Source: a virus
Virus record (IMG/VR): IMGVR_UViG_3300025018_000052
Span: 1-40,444 of that record
Length of the DNA stretch: 40,444 nucleotides
Direction: 5' to 3' (one strand)
Part shown: positions 1 to 40,444 of the stretch, one piece after another
Layout: every line of letters begins with the position of its first letter
Position numbering within the stretch: position 1 is the stretch's first letter
The notes under the pieces: generated by a model
What the model saw: only the letters and a program-made list of their open reading frames with translations
What the model was told of the DNA's origin: nothing
The model's database searches: none
Made by a program: the position numbers and the translations under genes

Positions 1-127
1 ATGTTCCCACTTTAGATGCTCGGACCTGTTGTGAAAAATGTGTGCAAAGGGCTTCTAATCTTTTAATTCAAACAGATGGTCCCGAAAGGTAAAAAAAAAC
101 CGCAGGGGAAAATAGATAAAGTTAAAC
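1..127. repeat. Terminal direct repeat, copy 1 (identical to 40318-40444); marks circular closure or terminal redundancy
   Basis: Base-by-base comparison: atgttcccactttagatgctcgg...gataaagttaaac is present at both ends, including the same A9 run. Confidence 0.95.
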
Positions 128-576
128 TACTCAACGCTCTCCTTGATGGAAAAACTAAAGTTGCGGCCGCTAGAATAGCTGGTTCTAAGGCTAAAACAAA
201 ACAGTCTTTGTGTAAAATCACAGAAGACGCTAAAAAAGACCCACTGTTTGCAGAACTTCTTGAAAGGGGGATTCCGGATTCTCTTTTGGTTAAAAGAATA
301 AGAGACGGAGTTGACGCAAAAAGATCCATCTTAGTTGAAAATGTTACCATAAATGATAAGGGCCAAAGCATAAAAAAAACTAAAGTATTAAAGATCCCCG
401 ACTTGGGAATGAGACTTAATTACCTAGATCGAGTTATAGACTTAAAATCTTTAAAACCTCAAAAGAATGATACACCTGTAGGAGTCCCCGGAGCTGGAAT
501 CTTTATTAAAATAGATCAAATACTAAATGAGTATGGAACTTCAAAATCCGGAGGATCTCCAAACCCTTATAGGTGA
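76..576 (+). CDS. Putative terminase small subunit (N-terminal HTH-like, lysine-rich)
   Basis: 166-aa ORF directly upstream of and overlapping the large terminase. The N-terminus KVKLLNALLDGKTKVAAARIAGS looks like a helix-turn-helix. Size and position are typical of TerS. Confidence 0.55.
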   Translation: MVPKGKKKPQGKIDKVKLLNALLDGKTKVAAARIAGSKAKTKQSLCKITEDAKKDPLFAELLERGIPDSLLVKRIRDGVDAKRSILVENVTINDKGQSIKKTKVLKIPDLGMRLNYLDRVIDLKSLKPQKNDTPVGVPGAGIFIKIDQILNEYGTSKSGGSPNPYR

Positions 577-2257
577 TCTACGTAATTTTAGAAAGTATTC
601 CAGAGAAGAGCTTAAAATTAAAACAAAAACAGGGCAAGTAGTCCCTTTTATTTTTAATACAGAACAAGAAAAGGTTTTAAACATAATAGCTCAACTTAAA
701 GACGAGAATAAACCTATACGCCTTGCGATACTTAAAAGTAGGCAAGAAGGTATCTCAACTCTTTCAGAAGGATTAATTTTTCATGATTCAACTACAAGAA
801 CACACAGAAACTCTTTAATAATTTCCCATGATCCAGAAGGTTCTAAAAATCTTTTTGAAATGTCAAAATTCTTTTACGAAAAATTAAGACCGGAAATAAG
901 ACCAATGAAAAGGTATTCAAACCGCAAGGAGCTTGTTTTTGATAATCCGGACGAAAAAGCCCGTTTAGCGGGGGAAAGAGGAATCGAGTCTTCTATAGTT
1001 GTTTCAACAGCACAAAAGACGGAATTAAGAGGAAGTACTATTCACAACCTACACGGATCAGAAGTAGCCTTTTGGCCAAACGCCTCTAAACTAATGCTTG
1101 CGGTCCTTCAAATGATCCCAGATGATCCAGACACGATGGTGCTTCTTGAGTCAACAGCCAATGGTATTGGTGGATATTTCTATGATACTTGGGTTAAATC
1201 AATAAGTGGTCTTAATGATTTTATCCCAGTGTTTTTGCCTTGGTGGGCTTTTGGGGAATATGAGAGGGACCCCGCCCCAGACTTTGTAATGACGGAGGAA
1301 GAACGCTCTATTTGCAATACATACAAGCTCAACGAAAGGAAAATGGCATGGAGACGATGGGCTATTGCTAACAAGTGTGAGGGGGATGTAATTAAATTTA
1401 ATCAAGAATACCCTTCTTGTTGGGAAGAGGCCTTTGTTACTTCTGGAACTCCTAAATTTAATATGGCAAACTTAAGGCTTTATTATGCACACAGACGAGC
1501 TCCAGTTTTTATTGGAGAAATAGATGGAGAGGATTGGAGAAATCCATCTCTTACGGAAAGTGTAAATGGACGATTTAAGTTGTATAAAAAGCCAAACCCT
1601 TATCATTATTATGTAATTGGAGGGGATGTAGCCAAAGGAACTCCCACTTCAGACTTCTCTTGTTTACAGGTGTATGACGCTACAGATGGGGACCATGTGG
1701 CCACTTGGTATGGTAAAGTTGATCCTATCGGTTTTGCAAAAATTGGAGCTCTTGTCGGTTCTTATTTTTCTGGTGCTTTTGGATGGATTGGTGCTTTCCT
1801 TGGAATTGAGGTTAATAGAGATGGTATTTCAACAAACAGAGCTTTGTATTACGACTTGCATTATCCTAATATTTATTTTAGAAAGAACTTACAAAACGCT
1901 GGAGACAACAAAAGTGACGCACTCGGTTTTCACACTAATGAGACAACAAGGCCTATTATATTAAATCAGTTAGCCTCTTTCATTAATACAGGAGAGGGGG
2001 AATTAAACGACGATAGAACTCTTTTAGATTGTCAGACTTTTGTAATAAATGAACGTGGATTCCCCGAGGCTCAAGATGGTTGTCATGATGATTCGGTTAT
2101 TGCTCTTGGAATTGCTATCCACTTATCAAACTACATAGTTTTGCCTACAGCTAAAGAAAGTGTCGATGAGGTAAGGGCACGAGTAAGAAAAGAAAGAGGG
2201 CTTGAAGAATATCAAGCTTTCAAAAAACAAATAAACAAAAACGAGACAAATTGGTAA
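527..2257 (+). CDS. terL: Terminase large subunit
   Basis: 576 aa. Walker-A-like KSRQEGIST, a Walker-B-like region HNLHGSEVAFW, and a C-terminal RNaseH-like nuclease with GGDVAKGTPTSDFSCLQVYD and CHDDSVIALGIA. The exact start is uncertain (527 or 533). Confidence 0.85.
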   Translation: MSMELQNPEDLQTLIGDLRNFRKYSREELKIKTKTGQVVPFIFNTEQEKVLNIIAQLKDENKPIRLAILKSRQEGISTLSEGLIFHDSTTRTHRNSLIISHDPEGSKNLFEMSKFFYEKLRPEIRPMKRYSNRKELVFDNPDEKARLAGERGIESSIVVSTAQKTELRGSTIHNLHGSEVAFWPNASKLMLAVLQMIPDDPDTMVLLESTANGIGGYFYDTWVKSISGLNDFIPVFLPWWAFGEYERDPAPDFVMTEEERSICNTYKLNERKMAWRRWAIANKCEGDVIKFNQEYPSCWEEAFVTSGTPKFNMANLRLYYAHRRAPVFIGEIDGEDWRNPSLTESVNGRFKLYKKPNPYHYYVIGGDVAKGTPTSDFSCLQVYDATDGDHVATWYGKVDPIGFAKIGALVGSYFSGAFGWIGAFLGIEVNRDGISTNRALYYDLHYPNIYFRKNLQNAGDNKSDALGFHTNETTRPIILNQLASFINTGEGELNDDRTLLDCQTFVINERGFPEAQDGCHDDSVIALGIAIHLSNYIVLPTAKESVDEVRARVRKERGLEEYQAFKKQINKNETNW

Positions 2258-2318
2258 GTTTTTGATTTGACTTTAATTGTCTTCGTATTAAAATTAAGAC
2301 ATCTAAAACAAAAACGAA

Positions 2319-2705
2319 ATGGAGGCACAAATAACAATTCATAATGTTAAAACAGGAGACAGTGGTCCCAAAAGAGCGGTTTTGTCTATAAAGGCCTTTT
2401 TGTTAAATCAATATATAGAAACTCTAAGAACAGAGGCAAACAGCGTATTTGATAAGAACGCTTCCTCTCGTTTTGAGTCTTTTCCGTTGTTAAAGCTTGT
2501 AGATTCTTTTGATACTGGGGAGGAGTTTATTTATAAGACTGTAGAAGATCTTCCATCTGAAAGTGTTTTTAATTCTAAAAACGATCCTGTTTTATATATT
2601 TTGCCCAATGATTGTTCTGTTCACATGGGCCTCAATTTAATCGCTCCGGCTAAAAAAGTTACTCCGCATGCCGTAAAAGAAGAGGCACAAAATGAAAGGT
2701 CTTGA
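2319..2705 (+). CDS. Hypothetical protein between terminase and portal
   Basis: 128-aa ORF on the same strand as its neighbours, overlapping the next gene by 14 nt. No motif recognised. Confidence 0.5.
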   Translation: MEAQITIHNVKTGDSGPKRAVLSIKAFLLNQYIETLRTEANSVFDKNASSRFESFPLLKLVDSFDTGEEFIYKTVEDLPSESVFNSKNDPVLYILPNDCSVHMGLNLIAPAKKVTPHAVKEEAQNERS

Positions 2706-4692
2706 TTTTTACAATAAGAAGTGGGGAAAAGACTCGGATCAAAAGGTCCATAAAATCCTTTTGAGACTTTCTAAAATGAAAGAAAGAAGACATCACTTTG
2801 AAAAAATGTGGAGAAACTCTCTTTTGTCTTTCGTTGCTTTTGCTATATATGATAAAGACGCTGGCCCAGGAAAACTACAGTACGACATAGAAAAATCCCC
2901 AGAAATTCAATCTTATTACAACAATCTTATTGGTGGTGGATTTAAATATTCGGATGTTAGGTATCCTTTAGAGTTTTCTATTGTGATGAGAAAGATGGCA
3001 ACTGAAATTCCAAACTTCCCAGATTTAAGATGGATTGTTGAGGGGGAGAAAGATCAATCTCCAGCGGTCCTTTGGAAGCACGTCTACAACAGCATTACGT
3101 ATGATTCTGAATTAGATTATGAAACTTTTGAGCTATGGCTTGGAAAAAATGTTTTTGGAACTTCTATAAGTTGGTCACGTTTAGAAGAGAACACTTATGA
3201 AATTAAGGAGCCGTCAGTTGATGACAGTGGAAAAATATCTTGGAAAAACAAGAAGAAAACTGTTCATGAGTTCCAGTGTGATAGTGTGGACCTTAGAAAT
3301 GTGTTGATTGACGATAACTGTAAAAAGTCTTCACTTAAAGACGCTGATGACTGTGCAGTGTTTGAATACTTGTCGGAGGATAAGATTAGAAACCTTTACC
3401 CAGATATGCACTTTGGTGTGGACGTTCCAGAAGGAGTTGATCCTTCTAAGTGTTTTGCTCCAGTCTCAACTTCTCACACTTTTCAAGATCTTGATGAGTT
3501 GTACGGTGGGAATCAAAAACAGGTTTATGAACTCATTCATTATTACAATGTGAGAACAGATTCTTACGTGAGAATAATGAACGGCAAAGAGTTTTTACCG
3601 GAAACAGGAATAATTCAAAAAACTTACAATGGGAAAAAGATGTTACCAATAGCTTTTTTTGTGGATCACAAAATACCCGGAGTCCCTTATGGATATGGGG
3701 AGCCCGTGATAGCTAAGGCTTTTAGGGAAATAAAAAACAAAGTACGAAATGTTATTTTTGATGTTACAAAAAAAGTTGCAAAACCTACTATTGCGGTTGA
3801 TCCATTGTCTCCTTTTAAGGAAGAAAGCTATGTGTGGGGGCAGGATTTTATTAGAGTAGCCCCTCGGGACTTAATGCCTCTCAACATAACAGCCAATCTT
3901 GATCCGGCAATGAATTTAGATAAAACTACAGATAATGATGTAATTATTACTACAGGAATAAACATAACAGACACGGCAAATACTGGCTCAAATGAAACCG
4001 CTACAAAAACTGTTATCAGAAAAGAGTCTCAGGTTGCGGTTGTTGAGTTGGGAATGAGATTCAATACTTCCGTAGGATTAAGACGCTTTCATCTCATAAA
4101 CTCTTGCATTCTTTTGCTCTATATAAATACTCCAGTCTTCGATAGCGAGAATCAGAAACGGTCAATTGTTACTAAAAACGAAAAAATGTTTAGGTCAAAA
4201 GGTCCTAATAAATTTACTACAGAGCCTAAGAAAGGAGAGCATGTCTTCACTTTTAAAGGAGAGGATTTGAAATATACTTTCAAACCAATCCCCGAACTTG
4301 GAAATATCGCAGTAACTAAAACTCTCGAAAAAGGAATGTTCATGGAGGGATCTGAATTGTTATTCAGATATTCCCCAGAAGCATTAGACAAAGCTGGTCT
4401 AGCAGACTTCATTTGTCAACAATACAGCATTCCAGATACGGTTTTAGCACAAAAGAAAAAGACAATTTTAGATTCTGATCCGGACTTAATCGCACAGAAC
4501 GCAGGTGCGATATTACCGGAAGAGGTTAAACAAGCCAATATTAATAAAATAAATAATAATGCCCAGAGTTACGAACTTAGTCAAGCGATTAATTCGCCCG
4601 AAACTTTACTTGGAGGAGCAGGCCCAGAAGCAATGGGAGGAGCGTCAGGAGCACCTAGCAATGACACTTCTGGCTCTATACCAACAGTCTAA
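2692..4692 (+). CDS. Putative portal protein
   Basis: 666-aa ORF just downstream of terL and upstream of the scaffold and capsid genes, with a low-complexity Gly/Ala/Ser C-terminal tail. The call rests on synteny and size only. Confidence 0.55.
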   Translation: MKGLDFYNKKWGKDSDQKVHKILLRLSKMKERRHHFEKMWRNSLLSFVAFAIYDKDAGPGKLQYDIEKSPEIQSYYNNLIGGGFKYSDVRYPLEFSIVMRKMATEIPNFPDLRWIVEGEKDQSPAVLWKHVYNSITYDSELDYETFELWLGKNVFGTSISWSRLEENTYEIKEPSVDDSGKISWKNKKKTVHEFQCDSVDLRNVLIDDNCKKSSLKDADDCAVFEYLSEDKIRNLYPDMHFGVDVPEGVDPSKCFAPVSTSHTFQDLDELYGGNQKQVYELIHYYNVRTDSYVRIMNGKEFLPETGIIQKTYNGKKMLPIAFFVDHKIPGVPYGYGEPVIAKAFREIKNKVRNVIFDVTKKVAKPTIAVDPLSPFKEESYVWGQDFIRVAPRDLMPLNITANLDPAMNLDKTTDNDVIITTGINITDTANTGSNETATKTVIRKESQVAVVELGMRFNTSVGLRRFHLINSCILLLYINTPVFDSENQKRSIVTKNEKMFRSKGPNKFTTEPKKGEHVFTFKGEDLKYTFKPIPELGNIAVTKTLEKGMFMEGSELLFRYSPEALDKAGLADFICQQYSIPDTVLAQKKKTILDSDPDLIAQNAGAILPEEVKQANINKINNNAQSYELSQAINSPETLLGGAGPEAMGGASGAPSNDTSGSIPTV

Positions 4693-4978
4693 AGTTTTGC
4701 AAAGCAAATTATCTTTGTCAGATCAGAAAAACATTATAGGAATTGTCGCAGATCCACGATTTAAAAGCATAATAAAACTTTTCGAGAATGAGCAATCTTC
4801 TTTTTTATCACAATCGCTCTTCTCAAATAGGTCCCCGGAAGAAATGGCAGTAATGAAAGGAGCTTCATTGGCAATAACAGCCTTGTTGTCGTCGATTAAT
4901 ACAACAATAGTATCAAATTATCAAACACAAAAAGATAATGAATCAAAGGCTGAAACGTTAGAATCATTGGGTTGGTGA
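4661..4978 (+). CDS. Hypothetical small protein (start uncertain; the ORF is open from 4559)
   Basis: The ORF overlaps the 3' end of the portal gene in another frame. The first ATG near the portal stop is at 4661. No motif recognised. Confidence 0.3.
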   Translation: MTLLALYQQSKVLQSKLSLSDQKNIIGIVADPRFKSIIKLFENEQSSFLSQSLFSNRSPEEMAVMKGASLAITALLSSINTTIVSNYQTQKDNESKAETLESLGW

Positions 4979-5074
4979 TCATTTAAAACAAGGTGTGGGT
5001 TTTCCCTTTGAGCTTATTATACTCATAGGTAATAGGCTTAAAGGGGAAACTCTATTTAATAACATAAATTAAAC

Positions 5075-5914
5075 ATGGAAATCAATCAGGGCGTAAACCC
5101 AGCAGATAATGTTGGCAACGCTGAAAACTCACAAAATGTGTCAGACAAAGGAACTGAAAATCCCGTTAAACCTTCTGATGAGGCTGGAAAAAAAGAAAAT
5201 CCAAACCCTCAAGACGTGAAGCAAGCGGAAAAGAATCAGGATCCAAACAAGGAAAATCCTCAAGATCATGACTGGAAAAAAAGGTATGACAATACAGCAA
5301 GGGATTTTAAAAAAACGTCTGAAGAGTATCAAAGGACAATTGAAACTAATCAAAAGTTAGTAGAGAAAAATCCTCAAGTACTTGATTCTATCGCAGAGTT
5401 CAATACAGACTTAGCGGATCAAATTTCGCAGAAACTGTATGGCAAGAGCTATGATCAACACAGAGAGTTTAAAAGGATTGAGTCTCTCAAAGAGACGGAT
5501 CCGGAAAAGGCTACATTAGAAGAAACTCGTTTTGATTTGACTTTAAGAGAGCAAAAGCTCTCGGATCAAATAAAGAATTCATTCTATGAAAGCAAAAACA
5601 TTATCTTTAATAAGTTTGATCCTAACTTCCAAAAGGTTGAGGAACAACTAAAGGTAATTAATCCGGATTTTGTTAGAGACAATCTATCAACAGCACTCGG
5701 AATAGCTTATAATTTGGCTTTTCCTGGGGGAGTAAAAGCTAATTCGGTAGATGTTCAAGGAGACAACGCCATGCTTCAAAATGTTAGTAAATCGGGCGGT
5801 GGGGCTGGTTCTGGTGTGGGGGATGGAAACGTGGTCCCTCCGGCCAATAAAAAGAATCTTAGTGCTACACAAACAGCATTCTTGAGTAAATTCAAGAATC
5901 TCACCCAAAATTAA
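5075..5914 (+). CDS. Putative scaffolding protein
   Basis: 279 aa, rich in K/E/D/Q/N and predicted helical or coiled, with a low-complexity N-terminus. It lies between the portal and capsid genes. Confidence 0.5.
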   Translation: MEINQGVNPADNVGNAENSQNVSDKGTENPVKPSDEAGKKENPNPQDVKQAEKNQDPNKENPQDHDWKKRYDNTARDFKKTSEEYQRTIETNQKLVEKNPQVLDSIAEFNTDLADQISQKLYGKSYDQHREFKRIESLKETDPEKATLEETRFDLTLREQKLSDQIKNSFYESKNIIFNKFDPNFQKVEEQLKVINPDFVRDNLSTALGIAYNLAFPGGVKANSVDVQGDNAMLQNVSKSGGGAGSGVGDGNVVPPANKKNLSATQTAFLSKFKNLTQN

Positions 5915-5932
5915 TTCATAATTATACAAAAT

Positions 5933-6397
5933 ATGTATCAAATGCAAAAAAGACACGGGTCTAAAGAAACATCTGAACTAGACTCTCAAGTTGTAGCGAA
6001 CTCTACTATATTAAATATTGGTGATCCTATAACTTTTGACACTGATGGTTTTATTATCCTTGCAAGTGCAGGGCTTAGAATTGAAGGTGTTGCAAAACAC
6101 TATGTTTCAGTTGCTGCGGACAATGAAACAGTCGCAGAAATAAAAATTCAATATGAAGTTGCAGATTCTAAAGATCTGTATGAAATGGACGCTTCGGCCG
6201 CAGTTACAGCTACAAATAGAAGTATGTATGGAGATGTCACAGGTACTACTGGTGCAATTCAACTAGATCAAGCTTCGTTGGCAGACGACACTGGACAATT
6301 AAGACTTCACGAAATTGATCCATACGGAGACGGCTCAACGACAAGAGTTCTTGTTAATATTGCAGAGTTAGAAAGACTCTCACACACACAAAACTAG
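5933..6397 (+). CDS. Putative head decoration/cement-like protein
   Basis: 154 aa immediately upstream of the major capsid gene. The segment NIGDPITFDTDGFIILASAGLRIEGVAKH resembles the pattern of small DUF2190-type head proteins, as far as I recall it. Confidence 0.35.
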   Translation: MYQMQKRHGSKETSELDSQVVANSTILNIGDPITFDTDGFIILASAGLRIEGVAKHYVSVAADNETVAEIKIQYEVADSKDLYEMDASAAVTATNRSMYGDVTGTTGAIQLDQASLADDTGQLRLHEIDPYGDGSTTRVLVNIAELERLSHTQN

Positions 6398-6420
6398 TTT
6401 TTAAATTTTAACAAAAAACA

Positions 6421-7389
6421 ATGAATACAATAGAGAATCTATCAAATATAGTAGACCCTACTATTACAGAAATCTTAGATGAGACTTCTGAACAACTCTC
6501 CTCGGAGTTGGCATACAAACAATTTAGTTATGAGGATTATATGCCAAAAGTTAAAGCTCCTGTTTTCTCTTCAACTTCTGGACTTACGCTTGCTCAATAC
6601 ACAGTAGAAGGCAAACCATACAGTCAAGAAGATAGAATTGAAGGCTATGATGTTTCAGTTGCAGTTAAAAAATATACCAAAGCGGTATCTTGGACGGAAG
6701 AATTGGTCCACTGGATTGAACAAGAAGACAAAGAAAGAGTTATGGATTTCAAGGAAGACGTTGAGGCAGTTGCAAATTCTGTATATGGCAGAATTGATAC
6801 AGAGGCTTCAAAAATGTTTTACTTAGCTCATGGCACAACTTTTCAAACTGGTGGAGATGGGGTTGCTTTAGCGGCTTATAATCATCCATCAAAAGAGCCT
6901 GGTGTAAGTACTCAAAGAAATATCTTTTCGACTACAGACTCACACTTACCTCCTACATATTCATCAATAGTGAAAGCAAAACAAAAGCTTCAAAGATTCT
7001 ATGATCTTAAAGGTGTTGAACTTAAAAGACCATTGAAATTTGAACTATGGCATTCACTAGAAATGGAAGATCAAGTAAACAGAGCTCTTAATGCAGATAG
7101 ACTTCCTGGCACAGAACTTAATGATCCAAACACTCTTAAAGGAAAAATTGTTCCAAAGGTCATAACTTATCAACCTTTTGGATATTCTACTTATTGGGCA
7201 TTGATTGCTACAGAAAGAGTTAGTAAGTCTTGCAAAATGTTGTGGGGCTGGAGACCACGATACAATAAAGAATCTAACTACATGAATGGAGCATTCTTTA
7301 GAGAAGGTTCTGTTTATTTCGCCCCAATGTTTAGATCTTGGCAGTTTGGAGTGTTCTCAAAAGGAGATGGATCTGTCATCGCAAATTAA
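6421..7389 (+). CDS. Putative major capsid protein
   Basis: 322-aa ORF in the canonical position after the scaffold and decoration genes, with a size consistent with an HK97-fold capsid protein. No diagnostic motif can be read by eye. Confidence 0.6.
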   Translation: MNTIENLSNIVDPTITEILDETSEQLSSELAYKQFSYEDYMPKVKAPVFSSTSGLTLAQYTVEGKPYSQEDRIEGYDVSVAVKKYTKAVSWTEELVHWIEQEDKERVMDFKEDVEAVANSVYGRIDTEASKMFYLAHGTTFQTGGDGVALAAYNHPSKEPGVSTQRNIFSTTDSHLPPTYSSIVKAKQKLQRFYDLKGVELKRPLKFELWHSLEMEDQVNRALNADRLPGTELNDPNTLKGKIVPKVITYQPFGYSTYWALIATERVSKSCKMLWGWRPRYNKESNYMNGAFFREGSVYFAPMFRSWQFGVFSKGDGSVIAN

Positions 7390-7408
7390 TTTTTAACTTA
7401 AAAAAATA

Positions 7409-8356
7409 ATGAATAAAGAAAATTTTCAGTTAGGAATTGGTGCGAATGGCCGTCCGGGTAAAAGAATTTTAGTTAAAAGTTCTTCTGCTTCTGATTATGC
7501 AGAGCTTGTAAGCTTGTATAATATCAGTATGGATGAAGAAAAAGGTCTTCCACTTGTTTTTAGCTCAATTGATTCTGCGGTTGGTGCTTGTCGTGCAAAT
7601 CTTGGAGATACAATAGTGCTTGCACCTGGTCACGCAGAAACAATTTCAAATGCAACTTCAATTAATCTTGATGTCGCAGGTATTAAAATTGAGGGGTTGG
7701 GTCATGGAACAGCTAGACCAACAATCACTTTTGATACAGCCACTACTACAACTATTCCTGTTTCCGCTGGTAATATCGAAATAGAAAATGTTGTTTTCAG
7801 TGCAAATTTTGCAGACATAGTTTCAGTTTTTACTCTTGCAAACGCCCCTTACTTTACTCTTCGTAATTGTGAGGTTGTTGCAACAGCTTCAAATATGAAC
7901 TTCTTGTATGTAGTAGACACAAACACCACTACAAACAATGCAAAAGGCTTGAAAATTGAAAAATGTCGATGGGTCGAGCCAGATTTGGCTACTTTATCTA
8001 TGGTCAAACTTGACGGAGATAATTCAGACATAAGTCTCATCGATAACTATCTTTCTCTTGGTGTCAATAACAACAAAGCTTCTTTAATGGCTATCATCAC
8101 AAACAAGAGTGCTTTCAATGTTGATATTAGAGGAAATGGAGTCTACAGGCTTAACACAGACACAGCTACAGGTGCAATACTTGTTACAACTGATCAAGCA
8201 GATAATTCTGGTATCATCTCTAACAACTTTGCTCAACATGCTGATGTCGCCGCAGAGTTGCTTGTTACAGCAAGCTCGGGCTTCGGAGTATTTGAAAACT
8301 ATGCTTCGGGTGTCGCGGGTGCTTCCGGTTACATTTTACCGGGTGCTGATTCTTAA
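7409..8356 (+). CDS. Right-handed beta-helix repeat protein (structural; possible head fibre or depolymerase)
   Basis: 315 aa with GDTIVLAPGHAETI followed by periodic short beta-strand repeats rich in N/T/V/I/G (IKIEGLGHG, IEIENVVFSA, FTLRNCEVVA, LKIEKCRWV, ISLIDNYLS, VDIRGNGVY), typical of a pectate-lyase-like fold. Confidence 0.5.
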   Translation: MNKENFQLGIGANGRPGKRILVKSSSASDYAELVSLYNISMDEEKGLPLVFSSIDSAVGACRANLGDTIVLAPGHAETISNATSINLDVAGIKIEGLGHGTARPTITFDTATTTTIPVSAGNIEIENVVFSANFADIVSVFTLANAPYFTLRNCEVVATASNMNFLYVVDTNTTTNNAKGLKIEKCRWVEPDLATLSMVKLDGDNSDISLIDNYLSLGVNNNKASLMAIITNKSAFNVDIRGNGVYRLNTDTATGAILVTTDQADNSGIISNNFAQHADVAAELLVTASSGFGVFENYASGVAGASGYILPGADS

Positions 8357-8369
8357 AATAGGTTTTTGT

Positions 8370-8391
8370 GAGGGGGAATTAATTCCCTCTC
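8370..8391 (+). terminator. Palindromic GC-containing hairpin after the beta-helix gene (candidate terminator or RNA-processing site)
   Basis: gagggggaatt/aattccctctc is self-complementary with one G-U pair, 14 nt after the stop at 8356. There is no strong U-tract downstream. Confidence 0.3.
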
Positions 8392-8415
8392 CAAAAGTAT
8401 ATTTAATAAATAAAC

Positions 8416-8991
8416 ATGGAAAACAAGACAGTGGTAGATTCGTTGCTGGATGAACTTGTTCAAATAAGTGTATCTCATCGTACTTTTGTCGAAAAAGTTA
8501 AAAGTACTCAAATTGGGAAAATTGACTTACTAAAGTCTTTTGATTCTCAAAGCCCAGAAGAATCCAATGTAATACAAAAAATACTAGACATTCTTGAGCC
8601 TATTAAAACAACTAACACTCATCTAAGATCTGTTCAAGCTGAAATAGCTTCCTTGTCGAGAGACGGGAAGGAAATAGACAGTCCAGAAAAAGAAATGGAA
8701 TGGCAAGCAAAGATTGATGAGGCTAGAAAACTTGATGAAGATGAGGCTAGAAAAATAAGAAGTGAAAGGTCAATTGATTTGCCAGGTGTTGTTAATTTAG
8801 ACAACAAAGGACCTTCAAAAGAATCTGAACTAAATCCAGCTATGCCTGTTTCTAAATTGGTAGGCATAGGGGAAAAATCCTCTAGCAAACTAATTCAAGC
8901 TGGTGTTCTTACTGTAGGTGCTTTCAATGCTTTATCTTTTGAGCAAAAGGTTCAAATTGTCGGTCCAGTTGTCGCAGAAAAATTCAAATAA
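8416..8991 (+). CDS. Hypothetical protein with a C-terminal helix-hairpin-helix-like motif
   Basis: 191 aa with a charged central coil. The C-terminus VSKLVGIGEKSSSKLIQAGVLTVGAFNAL matches the hhGIG HhH pattern. Confidence 0.45.
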   Translation: MENKTVVDSLLDELVQISVSHRTFVEKVKSTQIGKIDLLKSFDSQSPEESNVIQKILDILEPIKTTNTHLRSVQAEIASLSRDGKEIDSPEKEMEWQAKIDEARKLDEDEARKIRSERSIDLPGVVNLDNKGPSKESELNPAMPVSKLVGIGEKSSSKLIQAGVLTVGAFNALSFEQKVQIVGPVVAEKFK

Positions 8992-9022
8992 AAACTTAAT
9001 AATATAACTTAACTCTAAAAAA

Positions 9023-10063
9023 ATGAAGGAATACAGAATGGGGAGCGGTTTGTTCACACCAACATTTAGACAAATGGTGGACGATCTTACTCCAAAAACA
9101 CCAATTACTTACAGCGAAACGCTTAATATAGCCAATACGGCTTTTATTAAGGATGGTGCAGGTTCTAAAGGTGTGATCAGTTTGAAGGCTAAAAAAGTTT
9201 TGGACTTAACAGGTGTGAGGGTTGGATCTTTCTGGGGAAGGCCAGAAAACATGCAGTACGAAAAACAATTGCAAGCCTTGGTTAAAACGGATGGGTCGGC
9301 AACTCTTACTGTTTATGATGGATCTATTGATCTTGAGAAAATGTTTGAGAGTGTTACAAAAGGTCGATACATGGTAAAGGTTTACGACAATCAGGGACGG
9401 TCTCTTTATGGTTGGGTTGGTGGAATTGCTAAATCCGGAAACACTTATGTTTTTGATGTTTTTAATTCAGTTAGTTTAGCAACCCAAAATTGGTTTCAAG
9501 GAGACGCAACAGACTTTAGCTCAAGCCTTGCAACTGTTCAGGTTTACAAAAATACTTCGTCCATATTGTTTGGCTCTTCTGATACTTTTACAGAAGAGGT
9601 TCCATTAGGGGAAGACTTGGCTGAATTGATGGTTCTATCTTCTTTATCAGACGGACAATATGCAGTTAATTATGAAGAAGGTATTATATATTTTTCCAAA
9701 AAGAATGCAGATGACACGGAGGCTATTACTTACAAAACCTATGCGGTTTATCCTTTTGTTACATCTTCTGATGTTGATTCTGATCCCTCTCCGGCTTCTT
9801 TAGTAAGAACTCCGGGGACACACACTATAACTTTAGGTGCTGGTGCAACGGCCCTTAATCCTACAAGCCTTCCTGTTTATAAATTTACGGTTCAGAATCC
9901 AGCCGGAAACGCAGAGGTTTATGTTGGGGATTCTGGGGTTTTAACAACAACAGGTCAAACAATGTATGCAACAGGAACTTTTTCTGAAGAGTTTGTGGAT
10001 CTCAATCAGGTCTATGCAATTGGAACTCCTGGCCAAATAGTGAGGGTATTTTATACTAAATAA
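9023..10063 (+). CDS. Hypothetical virion structural protein
   Basis: 346-aa ORF inside the morphogenesis block with a beta-rich composition. No motif recognised. Confidence 0.45.
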   Translation: MKEYRMGSGLFTPTFRQMVDDLTPKTPITYSETLNIANTAFIKDGAGSKGVISLKAKKVLDLTGVRVGSFWGRPENMQYEKQLQALVKTDGSATLTVYDGSIDLEKMFESVTKGRYMVKVYDNQGRSLYGWVGGIAKSGNTYVFDVFNSVSLATQNWFQGDATDFSSSLATVQVYKNTSSILFGSSDTFTEEVPLGEDLAELMVLSSLSDGQYAVNYEEGIIYFSKKNADDTEAITYKTYAVYPFVTSSDVDSDPSPASLVRTPGTHTITLGAGATALNPTSLPVYKFTVQNPAGNAEVYVGDSGVLTTTGQTMYATGTFSEEFVDLNQVYAIGTPGQIVRVFYTK

Positions 10064-10073
10064 TTTAAAAAAT

Positions 10074-11153
10074 ATGTTTAAAAAATTAGTTTTATTTCTG
10101 ATATTATTATTAACACTTTCACAAAGTGGGCATGCAGTAAGTGTCAATAATTTTTTGGTCCCATGTGGTCCAACTGGGTTGTGTGCAACAACTCAATATA
10201 AGGATTTAGGAACGGACACTTCAAGGCTTGGAACAATTTATGCGGATAATATAAATATATCTACGGCTCTAGTTCTTGGTGGGGCGGTATCAGGCAATCT
10301 TGCAATGGGAGGCTTCAACATAACAAACGCTCGAAATGTTTACATGGACGCAGATAGCAATTCAGGATTCGGAAGTACAGCGGATAATGTTATTGACCTT
10401 TTTGCAAATGGTTTGTCTTATATTAAGTTTGGAATTAATACAATGGGCTTTCAAGGTGGCAGTCCGACAATTAGCACAATCTCAAATGCTTCGCTTGCAA
10501 TCGTACCAAACGGCTCAGGCAAAGTTAGAATCGGAGACGCCTATACAACGCCTTTAAGTTTATCTACAGACAATGATTCACTTCTAATCACTAAAGATAT
10601 TGAAATCGGAGACACAATCTTTACAGGCGGTCAAACAATGGCAACAAACCGTGGAGATGTACCTTGGATAACAATGACGACAACTTCGGCAAGTCCAGCA
10701 GGCACAGCTCATAGCTTACCGATTTTGAATAATGGTTTTTTGATGGGTAATTTTTACAGTGAAGCAGACGGTGCAGGAGGCTTACAGAACAGGGAATTAA
10801 GAGTCCCCGCTTTAAGGTCTTATGGAAGAATACAGGCAAAACAAGGAACAGATATCGCAAGTGCAACTAACATTGTAATTCCAACAGACGGAAATGTTTT
10901 TGAGCTTACAGGAACAACAAAAGTAGATTTAATATCTAATCTTGGTTGGCAAGAGGGTTCAGAAATTACTCTTGTATGTAATGAAAGCGTAACTATAGAC
11001 AATGGAACAGCGACAAGTGGAACGAATATAACAATTAAACTTGCAGGAGGTTCTGATTTATCTTGTACAGCAGGCGATGTTTTGAAGTTGACTTTATTGT
11101 CTACAACAGCAGGCGGACAAGCTTGGCTAGAAGTTTCGAGAAGCGTAAACTAA
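10074..11153 (+). CDS. Fibre-like protein with an N-terminal Sec-type signal peptide
   Basis: The N-terminus MFKKLVLFLILLLTLSQSGHA-VS has a basic n-region, a hydrophobic core and an A-x-A-like site. SRLGTIYADNINIS resembles a motif common in phage tail-fibre stems. Confidence 0.5.
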   Translation: MFKKLVLFLILLLTLSQSGHAVSVNNFLVPCGPTGLCATTQYKDLGTDTSRLGTIYADNINISTALVLGGAVSGNLAMGGFNITNARNVYMDADSNSGFGSTADNVIDLFANGLSYIKFGINTMGFQGGSPTISTISNASLAIVPNGSGKVRIGDAYTTPLSLSTDNDSLLITKDIEIGDTIFTGGQTMATNRGDVPWITMTTTSASPAGTAHSLPILNNGFLMGNFYSEADGAGGLQNRELRVPALRSYGRIQAKQGTDIASATNIVIPTDGNVFELTGTTKVDLISNLGWQEGSEITLVCNESVTIDNGTATSGTNITIKLAGGSDLSCTAGDVLKLTLLSTTAGGQAWLEVSRSVN

Positions 11154-11165
11154 CACTTTTGATTT

Positions 11166-12557
11166 ATGAAAAAAATATTACAAAAAATATCGGCAGTCTT
11201 AATTCTAACGCTCTTGCTCGGGGTTATTCCTGCGAGTGCAGGGGTGAGTAATCGGGATGAAAACCTTACAGCAGACGGGGATATGGAGAAGGCAGGTACA
11301 ACTGCTTTTGCTACAATTAATTCAGCCGTACTTTCTAAAGAAACTGGGGCTTTAAATACAACAGGAACTCAAGTTTTACGGGTTACAAATAACGGGGCTT
11401 CACAGGGAGCGGCAAGGTTTAATCCCCATATCATGGTAACTGCTGGCTCGCAATACAGAATAAGCGGTCAAGTGAGATGTTCAGATGCTACGCTCAATCC
11501 ATACCTCTATAGGATAACTGGCACTTCACAACTTCTATGGAGTGGAACAACAGGAACAGCCATTCAGTTTTTTGATTTTGTGTCGACGATGACATTAGAT
11601 GGGTACTTGGCATTATATAATAATGAGGGGGGTGGGGCTCCTTTCGACCAATATTGTGAATGGGATAACATTTCGGTCACCCGATATTACGGCAAGGTGC
11701 AGAATAGAGATGTAAACTTATTAGCAGACGGAGATATGGAGGCAACAGGTACAACAAGTTGGTCTTTTACAGGTGCGACAACTGGGACAAAGCAAGCAGG
11801 AGCAAGTGACTTGCAAGGGTCGAGAGTTTTGAGGCTTTTTAGAAATACAACTGGGGCAGGTGCTTCGCAATTAACTAATCAATTGTTTGCTGGTGTTCCT
11901 TATAAAATAACAGGGCGAGCGAGGGGTGACGGTACTAATGCCCCAATAATATTACAGTCTACGGGTAGTACTGGAGGAGCTCCATGGACTGGCACGACTT
12001 CTACAAGTTGGCAGGGTATAGATGTTGTATATACGCCAGCCACTACTGGGACTTTCTGGCTTTATGCAGGACAAAATGACGGTGCTTATACTGAATGGGA
12101 CAATATGTCAGTCACTCGCTATTACGGAACGGTGCAGAATCGGGATTTACAACTTGTTAATGACGGCAGTTTTGAAATGACTGGTACAGCATCATTTTCT
12201 GGACAAAATGGGGCAACTTTAACAAAAGTCGCAGGAGTTCCAGAACAAGAAGGCACTCAGGCAGTAAGAATCACTAGTGCTGGTGTTAATGGGAGAATGG
12301 CGACAAGTGCGAATGTAGTGGCTGGAACAACATATAGATACAGAGGTTGGTGCAGGGGTGATGGAGCTGCAGCAATTCCACGCCTAAATTTAATCGGTTT
12401 TGAATCAGTTGATTTAGGGTGCACAGCTGGCACAGCTTGGCAATATTTTGATGTAACACTTAAAGCGAATTTTTCGGCACAAATTGCCTATCTTAACATC
12501 AATACAACGCTTGGCTGGACTGAACTTGATAACATTTCTATTACTAAACTTTATTAA
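11166..12557 (+). CDS. Secreted protein with three tandem carbohydrate-binding-module-like (CBM4_9/galactose-binding-like) repeats
   Basis: Signal peptide MKKILQKISAVLILTLLLGVIPASA. There are three repeats of about 145-150 aa (nt 11250-11702, 11703-12137, 12138-12554). Each repeat opens with NRDxNLxADGDME/NDGSFE..GT. The first two repeats close with EWDNxSVTRYYGxVQ and the third with ELDNISITKLY. Confidence 0.6.
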   Translation: MKKILQKISAVLILTLLLGVIPASAGVSNRDENLTADGDMEKAGTTAFATINSAVLSKETGALNTTGTQVLRVTNNGASQGAARFNPHIMVTAGSQYRISGQVRCSDATLNPYLYRITGTSQLLWSGTTGTAIQFFDFVSTMTLDGYLALYNNEGGGAPFDQYCEWDNISVTRYYGKVQNRDVNLLADGDMEATGTTSWSFTGATTGTKQAGASDLQGSRVLRLFRNTTGAGASQLTNQLFAGVPYKITGRARGDGTNAPIILQSTGSTGGAPWTGTTSTSWQGIDVVYTPATTGTFWLYAGQNDGAYTEWDNMSVTRYYGTVQNRDLQLVNDGSFEMTGTASFSGQNGATLTKVAGVPEQEGTQAVRITSAGVNGRMATSANVVAGTTYRYRGWCRGDGAAAIPRLNLIGFESVDLGCTAGTAWQYFDVTLKANFSAQIAYLNINTTLGWTELDNISITKLY

Positions 12558-12566
12558 TTTTTAAAC

Positions 12567-13088
12567 ATGGATACAAAACAATTAACAGCATTACTAACAG
12601 GGGCGGTTATAATATCAAGCGGATTGACTTATACAGCAACTGAATTGACAGGGGAAGAAGTACTCAAAGAGGGTGAAGAAACACCGATTGTTGAGGAAGT
12701 GCCTGCGGTTCCAGCAGTTATTTACGTGGATAATTTGTGTGGTCCGGACAAATTACATACAAGTATTGGAGAGGTTCACTTATGTGCAGATGAAAATATT
12801 TACACACAAGTTAAAAATTCAATAATAGAAGATTTTCAAACAGTTGAAGAAAGGTTTGAAAACGAGAAAGGGGAGCCTTGTGAAGAGGGATTGGAAGGAT
12901 GTAACAAAGTGAGATTTAATATAAAATGGGTAAACAAAGATGTTTATCCTGTCATTGTTGTTAAGGAAGATTTAAAAGATGGTAAGTCAGACTTTTTAAA
13001 TGTTTCACAAGTGGACGCAGATCTTGCTACAAGTCAAATTCTTGAAATATTAGGGGAGGTAACTCCTTCACTCGAAATAATTAAATAA
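12567..13088 (+). CDS. Hypothetical protein with an N-terminal transmembrane anchor and an acidic ectodomain
   Basis: 173 aa. LTALLTGAVIISSGLTYTA is a hydrophobic helix, followed by an E-rich segment. Confidence 0.45.
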   Translation: MDTKQLTALLTGAVIISSGLTYTATELTGEEVLKEGEETPIVEEVPAVPAVIYVDNLCGPDKLHTSIGEVHLCADENIYTQVKNSIIEDFQTVEERFENEKGEPCEEGLEGCNKVRFNIKWVNKDVYPVIVVKEDLKDGKSDFLNVSQVDADLATSQILEILGEVTPSLEIIK

Positions 13089-13097
13089 TTAATTAAT

Positions 13098-13319
13098 ATG
13101 AAAAAAACATCACAAAACGCATGGTCTTTTCTAAAAATGGTTTTCACTCATAAAAGAATGAAAGCTTTGTATTGGAGTATCGCTGGTATGGCTTTACCTA
13201 TAATTGGGGGTGTTGTTTTGGAAGTTTTACCGCAGTTTGGAGTTAAGGAGACCGTAATTGTTTTTGTAGGCCTTATAATTGCACAAATAACAAAAGCCAT
13301 TAATACATCATCTAAATGA
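13098..13319 (+). CDS. Small two-TM membrane protein (holin-like)
   Basis: 73 aa with two hydrophobic helices (ALYWSIAGMALPIIGGVVLEVL and TVIVFVGLIIAQI) and a charged C-terminus. ATGA overlap with the next ORF. Confidence 0.45.
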   Translation: MKKTSQNAWSFLKMVFTHKRMKALYWSIAGMALPIIGGVVLEVLPQFGVKETVIVFVGLIIAQITKAINTSSK

Positions 13320-13552
13320 ATCTAGAAGTTGTAAAAGTCATTACAGAAGCGGGTAGCGTAGGAGTTTCGGCGGGGCTTATGTTTCTCTTTTATAGGCTTG
13401 CAGTACTCTTTAACAAAACAATGAACAATCACTTTGCACATACTGAAATGGCCTATAGGGACTTAGTAAAAGTTTTGGATAAACACACGGAGGTTTTGAA
13501 TGAAGTGTCAGTAACTATTAGTGGATGTAAAAATAATAAATATAATAGATAA
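13316..13552 (+). CDS. Small single-TM membrane protein (holin/antiholin-like)
   Basis: 78 aa with one N-proximal helix (GSVGVSAGLMFLFYRLAVLF) and a polar C-terminal half. Translationally coupled to the preceding ORF. Confidence 0.4.
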   Translation: MNLEVVKVITEAGSVGVSAGLMFLFYRLAVLFNKTMNNHFAHTEMAYRDLVKVLDKHTEVLNEVSVTISGCKNNKYNR

Positions 13553-13553
13553 A

Positions 13554-14381
13554 ATGGCAAATTACATAAATATGGACATGACATTGGGGGACTTAACTAA
13601 TTATATTCTCACTGAATATAAGGAGCCTATTGCGGGGAGTCTCGAAATGTCAGTAGATAATGTAGAAGACAAGATAAATGAGACTTACATGGATATTTTT
13701 AATTCTCCGGAGCTTGTATCTTTTGATAAAAGATCTACTTATTCTTTTTCGGTTGTTGAAGATCAGTTACTAGATGGAGATATTTTAGCAGGAGCAGTCA
13801 CTTTGAATCTTGTAGACGCAAGTGAGTGGCCAAACACTGGGTATGCTTGTATTGATGGGCATGATTTTTTTACTTATACAGGAAAGTCTTCTAATCAACT
13901 AACTGGTGTTACAGGGCTAAAAACCAATCATCTATCCAACGAAAATGTAAAACTTGGATATTCGGTCCCGGCAGATATTAATTATGGAGGAATTGAGAAT
14001 CCGATCCTTACAAGTTTGGTCCCATATACTTATGTAGAGCCTGGAAGTTTTTTCAACAACACTTTGAGTTTTTCTTATACAATTTTTAAAAACAAAATCT
14101 TTGTATCTTCGTCAGATAGCAGAATTTTCTCATTCTTTTATGAAGTCTTATTGACTGCACTTTCGACAACATCAGACAAGCCGTCCTTAATTCCGGGTAG
14201 TTTTAGACCGGCACTATTAGGATCAGGAGCTATTGCTAAGCTCGGAGTACGGGATGATATGAGATCTGGTTGGGATTATCACTTTCAAAGGTATCAAGTT
14301 GAACTCAAAAAGTTCATAGCAAAACAAAACAATCCCGTTAAAAGTCGGCCCGGGGCTACAAGGCCGACAATCTATGACTAA
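13554..14381 (+). CDS. Hypothetical tail/virion structural protein
   Basis: The ORF is open from a GTG at 13521. The ATG at 13554 sits 1 nt after the upstream stop and is preferred. About 275 aa, and the stop overlaps the next start. Confidence 0.45.
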   Translation: MANYINMDMTLGDLTNYILTEYKEPIAGSLEMSVDNVEDKINETYMDIFNSPELVSFDKRSTYSFSVVEDQLLDGDILAGAVTLNLVDASEWPNTGYACIDGHDFFTYTGKSSNQLTGVTGLKTNHLSNENVKLGYSVPADINYGGIENPILTSLVPYTYVEPGSFFNNTLSFSYTIFKNKIFVSSSDSRIFSFFYEVLLTALSTTSDKPSLIPGSFRPALLGSGAIAKLGVRDDMRSGWDYHFQRYQVELKKFIAKQNNPVKSRPGATRPTIYD

Positions 14382-15967
14382 TGCAAAAAGGACTCACAAA
14401 ACATGATTTTTATTTGTTTAAAGGGGTAAATGCTTTCGGAGAAGAAAACCGGATTCCTTATGATTCTTTGTTTTATGCAGAAAATTGCAGATTTGATGGT
14501 TTTAGACTTACTAATAGACCGGGGTATCAAGCTTTTTATGAGGGGTTGTCGGGTGGCACTAATGTCAAAGGGCTTTTCAATTATCCTGTTTATAATCATG
14601 TTCTGGGAAATACTGAATACTTAGTTGCTTATTATAATTCAAATTTTCATAGAATAGATCCAAACACAATGGATGTGGAAACAATTGCTCCTACGGGGTG
14701 GACAGCTACAGATTCTGCGGTTGAAGGGTTACCTTACAGGGATAGTTTGTATGTTTGTGATGGAAACAATTTAATTGGGAAAATTACAGATACTAGCTTT
14801 GATGTTATAGCTGATTCCCCTAAAGCAATGTTTTTGGAAACTTGGCTTGAGAAAATGTGGACGGTATCAAGTACAGCAGTATCAACTGTTTTATATTCAA
14901 GAACAGCAACGGCTTCCAATCCGGAATATATAGAAGACTGGACTACTGTAGGTGGTGCAGGTGCAGAACTTATTGGATCGGGAGGAAGACTCACGGGGCT
15001 TAAAAAATTAAACACTTCTTTGTATGCTTTTAAAGCAGACGCAATTGAGCAATTTTATGACTTTGACTTATCGGGAGTAGTTCCCGTTGCTATTCATCGT
15101 CCTTTAGCAGTAACAGCAGGTGCAGTTGGTCAAAAGTCTATAACACTTGTCGAGAATGATATTTGGTTCTTAACTCCGGACCTTGAAATAAGAAGTTTGG
15201 GTCAAGAGGCTAATTATTCTTCTGAATCTCCGAGAACACGAGATCTTTCTAATACTTTAGCAAGATATAAAAAACAACTCGATCCAGATCAATCTGGTGC
15301 AGTAGCCGTATATCATAAAGGAATATTTAAACTTTCATTGAAGACATTGGGATCTGCGAGCAATAATATTAAGTTTGTTTGGGATTTTAACTCTAAGATG
15401 TGGTCTTTTGACAAAGACACCTCTCAAACAAATTATTGTATCAATACTGGGAATTTGTATTTTGTTACAGATGGTCTTTCCGAGAAAATATATAGAGATA
15501 ATGTTGGGTATTCAGATAACGGTTTTGCTATGAGTTGGTCCGCTACTACTGGATTGTTTGACGATGGATCTCCGGATATTAAAAAACATGCAAGGTATTT
15601 GGTTGTGAGAGGAAAAAGAAGTAAAGGGGCTACAATAGTTCTTAATTTACTGGGGGAAGATAGGCAAGTTTTAGAAACGCATGTTATTCCCGAACCAACA
15701 GAGGCGGAAATGGCAGTGGTTGATAGGGAAGTTGAAGACGCTTTCTTGCAATTTGGTGATGATCTGGTTGGTGGTTTTGGGTACAACGGGGAATCCTCCG
15801 ACGGTCCCGCAACTTACCGGTTCAATGTCAAATTCTCTTGTAATTCAAACTCAAGAATGTTTGGTCTTAAATTTGATTCTTCTCTTAATGCAAAAAAAGT
15901 GGCTATAGATGAGGCTAAAATATATTACATTCCACGTGGATTAAATTCTTATAATATAACTTCTTAA
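14381..15967 (+). CDS. Hypothetical tail structural protein
   Basis: 528-aa beta-rich ORF, coupled to the upstream gene (TAATG) and followed by a fibre gene. Positional inference only. Confidence 0.45.
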   Translation: MQKGLTKHDFYLFKGVNAFGEENRIPYDSLFYAENCRFDGFRLTNRPGYQAFYEGLSGGTNVKGLFNYPVYNHVLGNTEYLVAYYNSNFHRIDPNTMDVETIAPTGWTATDSAVEGLPYRDSLYVCDGNNLIGKITDTSFDVIADSPKAMFLETWLEKMWTVSSTAVSTVLYSRTATASNPEYIEDWTTVGGAGAELIGSGGRLTGLKKLNTSLYAFKADAIEQFYDFDLSGVVPVAIHRPLAVTAGAVGQKSITLVENDIWFLTPDLEIRSLGQEANYSSESPRTRDLSNTLARYKKQLDPDQSGAVAVYHKGIFKLSLKTLGSASNNIKFVWDFNSKMWSFDKDTSQTNYCINTGNLYFVTDGLSEKIYRDNVGYSDNGFAMSWSATTGLFDDGSPDIKKHARYLVVRGKRSKGATIVLNLLGEDRQVLETHVIPEPTEAEMAVVDREVEDAFLQFGDDLVGGFGYNGESSDGPATYRFNVKFSCNSNSRMFGLKFDSSLNAKKVAIDEAKIYYIPRGLNSYNITS

Positions 15968-15970
15968 AAT

Positions 15971-17470
15971 ATGAAAGTACAAACAAGATTTGAGACGACA
16001 TTGAATGGAGAACTTACGGACGTTTTAACAACAATAACTGTTGACGCAGTTCCTGTTAATACTATCGGATATTTGACGATTGGTAGGGGAACGGCCAATG
16101 AGGAAGACATCAAGTACTTAAACATTTCAGGTCTACAATTAGTATCTTGTTTAAGGGGCTTGTCAAAAACAGCCCTTACAGATACGGAGGTTTTGGCAAA
16201 TAAAAAGGCTCATTCAGATGGAGAAACTGTAGAATCTACAATTGTTCATTATATCGTTAATGAAAAAACAGACAGGAGTGAGGATGAGATTATTACTGGT
16301 CAGTGGTCCTTTGATGACGCAAGAAGTTCTGATGACTCGGCACCAACAGAGGATGAGGCTTTTACTAATAAAAAATATGTAGATGATAATTTTTTCTTAA
16401 AGGCAGACATAGACACGGATGACACCTTAAGTGCTAATTCTGATACAAAGGTCCCTTCTCAAAAGGCTATTAAGAAATTTGTGGAGGATGAAGTTGCTGG
16501 TGTTGCAGATTTTCCACAGCCTTTGGCAACGGCAATTTCAGATGTAACGGCAACGGCAAGTGAGGTCAATCAATTGTCCGGTGTCTCTTTTATTACAGAC
16601 CACACAATATATACTCCGGCCTACTTAACAACGGGTACGTCCGCGACTTCTAATTATCTATTGTGGGGCGCTCTTACTGATGGTTCTTTCAGGTGTACTA
16701 TTGATGGAACTTTGAGAAATATAACTGGAATAAATACAGTTGATACAGTCTCTATGGCTGATGTGGCAAGTAGAATCCAAACAGCGATTAGGGCAGTTAC
16801 GGGTGGTTTAGAGACTTGTGTTTGGTCTACAAACAAATTTATTATCACTTCGGGAAACACAACTTCATCAAGCGCAATTACAGTATTAAGTGCAGTTGGA
16901 AGTGGTACGGATATTTCAGGCGCTACGGCAGGAGATCCAAATATGGATGGAGATACTGGAAATGGAGTCGTTACTAATAAAGTTATAAATGCAAGTGCAG
17001 ATTCGGGAAAAATTGGAAAACTAAATGCCGAGGGGAATTATAGCAGAAACTTATTGCAAGATTTTGATGCGAAAGGAGATTTATATGTGGGCTCTGGAAA
17101 TGGAACGGGGACTTTGCTGGGGGTTGGAACAAACGGGAAAGTTTTGACAGCAGATAGTGTAGAGGCTGGTGGCTTGAAGTGGGTCGCCCCAAAAACAATG
17201 GGGAACGAAAGTGCTTTACATACCAACGCGGATGGTAGTGGAACATTTGCAAGTGACGGTTTTGCGATAATTTACACATACTGGACTGGTGGAACGACAA
17301 CTGGAGTGGCAACTATTACATTAAACGGAGCAAATTACAGCGCTCAAGCTGGGTCTATGCAGTCGGCAGATGGCGTTAGAGTTGCAAGGTGCTTCCCCGT
17401 TAAGAGCGGTGAATCGTATACTTTTACGGGAACAAATTATCGAGGATTACTTTTTAGGCCATTGGCTTAA
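15971..17470 (+). CDS. Putative tail fibre protein
   Basis: 499 aa. The segments TEDEAFTNKKYVDDNF and LSANSDTKVPSQKAIKKFVEDEV match short motifs that recur in phage tail-fibre N-terminal regions. The distal half is rich in G/T/S. Confidence 0.6.
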   Translation: MKVQTRFETTLNGELTDVLTTITVDAVPVNTIGYLTIGRGTANEEDIKYLNISGLQLVSCLRGLSKTALTDTEVLANKKAHSDGETVESTIVHYIVNEKTDRSEDEIITGQWSFDDARSSDDSAPTEDEAFTNKKYVDDNFFLKADIDTDDTLSANSDTKVPSQKAIKKFVEDEVAGVADFPQPLATAISDVTATASEVNQLSGVSFITDHTIYTPAYLTTGTSATSNYLLWGALTDGSFRCTIDGTLRNITGINTVDTVSMADVASRIQTAIRAVTGGLETCVWSTNKFIITSGNTTSSSAITVLSAVGSGTDISGATAGDPNMDGDTGNGVVTNKVINASADSGKIGKLNAEGNYSRNLLQDFDAKGDLYVGSGNGTGTLLGVGTNGKVLTADSVEAGGLKWVAPKTMGNESALHTNADGSGTFASDGFAIIYTYWTGGTTTGVATITLNGANYSAQAGSMQSADGVRVARCFPVKSGESYTFTGTNYRGLLFRPLA

Positions 17471-17495
17471 AACTTTAAATAAATTAACTTAATAT

Positions 17496-19889
17496 ATGCC
17501 TACAATATACACGGGAACTAATAAGAAGATTGCGGAGAATACAGTTGCTACAGGTGGAACGGTCACAAATAGCGCGGTCATTAACTCTGTTAAGCCCGTA
17601 GTGGCAACTACGGTGACTAACGCCCCAAAGGTCGAACAAAGCGCCATTAATCCGGCCCCATCTAAGCTTGAAAAACAGCCTACGATTAAACCGGCCCCGG
17701 TCCCAATTAATAATGTTATAACCGGGACTCAAATTACAAACACAACAGGATCAACAGCAAAATCCGGGTATGCAGACAGTTCAAGTGTTCAAACTTTGAA
17801 AGCTAAGGCAATTGCGGGTGGATTATCAGAGGCTCAAGCCAATGAGGCTTTAAAAAACTATCAAGCAGGTTACCTTAATGAGCAAGATATTACGGCATAT
17901 TTTAACAAATTTGCTTCTGGAACAGCTGGAGTATCGGGTGTGGATGGTCAAACTCCGGGTGGTGGTGTTTCGGGTAGTCAAAGTCCTTATGATTATGATT
18001 CTTATGAGGAAAATGCAAACAAAGCTTTTGACGAATACAAGGCTTCTTTGGATGAGATTAAGGGAATGATGGAAGAGGGGAAAGAGGAAAAAATGGCGGC
18101 TATTGAACAGAAATATACATTAGAAATGGAAAACTTAGCACAGCTAAGACAACTTCAAGAACAATTGACGGCACAACAAAATGCTTTGGTTGCAGAATCT
18201 TCCGCTATCCAAAAACAAGAAATACAAAATGCTTATGACGCCAATAAAAAAGCAATTGAACTTCAACAAATTAAAGTTCAACAAAGTTATGACGCAATGA
18301 AGGAGCAACAGAAACTTGCAAATACTAGAAACACGATTAAAGCAGAAACAGCAATGGGTATGATCTATGGGTATGGATCGGCTGGAGCGAATAAAAACCT
18401 TGAGGACACTGTTGTAAAAGGAGAGGCCGCACTCAATCAATTAAGCAAAGACGCAGTAAATGCAGACACGGAGCTTCAAAATAAAGTTATCGAAATAAAT
18501 CAGGCTTATGAGCTTGATTTAAGAAAGATCGAGCAATGGAAGGCAGAAGAGACACAACAAAATTATGCGGCTTTACAGGGGTATTTAATGGAGATTAATG
18601 CAAAAGAAGACATGGCTGAAATTGATAAAATAAACGCCATAAATAGTGCGGTTGATAATTACAACAACACCATTGCACAAATAAACATGACTTCGGCGGA
18701 GACTAAATATGAATTAAGTCTTGGTCTTTTAGATAAAGTTCAAGAGTTTAGTATAGGGGCTCTTCAATATGAAAAAGCTCAAATTGATTTAGAGGCTACA
18801 AAGAGATCATCAAACTTAGAAGATTTAGATCTTTTATTGAAAACTTATTCAACAAGTGATTATGCAGACTTACCGGAAGATGTAAAGACAAGAATGCAGG
18901 AATTGTCTCAATCCTTGAATATGCCGGAATCTTTTGCTGGAGAGGCAATGGCTTTATACAAAGAGGCAAACACAAAAGAAGAATCTCCGGACTTTAAGTA
19001 TTACACTGACAATGATGGAAATGTAACGGCTATAACTTATAATCCCAAAACTGGCCAATTTGAGACGTATGATGTGGGAGCAGTTGATAGTGCAAAGGTT
19101 ACAAAAGCAGAAGATGTTTGGGATACGGAATACAATCCCAAAACTGGAAAAAATGAGCCATACAATAAAGAGACAAAACAATTTTCTACGGATGTTTCTG
19201 GTAAGGTAGGAACTCCCGCAGACGCTCTTAATGTTCCGGATGGAGCAAAAGGTGGTCAATGTGGGCGGTTTGTTAATAATTACACTGGCCTTGGAGTAGG
19301 GGATTCTTATGAGTCTAAAATGTCAAAGATGGATTCTACTATTAAGGTCCCTCAACCTGGGGATGTTTTCGTTATGCCTTATTCATGGACTGGTCATATT
19401 GGGTTTGTAGTCTCGGCAGATACAGCCTCTAATACAGCCGTGATAAAAGATTCCAACTGGAAACTCGATGAAACAGTTAGAACTCACACGGTTAAGTTGT
19501 CTTCACTTACTGGATTTTGGAGACCTGGCGGAAACAATTTATCAAACAGATCTTCTGAAATTGACGGATTCCTTCAAGTTGCGGAAACCTTAGGATATGA
19601 GGAGGCGGTCAAAACTATAAAGAATGAGTATTCAAATGATCAAGAACAGGCCTTCATGCTTAAGTTATTTAGAGAGGCGGTGTTCAATCAGCCTCAAGAA
19701 AGCCAAATGGCAGTTAATAAATATTTTGATAATTATACTCCGGGTGGATCTGTTGCTACTGATTTTGTGGTCCAAAACACTCAAAAGAATTTATTGAAGG
19801 ACACTTCTACTTCTCCTATAATTAACAGTATAGGAACTGGAAAGGCCCCTAGTTCGGGTGGAGATGATTGGGGAAGTTTGTCTTGGTAG
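17496..19889 (+). CDS. Coiled-coil virion protein with a CHAP peptidoglycan-hydrolase domain (internal/ejection or tape-measure-like protein)
   Basis: 797 aa with a long Q/E/K/A-rich coiled-coil centre. The CHAP signature is at about nt 19230-19540: catalytic Cys in GGQCGRFVNNY and His in GDVFVMPYSWTGHIGFVVS, then IKDSNW. Confidence 0.7.
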   Translation: MPTIYTGTNKKIAENTVATGGTVTNSAVINSVKPVVATTVTNAPKVEQSAINPAPSKLEKQPTIKPAPVPINNVITGTQITNTTGSTAKSGYADSSSVQTLKAKAIAGGLSEAQANEALKNYQAGYLNEQDITAYFNKFASGTAGVSGVDGQTPGGGVSGSQSPYDYDSYEENANKAFDEYKASLDEIKGMMEEGKEEKMAAIEQKYTLEMENLAQLRQLQEQLTAQQNALVAESSAIQKQEIQNAYDANKKAIELQQIKVQQSYDAMKEQQKLANTRNTIKAETAMGMIYGYGSAGANKNLEDTVVKGEAALNQLSKDAVNADTELQNKVIEINQAYELDLRKIEQWKAEETQQNYAALQGYLMEINAKEDMAEIDKINAINSAVDNYNNTIAQINMTSAETKYELSLGLLDKVQEFSIGALQYEKAQIDLEATKRSSNLEDLDLLLKTYSTSDYADLPEDVKTRMQELSQSLNMPESFAGEAMALYKEANTKEESPDFKYYTDNDGNVTAITYNPKTGQFETYDVGAVDSAKVTKAEDVWDTEYNPKTGKNEPYNKETKQFSTDVSGKVGTPADALNVPDGAKGGQCGRFVNNYTGLGVGDSYESKMSKMDSTIKVPQPGDVFVMPYSWTGHIGFVVSADTASNTAVIKDSNWKLDETVRTHTVKLSSLTGFWRPGGNNLSNRSSEIDGFLQVAETLGYEEAVKTIKNEYSNDQEQAFMLKLFREAVFNQPQESQMAVNKYFDNYTPGGSVATDFVVQNTQKNLLKDTSTSPIINSIGTGKAPSSGGDDWGSLSW

Positions 19890-19908
19890 TATTTAACTCA
19901 TTTTAAAA

Positions 19909-22900
19909 ATGGTATTAAACTGGAAAGATCTTCAAAAAAAGAAAGATCAGTTAGTAAAAACGGTCAATGTTATTGGTACAGGTCTTGCAGAAACACAAAA
20001 GCAAGCTGATATAAAAAAATCAGCGAAAAAAATAACAGATGTTAGAACTACAAAGCAATATCCCGGGGTCCCTATCACTAAAATAACAAACACCCCAAAG
20101 CCTTTATATGGGAACACGAGCTTAAGTCCATCAATGGCGGAAAATGTTTTGATTAATAAAGGAATTACTCCTAGTCCGACAAATGTTAAAAATTTTTCGA
20201 TAAAAGAAGATCCTACAAAAGGTGTATTACCTTCTAGTTTGAAAAACGACAATCGATCTGCGAAACAGAAACAAGAAGACAGTGAGCGAGCAAAAGAATA
20301 TTACAATTTTTATAATACAAATATAAGGAGAGCTAAAGAGGCTTGGGATATGGGAAATGCTACAGTTTTAGGAATAAAATCTGGAACTATATTGAGAGCA
20401 AAAAAACTTATTCCAACTTCAATTAGAGCAATTGCTGAAAATATTAACATGGATCCGTTTGGGCAACTTGATATGTTTGGAAAAAGAAACATGTCAGAAC
20501 TTGAACAAGCAAGAGAAGAGTATTCAGTTATGAAAGGGGAAACGGAGGACGTTTATTACAACTCCACGCTTGCACGGAATCCTTTGTATAACTGGGCAAT
20601 GGACACAATAAAAGATGTTGAGATAGAGGATGAGGATATTAGAAGACTTGCAACAGAGGGAAAGAGTGAACTTGTTAAGGAGGTTTTCAACATAGCACAA
20701 TCTTCCGCTTCTTTTTTGGCTACGGTTGCGGCTACGGTTATAACTAAAAATCCTACAGCATTAGCCGCTTTTGGAACATCCCTAGACAGTCTTGATACTT
20801 ACAATGAGGCAAGAAAAACACAAAGTCCATCCGGAGCTCTTATGTCTGTAAGTGCAGACGCTTCTGTTACTTTTGCTTTGGAAAAAATAGGTTGGGACGC
20901 TCTTATGGATACTTGGTCCAAACCATTAGCAAAACAAATATCCGACAAAATTCCACTCTTTAAAAATATTACTTTAAAAGCCCCTGTCGCAACAGCCATT
21001 ACAGGCAATGCGGTGTCTTCTGGAATCACGGAAGGTGTTCAAGAGGTTGTTCAAACTATGTGGCAAAATGCCGTGGCAAAATTTGGATATGATCATACAC
21101 GGGGAATAATGGACGGAGTTGTTGAAGCTTTCTTACTCGGTTCAGTTTTGGGAGGTGGAGCAACGGCAGTTTATCAAACAAAACAAGCTATTGAAGACAA
21201 GGAGAATATAAATAAGGCCAAAGAAGAGTTGAAGTCAAAGCTTGGTGTTGATGACACTCAAGCTCAAGCTTTAGCTTCATACTTACACAGTTTTACAAGA
21301 ACAGAATCTGGAATGTTTAAAAACAAAGTAGATTCAATGTTTAAAGAAAAGAGAACAGCAAATTATAAAGGACTACAAGACGCAGGCTCAAGACCTGGCA
21401 TAGATATTCCCGGGGAATTGCCTGTTCCGGAAAAAGTTACAACAGCCCCAGTAGTGAGTAAAGAAAAAGAATACAAACCAACTAGAAAGGTCCCGGAGGC
21501 TCAAGCTTATAATAACAGTGATTTCTTTTATGAACTGGATTATCACGGGGAAAGAGTTACAACAGATGGTGTTGTTCTTGAATTTAATTCAACAGTTAGT
21601 GCACCAAAGAATAAAAACACTTCTGGTAGGGTTCTTACTCAAGAGAATATTGATAGAATAGTTCCGGAAGGCGATTTAAAACCATTAAGCACCAAAGCGG
21701 TTTATACAAATGGGGCTTCTCTTAATGGGAAAGGCAAACAAAAACTAGAGCTTGTTTGGATGGGAGAGCCTAGTTCGAAAGTAGGGGAAGGGGTTGTTAT
21801 TAAGAAACAAATTTTTGATTATATAAAAGGGAAATACCCTTTAGCAAGCTTTAAATATAACGGCAGTTCAGATAGTTCTATTGCGGTTTTTGAAGGGGAA
21901 AAGATTGTTTCCTTGTTCATGCCTTTGACTAATAACTTTCAAAATACTCAACTTGGGGAAGAAAGTGAGCTATATTGGAGAGCGGAGGAATTGACAGGTA
22001 ACTCAAATGTTGATAGAATAGAATCAGATTTAAAAGACAACACAAATGATACAAGTTCCAAAAGACAAATTTCCTCTCCTAGCGGAGTATCAGGAGAACA
22101 ATCCGGAGGGGTATATGCAGACAATCAACAATCTCCGGAAAGCGGACAGAGAACCCCTAGCCAAAGAGAGCGAATATTGGGGGCAGATCGAGAGCGATCT
22201 GGAACATCTAAGGGGGGCTTAAATAAAAAGGCTAAAGAACTTTTAGATTCTGGAAAAAAGCCAGAAGATTTTACCGATGAGGATATAGAGCTTTTGAAAA
22301 GTTATAGTGGAATGGGTGGATCTGGAGAAGCTGGGAGAGGTTTACTTGATGAATACTACACCCCTCCAAAAGTTATTGATAAGATGTGGGCTCTTGCAAG
22401 AAAGCATGGATTCACGGGCGGATCAGTTCTTGAGCCTAGTGCGGGAGTGGGTAGGTTTATTGATCGTGGACCGGATGAAAATGTTAAATATACGGCACTT
22501 GAGATAGATGATACATCTTCCAAAATTGCAAAAATAGTATTAGGAAAAAAAGCAGATGTTAAACAAATGCCTTTTGAGAATCTTTTTGTAACAGAAACTG
22601 GCAAAGCTATAGAAATAGAAAATACATACAATTTAATTATAGGAAACCCGCCATACGGAGAACACCGTGGGTATTATAAAGGGTTAGGGGAAGAATCAAA
22701 AATCTCTAAATATGAGGATTATTTCATTAAAAGGTCCCTAGATTTAGCAAAGGATAATGGCCTAGTTGTAATGGTGGTCCCTAGTGGATTTTTGAAAACG
22801 ACAGTGTCTTATTCAAAAAAACAAATAGCTAAAAGTGGGGAGCTTGTAGAGGCTTACCGTTTACCGGAAAAGATTTTTGACAAGACTTCTATTGGTACAG

Positions 22901-25900
22901 ATATTTTAGTATTTAAAAAGAATACTACTGCGGACGACAACCTTTTAGAGCAACGTCTTGATAGTTTAGCAGGAGATTCTTATTTTAAAGAAAATAAATC
23001 AAAAATTTTAGGAGAAACAAAAGAAAGAAAATCAAGATTTGGAAAGATGGAAGTGTATGTTACTGGGAATGAGGATGTTTTAGACAACATAGTATTAACA
23101 GAGTCTCAAGATAACGGACCGAAAGTTTTCAAGGAAGTTACTGAAAAGATAACTAAAAAGAAAAAAGCACTTGAAGGCACCGAATCAACAGCTAAAGTAG
23201 AGGAATACTCATTAAGAGAGGAAACAGGTCAATTGTTTAGCACAATGCACCTTACAGACGCTGATAAGAATATTTGGAGGAATAAGTCGGCTGATGGAAG
23301 TCTCGTTATCAAAAACTTAACAGGAGCTGAAATTAACACTCTTAATATATTTAACGGAAAATACTTTGATGACTTTGATTATTTACAGGGAAATATTTAC
23401 GAAAAAATAGACGCACTTGAAAATGAAAACATTTCTGAAGAGAAAAAAGACGAGCAAAGAGCAAAGCTTGAGAAAATTTTACCTAAGCCAAAGAAATTAG
23501 AGAACATCTATCTCAATCCTTTAGGGGATTTTGCTTCTAGTTTTAAATATGAAACCTCCACGGCTAGATCTGATGTAGAGACTCTTACTTTAAAAGAAGG
23601 ATTTCTTGATTATCTTAGAGGACTCCCTAGAGACGCTTTCGCACCTTCTGATATGTGGGAGACTATGGGGTATGTGAGGGGGGACCGAGTCAACACAAGA
23701 GGGGATGTTGTTTTGGCAAATACTATTAAGAAGAGAAGAAAACATGTTGCGGAAAAATTGTTTCCTAAATTTTTAGAAACTCTTGATAAAGACACTAAGA
23801 CTAAAATAGAAGATCAGTTCAATAAAGAAAAAAATGGTTTTGTTTCCCCGGATTACAAGAAGGTACCATTATTCGTAGATGGTCTTGATATGACTTTTGG
23901 GGGAAGGGGCTTGAAGATTGGGGAATATAAGATAGATTCTATTGGCTTTCTCTCAAATAGAGGAACAGGAATCAATGCAAATGGTGTGGGATTGGGTAAA
24001 ACAATGATGGCCATAATATCAACCGCTCAAGATGTTCAGAAGGGTTGGTATAAAAGACCTTTGTTTATTGTTCCAAAAGGAGTTTATAATAAATGGATTG
24101 AAGAGATCCGTTTACTTTTCCCTAAACAGAAAGTCGTAGGGCTTGGAAACTTGGGTGTGGGGTATGGCATAAAATCTGCGGACGATATTAAAGCTAAGAT
24201 CAATGATGGAGATTTTACTGTAATGACTTATGAGGCTATTGCTCAATTAGGTTTTAAACCAGAAACTCAATCAAGTCTACTTGGGGAAATTAATAATGCT
24301 TATACGGAAGTGGGAAATAAAACAGAAAGGGCAAGAGCAAAAAAAATGGAGCAAATTCAAGATATTTCAGGAAAAGGAAAAATCCGGGCGGAAATAAAAG
24401 TTGAGGATTTGGGCTTTGATAATTTAATCGTAGATGAGGCTCATAAGTTTAAGAACATTTTTTCAAGAGCTAAGGAAAACAAAGACAGCGACAGCAAAGC
24501 ACAATCGGGTAGATGGGGAGGAATAACAGGGCAGTCTTCCGCAAGGGGGGTTAAAATGTGGTTATTATCTCAATATGTTCAAAATAAAAACGACGGAAGA
24601 GGAGTTAAGTTATTGACAGCTACACCGTTCACAAACAACCCCTTGGAGTTTTACAATGTATTGTCTCTTGTTGCGATGAAGGACATGAAGGCAATGGGTG
24701 TAGATAACATTAATACCTTTATGGATACTTTTTTGAAGACCACTAAAAAGTATGTTGTAAAATCTGGAGGTAAATATGATTTGGCGGATGTTGTTGAAGA
24801 TTGGCAGAACAAGGATATTTTAAAGGGGCTTATAAAAAGATATATAGATTTCAAGGATGGAGAAGATTATGGAGTTATAAGGCCTACAAAATTTAAAAAA
24901 GACTACAGATTTAACGCTACAAAACAGCAACTTGAGTATTTGCAAAAAGCACAAGAACTCCTAGATCCCAAACTAAAAAACAAAGGGGGATCACTTATGT
25001 ATATAGATGAAGCAAAAAAAATAACACTTTCCCCTTATCTTTCAAGATACTACAACGGTCCATTGCCTACTCCAAAAGAATTTGTGGAATCTTCTCCAAA
25101 ACTAATGGGAATGATGACGATGATCAAGGCGAACAGAAAAAAAACAGGACAAGTTATTTATTTTCCTTATGAGGTTGATCAAATGCCTCTACTTCGAGAA
25201 TACCTAGTTGATGTGTTAAAATATAAACCATCGGAGGTTGGTATTATTCACGGGAAAATTGATGACAACGTAAGGGAAAGAGTCAAGAAAGATTTTAATT
25301 CAGGAAAAGTAAAGGTAATTATAGGATCAGACGCAATTAAAGAAGGGGTAGATTTACAAGAGAGGTCTACAGATCTATATCTTACATCTTACCCCTGGAC
25401 GCCTACAGACGTGATACAGGTTGAGGGTCGAATACATAGACAGGGAAATATTTATAAAAATGTAAGAATTAATTTTTTATCTTTAAAAGATTCTGTAGAT
25501 TCGTTTCTTTTTCAGAAGCTTGATACAAAAACTAAAAGACTTGCAAATGCAGACGCTATAACTCAAACACTTGAAGGGGACAACATGGACTATGAATCAA
25601 TGACATCTGATCTTATTACAGATCCAGCCTTTAAGCTTCAAGTGAAAACGGCAATTAAAAAAGAAAGGGCAGACACTAAAATTAATGGACTTAAAAGTGA
25701 AATAGCTTTACTGGAAGAACAGACTAAGAAATATAAGGAAGCAGAGGCGGAGATACAAGTTACTCAAGAGTGGCTTGATGATCCACGCAATGCCGAGTCT
25801 TGGAATATGGATAATTACAGAAAAAAGAACAAGAAATCAACTAAAACTCTTGAAACGCTAAAAGAAAGGAATGTTGATCCAGAAGTTAATCAGGCTAGAA

Positions 25901-28900
25901 TATCTGAACTCGAAAAAGTTTTAGAGGCTACAATTGCTAAAAACAAAGAATCAGAAGAACGGCTAAAAGAAGAATCGAAAAATTTACCGGAATTTATTGA
26001 GAAGGATCCGGAGCCAAACGACTTTAAGGCACTTGAAAAACAGCTTCTTGAAGAGAATAAAACTTTTATCGTTTTAAAAGGGAAAGATGAAGATCAGACC
26101 GTCAAGGCTTCAAAAGCTTCTTCCTTAGAAGAGAACGTTTTGCCTTCGGTCATGATGGAATCCAGCATAGAAAGTGAACCTTTAACAGGGGCGGATGTTC
26201 CGTCCTTAAAGAGTTCAGAGACCTTGCCGGATGAATCTTTGGAGAGCATTGATGAAAAATCAAAGACTCTTTCTTCCCAGAGAATGAAATTTCTTGAGAG
26301 ATTTGACATGGGCTATGGATTAGTTGACACTACAAGGATAGATGATTTTATTAGCTTTGTCAATACTAATGTTTCAGAATATGATCAGTCCGTCAAAGAT
26401 CTTACTATAAAAACTCAATCAGAGGCATATTTTTACAGGGTAAAAGAATCTAAGAGTGTGGCTTCAAAGCTTAAGAGAAAGAGAGAAAAGACACTTGGCA
26501 CTTTAAATGATATGATTGGAGGGACTATTGTTACTGAAAATATTGATAATGTTTTAGGTGAATACAAAAAAGACAATTCCGAAAAGAGTATTGATGATAT
26601 GAGGACTCGTCCTTCTATGTGGGGATATGATGGTGTTCATCTTGAGAAAGAATTATCTTCCGGGATGTTTACGGAGATACAAGTACATACAAGAGAAAAA
26701 CTTTACCAAAAAGAATACGCTCATACTATTTACGAAAAATACAGGGAATATTTTGAAAGCAATGAGGTAGTTGAACTTTCAGATCAAGCCTTAAAGGATA
26801 AGATGGGCGAGGCGGTATATTCTGAATATTTAAAAGATATTCAACTTTCTCGTGATGTTTATGCTGGGATAGTTCCGGTCCCTCAAGAATTTATCGACAA
26901 GGCAAATGAGAGAATTAATAAAAACAAGATTGTTTTAGAAGAGGAAGTATCAACAGAAAACAAAACGGAAAGCGTAATGACAGGCTCGGCACAAACAGTT
27001 GATGGATTAAAACCCGTCAAGGTATCAAAAATAACTAAGGACTTATCCTTAGTTGATGTTGGTGGTAAAGAGATGTTGACGGAGGCTAAGACAAGTGAAG
27101 AAATCAAAGAGGAAGTATCTAGTTTTATTGAAGATCAATCAAATATAAAAGAAGGGGATGTTGTGGAAATTAATGAAAAATCCCCGGATTTATCCCCCAT
27201 GGAAAAGCAGGCGGTTGTCGTTTCCGGAAATAAAGATATGTCGGTTGTAGAGGTTGATGGAGGCTTTAAGGTTGTCGAAAGCAAGGACTTAAAACCGCTA
27301 GAAATATCTGATGAAATTAAAGAGCCTAAAAAACCTAAAAGACTTAAAGTTGCAAATGAAAAGACAGCGATAGAAGATTTACCGCCGTCTCCTCCAGAAA
27401 GTGATTTACTTGAAACAGATGGTCCGGATGATGGAACTGTAGATTTTGATTTAACAAAGTTTGAAAGAATGAGAGTTATTGTTCAAGATAAAGCAATAGG
27501 GCTTGATAAAGCTCAAAAGATTATGGGAGAAGGGAAAAATGTTCAAGAAGATGTTGATATGTATATGGAGTACGAGCTTTATTCTGGAGCAGTAACAGCG
27601 GCTATAGAAAAATTTGAGAGAAACGAATGGAAGCCATTACAAGATGAACTCGTAAAATTTACCAGTCTCTCCCCAGATCATTCACAGCTAATACAGAATT
27701 ACTTGTGGCTTTCACATGCTGAAGAACGGAATAAAAATCACTATGATGGGGCGGCTGGAATAACGACAAAAGAAGCGAGGATGAAATTGAAAGAGTTAAA
27801 GCAATTACCGCAGTTCCCAGAAATGCAGAAAATAGCACAACAATTCCAATCTCTAGCGAAAAAACTTCCCGAATATTTGTATAAAAACGGGATGATAAAG
27901 CAGAAAGAGTATGAATCACTTTTGACATTGTATAAAAATTATATTCCTCTACAAAGGATATTACCAGACAATGGCGACTTTAGTCAAGCTTTAGGAATAG
28001 GAAAAGGGTTTGACACTCGTGGAACTGACATAAAAAAGGCTAAGGGAAGTGATTTAGAGGTTGCAAACATTTTAGAGTCAATTCGTTTGAACTGGGAAAG
28101 GGCTATTATAAGGGTCCATAAAAACAATGTAGGAAAGACGGTTTATAAGTTTGCTAAAGACTATAGTAAACTATCTTTGTTTAAATTGGTTCGTGGAAAA
28201 CTTAAGCTAATGGAAGTTGATGGGGATATAATAAGGACTATTGAGCCTCCTTCTGGGGATAATATCCTTACTGTAAAAATTGATGGAGTTCAAAAATACA
28301 TAAAAATAACAGATCCTACAGTTGCTAATGCTTTAAAGAATCTTGATTCTCAACCTATGAATGTTGCAATGAGGACTCTTTTATCTTTTACAAGATTTTA
28401 TTCAATGATCAATACTTCATTGAATCCAGAGTTTATCATAAGCAATGCAATTAAAGATATTCAGACGGCCTCTCTTAACACTTCTAAAGAGTTTGGGATG
28501 TTTGGCATGGCTCGTAATGCAAAAGTTTTTCCAGAGGCATATAAAGGAGTATTTGACGCCTTGAGGGGGAATGATACCACTATGGCTAAACTTTATAATC
28601 AGATGAGGGAACTCGGAGGTACTACGGGTTATTATAATTTATCGAACAGAGAAGAAATCGCAAACAAAATTAGAGAAGGAGAAGACGCTTTGACTCTTAA
28701 TAGTGTAGGTAAACTAAAAAGTGGTGGAAAAAAAGTTCTTGAGTTAATAGACTTTATCAATGATGTTGTAGAAAATGGAACACGTCTTGCGGTTTATAAG
28801 GTTGCTATTGATCAAGGTTTTTCTCCAAAGAAAGCCGCTCAATTAGCGAAAAATGCAACTGTTAATTTTAACAAGAAAGGAACTATTGGTCCGGGCCTTA

Positions 28901-29997
28901 ATGCTCTTTACGCATTTTCAAATGCTTCAATACAGGGATCTGCGAATGTAATTAAAACTCTTTCAAATCCTAAGAGCTTTGCAAAAATTACAACATTAAT
29001 ATCTGTTGTAAGTGCATTACTTCAATCTTGGAATAGGGCTATTGATGAGGAAGGGTATGAAAAAATAGACTCGTCGATCCGTGAATCAAACTGGGTATTT
29101 ATGGTTGGAGGAGGGAATTACATCAAATTAGGGCTTCCTTATGGATATAATGTAATAAAAGTTACGGCAGATAATATTTATGAGCTTTCTATAGGAAAGA
29201 CTGTTGCTATGGATAGTTTTAAATCTGTCTCGGGGGCTATGATTAATGCTTATAATCCTGTTGGTGGAGCTGATTTATTCAATGCTTATGTGCCTACATT
29301 CTTTAGGCCAATACAAGAAGTTTATGTTAATAAAGGTTGGCACGGAGGGAATATAGCCCCAATGAACATGACTGGGGTTAAGGAGAGTTTAAACTATTCT
29401 GAAAATGAAAATCCGATCTTCGTTAATTTGTCTAAGTATATGAGCAAATTTACAGGTGGAAGTTATGGAAGGAGGGGAGTTTTGGAAGTTTCTCCAGCTG
29501 GGATTGAATATTTATGGAATCAATATACAGGTGGTGTGGGACGGTTTATAATGGGAAATGCTAAGACTGTAGTCAATCTTGCAACTGATCCAGAAAACAT
29601 TGAGACAAAAGATATTCCTTTTTGGAGAAAAGTTGTTGGAAAGGTTGATGTCGAAAGGTACAACAGAAATTATATTTATGATATAATTGATAAATCTAAA
29701 AAGACTCCTTTAACAGAAGACGAAAAGATGGATTTCATGAGGGTATTAAAAGAAGAAGGGGAAAACAAAAGAATAACAATGAAAGAGGCTAAAGACTATA
29801 TGAATAAAGCTAAAAGCGGACAAGAAGACCTTACACAGACTAAAAAAGTTGTAGATTATATTGAGCGTCAAAATTGGTCCGAGGAAAAACTTAATCAGTT
29901 TCTTAATGAAAAACTAACAGATAACTCTTGGACCAAAGCTCAAGGATTAGGAACATTCACTAAAACCCAAATAAAGATGATTAGGAGCGAGTTGTAA
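19909..29997 (+). CDS. Giant polyvalent protein (3362 aa): N6-adenine DNA methyltransferase, SNF2-family helicase, RelA/SpoT-like nucleotidyltransferase and a large C-terminal module
   Basis: A single uninterrupted ORF. MTase at about nt 22340-22925: YYTPP, motif I LEPSAGVGRF, motif IV NPPYG. SNF2 helicase at about nt 23960-25480: GVGLGKT, VDEAHKFKN, LLTATPFTNNPLEFYN, QVEGRIHRQGN. RSH-like domain at about nt 26422-26760: RVKESKSVASKLKRK, NDMIGGTIV, WGYDGVHLE, TEIQVHT, AHTIYEKYR. Confidence 0.85.
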   Translation: MVLNWKDLQKKKDQLVKTVNVIGTGLAETQKQADIKKSAKKITDVRTTKQYPGVPITKITNTPKPLYGNTSLSPSMAENVLINKGITPSPTNVKNFSIKEDPTKGVLPSSLKNDNRSAKQKQEDSERAKEYYNFYNTNIRRAKEAWDMGNATVLGIKSGTILRAKKLIPTSIRAIAENINMDPFGQLDMFGKRNMSELEQAREEYSVMKGETEDVYYNSTLARNPLYNWAMDTIKDVEIEDEDIRRLATEGKSELVKEVFNIAQSSASFLATVAATVITKNPTALAAFGTSLDSLDTYNEARKTQSPSGALMSVSADASVTFALEKIGWDALMDTWSKPLAKQISDKIPLFKNITLKAPVATAITGNAVSSGITEGVQEVVQTMWQNAVAKFGYDHTRGIMDGVVEAFLLGSVLGGGATAVYQTKQAIEDKENINKAKEELKSKLGVDDTQAQALASYLHSFTRTESGMFKNKVDSMFKEKRTANYKGLQDAGSRPGIDIPGELPVPEKVTTAPVVSKEKEYKPTRKVPEAQAYNNSDFFYELDYHGERVTTDGVVLEFNSTVSAPKNKNTSGRVLTQENIDRIVPEGDLKPLSTKAVYTNGASLNGKGKQKLELVWMGEPSSKVGEGVVIKKQIFDYIKGKYPLASFKYNGSSDSSIAVFEGEKIVSLFMPLTNNFQNTQLGEESELYWRAEELTGNSNVDRIESDLKDNTNDTSSKRQISSPSGVSGEQSGGVYADNQQSPESGQRTPSQRERILGADRERSGTSKGGLNKKAKELLDSGKKPEDFTDEDIELLKSYSGMGGSGEAGRGLLDEYYTPPKVIDKMWALARKHGFTGGSVLEPSAGVGRFIDRGPDENVKYTALEIDDTSSKIAKIVLGKKADVKQMPFENLFVTETGKAIEIENTYNLIIGNPPYGEHRGYYKGLGEESKISKYEDYFIKRSLDLAKDNGLVVMVVPSGFLKTTVSYSKKQIAKSGELVEAYRLPEKIFDKTSIGTDILVFKKNTTADDNLLEQRLDSLAGDSYFKENKSKILGETKERKSRFGKMEVYVTGNEDVLDNIVLTESQDNGPKVFKEVTEKITKKKKALEGTESTAKVEEYSLREETGQLFSTMHLTDADKNIWRNKSADGSLVIKNLTGAEINTLNIFNGKYFDDFDYLQGNIYEKIDALENENISEEKKDEQRAKLEKILPKPKKLENIYLNPLGDFASSFKYETSTARSDVETLTLKEGFLDYLRGLPRDAFAPSDMWETMGYVRGDRVNTRGDVVLANTIKKRRKHVAEKLFPKFLETLDKDTKTKIEDQFNKEKNGFVSPDYKKVPLFVDGLDMTFGGRGLKIGEYKIDSIGFLSNRGTGINANGVGLGKTMMAIISTAQDVQKGWYKRPLFIVPKGVYNKWIEEIRLLFPKQKVVGLGNLGVGYGIKSADDIKAKINDGDFTVMTYEAIAQLGFKPETQSSLLGEINNAYTEVGNKTERARAKKMEQIQDISGKGKIRAEIKVEDLGFDNLIVDEAHKFKNIFSRAKENKDSDSKAQSGRWGGITGQSSARGVKMWLLSQYVQNKNDGRGVKLLTATPFTNNPLEFYNVLSLVAMKDMKAMGVDNINTFMDTFLKTTKKYVVKSGGKYDLADVVEDWQNKDILKGLIKRYIDFKDGEDYGVIRPTKFKKDYRFNATKQQLEYLQKAQELLDPKLKNKGGSLMYIDEAKKITLSPYLSRYYNGPLPTPKEFVESSPKLMGMMTMIKANRKKTGQVIYFPYEVDQMPLLREYLVDVLKYKPSEVGIIHGKIDDNVRERVKKDFNSGKVKVIIGSDAIKEGVDLQERSTDLYLTSYPWTPTDVIQVEGRIHRQGNIYKNVRINFLSLKDSVDSFLFQKLDTKTKRLANADAITQTLEGDNMDYESMTSDLITDPAFKLQVKTAIKKERADTKINGLKSEIALLEEQTKKYKEAEAEIQVTQEWLDDPRNAESWNMDNYRKKNKKSTKTLETLKERNVDPEVNQARISELEKVLEATIAKNKESEERLKEESKNLPEFIEKDPEPNDFKALEKQLLEENKTFIVLKGKDEDQTVKASKASSLEENVLPSVMMESSIESEPLTGADVPSLKSSETLPDESLESIDEKSKTLSSQRMKFLERFDMGYGLVDTTRIDDFISFVNTNVSEYDQSVKDLTIKTQSEAYFYRVKESKSVASKLKRKREKTLGTLNDMIGGTIVTENIDNVLGEYKKDNSEKSIDDMRTRPSMWGYDGVHLEKELSSGMFTEIQVHTREKLYQKEYAHTIYEKYREYFESNEVVELSDQALKDKMGEAVYSEYLKDIQLSRDVYAGIVPVPQEFIDKANERINKNKIVLEEEVSTENKTESVMTGSAQTVDGLKPVKVSKITKDLSLVDVGGKEMLTEAKTSEEIKEEVSSFIEDQSNIKEGDVVEINEKSPDLSPMEKQAVVVSGNKDMSVVEVDGGFKVVESKDLKPLEISDEIKEPKKPKRLKVANEKTAIEDLPPSPPESDLLETDGPDDGTVDFDLTKFERMRVIVQDKAIGLDKAQKIMGEGKNVQEDVDMYMEYELYSGAVTAAIEKFERNEWKPLQDELVKFTSLSPDHSQLIQNYLWLSHAEERNKNHYDGAAGITTKEARMKLKELKQLPQFPEMQKIAQQFQSLAKKLPEYLYKNGMIKQKEYESLLTLYKNYIPLQRILPDNGDFSQALGIGKGFDTRGTDIKKAKGSDLEVANILESIRLNWERAIIRVHKNNVGKTVYKFAKDYSKLSLFKLVRGKLKLMEVDGDIIRTIEPPSGDNILTVKIDGVQKYIKITDPTVANALKNLDSQPMNVAMRTLLSFTRFYSMINTSLNPEFIISNAIKDIQTASLNTSKEFGMFGMARNAKVFPEAYKGVFDALRGNDTTMAKLYNQMRELGGTTGYYNLSNREEIANKIREGEDALTLNSVGKLKSGGKKVLELIDFINDVVENGTRLAVYKVAIDQGFSPKKAAQLAKNATVNFNKKGTIGPGLNALYAFSNASIQGSANVIKTLSNPKSFAKITTLISVVSALLQSWNRAIDEEGYEKIDSSIRESNWVFMVGGGNYIKLGLPYGYNVIKVTADNIYELSIGKTVAMDSFKSVSGAMINAYNPVGGADLFNAYVPTFFRPIQEVYVNKGWHGGNIAPMNMTGVKESLNYSENENPIFVNLSKYMSKFTGGSYGRRGVLEVSPAGIEYLWNQYTGGVGRFIMGNAKTVVNLATDPENIETKDIPFWRKVVGKVDVERYNRNYIYDIIDKSKKTPLTEDEKMDFMRVLKEEGENKRITMKEAKDYMNKAKSGQEDLTQTKKVVDYIERQNWSEEKLNQFLNEKLTDNSWTKAQGLGTFTKTQIKMIRSEL

Positions 29998-30391
29998 GAA
30001 ATTCTGAAACAAAACCAATTGCCTCATCCGCACCAAAACATATACGAGCTTCGACATTTTCGATAGTGTTTATTGCATTGATCCAGTTTTTTTGATCTTC
30101 TTTAATTGTGTATTTTTTTATTCTTTTCATTTCAACAAACAACATACAAGCTTTTTTTGTTTTTGATTGTTTAGCTGGGATTATTACTAATAAGTCTGGA
30201 AGGCCAGAGCGTACACCCATTGCTATGTTTTCAGTCAATTGCCATCCCGATGGGGTCCATGTGCTATTAGGAATTGCCGTAAATTTTAGTTTTTTAACTT
30301 CTAGCCATTGAACAAAAGCTTTTTGTTCATCCGCCTCATAAGGAATTACTCGGTTAGGTACACTTTTTTGTTTTCTTTTAAAGTAAGGCAT
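29981..30391 (-). CDS. VRR-NUC domain nuclease (PD-(D/E)xK superfamily)
   Basis: 136 aa. EADEQKAFVQWLE ... GVRSGLPDLLVI ... MLFVEMKRIKK ... QKNWINAI matches the VRR-NUC layout (E, PD, ExK, Q..W). Confidence 0.8.
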   Translation of the reverse strand: MPYFKRKQKSVPNRVIPYEADEQKAFVQWLEVKKLKFTAIPNSTWTPSGWQLTENIAMGVRSGLPDLLVIIPAKQSKTKKACMLFVEMKRIKKYTIKEDQKNWINAINTIENVEARICFGADEAIGFVSEFLTTRS

Positions 30392-30454
30392 AAATTTATG
30401 GGTTTTCCCCGGTACAAGATAGCCCTCTCATACCGGGGGTGGACAACTTAATCT

Positions 30455-30673
30455 CTAAAGTTTTTCGTCGTCGCTAAGTTCAGTAGCTTCATTAGCAGGC
30501 TCAACATCTGCTTTAGGATCTGGAGTTGAATTTTCTTCCGGAACAGGGTCTACACCAACTGTTTCTAGGGGTTCGCTCACTTGAGCGACTTCCTCTTCCG
30601 GAGTTACTTCCGCTGAAACAGTGTCCTCAACTGTTTCTCCCGGAGTAGTTTCTACCGTTTGTTCGTCTGTCAT
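30455..30673 (-). CDS. Highly acidic small protein (candidate DNA mimic or disordered acidic protein)
   Basis: 72 aa, roughly one third D/E and only two K, rich in Pro/Thr/Val, with no hydrophobic core visible. Confidence 0.5.
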   Translation of the reverse strand: MTDEQTVETTPGETVEDTVSAEVTPEEEVAQVSEPLETVGVDPVPEENSTPDPKADVEPANEATELSDDEKL

Positions 30674-30692
30674 TTTTTTGTGGGTTAAAAAA

Positions 30693-31112
30693 TTACATTT
30701 TAAATATACTTATTTTTTCACGAATTGTTAACAATTTCTTAAGAGTTCTTTCAATCATTTTTCTTCTTAGAAATGCTAACTGTTTTTTGATGTCGTTTTT
30801 TTTACAAGTTTTCGCCACTTGTTTTTCTTTACTGGATTTTTTGGTGTAGGGCCTTTTATTGTTTCCATTTTTTTTTGGATTAATATGATCAATACTTATA
30901 ATAGACATTAATATTTCTTGTTCTGTTATTGGAAGCTTACTCCAACAACTTAAATGAGCATAGAAAAAGTAGACAAAAGGACTGTGTGCTGGGTCTGCTG
31001 ATACCAAAGACATTCTAATAATATCTTTAGGGTTTTTAAACTTTTCCATACAGACAGGACACATTTTGAAACATGGGCTTTCTATTCTCTTTATTTGTAA
31101 GAATGGGTTCAT
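30693..31112 (-). CDS. Hypothetical protein with a Cys/His zinc-finger-like N-terminus and a basic C-terminus
   Basis: 139 aa. CFKMCPVCMEKF ... YAHLSCW, then a lysine-rich tail. Confidence 0.45.
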   Translation of the reverse strand: MNPFLQIKRIESPCFKMCPVCMEKFKNPKDIIRMSLVSADPAHSPFVYFFYAHLSCWSKLPITEQEILMSIISIDHINPKKNGNNKRPYTKKSSKEKQVAKTCKKNDIKKQLAFLRRKMIERTLKKLLTIREKISIFKM

Positions 31113-31369
31113 AGTGTGTTTAAAAATTTAGTAAAGTTTTCAACATCTTTTGCCGGAGTGTCTTTATAAAAAATAATAACTTTTCCTAAAGGACTTTCTT
31201 TATAAAACATTTTACGAGTGATGTTTAATCCGTATATTTCCCCAAAAGTTTTCTTGAATCCATATTTTAGAAAAAATTTTAGGATATAAAAAGAATATTT
31301 ATAAGACCCATACTTAATGGCTGAAAGTTTTGTAATTTCTGTAATGTTTTTTTTAAAGTATTTTTTCAT
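31109..31369 (-). CDS. Hypothetical protein
   Basis: 86-aa ORF with a 4-nt overlap with the downstream gene and a 17-nt overlap with the upstream gene, on the same strand as its neighbours. Confidence 0.4.
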   Translation of the reverse strand: MKKYFKKNITEITKLSAIKYGSYKYSFYILKFFLKYGFKKTFGEIYGLNITRKMFYKESPLGKVIIFYKDTPAKDVENFTKFLNTL

Positions 31370-31832
31370 TCAAAATATAAGTTAAAATATGCTCAATAAC
31401 TTTACAATTAAAACCGTTCCCTAAACATTTATATCTTTGAGTATTCGAAATGCCTTCGGTGTAATTATCTGGTAAGGACTGTAGGCGTTCGCACTCTATC
31501 GGTGTTAATTTTCGGATAAAAAAATCCTCTTGAACCATTGAATCGGTTTGAACTGTTGTCAATGAATTTGCTTTGTCGGTCCTGTTATATTCTGGCTGTT
31601 TCCCTTCTCCCCTATTTCGCAAAGCAACGGGGGATACGAGCAATTGACCCGCAACCGCACTTGAACATTGCGGATTCGTTCCGAGCCTTTTTATTTCTGG
31701 AAAGTTTTTTTCAGAAATTTGAATTGCGTATTTATCGACCTCGCTTGAATAATATTCCTCAACTGGAATGTTTAGGTTTTTAAGAGCTTGTCTTGCGATT
31801 GATATTCCATCAAAGAGTGATAATACGTCCAT
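31353..31832 (-). CDS. Truncated C5-cytosine DNA methyltransferase-like protein (N- and C-terminal motifs only; core missing)
   Basis: 159 aa. Motif-I-like VLSLFDGIS and SSEVDKYA at the N-terminus. Motif IX/X-like RKLTPIECERLQSLPDNY ... CLGNGFNCKVIEHI at the C-terminus. Only a scrambled motif-IV-like GTNPQCSSAVAGQ lies between them. No ENV or QxRxR motifs. Confidence 0.6.
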   Translation of the reverse strand: MDVLSLFDGISIARQALKNLNIPVEEYYSSEVDKYAIQISEKNFPEIKRLGTNPQCSSAVAGQLLVSPVALRNRGEGKQPEYNRTDKANSLTTVQTDSMVQEDFFIRKLTPIECERLQSLPDNYTEGISNTQRYKCLGNGFNCKVIEHILTYILNEKIL

Positions 31833-32283
31833 TGTGTTTTTTTAAAGTTGGATAACAATTGTAAAAAGCTAACAAACTGGGAAAAGGGGCGGATCCACTT
31901 CCTTTTTGTAGCCCCTCAAATTTGAGCCTTCCTTTTATAAAAGCAAGATGAGCTTTTCCCAAAACATAATCATGAAAATATTTAGTGTCTGTCCTTGAAG
32001 GCATTAGTAATACAATTGTTGCTTTTGAACTTTCTTCGTAGCATTTTTTAATCCACTTTGGCATATCTCGTCCATAAGGTGGATTACAAAAGACTGTTTC
32101 GTTTTCCCATGATTGTATGAGACCATCTTGTTCTTTTGTGAAAAATTTTCGACACTTTGCATTGAGCGGTGTAGCACATGGATCAAGCGTAAAATTGTAA
32201 GACTCGTTTAATTCATTAAAAAGTCCTTGTGGTGTTCCCCATTCTACAGACTCGCTACTTAACATTGTTTTTATATTTTTCAT
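31810..32283 (-). CDS. dam: Phage Dam-type DNA N6-adenine methyltransferase
   Basis: 157 aa. EWGTPQGLFNELN..FTLDPCA..NAKC ... VFCNPPYGR ... LLMPSRTDTKYFH ... FIKGRLKF follows the small phage Dam family layout. Confidence 0.8.
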   Translation of the reverse strand: MKNIKTMLSSESVEWGTPQGLFNELNESYNFTLDPCATPLNAKCRKFFTKEQDGLIQSWENETVFCNPPYGRDMPKWIKKCYEESSKATIVLLMPSRTDTKYFHDYVLGKAHLAFIKGRLKFEGLQKGSGSAPFPSLLAFYNCYPTLKKHNGRIITL

Positions 32284-32301
32284 TTTATTTTTGTTATTTT
32301 A

Positions 32302-32329
32302 TTTATAGAAGAATGACCGCCTCTTGCAA
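32302..32329 (-). promoter_or_regulatory. Candidate sigma70-like promoter upstream of dam (TTGCAA-16-TATAAA on the minus strand)
   Basis: Read on the reverse complement: ttgcaa gaggcggtcattcttc tataaa, about 20 nt upstream of the dam ATG. Confidence 0.25.
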
Positions 32330-32543
32330 AACCTTGAACTCTATACATTTTATTGTCTTGCTCGTAGATGTATTCGATTTTTTTTAGTTCATCTTGTGTT
32401 AAAAAGGGGTAAGCGAGGTAAGCAGAGATCCAGACAATTAAAAAAAATTAGAGAAAGTATTATAAATGTGCATAAGGGAGCTAAATTAAAGTCAGTGTTC
32501 ATGTTTTTGTTTTTTCATATTGTTTGTTTTTTAAATTATGTCT

Positions 32544-32771
32544 TCATATATTTAGATTGTCAAGTTTTTGTCTTATGTTGCTTACAATTTCTTGCAATGT
32601 AGCCTCATCTATAACTTCCGGAAGGTCGCCTAGCAACATTTCCTTAACAAGATTTTGGTGGTGTTCAAGCTTTGCTTCCCTCATATGAGCTTGTCCCGCT
32701 CTACATTTCTGTGCAAGTCTGGCTTGATCCAAATCGACTTCAAGAGCCTCTAACTCTCTTCTTTTGTTCAT
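32544..32771 (-). CDS. Hypothetical coiled-coil protein
   Basis: 75-aa charged helical ORF on the same strand as its neighbours. Confidence 0.4.
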   Translation of the reverse strand: MNKRRELEALEVDLDQARLAQKCRAGQAHMREAKLEHHQNLVKEMLLGDLPEVIDEATLQEIVSNIRQKLDNLNI

Positions 32772-32787
32772 TTTTTATTGGTTAAGA

Positions 32788-32955
32788 TTATTTAGGTTTT
32801 TTCATTATTCTGAAATATTCTCTTTGTAATCTTTTAATTTGTTCTTTAATTTCGGGTGTTTGTGGCTTCTCTAATAATTTTTTACATTGTTCCGTAATGC
32901 TTTGGCTCGGATTTTCTAACTGATTGATTCTTTCTTTTCGTGATGGTTTAGTCAT
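32788..32955 (-). CDS. Small basic hypothetical protein (55 aa, below the ORF-track cutoff)
   Basis: Manual translation of the reverse strand gives MTKPSRKERINQLENPSQSITEQCKKLLEKPQTPEIKEQIKRLQREYFRIMKKPK. It fills an otherwise empty 200-nt gap between two minus-strand genes. Confidence 0.35.
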   Translation of the reverse strand: MTKPSRKERINQLENPSQSITEQCKKLLEKPQTPEIKEQIKRLQREYFRIMKKPK

Positions 32956-32973
32956 TTTAATTTATTTTTATAT

Positions 32974-34032
32974 CTACAATTTTTTTATTTTCAAAAAACT
33001 ATACGGATCTAAATACTTTTTTTGCACACTTATTTTACTAAGACCGTAAACATATTCTGTAAAACTTTTAGGGGTACTACTGAAAATATCAAAGTGTAAG
33101 TGTGGACCAAAAGAGGCTCCAGTATTCCCGCACGTTCCGATTGTTTGCCCTTTTTTAACTTCTTCTTTCTCAACGACAAGTCTTTTTTGGAGATGTGCAT
33201 ATCTACTATAAATATCTTGCCCTAAGTGCCTGTGCTTAATAACTATTAAATTACCCCAGCCTGTTCCATTTCCTCCGTTCTTTTTGGAAAAGACAACGGT
33301 CCCCGGCAAAGTTGAAACAACGGGAAGCCCTATATCAGAAGACGCTAATTTTCCCCAGTTAAAATCGAGTCCGGGATGAAAACCTTTTCCTAAAGAACTT
33401 TTAATAGAGTCTAGATAATCATATCCAAAGCGATCATATTTCATGGGAATTGTAGGCGTATCATTGTAAGCAACATAAGACAAAGAGTTGATTGAATAAT
33501 TAATATTCTCATCTCTTATAGGTTCTTTTGTTTTTTCTAAAGGAAAACATCCCATAAAAACAAACCTCCTCATACATCTGTAAAAATCTATAAGTGGCAT
33601 TTTCTGAACTTTATCAAGACCCCAAGTGTTAGCAAGAAGGACCATGTCTTTTCTGTAATCATACCCAAGCACCAAAATGCGATGTCCTCCTATTGAGGAT
33701 GGAAGAGTTTTTGGAAAAGACCCAATAACTTCTTTGCTATAATCAATGTCCTTGAACATATTGAGATCAACAACAAGTGGTCCAAAGGTAAAAAGAATTG
33801 TTTTAACTCCCGCTGGATTTACTGGCTTTTTAAGTATTTGAAACTCACATCTATATCCCATAAAGCCCTCTTCTAGTTTTCTTTGAAGTGTTTTTGTGTA
33901 GTCGTTAATTTTATCTAAAGGTATTTTTATACCGGTCTTATAGCTAAACAACATAGCCATTCCATAGTTAATACAGACGGCCATGTCTTCTTGATCATAC
34001 CAAATTTTAACTTCTTTTGTTACATTTTGCAT
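32974..34032 (-). CDS. Two-domain endolysin: N-terminal papain-like cysteine peptidase plus C-terminal M23 (LytM) metallopeptidase
   Basis: 352 aa. M23 at about nt 33000-33390: GFHPGLDFNWG (HxxxD), YAHLQK, GNTGASFGPHLHFDIF (HxH). N-terminal half: candidate catalytic Cys in DMAVCINYGMAML, then His/Asn in GGHRILVLGYD ... LANTWG. Confidence 0.8.
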   Translation of the reverse strand: MQNVTKEVKIWYDQEDMAVCINYGMAMLFSYKTGIKIPLDKINDYTKTLQRKLEEGFMGYRCEFQILKKPVNPAGVKTILFTFGPLVVDLNMFKDIDYSKEVIGSFPKTLPSSIGGHRILVLGYDYRKDMVLLANTWGLDKVQKMPLIDFYRCMRRFVFMGCFPLEKTKEPIRDENINYSINSLSYVAYNDTPTIPMKYDRFGYDYLDSIKSSLGKGFHPGLDFNWGKLASSDIGLPVVSTLPGTVVFSKKNGGNGTGWGNLIVIKHRHLGQDIYSRYAHLQKRLVVEKEEVKKGQTIGTCGNTGASFGPHLHFDIFSSTPKSFTEYVYGLSKISVQKKYLDPYSFLKIKKL

Positions 34033-34055
34033 TTTGAGGAGGTTATTTATAAACG

Positions 34056-34265
34056 TTAAATATCGTCATGACACATATCGGGATATAGGGTTAGCACGCA
34101 CTTCTCGCAAATTCCATGACTGACAATAGCAATCCCTTCCGCCACTTTCCTTTCAAATTCCGCTCTTTCGGCTTCATCTTCAATTACATTACCGTCTTTC
34201 ATCCAGCCTATTTTGTTGTATTCGGCTAAGTGCCAAGCACATTGTGATACAATTTCTTTTTCCAT
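34056..34265 (-). CDS. Hypothetical small protein (Cys/His-containing)
   Basis: 69 aa. QCAWH ... HGICEKCV may be a zinc site. Confidence 0.4.
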   Translation of the reverse strand: MEKEIVSQCAWHLAEYNKIGWMKDGNVIEDEAERAEFERKVAEGIAIVSHGICEKCVLTLYPDMCHDDI

Positions 34266-34270
34266 AATTG

Positions 34271-34540
34271 TTAGTTAATTGAGTTTTGAGTTTGAGACTG
34301 TAAACTTTCTTTATTCCATTTATTAAGCTTATAAATCTCTCTGGCCACTTTATTACACACTTCCCGGTACTTAAGCATACTTATTTCATTTTCCTTAAGA
34401 AAACTTATAGGCGGGTTCTTAAATAGATAATCCAATTGATCTGGGTATTCAGTCATCCCACTTTTTTCCAAAGAAGTAAATTCATTAAGAACATAAATTG
34501 ATAACATTACTTTTTTGTCTTGTTTTGTTTCTTTTTTCAT
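34271..34540 (-). CDS. Hypothetical protein
   Basis: 89-aa ORF whose start overlaps the stop of an upstream mini-ORF (TAATG). Confidence 0.4.
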   Translation of the reverse strand: MKKETKQDKKVMLSIYVLNEFTSLEKSGMTEYPDQLDYLFKNPPISFLKENEISMLKYREVCNKVAREIYKLNKWNKESLQSQTQNSIN

Positions 34541-34638
34541 TAAGGTAGGGTTAGGAATAATGTCACTATTAAATCAAGCAAGACAAAACAAATAAGAAAG
34601 AAATATAACATTACAATTTTGTCTGTGATTTTATTCAT
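34540..34638 (-). CDS. 32-aa hydrophobic mini-protein (not in the ORF track)
   Basis: Manual translation gives MNKITDKIVMLYFFLICFVLLDLIVTLFLTLP, a single TM helix. Its ATG overlaps the stop of the upstream gene (ATGAATAA) and its stop overlaps the next ATG (TAATG), so it exactly fills the apparent gap. Confidence 0.4.
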   Translation of the reverse strand: MNKITDKIVMLYFFLICFVLLDLIVTLFLTLP

Positions 34639-34894
34639 GAGTTGTTACGTTAAACAAAACAGGGCTATTTATTTGCAAAGAATCATCTTTTAAAAGTAAG
34701 GAGTGATCCATGTATGGGGTAAGGTTACATCCTGTTTCTTTGTAGACAATTATTCTAAGGAAATTGGATATTGTTTTGTAGCCGGAAAGTCTTACAAACT
34801 TTTTGAGACGAGTAAAAGATTCTTTATCGACAACAATGTTTAAATACGTTACGCCCATGTTTTTATACTCTACTCTTAGTTTTTTTGTTGGCAT
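34631..34894 (-). CDS. Hypothetical protein, possibly a ribbon-helix-helix DNA-binding protein
   Basis: 87 aa. LNIVVDKESFTRLKKFVRLSGYKTISNFLRIIV fits a beta-strand, helix, helix (CopG/Arc-like) pattern. Confidence 0.35.
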   Translation of the reverse strand: MPTKKLRVEYKNMGVTYLNIVVDKESFTRLKKFVRLSGYKTISNFLRIIVYKETGCNLTPYMDHSLLLKDDSLQINSPVLFNVTTHE

Positions 34895-34905
34895 ATAATA
34901 TTTAA

Positions 34906-35529
34906 TTAAAATGGTAAGTCAAGAACCTCTTCTTCGTCTTCTTTAGGGGCTATAATATCCTCAAAAGCTTGTTCTTGTGGTGATGGGGTTGAAATATGGG
35001 GTTTTTCGACATTAATACCCATGTTTCTATTTATTTCCGTGACTCGATCAATACACCATTGCTCAACCTTTGAATCATCTTTAAATGTTTTTCCAGACGG
35101 AGTTGTAATTGTTTCCGCTTTTGGCATTTCTTCTGGTCCATATTTCCAAGAAAGAACAAAGCCATCTTGTTTTAATCCTATTCGTATATATTTCTCGTCT
35201 CTTACCCAATATTCAAGCTCTATTTTGTTCATCATGTCAGCCGAACAAAGCGAGTTTAGCAAAGATTTTGTTGGTCCTCCGCACTTGTGCATTTTAAGTA
35301 CGCATGTTACAACTTCCCCATTGTCTTCATGGGAAAAGGTAATCTTCCACGCCCAGTCTTTTTTGTTATCGTATTCATATTCAAACTGACTAATTGATTT
35401 TACAACGCCTTCAATTCCGTCCGGAAAAATTTCAATAGATCTTCCAGAAAGGTCTTTTCCTTTGTAAACTTTTAATCTTCGTTCTTTGGTAAAACTAGCG
35501 TAATGAACAGGGGCTTTTGTAGTATACAT
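34906..35529 (-). CDS. Putative single-stranded DNA-binding protein
   Basis: 207 aa in the replication block. The acidic C-terminal tail ending EDEEEVLDLPF recalls the acidic, aromatic-terminated tips of bacterial SSB (DDDIPF) and T7 gp2.5. Confidence 0.5.
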   Translation of the reverse strand: MYTTKAPVHYASFTKERRLKVYKGKDLSGRSIEIFPDGIEGVVKSISQFEYEYDNKKDWAWKITFSHEDNGEVVTCVLKMHKCGGPTKSLLNSLCSADMMNKIELEYWVRDEKYIRIGLKQDGFVLSWKYGPEEMPKAETITTPSGKTFKDDSKVEQWCIDRVTEINRNMGINVEKPHISTPSPQEQAFEDIIAPKEDEEEVLDLPF

Positions 35530-35580
35530 TTTAATTTTGTTAAATTTTATTGTGAGAGGATTTTTTTACCGAGCTCCCCT

Positions 35581-35781
35581 CTAGCCTCGTTTTGAGCACA
35601 GAACTAAAAAGACTCTTTCAAACTTAATTCCAAGCTCTTCAAAAGCCGCCATCTTTATCGGGGATAGGGTCTTTTGTCCGGTAATCGTTTGAAAGACTGT
35701 TTCAAGTTTTGGGTCCGCAATGTAAATGCAGGCTTTTCCGTACACGTCTTTGATTTTGTATTCAATCTTAGTTGCTTTCAT
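35581..35781 (-). CDS. Hypothetical protein
   Basis: 66-aa ORF downstream of a candidate promoter. Confidence 0.4.
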   Translation of the reverse strand: MKATKIEYKIKDVYGKACIYIADPKLETVFQTITGQKTLSPIKMAAFEELGIKFERVFLVLCSKRG

Positions 35782-35810
35782 TGTAACGGGGTTAACGTTT
35801 ATTTGATTGT

Positions 35811-35839
35811 ATTATATTTTTAAAATCATAAAAAAGCAA
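35811..35839 (-). promoter_or_regulatory. Candidate sigma70-like promoter (TTGCTT-17-TATAAT on the minus strand)
   Basis: The reverse complement reads ttgctt ttttatgattttaaaaa tataat, in the 104-nt gap between dnaB and the next gene. Confidence 0.35.
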
Positions 35840-35885
35840 AATAAAAATTAGTAATATCCCTTTGACTTTTTATCCATTTTGTTTC

Positions 35886-37118
35886 CTATATCTTGCTTCC
35901 GATGTCTGAGTATGTCATTATTTTGTGCTCAAAATAGAGAAGATGATCAAATATCACTGGTCCGTTTCTATTCTTTGCTATGATAAAATTAGCGGAGGTT
36001 GTTGTTTTATCTTCCCTATGCAAAATAAAAACAAGATCTGCGTCTTGTTCTATGTTTCCGGAGTCTCTAAGATCTGCGAGAGATGGAATCCCTGTTGCTC
36101 GTTTCACTTGCGAAAGTGCAATTACAGGAGCCCCAATTTCCAGCGCTATTTCTTTGAGGTTTCGTGTTATGTTTCCGATCCTGTCATTATTTGTTATGTT
36201 TCCATTGGTTGAATCTTTGAGATACTGGATGTAGTCAACTACAATTAGATTTGGTTTTCTGTGTCCGGATTCTTGCCGGCATAATCTAGCAATATCTGCG
36301 GATGTCATGGCCCCGGCTTCAATGAATTTTAGGTTTTGGCCATAGCGGTTTATTTCATTTTTTGAGCGTAAAATAGCGTCGTCCGCTTGTCCGTTCTTGA
36401 AAAGGCTTGCGGGGGTGTTTGTTATTTGGCTCAAGGCTCTTGTTATGAGCTCGTTTTTTGTCATTTCAGCGGAAAAGAATAAAACATTTTGATCATACCG
36501 TGCAGCATTAACAGCGATGTTAAGAGCCAAGGCGGTTTTTCCCACGGATGTTTTTGCACCCAAAATAACTAAACTTCCGGGCAAGAGCGGAGCTTCCATG
36601 TCTATCACATCAAAGCCTGTTGGAATGCCTATAGACTTGTTTTCATTGAATCTTTTTTTGTTTTCTTCGTACTGGGCCATATATGCTTCCATTGAATCCG
36701 ATAAGCTAACAGCCTTTCCAGTAGGGAGGGAAACATCAATTTTTTTAAGGTCCTCAAGGTAAGAATCAACATCTTCATCAATTTTGTTTGTTTTGAGTTT
36801 TATCTTGTTCTTGATGTTTTCTTTAGCCAAAAAAAGAACATAATCGCCAAAATACCTCGGATCACAATCTTCCGGAGTGGTAAGAACTTTTGACACCTCG
36901 GAAATTTTTCCGCCTTTTTCCATAAACTTTGCACCAAAAAGCGGAAGGTTTATTGATGTTTTTTCTTTTCTCATTTCGGTTAAAACCTCGTAGGCCAATC
37001 GGTAGTTTGAGTGTTTGAATAGCTCGGGAAGTAAAGAAAATTTTCCTAACAGATCAGGAAACATCACAATTGATCCAATTGTGAATCCTTCAATCTCTAA
37101 TGTTTTTTTGTAGTCCAT
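35886..37118 (-). CDS. dnaB: DnaB-family replicative DNA helicase
   Basis: 410 aa. Walker A GAKTSVGKTALALN, Walker B LIVVDYIQYL, ALSQVKR, and GNIEQDADLVFILHRED (RecA-like core of DnaB). Confidence 0.9.
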   Translation of the reverse strand: MDYKKTLEIEGFTIGSIVMFPDLLGKFSLLPELFKHSNYRLAYEVLTEMRKEKTSINLPLFGAKFMEKGGKISEVSKVLTTPEDCDPRYFGDYVLFLAKENIKNKIKLKTNKIDEDVDSYLEDLKKIDVSLPTGKAVSLSDSMEAYMAQYEENKKRFNENKSIGIPTGFDVIDMEAPLLPGSLVILGAKTSVGKTALALNIAVNAARYDQNVLFFSAEMTKNELITRALSQITNTPASLFKNGQADDAILRSKNEINRYGQNLKFIEAGAMTSADIARLCRQESGHRKPNLIVVDYIQYLKDSTNGNITNNDRIGNITRNLKEIALEIGAPVIALSQVKRATGIPSLADLRDSGNIEQDADLVFILHREDKTTTSANFIIAKNRNGPVIFDHLLYFEHKIMTYSDIGSKI

Positions 37119-37121
37119 GTT

Positions 37122-38081
37122 TTAAAATTTATTAAATTTATCTTCGATGGATTCAACTGTAGATCCTTCCGGTTCTTTTCCGAGCAAAGGCTTGATGTTG
37201 TAGTACAAGAAACGAATAGACGAACATCTTCCTTTTGTCCAACTATTTTGCAGTAATTCTTTAAATGCTTTCTCAAAAATTTCTTTTCCGTGTTTCTCGT
37301 AGAGTAAGACCAAGTGCCGTCCGTACATCCTTTGCGTTTTTGAGGGGTCCGCAAAATAAGTCAAACCAAGTCTACGACGAATCGCTTCCAACATCAAGGT
37401 TATTTTTTCATTTCCAAAAATCGCCGGCCGGGGGGGTAGGGGGGGTGTTTTTGAATCCGATACATTTCCTGTAAGAAAAAAAATTTTAAGAGGTCGCCAG
37501 TGTATTAATATATACATAGCGTTAGCTATGGATATATTAATACATGTATTTAATATATATATATATAAATACATTACAGCGTTTTTATTTTTTACGAATT
37601 GCCCGGTAAATCTTAAAAAAATGACAAGCTCTTTTGGGCTAAGAGCCTTCAATAACTCAATCGGTGGGGGGGTAAATCTTGAATTTAAAAACATCCTTTT
37701 TGTGTTTCCATAGCCAATAATCTTTACTTTATTTGACTGAATCTGATTTTTGTTTTCACTTTTAGAGGGTGGGGGGGTAAATCTTGAATTTTTGACGGTG
37801 TTTTTTTCTTTTGTAGCCTTCAATAACTCAATCGGTGGGGGGGTAAATCTTGAATTTTTAATAGTATATAAATTGCCTTTTTTCTCTACATTAAAGGCAA
37901 ACTCTGTATTAGCAGACCTTTCTTCTGTTAAGTAAAGCCATTTTTTAAGCAAAAACTTTGAAATACCTGTTTCCCTAGAGGCTTTTGTAATTGACAGCAT
38001 GTTGTTTTGTTTTTGTGCACACAAAACAAGCCCTATAATGAGCCAGTACTGGGAATCGAGAATGGAGGTTTTATGATTCAT
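37122..38081 (-). CDS. Putative replication initiator/organiser whose coding sequence contains the iteron array
   Basis: 319 aa, the first gene of the minus arm, immediately upstream of dnaB. HTH-like N-terminus SITKASRETGISKFLLKKW. The peptide repeat NSRFTPPP(IELLKA) occurs three times and is encoded by the DNA repeats. The central segment is translated from an AT-rich tract. Confidence 0.55.
   Translation of the reverse strand: MNHKTSILDSQYWLIIGLVLCAQKQNNMLSITKASRETGISKFLLKKWLYLTEERSANTEFAFNVEKKGNLYTIKNSRFTPPPIELLKATKEKNTVKNSRFTPPPSKSENKNQIQSNKVKIIGYGNTKRMFLNSRFTPPPIELLKALSPKELVIFLRFTGQFVKNKNAVMYLYIYILNTCINISIANAMYILIHWRPLKIFFLTGNVSDSKTPPLPPRPAIFGNEKITLMLEAIRRRLGLTYFADPSKTQRMYGRHLVLLYEKHGKEIFEKAFKELLQNSWTKGRCSSIRFLYYNIKPLLGKEPEGSTVESIEDKFNKF
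37645..37686. repeat. Iteron-like 42-bp repeat, copy 1
   Basis: gccttcaataactcaatcggtgggggggtaaatcttgaattt, identical to 37816-37857. Confidence 0.9.
37768..37791. repeat. Iteron-like repeat, core-only copy
   Basis: ggtgggggggtaaatcttgaattt is identical to the 3' 24 bp of the 42-bp repeat. Confidence 0.85.
37816..37857. repeat. Iteron-like 42-bp repeat, copy 2
   Basis: Identical to 37645-37686. Confidence 0.9.
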
Positions 38082-38100
38082 GTTTATTTTTACGCTTTTA

Positions 38101-38129
38101 TTATTAATCGAATTTAAAAATTTGACAAT
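38101..38129 (-). promoter_or_regulatory. Candidate leftward promoter (TTGTCA-17-AATAAT) for the replication arm
   Basis: Read on the reverse complement. Its -35 overlaps the -35 of the rightward promoter by 5 bp. The -10 is weak and the leader to the ATG at 38081 is very short. Confidence 0.25.
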
Positions 38130-38151
38130 TGAATTTTAAAAAAATAGAATG
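38123..38151 (+). promoter_or_regulatory. Near-consensus sigma70-type promoter (TTGACA-17-TAGAAT) facing groES and the morphogenesis arm
   Basis: ttgaca at 38123-38128, a 17-nt spacer, and tagaat at 38146-38151, about 140 nt upstream of the groES start. Confidence 0.5.
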
Positions 38152-38169
38152 AAATTACAAAATAAGTCT

Positions 38170-38214
38170 CAAAAACCCCAACGTGTTGCTATAAAAAACT
38201 TCCTGGGGTTTTTG
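38170..38214 (+). terminator. Terminator-like leader hairpin downstream of the rightward promoter
   Basis: Perfect 11-bp inverted repeat caaaaacccca ... tggggtttttg with a 23-nt loop. The 3' arm itself ends in five T (ttttt, 38209-38213) and is followed by gaaaataaaaaaa. Confidence 0.35.
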
Positions 38215-38228
38215 AAAATAAAAAAACT

Positions 38229-38261
38229 CTTGATTTTTTCCAAAACAAGAATAAAATCAAG
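38229..38261 (+). promoter_or_regulatory. 9-bp perfect inverted repeat (CTTGATTTT-N15-AAAATCAAG) just upstream of groES
   Basis: Read directly. It sits 29 nt before the groES ATG and could be an operator or an RNA hairpin. Confidence 0.35.
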
Positions 38262-38289
38262 TCAACTTTTAAACATTTAAAATTTTTTT

Positions 38290-38586
38290 ATGGAAAATAA
38301 AAATGGCTACCGTCCATTGGGACGCAGAGTAGTGGTCAAACGCCTCCCAAAGAATTCTGGGGGCTTTGTTCTTTCGCATGAGTTGCAGAATGAAGGTCAT
38401 CCGGACGTGGGAATCATTACCGCAGTGGGAGACCTTCTCCCCCGAGATGTCGTCCGTGGGATTGAGGTGGGAAAAACAGTTTATTACACAAGATTTTCTC
38501 CAGTCAAAATACCAATGGAAGGGGAAGACGAAGAGGTAAATCACTATTTTATTGAGGTCAAAAATATTTTAGGCATTAAACTTTAA
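38290..38586 (+). CDS. groES: GroES/Cpn10-like co-chaperonin
   Basis: 98 aa. YRPLGRRVVVKRL, mobile-loop-like PKNSGGFVL, GIITAVGD, VGKTVYY, and YFIEVKNILGI follow the Cpn10 pattern. Confidence 0.8.
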   Translation: MENKNGYRPLGRRVVVKRLPKNSGGFVLSHELQNEGHPDVGIITAVGDLLPRDVVRGIEVGKTVYYTRFSPVKIPMEGEDEEVNHYFIEVKNILGIKL

Positions 38587-38599
38587 ACAAAAAAATTAC

Positions 38600-40240
38600 A
38601 TGGAATCAAAAAAAATAACTGGAGGTGTTGAGGCAAAAAAACAAATACTTAGAGCCGTAAAAGAAATGGCTGATGTAGTCGGGTCAACAATGGGATCACG
38701 TGGCAGAAATGTTTTACTTGAGTCTTTAGCACGCCCCGGGAAACCGGAAGTCGTAAACGACGGTGTTAAAATTGCACGAGAGTTTTTTTATTTTGATCCC
38801 GTTGAAAATATGGCAGTTCAATTGATAAAAGAGGCTTCTATCCGCACTAATGATGACGCAGGAGACGGCACGACATGTGCAACTGTTCTTGCTGGAGCGA
38901 TTGTAGAAGAAGGCTATAAACACATTATCAACGGAGCTTCTCCGGTGCTTTTGAAACATGTTTTGTGTGAAGAGGCTAAACAGGTTCAATCAGAGCTTCA
39001 AAAGCTTTCTGTAAAAATTAAAGACGCAGAGCAATTGATTCAAGTTGCTCAAATATCAGTTCAAGATGAGAAACTCGGAGCAATGATCGGGTCCGCAATG
39101 TTCAAGTGTGGCAAAGACGGAGCTATTTCGGTTGAGGATAATGTCAATGATGAGATTGTAGTTGAAGAATCTAAGGGAGCAAGATTTGAAATGGGGCACG
39201 CTGGAGGAGTTATTTCTGATCACGATAGGTTTGAACACAAAGGCGAGAACGTGCGGTTTTTAGTTATGAACTACAACATTGAGGATCACGAATTTGATAA
39301 TAGATGGCTACCATTCATTAATAAACTTATTAAGTTAGATGAAAAAGGCCATGTAAGCAAAGTTGAAGTTCCGGCTTTAGTTATTATAACGGAAAAACTT
39401 CCATTACGAGTTTTGCAATTTATTAACGACCCCCATAATTCGTCTCTAGTCAAAATTACATGGGTTCGCCCTCCTTCTTTTGGAGACAAAAGGACCGAAA
39501 TTTTGAAAGACTTTTGTGCACTTACTGGTGCAAAACTTGTGGATAAAGAAGACGCAGTTTACATCAACCGCATTTCTGTAGAGGAATTAGGACAAGCTAA
39601 AACGGTTCACATAACAAGATCTCACACCACTGTTTCTTTAGAAGAAGATTCTGTTTTATTGAAAAACAGAATAGAAACTATTAAGACTCAAATAGAAACA
39701 AGCAATTCAGCGCTGGAAATTGAAAACTTGAAAAAAAGATTAGCAGTTTTAACTGGTGGAATGGCAACTGTAAAAGTTGGTGGTTCAACCGGTGCAGAAG
39801 TGAAGGAGCTAAAGCTTAGGATTGAAGACGCTATCAACGCTTCAAGAAGTGCTATGGAAGCTGGACTTGTTCCGGGTGGTGGAGTAGCTTTATTGGACGC
39901 CGTAAAGGCAGTTGAGGCTAACGGATTGTCTACCGTTGGTTTTTCTTTTGTTCAATCTTTTTTAAGCCCATTCCGTAAAATATTGGAAAACGCAGGATAT
40001 GCGAATGAGGCGATGGTTGATTTTATTAAAAAGAGAGAAAAGGGCGAAGGAATCAATGTTACCAACTTTGAGACGGGAGACATGATAAAAATGGGAATAG
40101 TTGATCCCATTAAAGTTATTTCTCGTGCACTTGCAAATGCAGTCTCTGTTGCTGGTCTTTTATTCACAGCAGATTTTTCCTTAACTATAGAAAAAAACAA
40201 CGGGCTTGAAACAATTAAAAAAATATTAAAAGATGGTTAA
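38600..40240 (+). CDS. groEL: GroEL/Cpn60-like chaperonin
   Basis: 546 aa. GSRGRNVLLE, VVNDGVKIAREF, ENMAVQLIKEASIRTNDDAGDGTTCATVLAGAI, PPSFGDKR, LTGGMATVKVGG, and VPGGGVALL. It lacks the C-terminal GGM repeat tail. Confidence 0.92.
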   Translation: MESKKITGGVEAKKQILRAVKEMADVVGSTMGSRGRNVLLESLARPGKPEVVNDGVKIAREFFYFDPVENMAVQLIKEASIRTNDDAGDGTTCATVLAGAIVEEGYKHIINGASPVLLKHVLCEEAKQVQSELQKLSVKIKDAEQLIQVAQISVQDEKLGAMIGSAMFKCGKDGAISVEDNVNDEIVVEESKGARFEMGHAGGVISDHDRFEHKGENVRFLVMNYNIEDHEFDNRWLPFINKLIKLDEKGHVSKVEVPALVIITEKLPLRVLQFINDPHNSSLVKITWVRPPSFGDKRTEILKDFCALTGAKLVDKEDAVYINRISVEELGQAKTVHITRSHTTVSLEEDSVLLKNRIETIKTQIETSNSALEIENLKKRLAVLTGGMATVKVGGSTGAEVKELKLRIEDAINASRSAMEAGLVPGGGVALLDAVKAVEANGLSTVGFSFVQSFLSPFRKILENAGYANEAMVDFIKKREKGEGINVTNFETGDMIKMGIVDPIKVISRALANAVSVAGLLFTADFSLTIEKNNGLETIKKILKDG

Positions 40241-40409
40241 AATTGAAATAACTTGTGATTATTGCGGACACATGTGGTTTGCAGAAAGAAGGGGAGATGG
40301 AGCCTTAAACAAATTCTATGTTCCCACTTTAGATGCTCGGACCTGTTGTGAAAAATGTGTGCAAAGGGCTTCTAATCTTTTAATTCAAACAGATGGTCCC
40401 GAAAGGTAA
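40233..40409 (+). CDS. 58-aa zinc-ribbon-like protein spanning the circularisation junction
   Basis: Manual translation gives MVKIEITCDYCGHMWFAERRGDGALNKFYVPTLDARTCCEKCVQRASNLLIQTDGPER (CxxC ... CxxC). The start overlaps the groEL stop. The last 92 nt are duplicated at 1-92, and the stop overlaps the TerS-like start by 17 nt. Confidence 0.45.
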   Translation: MVKIEITCDYCGHMWFAERRGDGALNKFYVPTLDARTCCEKCVQRASNLLIQTDGPER

Positions 40410-40444
40410 AAAAAAACCGCAGGGGAAAATAGATAAAGTTAAAC
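40318..40444. repeat. Terminal direct repeat, copy 2 (identical to 1-127)
   Basis: Base-by-base identity with the first 127 nt. Confidence 0.95.

Follow-up and report, generated by a model that had tools for sequence, protein, structure and literature searches.

A quarter of the genome of an uncultured phage is given over to one gene, which raises the question of what its product is and where it acts. The window analysed here covers positions 1 to 40,444 of IMG/VR record IMGVR_UViG_3300025018_000052. A sequence-only reading had described the gene product as a polyvalent protein and, from its particular domain combination and genomic cost, suggested an injected counter-defence effector. The explanation that we favour, at a probability of about 0.65, is that this polyvalent protein is made late, enters the capsid in few copies and is expelled through the tail with the DNA, its modules delivering a DarB-like cargo together with a RelA/SpoT-homologue (RSH) cargo.

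An intact giant gene at the end of the virion module

Comparison of the window ends revealed a 127-bp exact direct repeat at the termini, which gives a unit length of 40,317 bp. The features that frame the giant gene are the following:

527-2257, TerL
2692-4692, portal
6421-7389, capsid protein
17496..19889, plus strand, CHAP neighbour of 797 aa with a coiled-coil-like region (Pfam CHAP, 27.5 bits), upstream of the giant gene
19909..29997, plus strand, giant polyvalent-protein gene, 3362 aa, complete, ATG start, TAA stop

An ORF of 10,089 nt could be an artefact, either an assembly chimera or several genes joined through sequencing errors, since collapsed frameshifts sometimes yield very long ORFs and this sequence is known from metagenome assemblies only. 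At the base composition of the window, however, the probability of a stop is 0.074 per codon and that of 3362 stop-free codons about 10^-112; the two remaining forward frames are interrupted by 239 and 365 stops. Two public contigs, one from ENA (MEGAHIT, 40,458 bp) and one from JGI (40,440 bp), differ in assembler and source and contain the DNA of the ORF with 0 mismatches. The 3362-aa protein has sisters in P0002 and P0121 (3454 and 3621 aa), each collinear with it from end to end, and the order of its modules is common to dozens of relatives of 2,300-5,900 aa. Given the identical DNA in other assemblies and the collinear sisters, a chimera or hidden frameshift in 19909-29997 appears very unlikely, and an artefactual origin of the ORF is scarcely conceivable. 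The single uninterrupted ORF reported earlier is thus intact and makes up 25.02% of the 40,317-bp circular assembly.

The giant gene is the last of the plus-strand virion module, with the CHAP gene before it and minus-strand genes after it. As the earlier reading had it, the gene directly follows a CHAP-bearing coiled-coil protein: the 17496-19889 product combines a CHAP domain (motif GGQCGRF) with a coil-like stretch at aa 191-383, and is probably a virion-associated peptidoglycan hydrolase that degrades the cell wall. The sister phage L003 has the same layout, with a CHAP gene directly ahead of its giant gene, and the end-of-module arrangement recurs in phages JC1 and phi24B.

Several matches speak for a podovirus-type tail, which is likely rather than proven: the portal has a weak P22-like match, the ORF at 14381-15967 matches a P22 gp10-type 'stabilization protein', the nearest terminase is that of podophage CRP-7, and L003 gives a weak match to the SU10 adaptor. 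Against a short non-contractile tail counts the ORF at 15971-17470, which has one domain in common with myophage sheath proteins. The annotated ORFs of the 40-kb genome include neither an integrase nor a repressor, and the translation signals of the phage are Bacteroidota-like.

Two terminal modules frame the cargo

Along the giant protein, the following segments are distinguished, all on the plus strand:

19909..20574, N-terminal variable region (aa 1-222)
20575..21426, conserved N-terminal helical scaffold domain (aa 223-506)
21427..21966, beta-rich region (aa 507-686)
22216..25998, DarB-homologous block: methyltransferase (MTase), then SNF2 helicase, then coiled coil (aa ~770-2030)
22351..22941, N6-adenine DNA methyltransferase domain (aa 815-1011; Pfam, PADLOC and PDB matches)
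23965..25446, SNF2-type helicase with two RecA-like lobes (aa 1353-1846; Pfam, NCBIfam, PADLOC)
25627..25992, charged coiled-coil-like segment ending the DarB-like block (aa 1907-2028; composition proxy)
26275..26934, RSH pyrophosphokinase cassette, in a swappable cargo slot (aa 2123-2342)
26935..27405, acidic low-complexity linker (aa 2343-2499; read from the translation)
27406..29994, C-terminal helical scaffold module (aa 2500-3362, about 860 aa)
29050-29622, LPD38 (PF18857) within the C-terminal module (aa 3048-3238; 126 bits against a cut-off of 27)

All the motifs quoted in the sequence-only reading occur exactly once in the translation, each at the place given for it. The first residues (aa 1-222) have no Pfam, PHROG or PDB match and align with P0121 only, not with P0002. 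They are followed by the helical, partly hydrophobic N-terminal region recognized earlier, which proved to be a conserved helical domain (aa 223-506) shared with P0002 (44% identity) and P0121, and present as well in the small RelA-cargo proteins P0127, P0131, P0134 and P0142. Motif lookup places its SSASFLATV... stretch at aa 265-288 and its GVVEAFLLG... stretch at aa 403-422; the invariant columns of alignment A3 include TKNP (aa 279-282). At aa 400-422 the domain has a hydrophobic helix rich in glycine, and it contains the sole 19-residue hydrophobic window of the whole protein. No Pfam or PDB relative of the domain was found, and its AF2 model, all-helical, is unusable at a pLDDT of 41. 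The beta-rich region (aa 507-686) has no family match in Pfam or PHROG and is not conserved in P0002.

At the other end, the C-terminal module that had been estimated at about 870 aa is delimited here to about 860 aa and contains LPD38, along with matches to phrog_14770, phrog_616 and phrog_10691. In relatives this module always forms the extreme C-terminus. Its AF2 model is mostly helical (pLDDT 65) and has no fold match in the PDB by Foldseek (E > 1, TM < 0.15), while all of its 66 matches in BFVD are C-terminal parts of phage polyvalent proteins. The cargo is thus enclosed by two conserved non-enzymatic modules, the helical TKNP domain at the N-terminus and the LPD38 module at the C-terminus, and from their position and distribution both would have a role in delivery. 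No solved or annotated relative of the terminal modules was found.

A DarB-like methyltransferase-helicase block

The resemblance to P1 DarB that had been noted from the sequence is borne out by BLASTP, which yields three collinear alignments, at aa 772-1005 (MTase, E = 3e-21), 1255-1653 (SNF2 N-lobe, 8e-27) and 1790-2018 (C-lobe and coiled coil, 3e-13). The phrog_10089 'DarB-like antirestriction' family also matches the giant protein (E = 1.3e-85), and tblastn retrieves the 'DarB-like' giants of Bcep22, JC1 and Ralstonia phages. Profile searches support both enzymatic assignments of the earlier reading. For the N6-adenine methyltransferase, in which motif I (LEPSAGVGRF, aa 841-850) and motif IV (NPPYG, aa 913-917) are in place, Pfam Eco57I (42 bits) and N6_Mtase (37.8 bits) both exceed their cut-offs, PADLOC orphan and type II MTase models match, and the PDB match is 3lkd, a type I M subunit. 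For the SNF2 helicase, Pfam SNF2-rel_dom, ResIII and Helicase_C match, DrmD- and BrxH-like SNF2 models of NCBIfam and PADLOC match the C-lobe, and the expected motifs are all present: GVGLGKT (aa 1359-1365), DEAH (aa 1509-1512), TATP (aa 1570-1573) and QVEGRIHRQG (aa 1837-1846). The long charged coiled coil proposed to follow them corresponds to aa 1907-2028, on the strength of a composition proxy and of its BLASTP pairing with DarB aa 1570-1664.

Stand-alone Dam-like and C5 MTases are also encoded in the genome, so that protective methylation of progeny DNA does not depend on the giant protein, and any function of its MTase at entry is uncertain.

An RSH cassette in an exchangeable slot

The RelA/SpoT-like domain proposed from the sequence is confirmed by profile. 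On the whole 3362-aa protein, RelA_SpoT reaches 24.2 bits, under the Pfam cut-off of 27, whereas the isolated segment reaches 31.2 bits against the PF04607 cut-off of 27, and 30 of 30 family members match PF04607; an exhaustive search returned 92 matches. The synthetase motifs RxKxxxSxxxK, DxxG, GYxxxH, ExQ and HxxY are all found, the core motifs spanning aa 2176-2278, and in alignment A1 (30 homologues) the K, K, D, GY, ExQ and HxxY positions are invariant. The canonical ExQxRT reads EIQVHT in the cassette, with R replaced by H.

Against the PDB, the top match of the RSH profile is Tas1/Apk1 (6ox6, E = 1.3e-16; 64 bits), then RelP (54 bits), RelQ (47), Rel (40) and FaRel2 (37); 7ztb, a RelA/SpoT-family protein that may be CapRel-like, scores 25 bits. 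This ranking is suggestive, and only suggestive, of (p)ppApp as the product, the lead of Tas1 over the (p)ppGpp synthetases being only about 10 bits.

Relatives differ in what they carry between the terminal modules. P0002 aligns with the giant protein at aa 223-506, 687-2088 and 2376-3362 and leaves 2089-2375 unaligned; its own slot gives a weak, sub-threshold Zeta_toxin match. In P0121, the cargo is RelA plus ART-PolyVal, while P0125 and P0137 contain just the RelA cassette and the C-terminal module, with neither MTase nor helicase. Among relatives, the cargo between the terminal scaffold modules is interchangeable. At the acidic linker that follows the cassette (aa 2343-2499), homologue coverage falls to about 2.

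A slot that swaps toxin-type domains (RelA, ART and possibly the sub-threshold Zeta-like one) brings to mind a different use, in which the RSH domain and other toxin cargo would be directed at competing bacteria or phages and not at the phage's own infection. The particle would then be partly a toxin vehicle, or the protein would bring about superinfection exclusion or abortive infection. Such a role has come under discussion for Apk2, Bxa and other MuF-fused toxins, the function of phage-borne RSH toxins being described as open (PMC10083569), and the best solved relative of the cassette, Tas1/Apk1, is an interbacterial toxin. However, Apk2 loci are always accompanied by a Tis1-like gene (PMC10083569), whereas no recognisable immunity gene adjoins the giant gene. 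More broadly, no HD or SAH family of immunity, antitoxin or alarmone-hydrolase type was found in the scanned ORFs, with libraries that hold no Tis1-like model and with several small ORFs unannotated. The lack of integrase and repressor among the annotated ORFs likewise gives no sign of the lysogeny in which competition toxins pay off, and the DarB-like block in the same chain has a function that classically promotes infection. A competition role is on this evidence quite unlikely.

Virion-associated homologues and the absence of cysteine

Two homologues have been found in purified podovirus virions. JC1 gp69 was represented by 51 unique peptides in the mass spectrometry of CsCl-purified virions (PMC9144972); its homology to the giant protein by tblastn extends over aa ~816-3289, covering the MTase-helicase block and the C-terminal module. 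The gp47 protein of phi24B is abundant in virions by mass spectrometry, is invisible in cryo-EM, and is proposed by its authors to be an ejection protein (bioRxiv 10.64898/2026.04.10.717836). Here the C-terminal module is the only part that aligns with the giant protein, with 754 bits for the A2 profile of this module and a BLASTP E-value of 4e-75.

The composition of the giant protein is also unusual: it has 0 Cys in 3362 residues, against 76 in 9074 (0.84%) in the other ORFs (P = 5e-13), and this absence is family-wide among its relatives. The ejected proteins N4 gp50, gp51 and gp52 and T7 gp15 and gp16 are also devoid of Cys, and Cys suppression is a published signature of Schitoviridae ejection proteins (PMC11445570). 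The CHAP neighbour contains 1 Cys in 797 residues, the CHAP nucleophile itself. Absence of Cys is not universal among packaged proteins, since P1 DarB has 9. By analogy with the ejected proteins, a Cys-free chain would fit transit through the oxidising periplasm as loosely folded 'beads on a string'.

Virion-associated homologues, the shared gene position and the complete absence of Cys together support the injected-effector reading, and we infer, with good support, that the giant protein would be packaged and injected. The homologues that carry the inference on packaging, copy number, processing and ejection share 25-28% identity with it, and the phage is uncultured.

The same data bear on two other readings. 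In one, the giant protein would be a non-packaged late enzyme of the producing cell, methylating and remodelling progeny DNA in the cytoplasm ahead of packaging, altering host nucleotide pools through its RSH domain, and never reaching the next host. Its enzymatic motifs are intact and could act wherever it is made, and neither a packaging signal nor a processing protease was identified, the latter in that no processing-peptidase family is among its Pfam, PHROG and NCBIfam matches. This reading is nevertheless unlikely: homologues directly related to the giant protein are physically in virions, the separate Dam-like and C5 MTases already serve progeny-DNA modification, the gene lies at the end of the structural module and not among replication genes, and a purely cytoplasmic location leaves unexplained the lack of any Cys, which matches ejected proteins.

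In the other, the giant protein would be mainly structural, a conduit or tail component such as a single-chain ejectosome or tape-measure-like protein, in which the enzymatic domains are secondary or inactive passengers. A trans-periplasmic conduit that gp47 forms, or to which it contributes, is put forward in the phi24B study (bioRxiv 10.64898/2026.04.10.717836); the terminal modules, long and helical, are conserved, and tblastn and profiles reveal no ejection proteins of T7 or N4 type encoded separately in the genome. Yet the MTase, helicase and RSH catalytic motifs are intact and conserved across relatives, which argues for selection on enzymatic activity, the 3362 residues include a single hydrophobic helix, and Foldseek with the C-terminal model gives no structural match among T7 or N4 ejectosome proteins or elsewhere in the PDB. 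A mainly structural protein is decidedly improbable. A conduit function is compatible with the favoured explanation and does not exclude it.

A proposed model for delivery and action

Under the favoured reading of packaging and ejection, the giant protein would be synthesized late, taken up by the capsid in a small number of copies and, as infection starts, expelled through the tail alongside the DNA. The terminal modules would serve for this uptake and for passage across the envelope or anchoring there. Once inside the cell, the DarB-like block may act on or along the entering DNA and weaken restriction, much as DarB of P1 counters type I systems. The RSH domain would release pyrophosphorylated nucleotide in a burst, (p)ppApp being the most likely product and (p)ppGpp the other candidate, or could alternatively pyrophosphorylate tRNA. 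In either case host metabolism, translation or nucleotide-dependent defences would be halted ahead of phage gene expression. Exchange of the cargo slot between related phages would be as expected in an arms race.

Comparison with known systems

The giant protein belongs, with good support, to an already described class, that of the polyvalent proteins of Iyer et al. (2017) and the Bcep22-type 'DarB-like' giants. Its earlier designation as a polyvalent protein in this sense is upheld by LPD38 (126 bits) and by nearest relatives with LPD1, ART-PolyVal and other polyvalent domains. As in other members, a single giant polypeptide combines LPD domains with several conflict-related enzymatic domains, here an N6A-MTase, an SNF2 helicase and an RSH pyrophosphokinase with intact motifs, and the gene lies beside structural genes in a terminase-portal phage. 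It differs in having no lysozyme domain and neither a zincin-like MPTase nor a MuF-C peptidase, the commonest hub of the class though not an obligatory one. Neither the domain combination nor the genomic cost is unprecedented: MTase, SNF2, RelA/SpoT and LPD38 are all listed as phage-type polyvalent components, RelA/SpoT and LPD38 being phage-only (Iyer et al., 2017, PMC5512222), and the giant gene of JC1 takes up 22.1% of its genome, against 25% here. Acquisitions of RelA/SpoT were traced to prophages of Spirochaetes and Epsilonproteobacteria (Iyer et al., 2017, PMC5512222), and the Bacteroidota-like translation signals of the present phage suggest a further lineage.

The giants of Bcep22-like phages (Lessievirus) and of Ralstonia podophages, among them the 'DarB-like antirestriction' proteins JC1 gp69 (4515 aa) and Bcep22 gp75, are likewise encoded by the last gene of a plus-strand virion module and have a homologous MTase, SNF2 helicase and LPD38-type C-terminus, with ~25% identity over 54-56% of the query. 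In contrast to the present protein, they carry their own soluble lytic transglycosylase in-chain, whereas the CHAP hydrolase is here a separate upstream gene, and they come from ~60 kb genomes of phages with high-GC Betaproteobacteria hosts. A RelA/SpoT domain goes unmentioned in the available part of the JC1 paper (PMC9144972), a comparison made by description only.

With P1 DarB (2255 aa), the giant protein shares the collinear block of N6A-MTase, SNF2 helicase and coiled coil, as well as association with the phage particle, which is probable for the giant protein. DarB has no N-terminal TKNP domain, RSH cassette or LPD38 module. P1 is a myovirus, and its DarB is a capsid-packaged anti-restriction protein that shields incoming DNA in cis against type I systems and whose packaging requires DarA, Hdf, DdrA, DdrB and Ulx. 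These accessory proteins are not detectable here, tblastn of all five against the window giving nothing better than E = 0.5.

The phi24B gp47/933W-type proteins of Stx phages (about 2810 aa), with LPD5, LPD1, LPD38 and MuF-C, match the C-terminal module end to end, are encoded by the last gene of the late region and are nearly Cys-free (2 Cys in 2807 aa for gp47), but carry a metallopeptidase instead of MTase, helicase and RSH (bioRxiv 10.64898/2026.04.10.717836).

Tas1/Apk1, Apk2 and the toxSAS proteins FaRel, FaRel2 and CapRel have the RSH synthetase fold and catalytic motifs in common with the cassette. Apk2, a phage-encoded, MuF-fused (p)ppApp synthetase toxin from a Bacteroides prophage, shows that fusion of such an enzyme to a phage capsid-targeting domain is possible (PMC10083569). 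In the present protein the RSH domain is carried by an LPD38-type polyvalent scaffold and not by MuF, PAAR or a toxin-antitoxin module, EIQVHT replaces ExQxRT, and no Tis1-like, Aph or SAH immunity gene was recognised with libraries lacking a Tis1-like model.

Finally, the N4 gp50 vRNAP (3500 aa) and T7 gp15/gp16 are similarly very large, Cys-free and encoded at the distal end of the virion module. The N4 vRNAP has loosely connected domains, like 'beads on a string', and is ejected, then refolded (PMC13434306), which offers a plausible physical model for the giant protein. There is, however, no sequence or fold relationship to N4 gp50-52 or T7 gp14-16 (tblastn, profiles and Foldseek of the C-terminal model), and the cargo differs, RNA polymerase or lytic transglycosylase there and MTase-helicase plus RSH here. 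The layout of a scaffold with a swappable slot, together with its minimal relatives, adds detail to the polyvalent class rather than a new category.

An uninterrupted giant gene

The polyvalent protein is encoded by a single open reading frame (ORF), in a genome whose assembled ends repeat each other:

19909-29997, +, giant ORF, uninterrupted, ATG start, TAA stop, 3362 aa
1-127 and 40318-40444, exact direct repeat of 127 bp, assembly overlap

Given the base composition of the window, one stop would be expected per ~13 codons and 3362 stop-free codons have a probability of ~10^-112; the other two forward frames contain 239 and 365 stops. The G+C content inside the gene (0.35-0.38) equals that of its surroundings. 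The protein is also recorded from two other contigs, one of 40,458 bp (ENA) and one of 40,440 bp (JGI), with 0 mismatches in the gene DNA. Because of this identical DNA in two contigs, and because the protein is collinear end to end with two sister proteins, an assembly chimera or a hidden frameshift is very unlikely. The intact ORF described in the sequence-only reading is thus confirmed, and each of the motifs quoted there occurs exactly once, in the place assigned to it. An exact terminal direct repeat is typical of circular assembly, and the one found here points to a genome that is circular, or circularly permuted, with a unit of 40,317 bp, of which the giant gene therefore represents 25.0%.

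A DarB-homologous block in the central part

Pfam searches on the whole protein returned five domains:

aa 815-1011, N6_Mtase / Eco57I, above cut-off
aa 1353-1523, SNF2-rel_dom / ResIII, above cut-off
aa 1738-1846, Helicase_C, above cut-off
aa 2177-2277, RelA_SpoT, 24.2 bits, below the cut-off of 27
aa 3048-3238, LPD38 ("large polyvalent protein associated domain 38"), 126 bits

The methyltransferase (MTase) and SNF2 helicase that had been recognized from short motifs thus both pass profile searches. In PHROGs, the protein matches phrog_10089, 'DarB-like antirestriction' (E = 1.3e-85), and its C-terminal ~750 aa are covered by three families without known function. NCBIfam and PADLOC yielded only generic DrmD/BrxH-like SNF2 C-lobes and MTases of the orphan or type II kind, with scores well under the equivalog cut-offs. 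Direct BLASTP comparison with DarB of phage P1 (sequence from NC_005856) gave three alignments whose order is conserved between the two proteins:

aa 772-1005, MTase, 31% identity, E = 3e-21
aa 1255-1653, SNF2 N-lobe, E = 8e-27
aa 1790-2018, helicase C-lobe and coiled coil, E = 3e-13

No BLASTP match to P1 DarB was found outside aa ~770-2030. The collinearity of the three alignments bears out the likeness to P1 DarB that had been noticed earlier and, at the level of sequence comparison, identifies aa ~770-2030 as a true DarB-homologous block. The giant protein may accordingly possess anti-restriction activity; Dar accessory proteins are not detectable in the phage genome.

A RelA/SpoT homologue as cargo

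Since its Pfam score was sub-threshold, the RelA_SpoT segment was tested separately. An exhaustive phmmer search of 1.84 billion representatives with aa 2089-2375 retrieved 92 proteins with E <= 1e-3. In an alignment of 30 of these 92, K, K, D, G-Y, E-x-Q, and H-x-x-Y are invariant, which is the synthetase signature of RelA/SpoT homologues (RSH); the corresponding motifs of the giant protein are YRVKESKSVASKLKRK, NDMIGGTIV, WGYDGVHLE, TEIQVHT, and HTIYEKY. Once isolated, the segment exceeds the cut-off of PF04607 with 31.2 bits, and family members match this model in 30 cases out of 30. A profile was needed for comparison with the PDB, as single-sequence phmmer gave no match there; the best profile match is Tas1/Apk1, a type VI (p)ppApp-synthetase toxin (6ox6, E = 1.3e-16), followed by RelP, RelQ, long Rel enzymes, and FaRel2. 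These results confirm the RelA/SpoT-like domain of the sequence-only reading and establish it as a real RSH domain. Its product could for instance be (p)ppApp, a point that is beyond sequence to decide. Neither an alarmone hydrolase nor another recognizable immunity gene was found in the phage genome.

Constant terminal modules flanking exchangeable cargo

The closest relative, P0002 (3454 aa, from a 40.9-kb contig), aligns with the giant protein at aa 223-506, 687-2088, and 2376-3362, leaving unaligned the slot at aa 2089-2375 that holds the RSH segment; the slot of P0002 instead gives a weak Zeta-toxin-like match (19.3 bits, sub-threshold for a cut-off of 22.3). The other full-length sister, P0121 (3621 aa), has kept the RelA cassette and carries an ART-PolyVal ADP-ribosyltransferase directly after it. 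Two short relatives, P0125 (1754 aa) and P0137 (1507 aa), combine the C-terminal module with the RelA cassette and lack MTase and helicase. The N-terminal helical domain is also present in small RelA-carrying proteins, and its alignment reveals a TKNP motif that never varies, together with a hydrophobic helix rich in glycine; in the giant protein this helix (aa 400-422) is the sole strongly hydrophobic 19-residue window. As for the C-terminal module (~750-860 aa), practically every relative ends with it, regardless of what precedes it. Together, these alignments and module positions describe a protein in which constant N- and C-terminal modules flank exchangeable cargo.

Apart from LPD38 in the C-terminal one, the terminal modules match no Pfam family, and they have no sequence relative in the PDB, where profiles of both modules also retrieved nothing. 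The C-terminal module as modelled with AlphaFold2 consists mostly of helices (pLDDT 65, pTM 0.52), and this model gave only noise against the PDB with Foldseek (E > 1, TM < 0.15); against BFVD, it matched 66 predicted viral structures (highest TM, 0.71), each of them the C-terminal portion of a large polyvalent protein from a phage. The N-terminal model (pLDDT 41) was too poor and was kept out of the fold search. Because the fold searches had no PDB match and the N-terminal model was of this quality, it is the distribution of the terminal modules, rather than their fold, that suggests a role in delivery.

Evidence for packaging and ejection

Homologues of the giant protein have been detected in virions. 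JC1 gp69 (4515 aa, 22.1% of its genome) is encoded by the last gene of the virion module and was identified through 51 unique peptides from CsCl-purified virions (PMC9144972); it is homologous to the giant protein over aa ~816-3289. The phi24B gp47 protein, which carries LPD5, LPD1, LPD38, and MuF-C, is plentiful in virions, missing from the cryo-EM map, and proposed by the authors to be an encapsidated ejection protein (bioRxiv 10.64898/2026.04.10.717836). Its C-terminus matches the profile of the C-terminal module over the whole model (754 bits); phi24B gp47 has no other part in common with the giant protein. In addition, a CHAP peptidoglycan hydrolase gene lies directly upstream of the giant gene, both here and in the sister phage, and a strand switch follows directly downstream.

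Amino acid composition points in the same direction. None of the 3362 residues of the giant protein is a cysteine, versus 0.84% in the other 30 ORFs (P = 5e-13), and most relatives of 2,300-5,700 aa also lack this residue. The ejection proteins gp50, gp51, and gp52 of N4 (identities from PMC13434306) likewise have 0 Cys in 4294 aa, versus 1.1-1.4% in N4 replication enzymes, and T7 gp15 and gp16 have 0 in 2065 aa, versus 1.1% elsewhere. Such an absence cannot be presented as a new discovery, as it was already published for ejection proteins of Schitoviridae and attributed to passage through the periplasm (PMC11445570). Nor is it universal: P1 DarB has 9 Cys, for which reason the signature is supportive but not decisive. 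From these data, we infer that the giant protein is packaged and ejected, and its earlier interpretation as an injected counter-defence protein is supported within the reach of sequence analysis.

The phage and its likely host

Several other genes of the genome encode virion proteins or candidates for this role:

527-2257, terminase, nearest relatives at ~30% identity from an uncultured phage and Roseobacter podophage CRP-7
2692-4692, portal, weak P22-like match only
6421-7389, capsid protein
11166-12557, +, 463-aa ORF with a CBM_4_9 carbohydrate-binding domain (43 bits), likely a receptor-binding or fibre protein
14381-15967, 528-aa ORF, weak likeness to P22 gp10-type 'stabilization' protein
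15971-17470, +, 499-aa ORF with one DUF3383/E217_gp31_N domain of ~100-140 aa (42.6 bits)

No match to the portal was obtained by tblastn, and 25 kb of the window had no megablast match among GenBank phages. The domain of the 499-aa ORF resembles the tail sheath of small myophages (tblastn matches to the Magia and vB_YenM_P744 sheaths), and a myovirus was considered on this basis but neither adopted nor dismissed, as the match concerns only one domain of the ORF. In CRP-7, three large hypothetical proteins, gp33-35 (1223-1368 aa, encoded within 9753-21261), stand at the distal end of the virion module and have 0 Cys each, consistent with ejection proteins. They were examined as a split version of the scaffold and rejected: they are Cys-free too, but show no homology to the profiles of the C-terminal module or the TKNP domain.

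Further genes are found outside the virion module or next to the giant gene:

29981-30391, -, VRR-NUC nuclease (31.6 bits), convergent with the giant gene and overlapping its last 17 nt
31353-31832 and 31810-32283, both -, two small MTase genes
32974-34032, -, M23 peptidase (77.6 bits), probably an endolysin or second wall hydrolase
38600-40240, +, full-length GroEL-type chaperonin, 546 aa

One small MTase is a Dam-like N6-adenine enzyme (92.9 bits), and the other, a 158-aa ORF, resembles C5-cytosine MTases in their C-terminal part alone (65.3 bits); counting the giant protein, MTase-type functions thus number three in this phage. The giant gene of the sister phage has an M23 peptidase gene (20382-21050) directly downstream. 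The chaperonin (Cpn60_TCP1, 165.6 bits; phrog_5725 'chaperonin groEL', 364.6 bits) is encoded here by a 40-kb genome; phage-encoded GroEL is known mainly from far larger phages. That it aids folding of the 3362-aa protein is speculation.

Translation signals provide a clue to the host. Shine-Dalgarno-like AGGA, GGAG, or GAGG sequences between -20 and -3 precede 1 of 31 genes, and the regions upstream of the 31 ORF starts are A/T-rich (…TAAAAA-ATG). Both features are typical of Bacteroidota and their phages, which suggests a diderm Bacteroidota host. No prophage-based assignment could be made, as the whole giant protein had no close relative in IMG/VR or GTDB genomes.

A possible single-chain delivery device

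T7- or N4-type ejection proteins are not detectable in the phage genome. A tentative reading, to which we give roughly one chance in five, is that the TKNP domain and the LPD38 module form a self-contained, single-chain delivery device for which no such ejection proteins would be needed. The terminal modules would first dock the giant protein to the portal, after which they would form or thread a trans-envelope conduit, so that enzymatic cargo of any kind placed between them would be delivered, here a Tas1-like (p)ppApp synthetase and a DarB-like enzyme. In biochemical terms, infection would then begin with an alarmone or ATP-depletion burst disarming nucleotide-dependent defences.

Comparison with known systems

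Polyvalent proteins were defined by Iyer et al. (2017), with components that include MTase, SNF2, RelA/SpoT, and LPD38, the latter two being restricted to phage-type polyvalent proteins, and an alarmone-like response was proposed to shut down the host (PMC5512222). Bcep22-like giants, annotated as 'DarB-like antirestriction', occupy a similar share of their genomes. Since the class, the domains, the genome position, the size, and the virion association are all published, the giant protein belongs to a described class and opens no new category. This class gains two known patterns: the Cys-free signature of ejected proteins and Tas1/Apk-like RSH domains in virion proteins. A related case is Apk2 of a Bacteroides prophage, in which a (p)ppApp-synthetase toxin is joined to a MuF domain that targets the capsid (PMC10083569); whether toxins of this type are injected is described there as an open question (PMC10083569; PMC12691689), and single-chain delivery, if true, would provide a direct example of an RSH toxin injected by a phage.

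The giant protein would be a compact example of several counter-defence activities in one virion-delivered chain, at the cost of one quarter of a 40-kb genome. Its sisters point to a design rule, with two constant terminal modules, an exchangeable slot (RelA, RelA and ART, possibly Zeta-like), and an optional DarB block, that could help to find new injected effectors and perhaps to engineer phages delivering chosen enzymes. With ~25% identity to cultured examples of the class, it is a new and divergent member, distinguished by an RSH cassette and a DarB block on an LPD38 scaffold, by having no processing peptidase, and by a separate CHAP hydrolase.

Follow-up and report, generated by a model that had tools for sequence, protein, structure and literature searches.

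The window analysed here, a stretch of 40,444 nucleotides, holds the complete genome of an uncultured phage (~40.3 kb, 37% GC), in which a block of genes on a single strand runs in the order terminase, portal, capsid, CBM protein, DUF3383 protein, CHAP-domain protein and, last in this structural block, a giant gene (Table 1). The CHAP-domain protein is likely a virion-associated cell-wall hydrolase, and the CHAP-giant gene order recurs in two related phages, those that encode P0121 and P0002. Genes 3' of the giant ORF, among them a VRR-NUC gene, lie on the opposite strand, and no small same-strand gene adjoins the giant ORF in the position of an antitoxin. Among the 36 ORFs scanned there is no integrase; Pfam searches of the same set found no HD-type hydrolase or alarmone hydrolase and no Tis1/IapK-like or Aph1 immunity gene, the latter being a Pfam-based negative under which small ORFs of no assigned function could still be non-enzymatic immunity proteins. 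The phage genome carries no tRNA genes, and no RNA polymerase gene is present among its identified genes.

With several unrelated catalytic domains, an LPD signature and mosaic content, the product of the giant gene is a phage-type large polyvalent protein, and its 158 relatives are nearly all giant and LPD-bearing. Toward the N-terminus, a Gly/Ala-rich, hydrophobic region contains a short match to the PHROG 2206 "virion RNA polymerase" profile (positions 352-436 of 3406); aa 223-506 of this region are kept in P0002, and aa 251-448 are common to P0127, P0131 and P0135. N4-type virion RNA polymerases are giant proteins that are packaged in the virion and injected. Farther along lie a DNA methylase domain and an SNF2-type helicase whose region also matches a DrmD-like stretch in NCBIfam (7.1e-15); a methylase plus helicase module characterizes giant proteins of the phage P1 DarB type. 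LPD38 sits within a conserved C-terminal module (aa ~2520-3340) that matches PHROGs 14770, 616 and 10691, which comprise giant phage proteins, as well as a stretch of the DarB-like PHROG 10089. Searches of the giant protein with Pfam (E<=1) and PHROGs identified no processing peptidase family, and Pfam and PHROGs returned no match to a MuF domain. A processing metallopeptidase (MPTase) is a frequent but not universal component of phage-type polyvalent proteins, and LPD38 and RelA/SpoT domains are given as specific to this protein type (Iyer et al. 2017, PMC5512222).

Table 1. Features of the giant gene, its RelA/SpoT-homologue (RSH) domain and the gene directly upstream
Feature	Position (nt)	Strand	Basis and remarks
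CHAP-domain protein, 797 aa	17496..19889	+	PF05257 E 4.4e-6; directly 5' of giant gene
Giant ORF, 3362 aa, phage-type large polyvalent protein	19909..29997	+	ORF list and translation; Pfam N6_Mtase/Eco57I, SNF2/ResIII, Helicase_C, RelA_SpoT, LPD38
N4-type virion RNAP-like N-terminal segment, aa 358-443	20980..21237	+	PHROG 2206 E 1.7e-8
N6-adenine DNA methyltransferase domain, aa 815-1011	22351..22941	+	PF02384 E 1.8e-9; PF07669 E 1.3e-10
SNF2-type helicase (SNF2/ResIII N-lobe and Helicase_C), aa 1353-1846	23965..25446	+	PF00176 E 3.9e-8; PF04851 E 8.8e-6; PF00271 E 2.6e-14
Variable slot between helicase and C-terminal module, aa 2089-2375	26173..27033	+	BLASTP against P0002
Complete RSH synthetase-fold domain, aa 2119-2345 (~225 residues)	26263..26943	+	AF2, Foldseek, family alignment
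Pfam RelA_SpoT core, syn1 to syn5, aa 2177-2277	26437..26739	+	PF04607 profile positions 2-109 of 113
syn1, R2177-V-K2179-x3-S2183-x3-K2187-x2-R2190	26437..26478	+	Alignment; putative donor-ATP adenine stacking (first Arg) and triphosphate binding
syn2, D2201-M-I-G-G-T2206	26509..26526	+	Predicted Mg2+-binding catalytic Asp kept; second adenine-stacking Arg replaced by Thr
syn3, G2239-Y2240-D-G-V-H2244	26623..26640	+	Predicted acceptor-base-stacking Tyr and His kept; Ser replaced by Gly
syn4, E2256-I-Q2258-V-H2260-T	26674..26691	+	Predicted catalytic Glu and Gln kept; canonical Arg replaced by His
syn5, H2272-T-I-Y2275-E-K2277	26722..26739	+	Predicted ribose-contacting His and Y-x-K motif
LPD38, aa 3048-3238	29050..29622	+	PF18857 E 2.5e-36, profile positions 2-188 of 189

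A preliminary description of this DNA proposed that an RSH, alarmone-synthetase-like domain resides within the giant protein at nucleotides 26422-26760, a segment whose plus-strand translation (aa 2172-2284) reproduces exactly the peptide quoted there. Profile, family and fold evidence support this proposal and extend the domain beyond the span first reported, to ~aa 2119-2345. When the whole protein is searched, PF04607 scores 24.2 bits (E 4.3e-5), slightly under its gathering cutoff of 27 bits; on the excised segment it scores 30.7-31 bits (E 3.4e-7 to 4.2e-7), and it matches 21/21 members of the close family (best E 2.2e-13). A profile of these 21 members, compared with PDB sequences, matches RelP (6fgk; E 8.7e-10, 41.7 bits), RelA (3e-8, 36.6 bits), Tas1 (1.6e-6) and, more weakly, FaRel2 (4.6e-6, 29.5 bits) and CapRel (2.6e-3, 20.5 bits), with the first unrelated match at E 0.054. 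The AF2 model of aa 2110-2350 (pLDDT 88.6, pTM 0.84; high confidence over model residues ~10 to ~236) is composed of N-terminal helices, a five-stranded core, a long syn5 helix and a C-terminal three-helix extension followed only by polar linker, and a pseudo-zinc-finger antitoxin domain is absent after the RSH core. The best 50 Foldseek matches of this model in the PDB are all RSH synthetases (E 1e-6 to 9e-4, probability 1.00; RelP at E 1.3e-6), at target-normalised TM scores of <=0.62. Phage proteins that go by the name "RelA/SpoT" are among the BFVD matches, as is an ART-PolyVal multidomain protein. Residues ~2119-2345 are confirmed as a genuine RelA/SpoT-homologue synthetase domain of the Pol-beta-type nucleotidyltransferase class, with the alpha/beta architecture of SAS enzymes. 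The sole PADLOC match, to the candidate model PDC-S33, falls over the RSH core.

The domain occupies a swappable position. In a BLASTP comparison of the giant protein with its closest relative, P0002, residues 687-2088 and 2376-3362 align and residues 2089-2375 do not. This slot holds the RSH domain in the giant protein, RSH plus an ADP-ribosyltransferase (ART-PolyVal, at 2452-2614) in the orthologue P0121, and an unrelated Walker-A insert in P0002. The P0002 insert is possibly Zeta-toxin-like, as suggested by a Zeta_toxin match at E 1e-4, which lies exactly at the cutoff and gained no support from the PDB. The RSH domain is one interchangeable module in this slot. The clade to which it belongs is small (21 cluster representatives at E<=1e-10), and searches of deposited phage genomes, IMG/VR and GTDB representative genomes gave no clade matches.

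The motif-by-motif reading of syn1 to syn5 in the preliminary description, including the replacement of two canonical Arg residues, is correct as judged by the family alignment and by alignment with BsRelP, and the occurrence of the five motifs in order within aa 2172-2284 is, as a sequence pattern, far beyond chance. Conservation was counted over 100 related sequences, namely the 21 close clade members and 79 distant ones. Syn1 is complete in all 20 close members that cover the stretch, R2190 being present in 19 of 21, and its spacing equals that of SaRelP (R78/K80/S84/K88/R91; PMC5794853) and FaRel2 (R64/K66/S70/K74/R77; PMC11782079). The syn2 Asp (D2201), the syn3 Tyr and the syn4 Glu and Gln are each found in 100/100 sequences; the syn3 Gly, Tyr and His and the syn5 His and Tyr are retained in 21/21 close members. 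H2272 aligns with the His of the RelP sequence "EHKIYYK" and, by its position, would correspond to the ribose-contacting His190 of SaRelP (PMC5794853). Altogether, R2177, K2179, S2183, K2187, R2190, D2201, Y2240, H2244, E2256, Q2258, H2272 and Y2275 vary little or not at all across the 21 relatives, which share 24-59% identity, and by spacing and alignment this set appears to match the residues that bind ATP, Mg2+, ribose and acceptor in SaRelP and FaRel2 (PMC5794853; PMC11782079). Invariance of the D, E, Q and Y residues together with the triphosphate-binding set is a pattern usually seen where purifying selection maintains an active site, and the RSH domain is probably catalytically competent.

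The two Arg replacements merit closer attention. T2206 aligns with the Arg of the BsRelP motif "DIAGVR"; in the close clade this position (D+5) is T, S, V or M in 21/21 members and D+3 is G or A, with Arg at either position in 0/21. Among the distant relatives, Arg occurs at D+5 in 33/79 and at D+3 in 33/79. At the syn4 Arg position, close family members carry N, H, M or F and distant sequences H, M, Q, N or K, with Arg in 0/100. Both replacements are, in these alignments, family-wide and not peculiar to the studied phage. FaRel2, RelP and RelQ use the second adenine-stacking Arg (PMC5794853; PMC11782079), and its disappearance across the clade means that donor binding may be weakened or altered. 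One could suppose from the loss of two canonical Arg residues, one of them stacking on the donor adenine, from the marginal Pfam score and from the lack of an immunity gene, as might be expected of a harmless domain, that the RSH fold is degenerate and serves as a non-catalytic nucleotide-binding, regulatory or purely structural module. This we consider quite improbable, as D2201, E2256, all the residues for triphosphate binding and the acceptor Tyr do not vary even in relatives of 24% identity, D, E, Q and Y persist in every sequence counted, and Apk2, which likewise has Thr and His in place of these Arg residues, is active (PMC12226406). Loss of the syn2 Arg excludes neither RSH membership nor activity, because active Apk2 also lacks Arg at D+5.

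Apk2 enzymes, the MuF-fused adenosine 3'-pyrophosphokinase toxins of temperate phages with proven (p)ppApp production (Ahmad 2023, PMC10083569; Paulet 2025, PMC12226406), have Thr in place of the syn2 Arg, His in place of the syn4 Arg and Arg kept at D+3 (PMC12226406). The giant-protein RSH domain shares with them Thr and His at these two positions and Gly at the syn3 Ser position, and like them it is a phage-borne RSH domain on a carrier that we infer to be head-associated. However, the Apk signature R-Y-T / G-x-N / Y-H reads G-G-T / G-V-H / V-H in the giant protein, such that the diagnostic T, G and H agree and the syn2 Arg and syn3 Asn do not. The domain also differs from Apk2 in being internal rather than C-terminal and in lacking MuF, and the scanned ORFs of the studied phage differ from Apk2 loci in containing neither Tis1/IapK or Aph1 immunity genes nor an integrase. 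The suggestion in the preliminary description that the Arg substitutions may signal a different substrate needs qualifying: they are common to the clade, are shared with Apk2, and cannot be read as a substrate code because mutating the syn2/syn4 motifs did not switch Apk2 specificity (PMC12226406).

RelP and RelQ (SAS2/SAS1) are the best profile and structural matches and share with the giant-protein domain the order of secondary-structure elements and the syn1-syn5 catalytic set, but they are only 15-20% identical to it, keep the syn2 Arg, syn4 Arg and syn3 Ser that it has lost, and are free enzymes of ~210 aa as opposed to a module embedded in a 3362-aa protein. The classical reading, advanced by Iyer et al., is that of a specific (p)ppGpp synthetase that shuts down transcription and replication of the host in a stringent-like manner. 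It draws on the top PDB profile matches, RelP and RelA, which are (p)ppGpp synthetases, on the clade-wide invariance of the His of the S-x-H guanosine-recognition motif, where Apk-type enzymes have Asn, and on a prediction already published for polyvalent proteins (PMC5512222). However, Ser of that same motif has become Gly or Ala, as in Apk enzymes, so that syn3 of the clade ([G/A]-x-H) lies between the Apk-type G-x-N found in 49/79 distant sequences and the Gpk-type S-x-H, and the syn2 and syn4 Arg positions carry Apk2 rather than Gpk residues. Phage-borne, MuF-fused RSH domains tested to date yield (p)ppApp exclusively, and (p)ppGpp restricts infection by at least T7 (PMC13483052). We therefore regard exclusive (p)ppGpp synthesis as unlikely, albeit a serious contender.

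Tas1/Apk1, FaRel2 and CapRel are RSH domains that serve as weapons in biological conflicts. They share the fold and are significant profile and structural matches to the giant-protein domain, which nonetheless has no PAAR, antitoxin or pseudo-zinc-finger partner and matches them with lower scores than it does housekeeping SAS enzymes. A translation-targeting, toxSAS-like activity might be envisioned given that CapRel and FaRel2 are among these matches, that the acceptor-stacking Tyr is conserved, and that the clade has an ordered N-terminal helical extension with a conserved Arg in "LSSxRxxFL" (alignment and AF2), the N-terminal extension of FaRel2 being the part that binds tRNA (PMC11782079). 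Yet RelP and RelA outscore FaRel2 and CapRel, and tRNA-targeting FaRel2 keeps both stacking Arg residues (PMC11782079), which the clade does not. Basic residues flanking the acceptor Tyr in the clade alignment (R in "DDFR", K/R after G-Y) would fit a nucleotide acceptor. Finally, blocking tRNA charging at entry would hurt a phage dependent on host translation, as this one should be since it has no identified RNA polymerase gene and no tRNA genes. Overall, we find a tRNA-directed toxin improbable.

In giant size and structural-module position, the giant protein resembles phi24B gp47, P1 DarB and N4 virion RNA polymerase; it further shares LPD38 with gp47, the methylase and helicase module with DarB, and a similar N-terminal stretch with N4-type polymerases. 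We know of no report of an RSH domain in phi24B gp47, P1 DarB or N4 virion RNA polymerase. The LPD38 protein gp47 has been detected in phi24B virions by proteomics and proposed to be a packaged ejection protein (bioRxiv 10.64898/2026.04.10.717836), and efficient infection by phage PTXU04 needs an LPD38 protein. An active RSH domain could instead work late in the producing cell or, once lysis has occurred, be turned against rival phages or bacteria in the manner of a polymorphic toxin. Injection of MuF-fused RSH toxins is indeed still debated (PMC10083569), and relatives carry toxin-type domains (ART, possibly Zeta-like) in the same slot. Against such late or post-lysis action, which we think has little chance of being the correct account, stand the lack of a downstream immunity gene where every Apk2 cluster examined has Tis1-like ones (PMC10083569), the opposite orientation of the genes that follow the giant ORF, the presence of the phi24B LPD38 protein in virions, and the fusion to an antirestriction-type methylase-helicase, which argues for action alongside incoming DNA.

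The reading we favour, and judge somewhat likelier true than false, is that of an active, virion-delivered, alarmone-type RSH pyrophosphokinase that serves as an interchangeable effector of the polyvalent protein. An entry-effector role is the simplest reading of a small complete genome with no integrase and no immunity gene among its scanned ORFs. The behaviour of other LPD38 proteins suggests that the giant protein would be packaged in the capsid at low copy and ejected with the DNA into the cell. There, the RSH module would take pyrophosphate from host ATP and pass it to a purine nucleotide at its 3'-OH, yielding (p)ppApp and/or (p)ppGpp. We lean slightly toward adenosine or promiscuous acceptors, a weak preference because motif swaps in Apk2 left its specificity unchanged. 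Such synthesis would at once upset the nucleotide pools and the alarmone signalling of the host, and during this time the neighbouring methylase-helicase module may shield the incoming DNA. For the giant protein, packaging and injection, enzymatic activity, product and benefit to the phage are all matters that we infer. T7 is restricted by the stringent response and suppresses alarmone synthesis (PMC13483052), which makes it less than obvious that a phage would gain from making alarmones on entry. The loss of both variants of the second adenine-stacking Arg and of the syn4 Arg also prompts a different proposal, in our estimation a very unlikely one, whereby a remodelled donor site accommodates a pyrophosphate donor other than ATP or the enzyme acts on an unconventional acceptor, candidates for which include the 3' end of a nucleic acid and a nucleotide used in host immune signalling. 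The domain would then be an anti-defence enzyme delivered with the genome and not an alarmone synthetase.

The idea of an RSH domain in a phage polyvalent protein, together with its proposed functional role, was already published in 2017, when Iyer, Burroughs, Anand, de Souza and Aravind (J Bacteriol) reported that phage-type polyvalent proteins can contain RelA/SpoT domains and suggested an alarmone-like host response (PMC5512222). As in those cases, RSH is found alongside many other enzymatic modules in a giant phage protein that is presumed to enter the cell with the DNA, and it co-occurs with LPD38, DNA methylase and SNF2 modules. The published examples were assigned to (pro)phages of Spirochaetes and Epsilonproteobacteria and have PBECR, DdrB-ParB or LPD3 as partners (PMC5512222), whereas the present protein combines methylase, SNF2, RSH and LPD38 in an uncultured phage of 37% GC and belongs to a clade without either syn2 Arg variant. 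What is new here is a further, somewhat unusual RSH-bearing polyvalent protein in a small clade. To our knowledge, none of the RelA/SpoT domains of polyvalent proteins has been tested experimentally. Practical limits arise from the phage being uncultured. The locus is a clean case in that the genome is complete and small and its scanned ORFs include no integrase or recognisable immunity gene. The slot that holds the domain serves in relatives for other toxin-type modules, and the clade-wide loss of the donor-site Arg poses a concrete structure-function question. Should the RSH domain prove active, even a small number of injected molecules could shift the ATP/GTP pools or alarmone levels of the host in a matter of seconds, and the phage would then stand in contrast to T7, a suppressor of alarmone synthesis (PMC13483052).

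The preliminary description had placed a RelA/SpoT-homologue (RSH) synthetase domain with two Arg replacements inside the giant protein of this phage, and the peptide on which it was based is the exact translation of window:26422-26760 (+), corresponding to aa 2172-2284 of a single 3362-residue ORF (19909-29997, +). The ordered synthetase motifs syn1-syn5 are present in this segment (see table), and aa 2177-2277 align with positions 2-109 of the 113-position Pfam RelA_SpoT model (PF04607). A search with the whole giant protein gives a borderline score (24.2 bits, E 4.3e-5; cutoff 27); the excised segment scores above threshold (30.7-31 bits, E ~4e-7). Single-sequence searches with the domain returned no match in the PDB (phmmer) or in a word-indexed protein database; neither the giant gene (megablast) nor the domain (tblastn) found a match among 50,697 phage records, and no RSH model of NCBIfam matched the segment. 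The empty single-sequence searches indicate that the domain is highly diverged, and the case for homology therefore rests on an exhaustive HMMER search and on a profile built from its matches.

Coordinates and assigned roles of the features discussed (residue numbers refer to the giant protein unless otherwise stated; nucleotide positions refer to the window)
Feature	Position	Strand	Remark
syn1	R2177-V-K-x3-S-x3-K-x2-R2190	+	
syn2	D2201-M-I-G-G-T2206	+	
syn3	G2239-Y-D-G-V-H2244	+	
syn4	E2256-I-Q-V-H2260-T	+	
syn5	H2272-T-I-Y-E-K2277	+	
First adenine-stacking Arg	R2177		by alignment
Second adenine-stacking Arg	T2206 in its place		by alignment
Triphosphate binding	K2179, S2183, K2187, R2190		by alignment
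Mg2+ / catalysis	D2201, E2256 with Q2258		by alignment
Acceptor-base stacking	Y2240		by alignment
Canonical syn4 Arg	H2260 in its place		by alignment
Ribose contact	H2272		by alignment
N6-adenine methylase	aa 815-1011	+	giant protein domain
SNF2 helicase	aa 1353-1846	+	giant protein domain
LPD38	aa 3048-3238	+	E 2.5e-36
CHAP-domain protein, 797 aa	17496-19889	+	CHAP peptidoglycan-hydrolase domain at aa 582-650 of this protein; directly upstream of giant gene
159-aa ORF and Dam-type N6-adenine methylase gene	31353-31832 and 31810-32283	-	overlapping
GroES-like (Cpn10)	38290-38586	+	E 3.3e-7
GroEL-like (Cpn60)	38600-40240	+	E 2.3e-48

The exhaustive search, which covered 1.84 billion cluster representatives, yielded 99 relatives at E<=1e-3, 21 of them at E<=1e-10. 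The query and its 20 closest relatives (24-59% identity) were aligned, and all 21 have a PF04607 match, the best at E 2.2e-13. Compared with all PDB sequences, the profile of this close family retrieves RSH synthetases only, the first unrelated match appearing at E 0.054; RelP (8.7e-10), E. coli RelA (3e-8), pneumococcal SAS (4.2e-8) and Tas1 (1.6e-6) are followed more weakly by FaRel2 (4.6e-6), RelQ (5e-4) and CapRel (2.6e-3). A confident AlphaFold2 model built from the same alignment (pLDDT 88.6, pTM 0.84) has its helices and five strands in the order of the SAS enzymes, and RSH synthetases make up all of its 50 best Foldseek matches in the PDB (E 1.3e-6 to 9e-4). A viral structure library gave, among its best matches, RelA/SpoT-named proteins of uncultured phages, a phage 'Tas1', and multidomain proteins with ART-PolyVal or DdrB-like names. 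Membership in another Pol-beta nucleotidyltransferase family (CCA-adding, OAS/cGAS or MNT-type) was considered and rejected, as such proteins appear in the fold searches only at E>0.07. Motifs, Pfam model, family profile and predicted fold thus bear out the presence of an RSH domain, whose complete fold (~aa 2119-2345; 26263-26943, +) is wider than the span originally assigned to it.

The close family also shares elements beyond the Pfam core: an N-terminal helix, 'S-T-x3-L-S-S-x-R-x2-F-L-x2-F' (aa 2122-2140), and a C-terminal element, 'F-x2-D-V-x2-S-x-D-I-Y-x-G-K-V-x-V-P' (aa 2305-2325), in which the Gly and Pro are invariant; both are strongly conserved, and they may serve in substrate binding or regulation or as a processing site. 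In addition, the RSH segment (26173-27033, +) has a match, limited to the RSH core, to PDC-S33, a PADLOC model of a candidate defence system (E 1.1e-6), which suggests that this uncharacterised system has a related RSH domain too.

Residue roles can be assigned by HMM alignment to RelP and by identical spacing. In S. aureus RelP, Arg78 and Arg112 sandwich the adenine of donor ATP, the phosphates are held by Lys80, Ser84, Lys88 and Arg91, Mg2+ is held by Asp107 and Glu174, and His190 contacts the ribose (PMC5794853); the FaRel2 equivalents are R64/R95, K66/S70/K74/R77, D90 and E145/Q147, with Tyr128 in the G-loop (PMC11782079). The active-site residues retained in the phage domain are invariant or nearly so among the 21 family members, and the Asp, Tyr, Glu and Gln are invariant in all 100 sequences when the 79 distant relatives are included. 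At the sequence level, such conservation argues for a functional active site; loss of activity, a reading on which the two Arg replacements would bear, is unlikely. These replacements, in syn2 and syn4, are real and common to the whole close family. The syn2 position holds T, S, V or M and never Arg (0/21), and the third position after the syn2 Asp (D+3) likewise lacks Arg. Among the distant relatives, Arg is found at D+5 in 33/79 and at D+3 in 33/79, at both in two, and at one or the other at least in 64/79. The syn4 position holds H, N, M, Q or K, with Arg in none of the 100 sequences. Judged from the alignment, loss of the second adenine-stacking Arg across the clade leaves room for altered donor binding. 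No confirmed relatives were found in IMG/VR or among GTDB representative genomes scanned with the alignment and the single protein, and the clade is a small, metagenome-only group with a distinctive donor-site signature.

With respect to the acceptor, the domain can be compared with Apk2, a MuF-fused phage RSH toxin experimentally proven to be a (p)ppApp synthetase, which differs from (p)ppGpp synthetases in syn2 (R-Y-T vs A-V-R), syn3 (G-x-N vs S-x-H) and syn4 (Y-H vs I-R) (PMC12226406), places that include both Arg positions replaced here. The phage domain reads G-G-T, G-V-H and V-H at these motifs. Three of its residues are of the adenosine-type pyrophosphokinase (Apk) kind; the compensating Arg of syn2 is missing, and the His in syn3 is that of the guanosine-type enzymes (Gpk). 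Conversion of the syn motifs of Apk2 inactivated the enzyme and left its specificity unchanged (PMC12226406), so the motifs are suggestive rather than predictive. Tentatively, an adenosine or mixed acceptor would rate slightly above guanosine only, and tRNA as acceptor is unlikely.

The giant protein itself combines methylase, SNF2 helicase and LPD38 domains with the RSH domain. Its 158 detected relatives, nearly all of 2000-5900 residues with LPD, ART-PolyVal, Zeta-toxin, GGDEF, ParB and similar domains, are 'large polyvalent proteins'. A stretch at aa 358-443 (20980-21237, +) is similar to N4-type virion RNA polymerases in their N-terminal region (PHROG 2206, E 1.7e-8), lies at a nearly equal distance from the N-terminus, and has Gly/Ala-rich hydrophobic surroundings; it may be a module for packaging or ejection that giant virion proteins have in common. 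Several PHROGs of giant phage proteins match the C-terminal module, and one of these is annotated as DarB-like antirestriction.

Comparison with relatives shows that the RSH domain occupies a swappable effector slot of the LPD38 polyvalent protein. With P0002, the closest relative (58% identity), alignment extends over aa 687-2088 and 2376-3362 but leaves out 2089-2375; the slot of P0002 (contig L004, aa 2107-2492; equivalent to window 26173-27033) holds an unrelated insert of ~386 residues with a Walker-A motif, GGTGAGKT. For this insert, the score against the Zeta_toxin model of Pfam lies exactly on the cutoff (E 1e-4), and a search of PDB sequences gave no match confirming that identity; its assignment as a Zeta toxin is tentative. 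P0121, retrieved with the RSH domain as query, is orthologous over its full length (55-59% identity from end to end), and in it an ART-PolyVal ADP-ribosyltransferase domain (aa 2452-2614) directly follows the RSH domain, an arrangement that puts two predicted toxin-type enzymes in tandem in the slot. Other close RSH carriers share only part of the scaffold, namely the N-terminal module in P0127, P0131 and P0135 and the C-terminal LPD38 module in P0125 and P0136. Recent horizontal acquisition of the RSH cassette was dropped as a proposal, since the base composition of the cassette is ordinary and uninformative on this point (GC 0.357; gene windows of equal size, 0.364 +/- 0.017).

An exact 127-bp direct repeat at both window ends (1-127 and 40318-40444) indicates a complete genome of ~40.3 kb, circularly assembled or terminally redundant (GC 36.9%), and near-identical contigs occur in two independent datasets, ENA ERZ27293386 (40458 bp) and JGI 3300008255 (40440 bp). 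On the + strand, genes for the large terminase, portal, a capsid-like protein, a carbohydrate-binding-module protein, a DUF3383 protein (E217 gp31-like) and the CHAP protein precede the giant ORF; the opposite strand encodes a VRR-NUC nuclease, DNA methylases, an M23 peptidase and a DnaB helicase, and a GroES/GroEL pair follows on the + strand. The order of CHAP gene and giant gene is kept in the genomes of P0121 (L003, 43.1 kb) and P0002 (40.9 kb), and the CHAP protein, probably virion-associated, would degrade the cell wall or act in ejection together with the giant protein. No tRNA genes were found in the genome, and no integrase or HD-type hydrolase among 36 ORFs scanned with Pfam. At 40 kb, the phage is small for a carrier of chaperonins, which to our knowledge are reported mostly from much larger phages, and one may ask whether the pair helps fold the 3362-residue protein. 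The 159-aa ORF, which overlaps the end of the Dam-type gene, matches just the C-terminal portion of the C5-cytosine DNA methylase profile (positions 242-322 of 324); it may represent a methylase that has been truncated or split, or else an unusually short form.

Together, these data show that an LPD38 polyvalent protein, whose gene closes the structural module, contains a conserved RSH synthetase fold in which the catalytic set is intact, and as far as sequence and structure prediction reach, the preliminary interpretation is supported. By analogy with phi24B, N4 and P1 DarB, the giant protein would be packaged in the head at low copy and enter the cell with the DNA. There, the conserved residues suggest, the RSH domain would take the beta,gamma-pyrophosphate from ATP and attach it to a purine nucleotide at the 3'-OH; a high-turnover enzyme would suit cargo delivered in few copies, and the lack of a detectable immunity gene, in a genome without an integrase among the ORFs scanned, would be consistent with a host-directed enzyme. 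Proteomics showed the LPD38 protein gp47 to be abundant in phi24B virions, and it has been proposed as a capsid-packaged ejection protein (bioRxiv 10.64898/2026.04.10.717836); infection by phage PTXU04 is impaired when an LPD38 polyvalent protein of this phage is knocked down (bioRxiv 10.1101/2023.09.18.558157). MuF-fused RSH toxins of phages (Apk2) synthesise (p)ppApp, have immunity genes behind them, and may or may not be injected (PMC10083569; PMC12226406). Additionally, T7 is restricted by the stringent response and its portal protein suppresses RelA/SpoT (PMC13483052), which counts against a simple view that phages want ppGpp. RelA/SpoT domains in polyvalent proteins were already described by Iyer et al. 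(2017), who found RelA/SpoT and LPD38 confined to phage-type polyvalent proteins, inferred repeated independent acquisitions, and proposed that these domains provoke an alarmone-like response of the host (PMC5512222). The present phenomenon thus belongs to a known category.

Follow-up and report, generated by a model that had tools for sequence, protein, structure and literature searches.

An uncultured phage known from IMG/VR record IMGVR_UViG_3300025018_000052 probably initiates theta-type replication within the gene that encodes its initiator. From sequence comparison, we assign the origin to positions 37422-37857 of the 40,444-nt stretch that we studied in full (hereafter the window), where it occupies the linker-coding middle of the initiator gene. 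The window carries a terminal overlap of 127 nt and closes into a 40,317-bp circle. The initiator (replisome-organizer-like) gene lies at 37122-38081 on the minus strand, encodes 319 aa and holds the entire putative origin. An initial annotation of this DNA had proposed a lambda-O-like layout, in which an N-terminal domain, iterons, an AT-rich tract and a C-terminal domain share one gene. The anatomy of the region and its comparison with a relative support this lambda-like reading: the relative (L001), the codons used in the repeats, the family of the C-terminal domain and the order of the elements in ori-lambda all point toward it.

The initiator gene is the first gene of the leftward transcription arm, and GroES/GroEL diverge from it across the intergenic region 38082-38289, which places the repeat array near the divergence of the two arms, as had been annotated. 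In agreement with the same annotation, all of the elements described below fall inside ORF 37122-38081, and this ORF directly precedes the gene for a DnaB-family replicative helicase (35886-37118, minus strand; Pfam DnaB_C, E = 1.2e-54; PHROG 19, E = 1e-67). The helicase gene starts 3 nt past the initiator stop codon, with no gene between the two where a loader would be encoded. The best match of the phage DnaB among cultured phages reached ≤30% identity. The phage belongs to a lineage without cultured relatives, and it also encodes GroES/GroEL and a 3362-aa protein. PHROG matches in the early arm (ten initiator-side ORFs plus GroES) were confined to a methyltransferase, a nuclease and GroES, and no phage polymerase or primase was recognized in the PHROG scans of the ten initiator-side-arm ORFs. 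GC skew, which had been suggested as a check on the origin, does turn in this region, but it follows the orientation of the genes, and locally it is pushed toward positive values by the G runs of the putative origin itself. The turn falls where transcription switches direction, and we rejected GC skew as an indicator of the origin because it is not independent of that switch.

The strongest direct repeat in the whole genome (the 40,317-bp circle) is a 43-nt exact repeat at 37644-37686 and 37815-37857, spaced by 171 nt. Two identical 42-bp repeats had been reported at this place; the place was right, and the identity extends over 43 nt. A 21-nt core, GGGGGGGTAAATCTTGAATTT, is present in three exact copies, at 37666, 37771 and 37837, and nowhere else (chance expectation, 0.01). 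A shorter, 10-nt core, AAGATTTACC, read on the minus strand, occurs four times within ≤250 nt (37605-37614, 37671-37680, 37776-37785 and 37842-37851). The 40 kb contain one further exact 10-nt core, an isolated single copy at 27374, and a search for a second copy of the origin found nothing beyond this solitary core.

On this basis we recognize four putative iterons, all on the minus strand. Iteron 1 is long (37815-37857; core AAGATTTACC at 37842-37851), codes for NSRFTPPPIELLKA and is identical to iteron 3 across 43 nt. Iteron 2 is short (37768-37791; core at 37776-37785) and corresponds to a 24-bp core copy that had been described correctly. Iteron 3 is again long (37644-37686; core at 37671-37680). 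Iteron 4 consists of the core only (TTTTTAAGATTTACC, 37605-37620) and adjoins the AT-rich tract; it had been annotated as a degenerate copy and is real, as it holds an exact 10-nt core whose position is kept in L001. The spacing of the iterons is 66, 105 and 66 bp, and in each a C run comes after the core. The copies are direct, and their core, AAGATTTACCCCCCC, lacks dyad symmetry. A further degenerate copy proposed at 37439-37458 is probably not a fifth iteron: an indel is needed to align it, L001 has G runs and no core at that place, and the sequence forms part of the G-rich block described below.

Codon usage in the iterons is unusual. Every copy specifies Thr with ACC (6.5% of Thr codons) and Pro with CCC (10.5% of Pro codons), which are the genome's rarest synonymous codons for these two residues. 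Because the rarest codons are used, we regard the repeats as DNA elements and not merely as peptide repeats. In iteron 4 only the DNA core persists, and the peptide is another one (FLRFTG).

Beyond iteron 4 lies the AT-rich tract (37499-37585), the presumed DNA unwinding element. It is made up of two adjacent palindromes, at 37501-37544 and 37545-37578, and the G+C content of 37499-37578 is 17.5%. The first palindrome is a 20-nt inverted repeat (37501-37520 and 37525-37544) with arms that are 95% complementary, and the second is centered on (AT)n, so that the earlier description of an AT-rich stretch with (AT)n and near-palindromes holds. Folded as single-stranded DNA, the tract formed two hairpins in the window and also in L001 (z = -6.5 and -7.1), and one compensatory double substitution distinguishes a palindrome arm of the window from that of L001. 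The twin palindrome encodes an odd hydrophobic stretch.

The AT-rich tract is flanked by a GC-rich block, CGCCGGCCGGGGGGGTAGGGGGGG (37422-37445, plus strand), which carries a G-quadruplex motif and encodes the Pro-rich linker PPLPPRP, with the rare CCC codon used four times. A genome motif scan found this to be the only match to the canonical G-quadruplex motif in 40.3 kb. The orthologous motif of L001 lies at 10631-10664 and has the same orientation with respect to the gene. The five G7 runs noted in the initial annotation are indeed the only ones in the window, and all of them lie within 37430-37843. The G-rich block could act at the protein level, at the DNA level or at both; a role at the protein level is conceivable because Pro-rich linkers precede the C-terminal domain in several members of the family to which that domain belongs.

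A homologue search of 5.8 billion proteins returned a single relative of the initiator, P0002 (59% amino-acid identity), which is encoded on the JGI contig L001. Our comparison therefore concerns two genomes only, the window and L001, a third record (L044) being the same genome as the window. A tblastn search of the protein against 50,697 phage records gave no match, and searches of viral, metagenome and genome collections with protein patterns, the iteron, the AT-rich tract and the spaced three-iteron pattern recovered no additional relative, either for the protein or for the origin DNA. The gene order of L001 is the same, with GroEL and GroES followed by the divergent initiator and DnaB genes.

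Across the 5.3-kb alignment of the GroEL-initiator-DnaB block, the two genomes share 65% identity. The most conserved 60-nt window of this block is 37533-37592, in the AT-rich tract (95%), and the third most conserved is 37656-37715, which covers iteron 3 (88%). The iteron cores lie at gene nt 232, 298, 403 and 469 in both genomes. At conserved residues, identical codons were used at 26 of 27 positions in the AT-rich tract (codons 161-194) versus 36 of 65 in the C-terminal domain (codons 222-319; Fisher p = 6e-5), and p = 2e-5 was obtained when the complete origin segment was set against both flanking domains. Synonymous sites of the C-terminal domain have drifted, which shows that the constraint there acts on the protein. 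Two long iterons of one genome have 0 or 1 mismatch, but when the genomes are compared 9-10 of the 43 positions are different, a pattern that fits homogenization, or co-evolution of the sites with the protein that may bind them. Had the relative kept the protein and lost the nucleotide repeats, the origin assignment would have been undermined; L001 instead keeps the four cores in position and the AT-rich tract nearly base for base. In principle, a recent recombination patch could also account for the high local DNA identity. Taking together the synonymous sites, the positions of the cores, the rare codons and the core-only iteron 4, we conclude from the two genomes that the constraint on the repeats and on the AT-rich tract acts on DNA.

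Constraint at the DNA level does not by itself name the process that it serves, and the segment could be another type of cis-acting element bound by another protein, such as a set of autoregulatory operators, an in-gene transcriptional roadblock, or a pac, partition or resolution site. The twin palindromes resemble binding sites for dimeric proteins, and a terminator-like hairpin is present between iterons 3 and 4. We nevertheless consider an element of this kind unlikely. Direct repeats and an AT-rich tract inside a gene directly upstream of a helicase gene constitute a phage-origin signature (PMC7466680, PMC5737612), the protein encoded by this gene has an initiator-family C-terminal domain (see below), and the terminase genes are ~3 kb away on the circle, in the other transcription arm.

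It is less likely still that initiation takes place elsewhere, for instance in the AT-rich intergenic region 38082-38289 between the initiator gene and GroES, with the in-gene repeats serving as auxiliary or vestigial initiator-binding sites. This region has a G+C content of 14-16%, lower than that of the in-gene tract, and contains a conserved inverted repeat. However, it is conserved far less than the in-gene AT-rich tract, it lacks iteron cores, and DnaA boxes are not enriched in the genome, the origin segment containing none. The parts of the intergenic region that are conserved look like promoter elements, consistent with a divergent control region: promoter-like sites are found on the plus strand (TTGACA-17-TAGAAT, 38122-38150) and on the minus strand (TTGTCA-17-AATAAT, 38128-38100), and a motif, ATTGTCAAATTT, is conserved in L001.

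[quoted passage not shown] Over the origin segment (codons 76-221), the gene frame contains 0 stops in both genomes and the other five frames contain 3-15; of 2000 dinucleotide-preserving shuffles, 0 stayed open; and the two indels by which the window gene and its orthologue in L001 differ are each 3 nt long. Because the frame is open, shuffling closes it and the indels preserve it, we conclude that translation through the repeats and the AT-rich tract is under selection. We nonetheless consider it very unlikely that the segment is no origin but a series of functional peptide repeats (RFTPPPIELLKA, for example for docking of the helicase or of a host protein) whose DNA repetition merely followed from the duplication of 171 nt in frame. 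The repeats do share reading frame and codon phase, their peptides are conserved in both genomes and other family members have Pro-rich linkers, but this explanation is at odds with the choice, in each copy, of the genome's rarest codons for Thr and Pro, with synonymous sites that are far more conserved in the repeats and AT-rich segment than in the C-terminal domain, and with a fourth copy that keeps the DNA core alone and encodes FLRFTG, and it leaves the near-invariant AT-rich twin palindrome unexplained.

The protein that would act at this origin consists of two domains joined by the translated origin segment. The N-terminal domain (aa 1-75; 37857-38081, minus strand) is presumed to be an iteron-binding helix-turn-helix (HTH) domain with a β-hairpin wing, as predicted by AlphaFold2 with low confidence. 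The model places helices at residues 31-38 and 42-56 and strands at 64-68 and 71-75 (pLDDT ~50), and these two short helices and β-hairpin may be compatible with a winged HTH. HTH matches of the L001 orthologue were sub-threshold (E = 0.06-0.19). Only two sequences of this domain were found among the 5.8 billion proteins, and neither Pfam nor PHROG gave a significant match when searched with the whole protein or with its N-terminal 79 aa. The full-length AlphaFold2 model was poor (pLDDT 43) and was left out of the fold search.

The C-terminal helical domain (aa 222-319; 37125-37418, minus strand), the presumed recruiter of the helicase or of a loader, was defined as a profile family. A profile built from the two sequences gave 233 matches at E ≤ 1e-3 against 1.84 billion representative proteins, all of them to residues ~205-310. 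The matching domain lies at the C-terminus of ~250-aa proteins, with members scoring E = 1e-14 to 1e-21. Window residues 222-303 match the family (alignment A2) with the consensus YGNExINxML...R.YGKH...NCNSIKY.Y..IKGF, and the full helical domain spans ~85 aa. Searching back locally with the C-terminal profile recovered 150 proteins, and the A2 profile recovered 53 at E ≤ 1e-8. The core of the domain was modeled by AlphaFold2 at a pLDDT of ~90. It had no significant match by sequence profile against the PDB or by Foldseek against the PDB and BFVD, and the family has no Pfam annotation.

Several family members have recognizable N-terminal domains, and these match the PHROG categories DnaD-like helicase loader, replication initiation O-like and primosomal protein, and the Pfam families Phage_rep_org_N, DUF1376, DUF6291 and Phage_rep_O. 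One member carries Pfam PF04492 and bears the source name 'phage replication O-like protein O'. Because its C-terminal domain is shared with proteins that have replication-initiator N-terminal domains, the window protein is, by sequence comparison, a modular phage initiator that combines an N-terminal domain without known relatives with a widespread, unannotated C-terminal domain. We considered whether this C-terminal domain is always paired with a phage DnaB and rejected the idea, as in six other family members the next gene encodes a small unknown protein and not DnaB. For the same reason, DnaB is no more than a presumed partner of the domain.

Repeat arrays inside the gene are not peculiar to the window and L001. 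In L002 and L003, two phages that are less closely related, the gene preceding DnaB carries tandem repeats with an 11-12-nt period, and mid-gene tandem repeats were seen in three members with the C-terminal domain (L009, L045 and L048), with nothing clear in three other members. In-gene repeat arrays are thus common in this gene class but not universal. Compared with the rest of the C-terminal-domain family, the window protein is set apart by its relative-less N-terminal domain, by a much longer linker (~145 aa) whose DNA is under constraint, and by its DnaB neighbor, a small unknown gene being the usual downstream neighbor of other members.

Several known systems offer parallels. The lambda iterons are near-palindromes of 18-19 bp, each of which takes an O dimer, and are packed into ~90 bp; the downstream gene, P, delivers the host DnaB. 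In P22, gene 18 encodes an O-like initiator with an in-gene origin and is followed by gene 12, which encodes the phage's own DnaB-type helicase, with no loader gene between them. SPP1 has a set consisting of the replisome organizer G38P, the loader G39P and the helicase G40P. The origins of iteron plasmids with Rep proteins such as RepA, Pi and TrfA combine a WH1-WH2 Rep (Rep_3) with ~22-bp tandem iterons located outside the rep gene and with DnaA boxes.

The window departs from lambda in several respects. No homology to Phage_rep_O (PF04492) could be detected in its N-terminal domain; its iterons are direct and asymmetric, lie 66-105 bp apart and extend over ~250 bp; its AT-rich tract is ~85 bp long, consists of two specific palindromes and is flanked by a G-quadruplex-motif block; and the gene downstream encodes a DnaB-type helicase instead of a P-type loader. 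This last arrangement, an initiator followed by a phage DnaB-type helicase, is like that of P22 genes 18 and 12, although no sequence relationship to gp18 was detected and the phage lineages are unrelated. Unlike an iteron-plasmid Rep origin, the window has no Rep-family match, has its repeats inside the gene, has no DnaA box in the origin segment and shows no DnaA-box enrichment genome-wide.

The features shared with lambda concern the overall plan. Within gene O, ori-lambda is made up of four 18-bp iterons followed by a 38-bp AT-rich tract (PMC3349717, PMC7466680). As in lambda, the putative origin of the window occupies the central part of the initiator gene, with the N-terminal domain encoded on one side and the C-terminal domain on the other, and the repeats are translated (PMC3349717, PMC7466680); along the path of transcription, four iterons with G/C tracts come first and an AT-rich tract second (PMC3349717); and no replication gene precedes the initiator gene in its operon (PMC3349717, PMC7466680). 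In SPP1, oriL lies in gene 38, where iterons (AB boxes) sit beside an AT-rich unwinding element, and the phage has its own DnaB-type helicase and an initiator without AAA+ (PMC5737612). The window resembles SPP1 in having iterons and an AT-rich element in the organizer gene together with a phage DnaB-type helicase and an initiator that lacks AAA+ (PMC5737612), but its N-terminal domain has no match to Phage_rep_org_N or the G38P family, it has no loader gene between initiator and helicase, and the search for another origin copy gave only the isolated core at 27374.

From this anatomy we infer that the segment may serve as an origin at which the protein would occupy the iterons, the AT-rich tract would melt and the helicase would be recruited. 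The 319-aa protein would bind the four direct iterons through its N-terminal HTH domain, and the resulting nucleoprotein complex would destabilize the adjoining AT-rich twin palindrome on its promoter-distal side. The C-terminal domain would then bring in the phage DnaB-type helicase, either directly or through a partner, and host primase and polymerase would complete initiation. Transcription of the initiator gene from the 38082-38289 region would run through the origin, as in lambda.

We also considered whether the AT-rich tract and the G block work through DNA structure, beyond generic easy melting. The twin palindrome would be extruded as two hairpins or a cruciform and GGGGGGGTAGGGGGGG would form a G-quadruplex on the displaced strand, the two together holding the origin open or marking the strand on which the helicase is loaded. 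The near-invariance of the twin palindrome, its one compensatory change, the sole G-quadruplex motif of the genome, the L001 orthologue of this motif and the rare CCC codons are in favor of this idea, to which we give only a slim chance. If true, it would represent a structured-DNA origin design, and we know of no description of such a design for lambda-type phages.

The origin proposed here leaves the known organization of phage origins unchanged and would be a well-supported example of a known design, that of lambda O/ori, P22 gene 18 and SPP1 gene 38/oriL. It is set apart from these three by its relative-less N-terminal domain, by asymmetric repeats with wide spacing, by a twin palindrome of specific sequence and by the sole G-quadruplex motif of the genome beside the AT-rich tract. 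In this example a single sequence would answer to two constraints, as origin DNA that must also be translatable, with rare codons forced and synonymous sites frozen as a result. The analysis further defines a widespread C-terminal domain of phage initiators, represented by ~230 proteins and without a Pfam, PDB or fold match, and it provides a testable origin annotation for an uncultured phage lineage that has no cultured relatives.

The rightward arm of the genome opens with two genes that diverge from the initiator gene, namely a GroES gene (38290-38586, + strand), whose 98-aa product matches a co-chaperonin PHROG at E = 3e-6, and a GroEL gene (38600-40240, + strand; 546 aa), the latter identified by a Cpn60_TCP1 match on both the L044 copy, which is the same genome, and the copy in L001, the JGI contig carrying the sole homologue of the initiator protein. 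Both proteins of this chaperonin system are phage-encoded. The same arrangement, divergent from the initiator gene, is kept in L001.

The intergenic region separating the initiator gene from GroES contains a perfect 12-nt inverted repeat, TCAAAAACCCCA / TGGGGTTTTTGA (38169-38215). At the equivalent place in L001 (approximately 9860-9930) there is another pair, AAAAGCTCCCC / GGGGAGCTTTT, which differs from the first yet is likewise perfectly complementary, indicating that the stem has been kept despite changes on both sides. This inverted repeat may act as an operator or form a hairpin in a leader RNA. Within 38100-38150 of the same region, two promoter-like sites, TTGACA-17-TAGAAT on the + strand and TTGTCA-17-AATAAT on the − strand, overlap in opposite directions and have a common −35 region, although sigma-70 rules may not hold in the phage's host. 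The motif ATTGTCAAATTT of this region is kept in L001.

Between iterons 3 and 4, the coding (−) strand of the initiator gene carries a terminator-like hairpin with a T run after it (37626-37648; AGGCTCTTAGCCCAAAAGAGCTT GTCATTTTTT), and part of this element falls in the flank of the long 43-nt repeat. Its conservation in L001 looks weak.

Elsewhere, a single ORF of 3362 aa (19909-29997, + strand) occupies a quarter of the genome; its L001 orthologue, which is cut, has Pfam matches to Helicase_C and LPD38. Two ORFs on the − strand, 31353-31832 and 31810-32283, both match DNA methyltransferase PHROGs and overlap by 23 nt, the upstream one covering profile positions 55-205 of 345 in phrog_111. They may represent a split or frameshifted methyltransferase gene.

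The C-terminal domain of the initiator, as seen in family members P0004-P0151 and in alignment A2, is helical, spans about 85 aa and has the consensus YGNExINxML...R.YGKH...NCNSIKY.Y..IKGF. No Pfam model covers it, a sequence-profile search of PDB gave no relative, and Foldseek gave no fold match in PDB or BFVD. Across the family it is fused to N-terminal domains of initiator type, of at least five different kinds, and a new domain family could be defined from it.

Follow-up and report, generated by a model that had tools for sequence, protein, structure and literature searches.

Why should a phage with a genome of only about 40 kb carry genes for both a GroES and a GroEL, and place them at the head of the genes for packaging and head assembly? 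The question is raised by IMG/VR record IMGVR_UViG_3300025018_000052, the whole 40,444 nucleotides of which form the window analysed here, and in which an earlier note, made from the DNA letters and a list of open reading frames, had recognised homologues of the two chaperonin genes (Table 1). The coordinates of both genes proved exact, both lie on the + strand, and all the motifs quoted for them are present: PLGRRVVVK (aa 9–17) and GGFVL (aa 24–28) in GroES, and DGTTCATVLA (aa 89–98), PPSFGDKR (aa 291–298) and VPGGGVALL (aa 424–432) in GroEL. Here we consider whether the genes belong to the phage, how the proteins differ from their cellular counterparts, and what they might do.

The position of groES and groEL in a small circular genome

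The window carries a 127-bp terminal overlap, and the genome is circular and complete, with a unique length of 40,317 bp (40.3 kb). The same circle has been assembled independently three times (JGI 3300008255, ENA ERZ27293386 and Logan SRR6053076; 40,163–40,458 bp), and its viral nature is backed by a terminase, portal and capsid candidates, its circularity and its size. An alternative genetic code could be rejected, as TGA serves as a stop codon three times.

From the ORF map, groES and groEL open the rightward arm, that of packaging and morphogenesis, as had been proposed, with no ORF between groES and the divergently oriented replication gene. Only 13 nt separate the groES stop from the groEL start, and the two genes together take up about 4.8% of the genome. 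There follow a 58-aa Cys-rich ORF, a 166-aa ORF, TerL, the portal candidate and the 322-aa capsid candidate, the first few genes being tightly packed (overlaps of 8, 17 and 50 nt at the groEL/58-aa ORF, 58-aa/166-aa ORF and 166-aa ORF/TerL boundaries, respectively).

Table 1. Features of the groES–groEL region and the adjoining late genes (positions in the window)
Feature	Position	Strand	Basis or remark
First gene of leftward replication arm	38081..37122	-	ORF map
Divergent intergenic region, 208 bp	38082..38289	.	Between leftward replication arm and rightward late arm; ORF map
Promoter-like TTGACA-17-TAGAAT	38122..38150	+	11/12 consensus matches; TTGACA kept in L005
Hairpin, terminator- or attenuator-like	38169..38215	+	A-run and U-run flanks; between the two promoter-like sites; RNA fold
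Promoter-like TTGATT-16-TAAAAT	38230..38257	+	Ends about 33 nt 5' of groES start; consensus match
groES-like co-chaperonin gene, 98 aa, 11.0 kDa	38290..38586	+	Pfam, PHROG and PDB matches; AF2 model
Mobile-loop core GGFVL	38359..38373	+	Equivalent to E. coli GroES G23-G24-I25-V26-L27; alignment to Salmonella GroES
groEL-like group I chaperonin gene, 546 aa, 59.5 kDa	38600..40240	+	Profile matches; AF2 model
DGTTCATVLA, phosphate- and Mg-binding motif	38864..38893	+	E. coli D87-A96
GHAGGV, in place of canonical apical RGYLSPYF loop	39194..39211	+	Alignment; R197, Y199, Y203 and F204 lost
Apical expansion: EDHEFD, helix H (RWLPFINKL), inserted beta-hairpin (KGHVSKVEVP)	39281..39373	+	Clade-specific
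C-terminal tail LETIKKILKDG, predicted helix, instead of GGM repeats	40205..40237	+	Alignment; AF2
58-aa Cys-rich ORF, CxxC...CCxxC	40233..40409	+	Overlaps groEL stop (ATGGTTAA)
166-aa ORF, putative small terminase (terS)	76..576	+	By position; overlap with 58-aa ORF spans the circular junction
Large terminase, TerL, 576 aa (66 kDa)	527..2257	+	PHROG 38407, 1.6e-22
Portal candidate, 666 aa, 75 kDa	2692..4692	+	PHROG 156, weak
Major capsid protein candidate, 322 aa, 36.7 kDa	6421..7389	+	Sub-threshold Phage_capsid_4 and Mu gpT matches

TerL also matches terminase PHROGs 24361 and 6681, and a tblastn search with it found 1,664 phage records, mostly annotated as terminase large subunit among the matches listed. 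The orthologue of the portal candidate in the related genome L004 has a weak match to P22_portal, and the positional equivalent in a more distant phage (L019) matches SU10_portal. The 166-aa ORF has no family match of its own and owes the name terS to its position, although its positional equivalents in L007 and L010 match GP3_package and Terminase_2. The capsid candidate scores 22.5 bits against Phage_capsid_4 (gathering score 27) and has a weak match to a major capsid protein in the PDB (E 0.048); within its family, Phage_capsid_4 is matched by three of seven members and Mu gpT by four. The Cys-rich ORF, which found no match in Pfam, NCBIfam or PHROG, has a conserved counterpart in the corresponding place in L004, L005 and L013 (56–83% identity).

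How might this arm be transcribed? The intergenic region upstream of groES is partly conserved in L005, L004 and L013. It contains two promoter-like sites, of which the more proximal is the strongest candidate for a promoter of the late operon; its CTTGATTTTTT...AATAAAAT elements are kept in L013. Between the two sites lies a predicted hairpin (-18.6 kcal/mol, z = -5.1; none of 200 shuffles was as stable), the CCCC...GGGG stem of which is found also in L005 and L013. Matches to the promoter consensus, which is that of sigma-70 and may not fit if the host belongs to the Bacteroidota, are no more frequent than in shuffled sequence (seven found, 5.3 +/- 2.5 expected), though two of the seven are conserved in relatives. 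The TAnnTTTG promoter motif is absent from the region upstream of groES. The gene order drawn up in the earlier note (promoter, groES, groEL, Zn-ribbon ORF, terS, terL, portal, capsid) stands as an order, as does the terminal overlap, but the promoter is not distinguished by enrichment, terS is named by position and the capsid assignment is below threshold.

A divergent GroEL and a very divergent GroES

The GroEL homologue is well above the gathering score of the Pfam family Cpn60_TCP1 (PF00118; 165.6 bits vs 34.3, E 2.3e-48) and matches PHROG 5725, 'chaperonin groEL' (E 1.7e-108). It also passes the NCBIfam subfamily models PRK12849 (408 bits vs 352) and PRK00013 (400.8 vs 397), but falls short of the TIGR02348 equivalog model (398.3 bits, cut-off 582.1), so that, judged by these scores, it is a divergent member of the subfamily and not an orthologue-grade GroEL. 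The AF2 model (pLDDT 89.9, pTM 0.82) is confidently predicted to have the equatorial–intermediate–apical three-domain fold, Foldseek giving TM 0.81–0.86 to the GroEL chains 1mnf, 8bl2 and 2cgt. Residues for ATP binding and hydrolysis (D52, D87, G88, T89, T90, D398, G414–G416 and D495) are kept not only here but in all 33 members of the clade described below, and I454 and I493 are also kept. There are two substitutions nearby: T91 is replaced by C, and K51 by N, the latter being common also among cellular hits. At the inter-ring positions R452 is kept, and E461A, S463E and V464A vary even among close relatives, so we draw no inference from them about ring state.

GroES has diverged so far that a tblastn search of the phage collection gave no matches; it is too divergent for pairwise searching, and profile and structural evidence was used instead. 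It passes the Pfam Cpn10 threshold (PF00166; 30.7 bits vs gathering score 21.1, E 3.3e-7), as do its orthologues in L004, L005, L007 and L010 (that of L008, at 16.8 bits, is under it), and it matches PHROG 3188, 'co-chaperonin GroES' (E 3.1e-6), and Cpn20 and Cpn10 chains in the PDB (E 3e-6 and 5.5e-4), while being far under the cut-offs of the NCBIfam GroES models (best 24 vs 109). The predicted beta-barrel fold can be accepted with moderate confidence: the AF2 model has a pLDDT of 72.5, one of five models being confident, and the top 28 Foldseek hits in the PDB are all Cpn10, GroES, Hsp10 or T4 gp31 (probability 1.00, TM 0.5–0.6). The mobile loop is intact, with the conserved Gly and three hydrophobic residues (GGFVL aligning with E. 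coli GGIVL), but lacks three residues towards its N-terminal side, and four are lacking from the roof-hairpin region. A word-indexed search of 5.8 billion proteins detected just four relatives of this GroES, all of them within the same phage group.

A lineage of chaperonins from small phages

To which GroELs is the present one related? In a neighbour-joining tree of 33 GroELs of the present clade, 87 cellular-type GroELs and Salmonella GroEL, the 33, all of which are encoded on contigs of at most 43 kb, were monophyletic in 100/100 bootstraps. IMG/VR has at least 586 viral GroEL loci, of which one only belongs to the clade (L026, 40% identity). The present GroEL is 36–38% identical to cellular GroELs from Clostridia and Peregrinibacteria, slightly less than to distant clade members.

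In L004, L005 and L013 the order of genes is that described above: a leftward DnaB/rep gene, then groES, groEL, a small ORF, terS, terL and portal. In the more distant L007, L008/9, L010 and L014/15, too, a GroES-like ORF is found 5' of GroEL, which itself directly precedes terminase, portal and a 310-aa capsid gene; the capsid proteins of the two sub-groups align. Altogether, a GroES-like ORF is located 5' of GroEL, adjacent or nearly so, in all eight clade genomes examined (about 30–43 kb). Thus, groES, groEL and the head module have been inherited vertically together across a clade of uncultured phages with genomes of about 30–43 kb, and the origin of groES–groEL is in phage, not in the host. 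The phylogeny, taken with the three assemblies and the gene order kept in relatives, shows that the segment is not a join to host DNA.

The identity of the host is less easily approached. The genome has no tRNAs. A scan of 185,579 species genomes with TerL gave distant matches only, to a Ruthenibacterium MAG (39%) and an 'uncultured archaeon' MAG (33%), and there was no GroEL in the stretch fetched from either. In the phage collection the best TerL match (31%) was to a Manatee Spring podovirus MAG lacking GroEL, and the portal found no match. The low GC content (36.9%) and the lack of a Shine–Dalgarno sequence before 28 of 29 genes are compatible with a host among the Bacteroidota.

Remodelling of the apical face and the C-terminal tail

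Three characters set the GroELs of this clade apart. First, the canonical apical loop is replaced by a GHAGGV-type sequence in all 33 members, whereas D[RKN]G[YF].S.Y[MF] is kept by all 87 cellular-type hits. Secondly, the segment equivalent to E. coli residues 222–250 has expanded from 29–30 aa in cellular GroELs to 41–51 aa; in the AF2 model of the present protein a helix (229–241) is followed here by strands (244–246 and 252–255). Thirdly, the GGM repeat tail is absent from all 33 members, its place being taken throughout the clade by a conserved tail that is acidic and amphipathic; the present protein ends in ...EKNNGLETIKKILKDG. The divergence of this GroEL and its lack of the GGM tail had been noticed from the start, and both points are upheld by the TIGR02348 score and by alignment; in the representative library, too, many GroELs that are non-canonical lack GGM. 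The insertions and tail specific to the clade occur in none of the 87 cellular-type hits.

How far might these changes affect the binding of GroES or of substrates? By alignment, the hydrophobic character of the apical positions L234, L237 (here I) and L259 is kept, but R197 is deleted and the changes Y199G, Y203G, F204V, V263N and V264D are found. Of the nine residues classically assigned to apical binding (Y199, S201, Y203, F204, L234, L237, L259, V263 and V264), five are thus replaced, and binding of GroES and substrates in the canonical manner cannot be assumed. Preferential pairing of this GroEL with its own GroES is suggested by the changes in the apical face and the tail. Between sub-groups, an FVL mobile loop in GroES goes with LQFI in helix I of GroEL, and LKL or MKL with IM.M, which is suggestive only, since the independent groups are just two.

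What might the pair do?

We think it fairly probable that the pair makes a ring-plus-lid cage, produced along with the late proteins, in which at least one structural protein of the phage is folded without recourse to the GroEL and GroES of the host, the capsid protein being the best candidate client. On this model the GroES-type lid and the GroEL-type ATPase ring would form the folding cage, and the 36.7-kDa capsid protein would be the best-fitting client, since it fits the GroEL/GroES cavity, which the 75-kDa portal and the 66-kDa TerL do not. There is a precedent in paired phage chaperonins, for which Marine et al. likewise propose capsid protein as client (PMC5649160).

A stronger version of this idea, which we hold only tentatively, is that GroEL, with its rebuilt binding face for GroES and substrates, its extra apical hairpin and an acidic, amphipathic tail where the GGM repeats would floor the cavity, has co-evolved with the shortened GroES so that each works with the other alone, as a private, orthogonal pair that folds the capsid protein of these podovirus-like phages of about 40 kb. 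If so, head assembly would be independent of the host chaperonin, and the view that complete operons are a feature of large-genome phages would be contradicted.

Is the capsid protein bound to need a phage chaperonin? Two phages, L020 and L021, have homologous capsids (the capsids of phages of this sort score 356–434 bits against the capsid family profile) and the same order of head genes, but neither GroEL nor GroES was present in the stretches of about 20 kb fetched around their head genes, which cover 4.6–5.5 kb upstream of the terminase genes. (L019 is uninformative here because its contig begins about 1 kb upstream of its terS.) Homologous capsids without an adjoining chaperonin gene imply that the capsid family has no intrinsic need of a phage chaperonin, and the idea of an obligatory coupling between the two is weakened. 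The same observation lends something to a rather unlikely alternative, that the pair is a general-purpose accessory chaperonin, aiding or replacing host folding for many phage proteins and so buffering stress or widening host range. Clients under such a scheme might include domains of the polyvalent protein as well as tail proteins and lysins, none of them being the sole client to which the pair is dedicated. The genome does encode a multi-domain (polyvalent) protein of 3,362 aa and several large tail proteins, and Marine et al. suggested that, with a chaperonin, a virus may be able to fold a wider variety of proteins (PMC5649160). However, the fixed position of the genes heading the packaging/head operon in all eight genomes points to virion assembly, and in the close sub-group GroEL diverges faster than capsid (64% vs 89% identity for L005; 51% vs 74% for L004), which suits a restricted set of clients better than a wide one.

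It is improbable that the two proteins act apart, GroES retargeting host GroEL in the manner of T4 gp31, and GroEL working alone as a holdase or without a lid, like gp146 of Pseudomonas phage EL. The loss of Y199, Y203, F204, V263 and V264 could weaken GroES binding, and EL gp146 does not bind GroES (PMC7185714). Against this, groES and groEL occur together in every clade genome examined, GroEL is nearer to bacterial GroELs than to EL gp146 (280–312 vs 104 bits), the hydrophobic residues at the L234, L237 and L259 positions are kept, and the mobile loop changes between sub-groups along with helix I (suggestively, given two groups). Finally, the notion that the segment is host DNA, whether through a chimeric join in the assembly or because a host groESL operon was captured very recently, can appeal to the 36–38% identity with cellular GroELs and to the canonical gene order, but is effectively refuted by the three independent assemblies, the synteny kept in relatives from other samples, the monophyly of a clade found only on small contigs, the clade-specific insertions and tail, the lack of Shine–Dalgarno sequences before both genes as in the rest of the genome, and the restriction of all detectable relatives of GroES to the same phage group.

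Comparison with known phage chaperonins

The earlier note had regarded a complete pair in a phage as unusual, a view that does not survive comparison. Marine et al. 2017 found GroES also on 133 of 337 (40%) GroEL-carrying virome contigs, and defined GroES>GroEL and GroEL>GroES clades (PMC5649160); among the IMG/VR GroEL loci that we examined, 41 of 80 had a GroES-like ORF within 4 kb; and cultured phages have both genes. The present phage resembles the GroES>GroEL phages of Marine et al. (PMC5649160) in encoding the pair, in that order, with a GroEL distinct from cellular ones. It differs from their clusters 15/18, in which the Gly of the GroES mobile loop is replaced by Asn or Ser (here it is kept) and an sHSP gene often lies upstream, with a link to polA (here no ORF separates the divergent replication gene from groES, and no polA was seen). 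From these descriptions, the present phages probably form a lineage of their own, though of the same kind. Marine et al. also proposed that complete operons typify viruses with larger genomes (PMC5649160), whereas here a complete GroES/GroEL operon is carried by a phage of 40.3 kb.

Among cultured phages of Bacteroidota, both genes are found in Cellulophaga phage phi38:1, with a short ORF between them (PMC5649160), and in the Flavobacterium phages of the genus Elemovirus (e.g. NC_062741, about 60 kb), in the RefSeq genomes of which groEL and groES are annotated as adjacent. The Elemovirus GroEL, like the present one, has no GGM tail and has the T91C change, and it is sister to the present clade in the neighbour-joining tree (96/100, with long-branch attraction possible), although the identity between the two is 32.5%. 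The Elemovirus order, however, is groEL then groES, among tail-fibre and hypothetical genes, whereas the present pair precedes terminase; and R197, Y199 and F204, which are lost from the present clade, are kept in Elemovirus GroEL, which does not have the apical insertion found here.

The chaperonins of the giant phages EL (gp146), OBP and AR9 are also phage-encoded members of the Cpn60 family. EL gp146 shares about 22% identity with GroEL; it lacks a co-chaperonin, does not bind GroES, and apparently acts without encapsulation (PMC7185714). The present GroEL is much closer to bacterial GroELs than to gp146 (6tmt), and is accompanied by its own GroES. At the other extreme, T4 supplies the lid only (gp31) and uses host GroEL; T4 gp31 and RB49 CocO are lids of GroES fold that serve capsid folding, whereas the present phage supplies the ring as well. 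To our knowledge, no phage chaperonin pair with its own GroES has been studied biochemically. The present pair, as a compact but complete example (a ring protein of 59.5 kDa and a lid protein of 11 kDa, with clear derived features and a candidate client about 6.5 kb downstream), could be used to test how chaperonins become specialised when their clients are few.

Compared with the E. coli proteins, the pair shares the three-domain fold, the ATPase residues, the mobile loop and the operon order, but GroEL is 36% identical and has the remodelled apical loop, a 13-residue apical expansion and, instead of GGM, a tail that is acidic and amphipathic, and GroES has a shorter mobile loop and roof hairpin. 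Phage GroES–GroEL pairs being already well documented, what we describe is a new lineage, not a new strategy; it is mildly new in its lineage, its small genome and the fixed position of the pair at the head of the late operon, and beyond its possible use as a test case and the smallness of the genome it is ordinary annotation.

The chaperonin genes as part of the phage genome

The contig that makes up the window is circular (bases 1–127 recur at 40318–40444, giving a unique length of 40,317 bp), and can be assigned to a tailed phage because it encodes TerL, portal-like and capsid-like proteins, M23 and CHAP peptidases and a 3,362-aa polyvalent protein. An identical GroEL, with the same neighbours each time, was recovered in three independent assemblies (JGI, ENA and Logan; contigs of 40,163–40,458 bp). 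Relatives from other samples (L005, L013 and L004, whose GroELs are respectively 64%, 66% and 51% identical to that of the window) share a layout in which a leftward arm of DnaB-helicase and replication genes lies opposite a rightward arm with the order groES, groEL, a Cys-rich ORF of c. 58 aa, a terS candidate, TerL and portal. The pair therefore truly belongs to the phage, as the earlier note had proposed. The arms converge where the last leftward ORF (30391..29981) meets the end of the polyvalent ORF at 29997, with a 17-nt overlap (29981–29997) and no intergenic terminator region at that point.

From groES to terL, the genes of the window are separated by a 13-nt gap and then by overlaps of 8, 17 and 50 nt; with so little intergenic space, chaperonin and packaging genes almost certainly share a transcript. 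The 208 bp upstream of groES contain two sigma-70-like promoter matches, each conserved in one relative, and between them a very stable hairpin whose stem is also found in L005 and L013. This hairpin may serve the late operon as an attenuator, act as a terminator in both directions, or belong to a short leader or an sRNA. The Cys-rich ORF, which overlaps the groEL stop codon (ATGGTTAA) and, by 17 nt, the next ORF, occupies the same position in L004, L005 and L013 (56–83% identity), and ORFs of similar size occur there in more distant members of the group. It gave no family match, and may encode a small terminase partner or a regulator.

Features of the chaperonin region and the polyvalent gene
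Feature	Position	Strand	Product or size	Remarks
Polyvalent protein	19909–29997	+	3,362 aa	single ORF, 25% of genome
Sigma-70-like match	38122–38150			
Hairpin	38169–38215			between the promoter-like matches; A-run before, U-run after; -18.6 kcal/mol, z = -5.1
Sigma-70-like match	38230–38257			
GroES	38290–38586	+	98 aa	
GroEL	38600–40240	+	546 aa	
Cys-rich ORF	40233–40409 (wraps to 1–92)	+	58 aa	CxxC...CCxxC

Identity of the two proteins

The earlier identification of these ORFs as GroES and GroEL was borne out by Pfam, NCBIfam, PHROG, PDB and structure models, and each of the motifs then quoted was found at its expected place. The 98-aa protein is a divergent GroES: it matches Pfam Cpn10 (30.7 bits, against a gathering score of 21.1), the PHROG ‘co-chaperonin GroES’ (E 3.1e-6) and PDB chains of Cpn20 (E 3e-6) and Cpn10 (E 5.5e-4), and the top 28 structural neighbours of its moderately confident model (pLDDT 72.5) are all Cpn10, GroES, Hsp10 or T4 gp31. 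For the 546-aa protein, assignment to the group I chaperonins is unambiguous: it matches Pfam Cpn60_TCP1 (165.6 bits), two NCBIfam GroEL subfamily models (408 and 401 bits; cut-offs 352 and 397) and the PHROG ‘chaperonin groEL’ (E 1.7e-108), and its AlphaFold model (pLDDT 89.9) superposes on GroEL subunits with TM 0.81–0.86. It scores 280–312 bits against solved bacterial GroELs, but only 104 bits against gp146 of phage EL. With 398 bits, it stays below the 582-bit cut-off that NCBIfam sets for equivalogs of cellular GroEL.

A phage-specific clade of GroELs

A search of 5.8 billion proteins yielded 33 GroELs with 39–66% identity to that of the window, every one on a contig of at most 43 kb; the next hits were cellular GroELs at 36–38%. 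Neighbour-joining grouped these 33 as monophyletic in 100/100 bootstraps, with the GroEL of Elemovirus (a Flavobacterium phage) as sister in 96/100, although this placement could reflect long-branch attraction.

Four characters separate the clade cleanly from cellular GroELs. First, where cellular GroELs have the canonical apical loop D-R-G-Y-L-S-x-Y-M/F, the clade has E-G-x-x-x-G-G-V, which is shorter by one residue and lacks R197, Y199, Y203 and F204. Second, the equivalent of E. coli segment 222–250 is expanded to 41–51 residues (29–30 in cellular proteins), with a conserved EDHEF motif ahead of helix H and an inserted hairpin behind it. Third, helix I has polar residues in place of V263 and V264, or lacks these positions, and fourth, an acidic, amphipathic tail, predicted to be helical, stands in place of the GGM tail. 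On sequence alignment, all the nucleotide-binding and catalytic residues are conserved throughout the clade. Its GroES proteins retain the GG-hydrophobic core of the mobile loop, but compared with E. coli GroES, the loop is three residues shorter and the roof-hairpin region four.

Among eight distinct clade genomes compared for synteny, all have a GroES-like ORF upstream of GroEL, and in all GroEL directly precedes the genes for terminase, portal and a capsid protein of 310–322 aa. Since the capsid candidates of close and distant sub-groups can also be aligned with each other, chaperonin and head module have travelled together. The clade is a coherent, previously uncharacterised phage group. 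In one of its distant members (L014 5418–5678; L015 3470–3730), the ORF directly upstream of GroEL matches Pfam Acb2_Tad1_hairpin, an anti-CBASS/Thoeris sponge family, the GroES-like ORF lying c. 0.7 kb further upstream, so an anti-defence gene may be embedded in this chaperonin operon.

How the pair might act, and on what

The phage GroEL and GroES would form a working ring-plus-lid machine. Several features speak for this: the ring protein has a GroEL fold and a conserved ATPase site and keeps hydrophobic residues at L234, L237 and L259, the loop of GroES is intact, and the two genes strictly co-occur. As judged from operon position and packing, the pair would be produced along with the late proteins. 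An encapsulating cavity would be large enough for the capsid candidate (36.7 kDa), but not for the portal (75 kDa) or TerL (66 kDa). In the close sub-group, GroEL is less conserved than the capsid protein (64% vs 89% identity for L005, 51% vs 74% for L004); such faster divergence, the opposite of the situation with cellular GroEL, suggests that the client set may have narrowed. GroES loops and GroEL helix I also pair by sub-group (FVL with LQFI; LKL or MKL with IM.M), and together with the remodelled apical face this hints, in two independent groups only, at a co-evolved pair.

The capsid family has 215 detectable members. Evidence against an obligatory capsid client comes from phages with homologous capsid proteins such as L020 and L021: the order of their head modules is unchanged, yet no GroEL or GroES was found in stretches of c. 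20 kb around the head genes, including 4.6–5.5 kb upstream of the terminase gene. On this basis, the chaperonin appears to be an accessory that one sub-lineage has acquired, rather than a need of the capsid fold. What makes the system interesting is that a small genome carries a chaperonin pair that is compact, possibly orthogonal and accompanied by an obvious candidate client.

Other genes, morphology and host

The polyvalent protein contains N6-adenine methylase/Eco57I and SNF2/ResIII helicase domains, a weak RelA/SpoT-like region and LPD38; its partly fetched L005 counterpart (called product 1,615 aa) matches Helicase_C and LPD38. The polyvalent protein is likely to be ejected or to serve in anti-defence. 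Matches to SU10_portal and SU10_adaptor in L019 and L021, which share the capsid family, and a weak P22_portal match of the L004 portal, make a podovirus-like morphology probable for the group. In L020, the head module adjoins a large cluster of genes for glycosyltransferases and methyltransferases.

The window uses the standard genetic code and contains no tRNA genes. Leaders are A/T-rich, and the absence of a Shine–Dalgarno motif before 28 of the 29 long ORFs suggests a host that does not use one, such as a member of the Bacteroidota, with which the GC content (36.9%) would also be compatible. This phylum includes the hosts of cultured Flavobacterium and Cellulophaga phages carrying GroEL and GroES.

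Comparison with known phage chaperonins

The earlier note considered a complete pair unusual, citing T4 (lid only) and phage EL (ring only). That view is contradicted by the literature and by the present data, which show operons of this type to be documented and common in phages. Both homologues occur in some phages (Bracher et al., 2020); a virome survey found GroES on 133 of 337 GroEL-bearing contigs, defined GroES>GroEL and GroEL>GroES clades and reported both genes in Cellulophaga phage phi38:1 (Marine et al., 2017; PMC5649160). Annotated groEL and groES adjoin in the Elemovirus genomes of RefSeq, and 229 records of a phage collection match the window GroEL (some top-ranked ones being apparently bacterial or unannotated sequence, not phage genomes). 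At least 586 viral GroEL loci are present in IMG/VR; of the 80 best, 41 are accompanied by a GroES-like ORF no more than 4 kb away (upstream in 40), and 64 lack the full cellular signature of DRGY-type loop and GGM tail. Non-canonical GroELs in a library of representatives at 50% identity, too, have widely lost the GGM tail and the canonical apical loop. In two proteins of this library (P0127 and P0129; 1,078 and 1,081 aa, scoring 399 and 338 bits against the window GroEL), GroEL-like sequence occurs twice, reflecting either the tandem fusion of two chaperonins or the merging of gene calls.

Unlike the GroES>GroEL clusters of Marine et al. (2017), the window GroES keeps the mobile-loop glycine and has no sHSP gene upstream, so the two probably represent different lineages. 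The same authors suggested that complete operons typify viruses with larger genomes. What sets the present lineage apart is its own combination of apical and tail changes, the invariant place of the pair at the head of the late operon, and its small genome.
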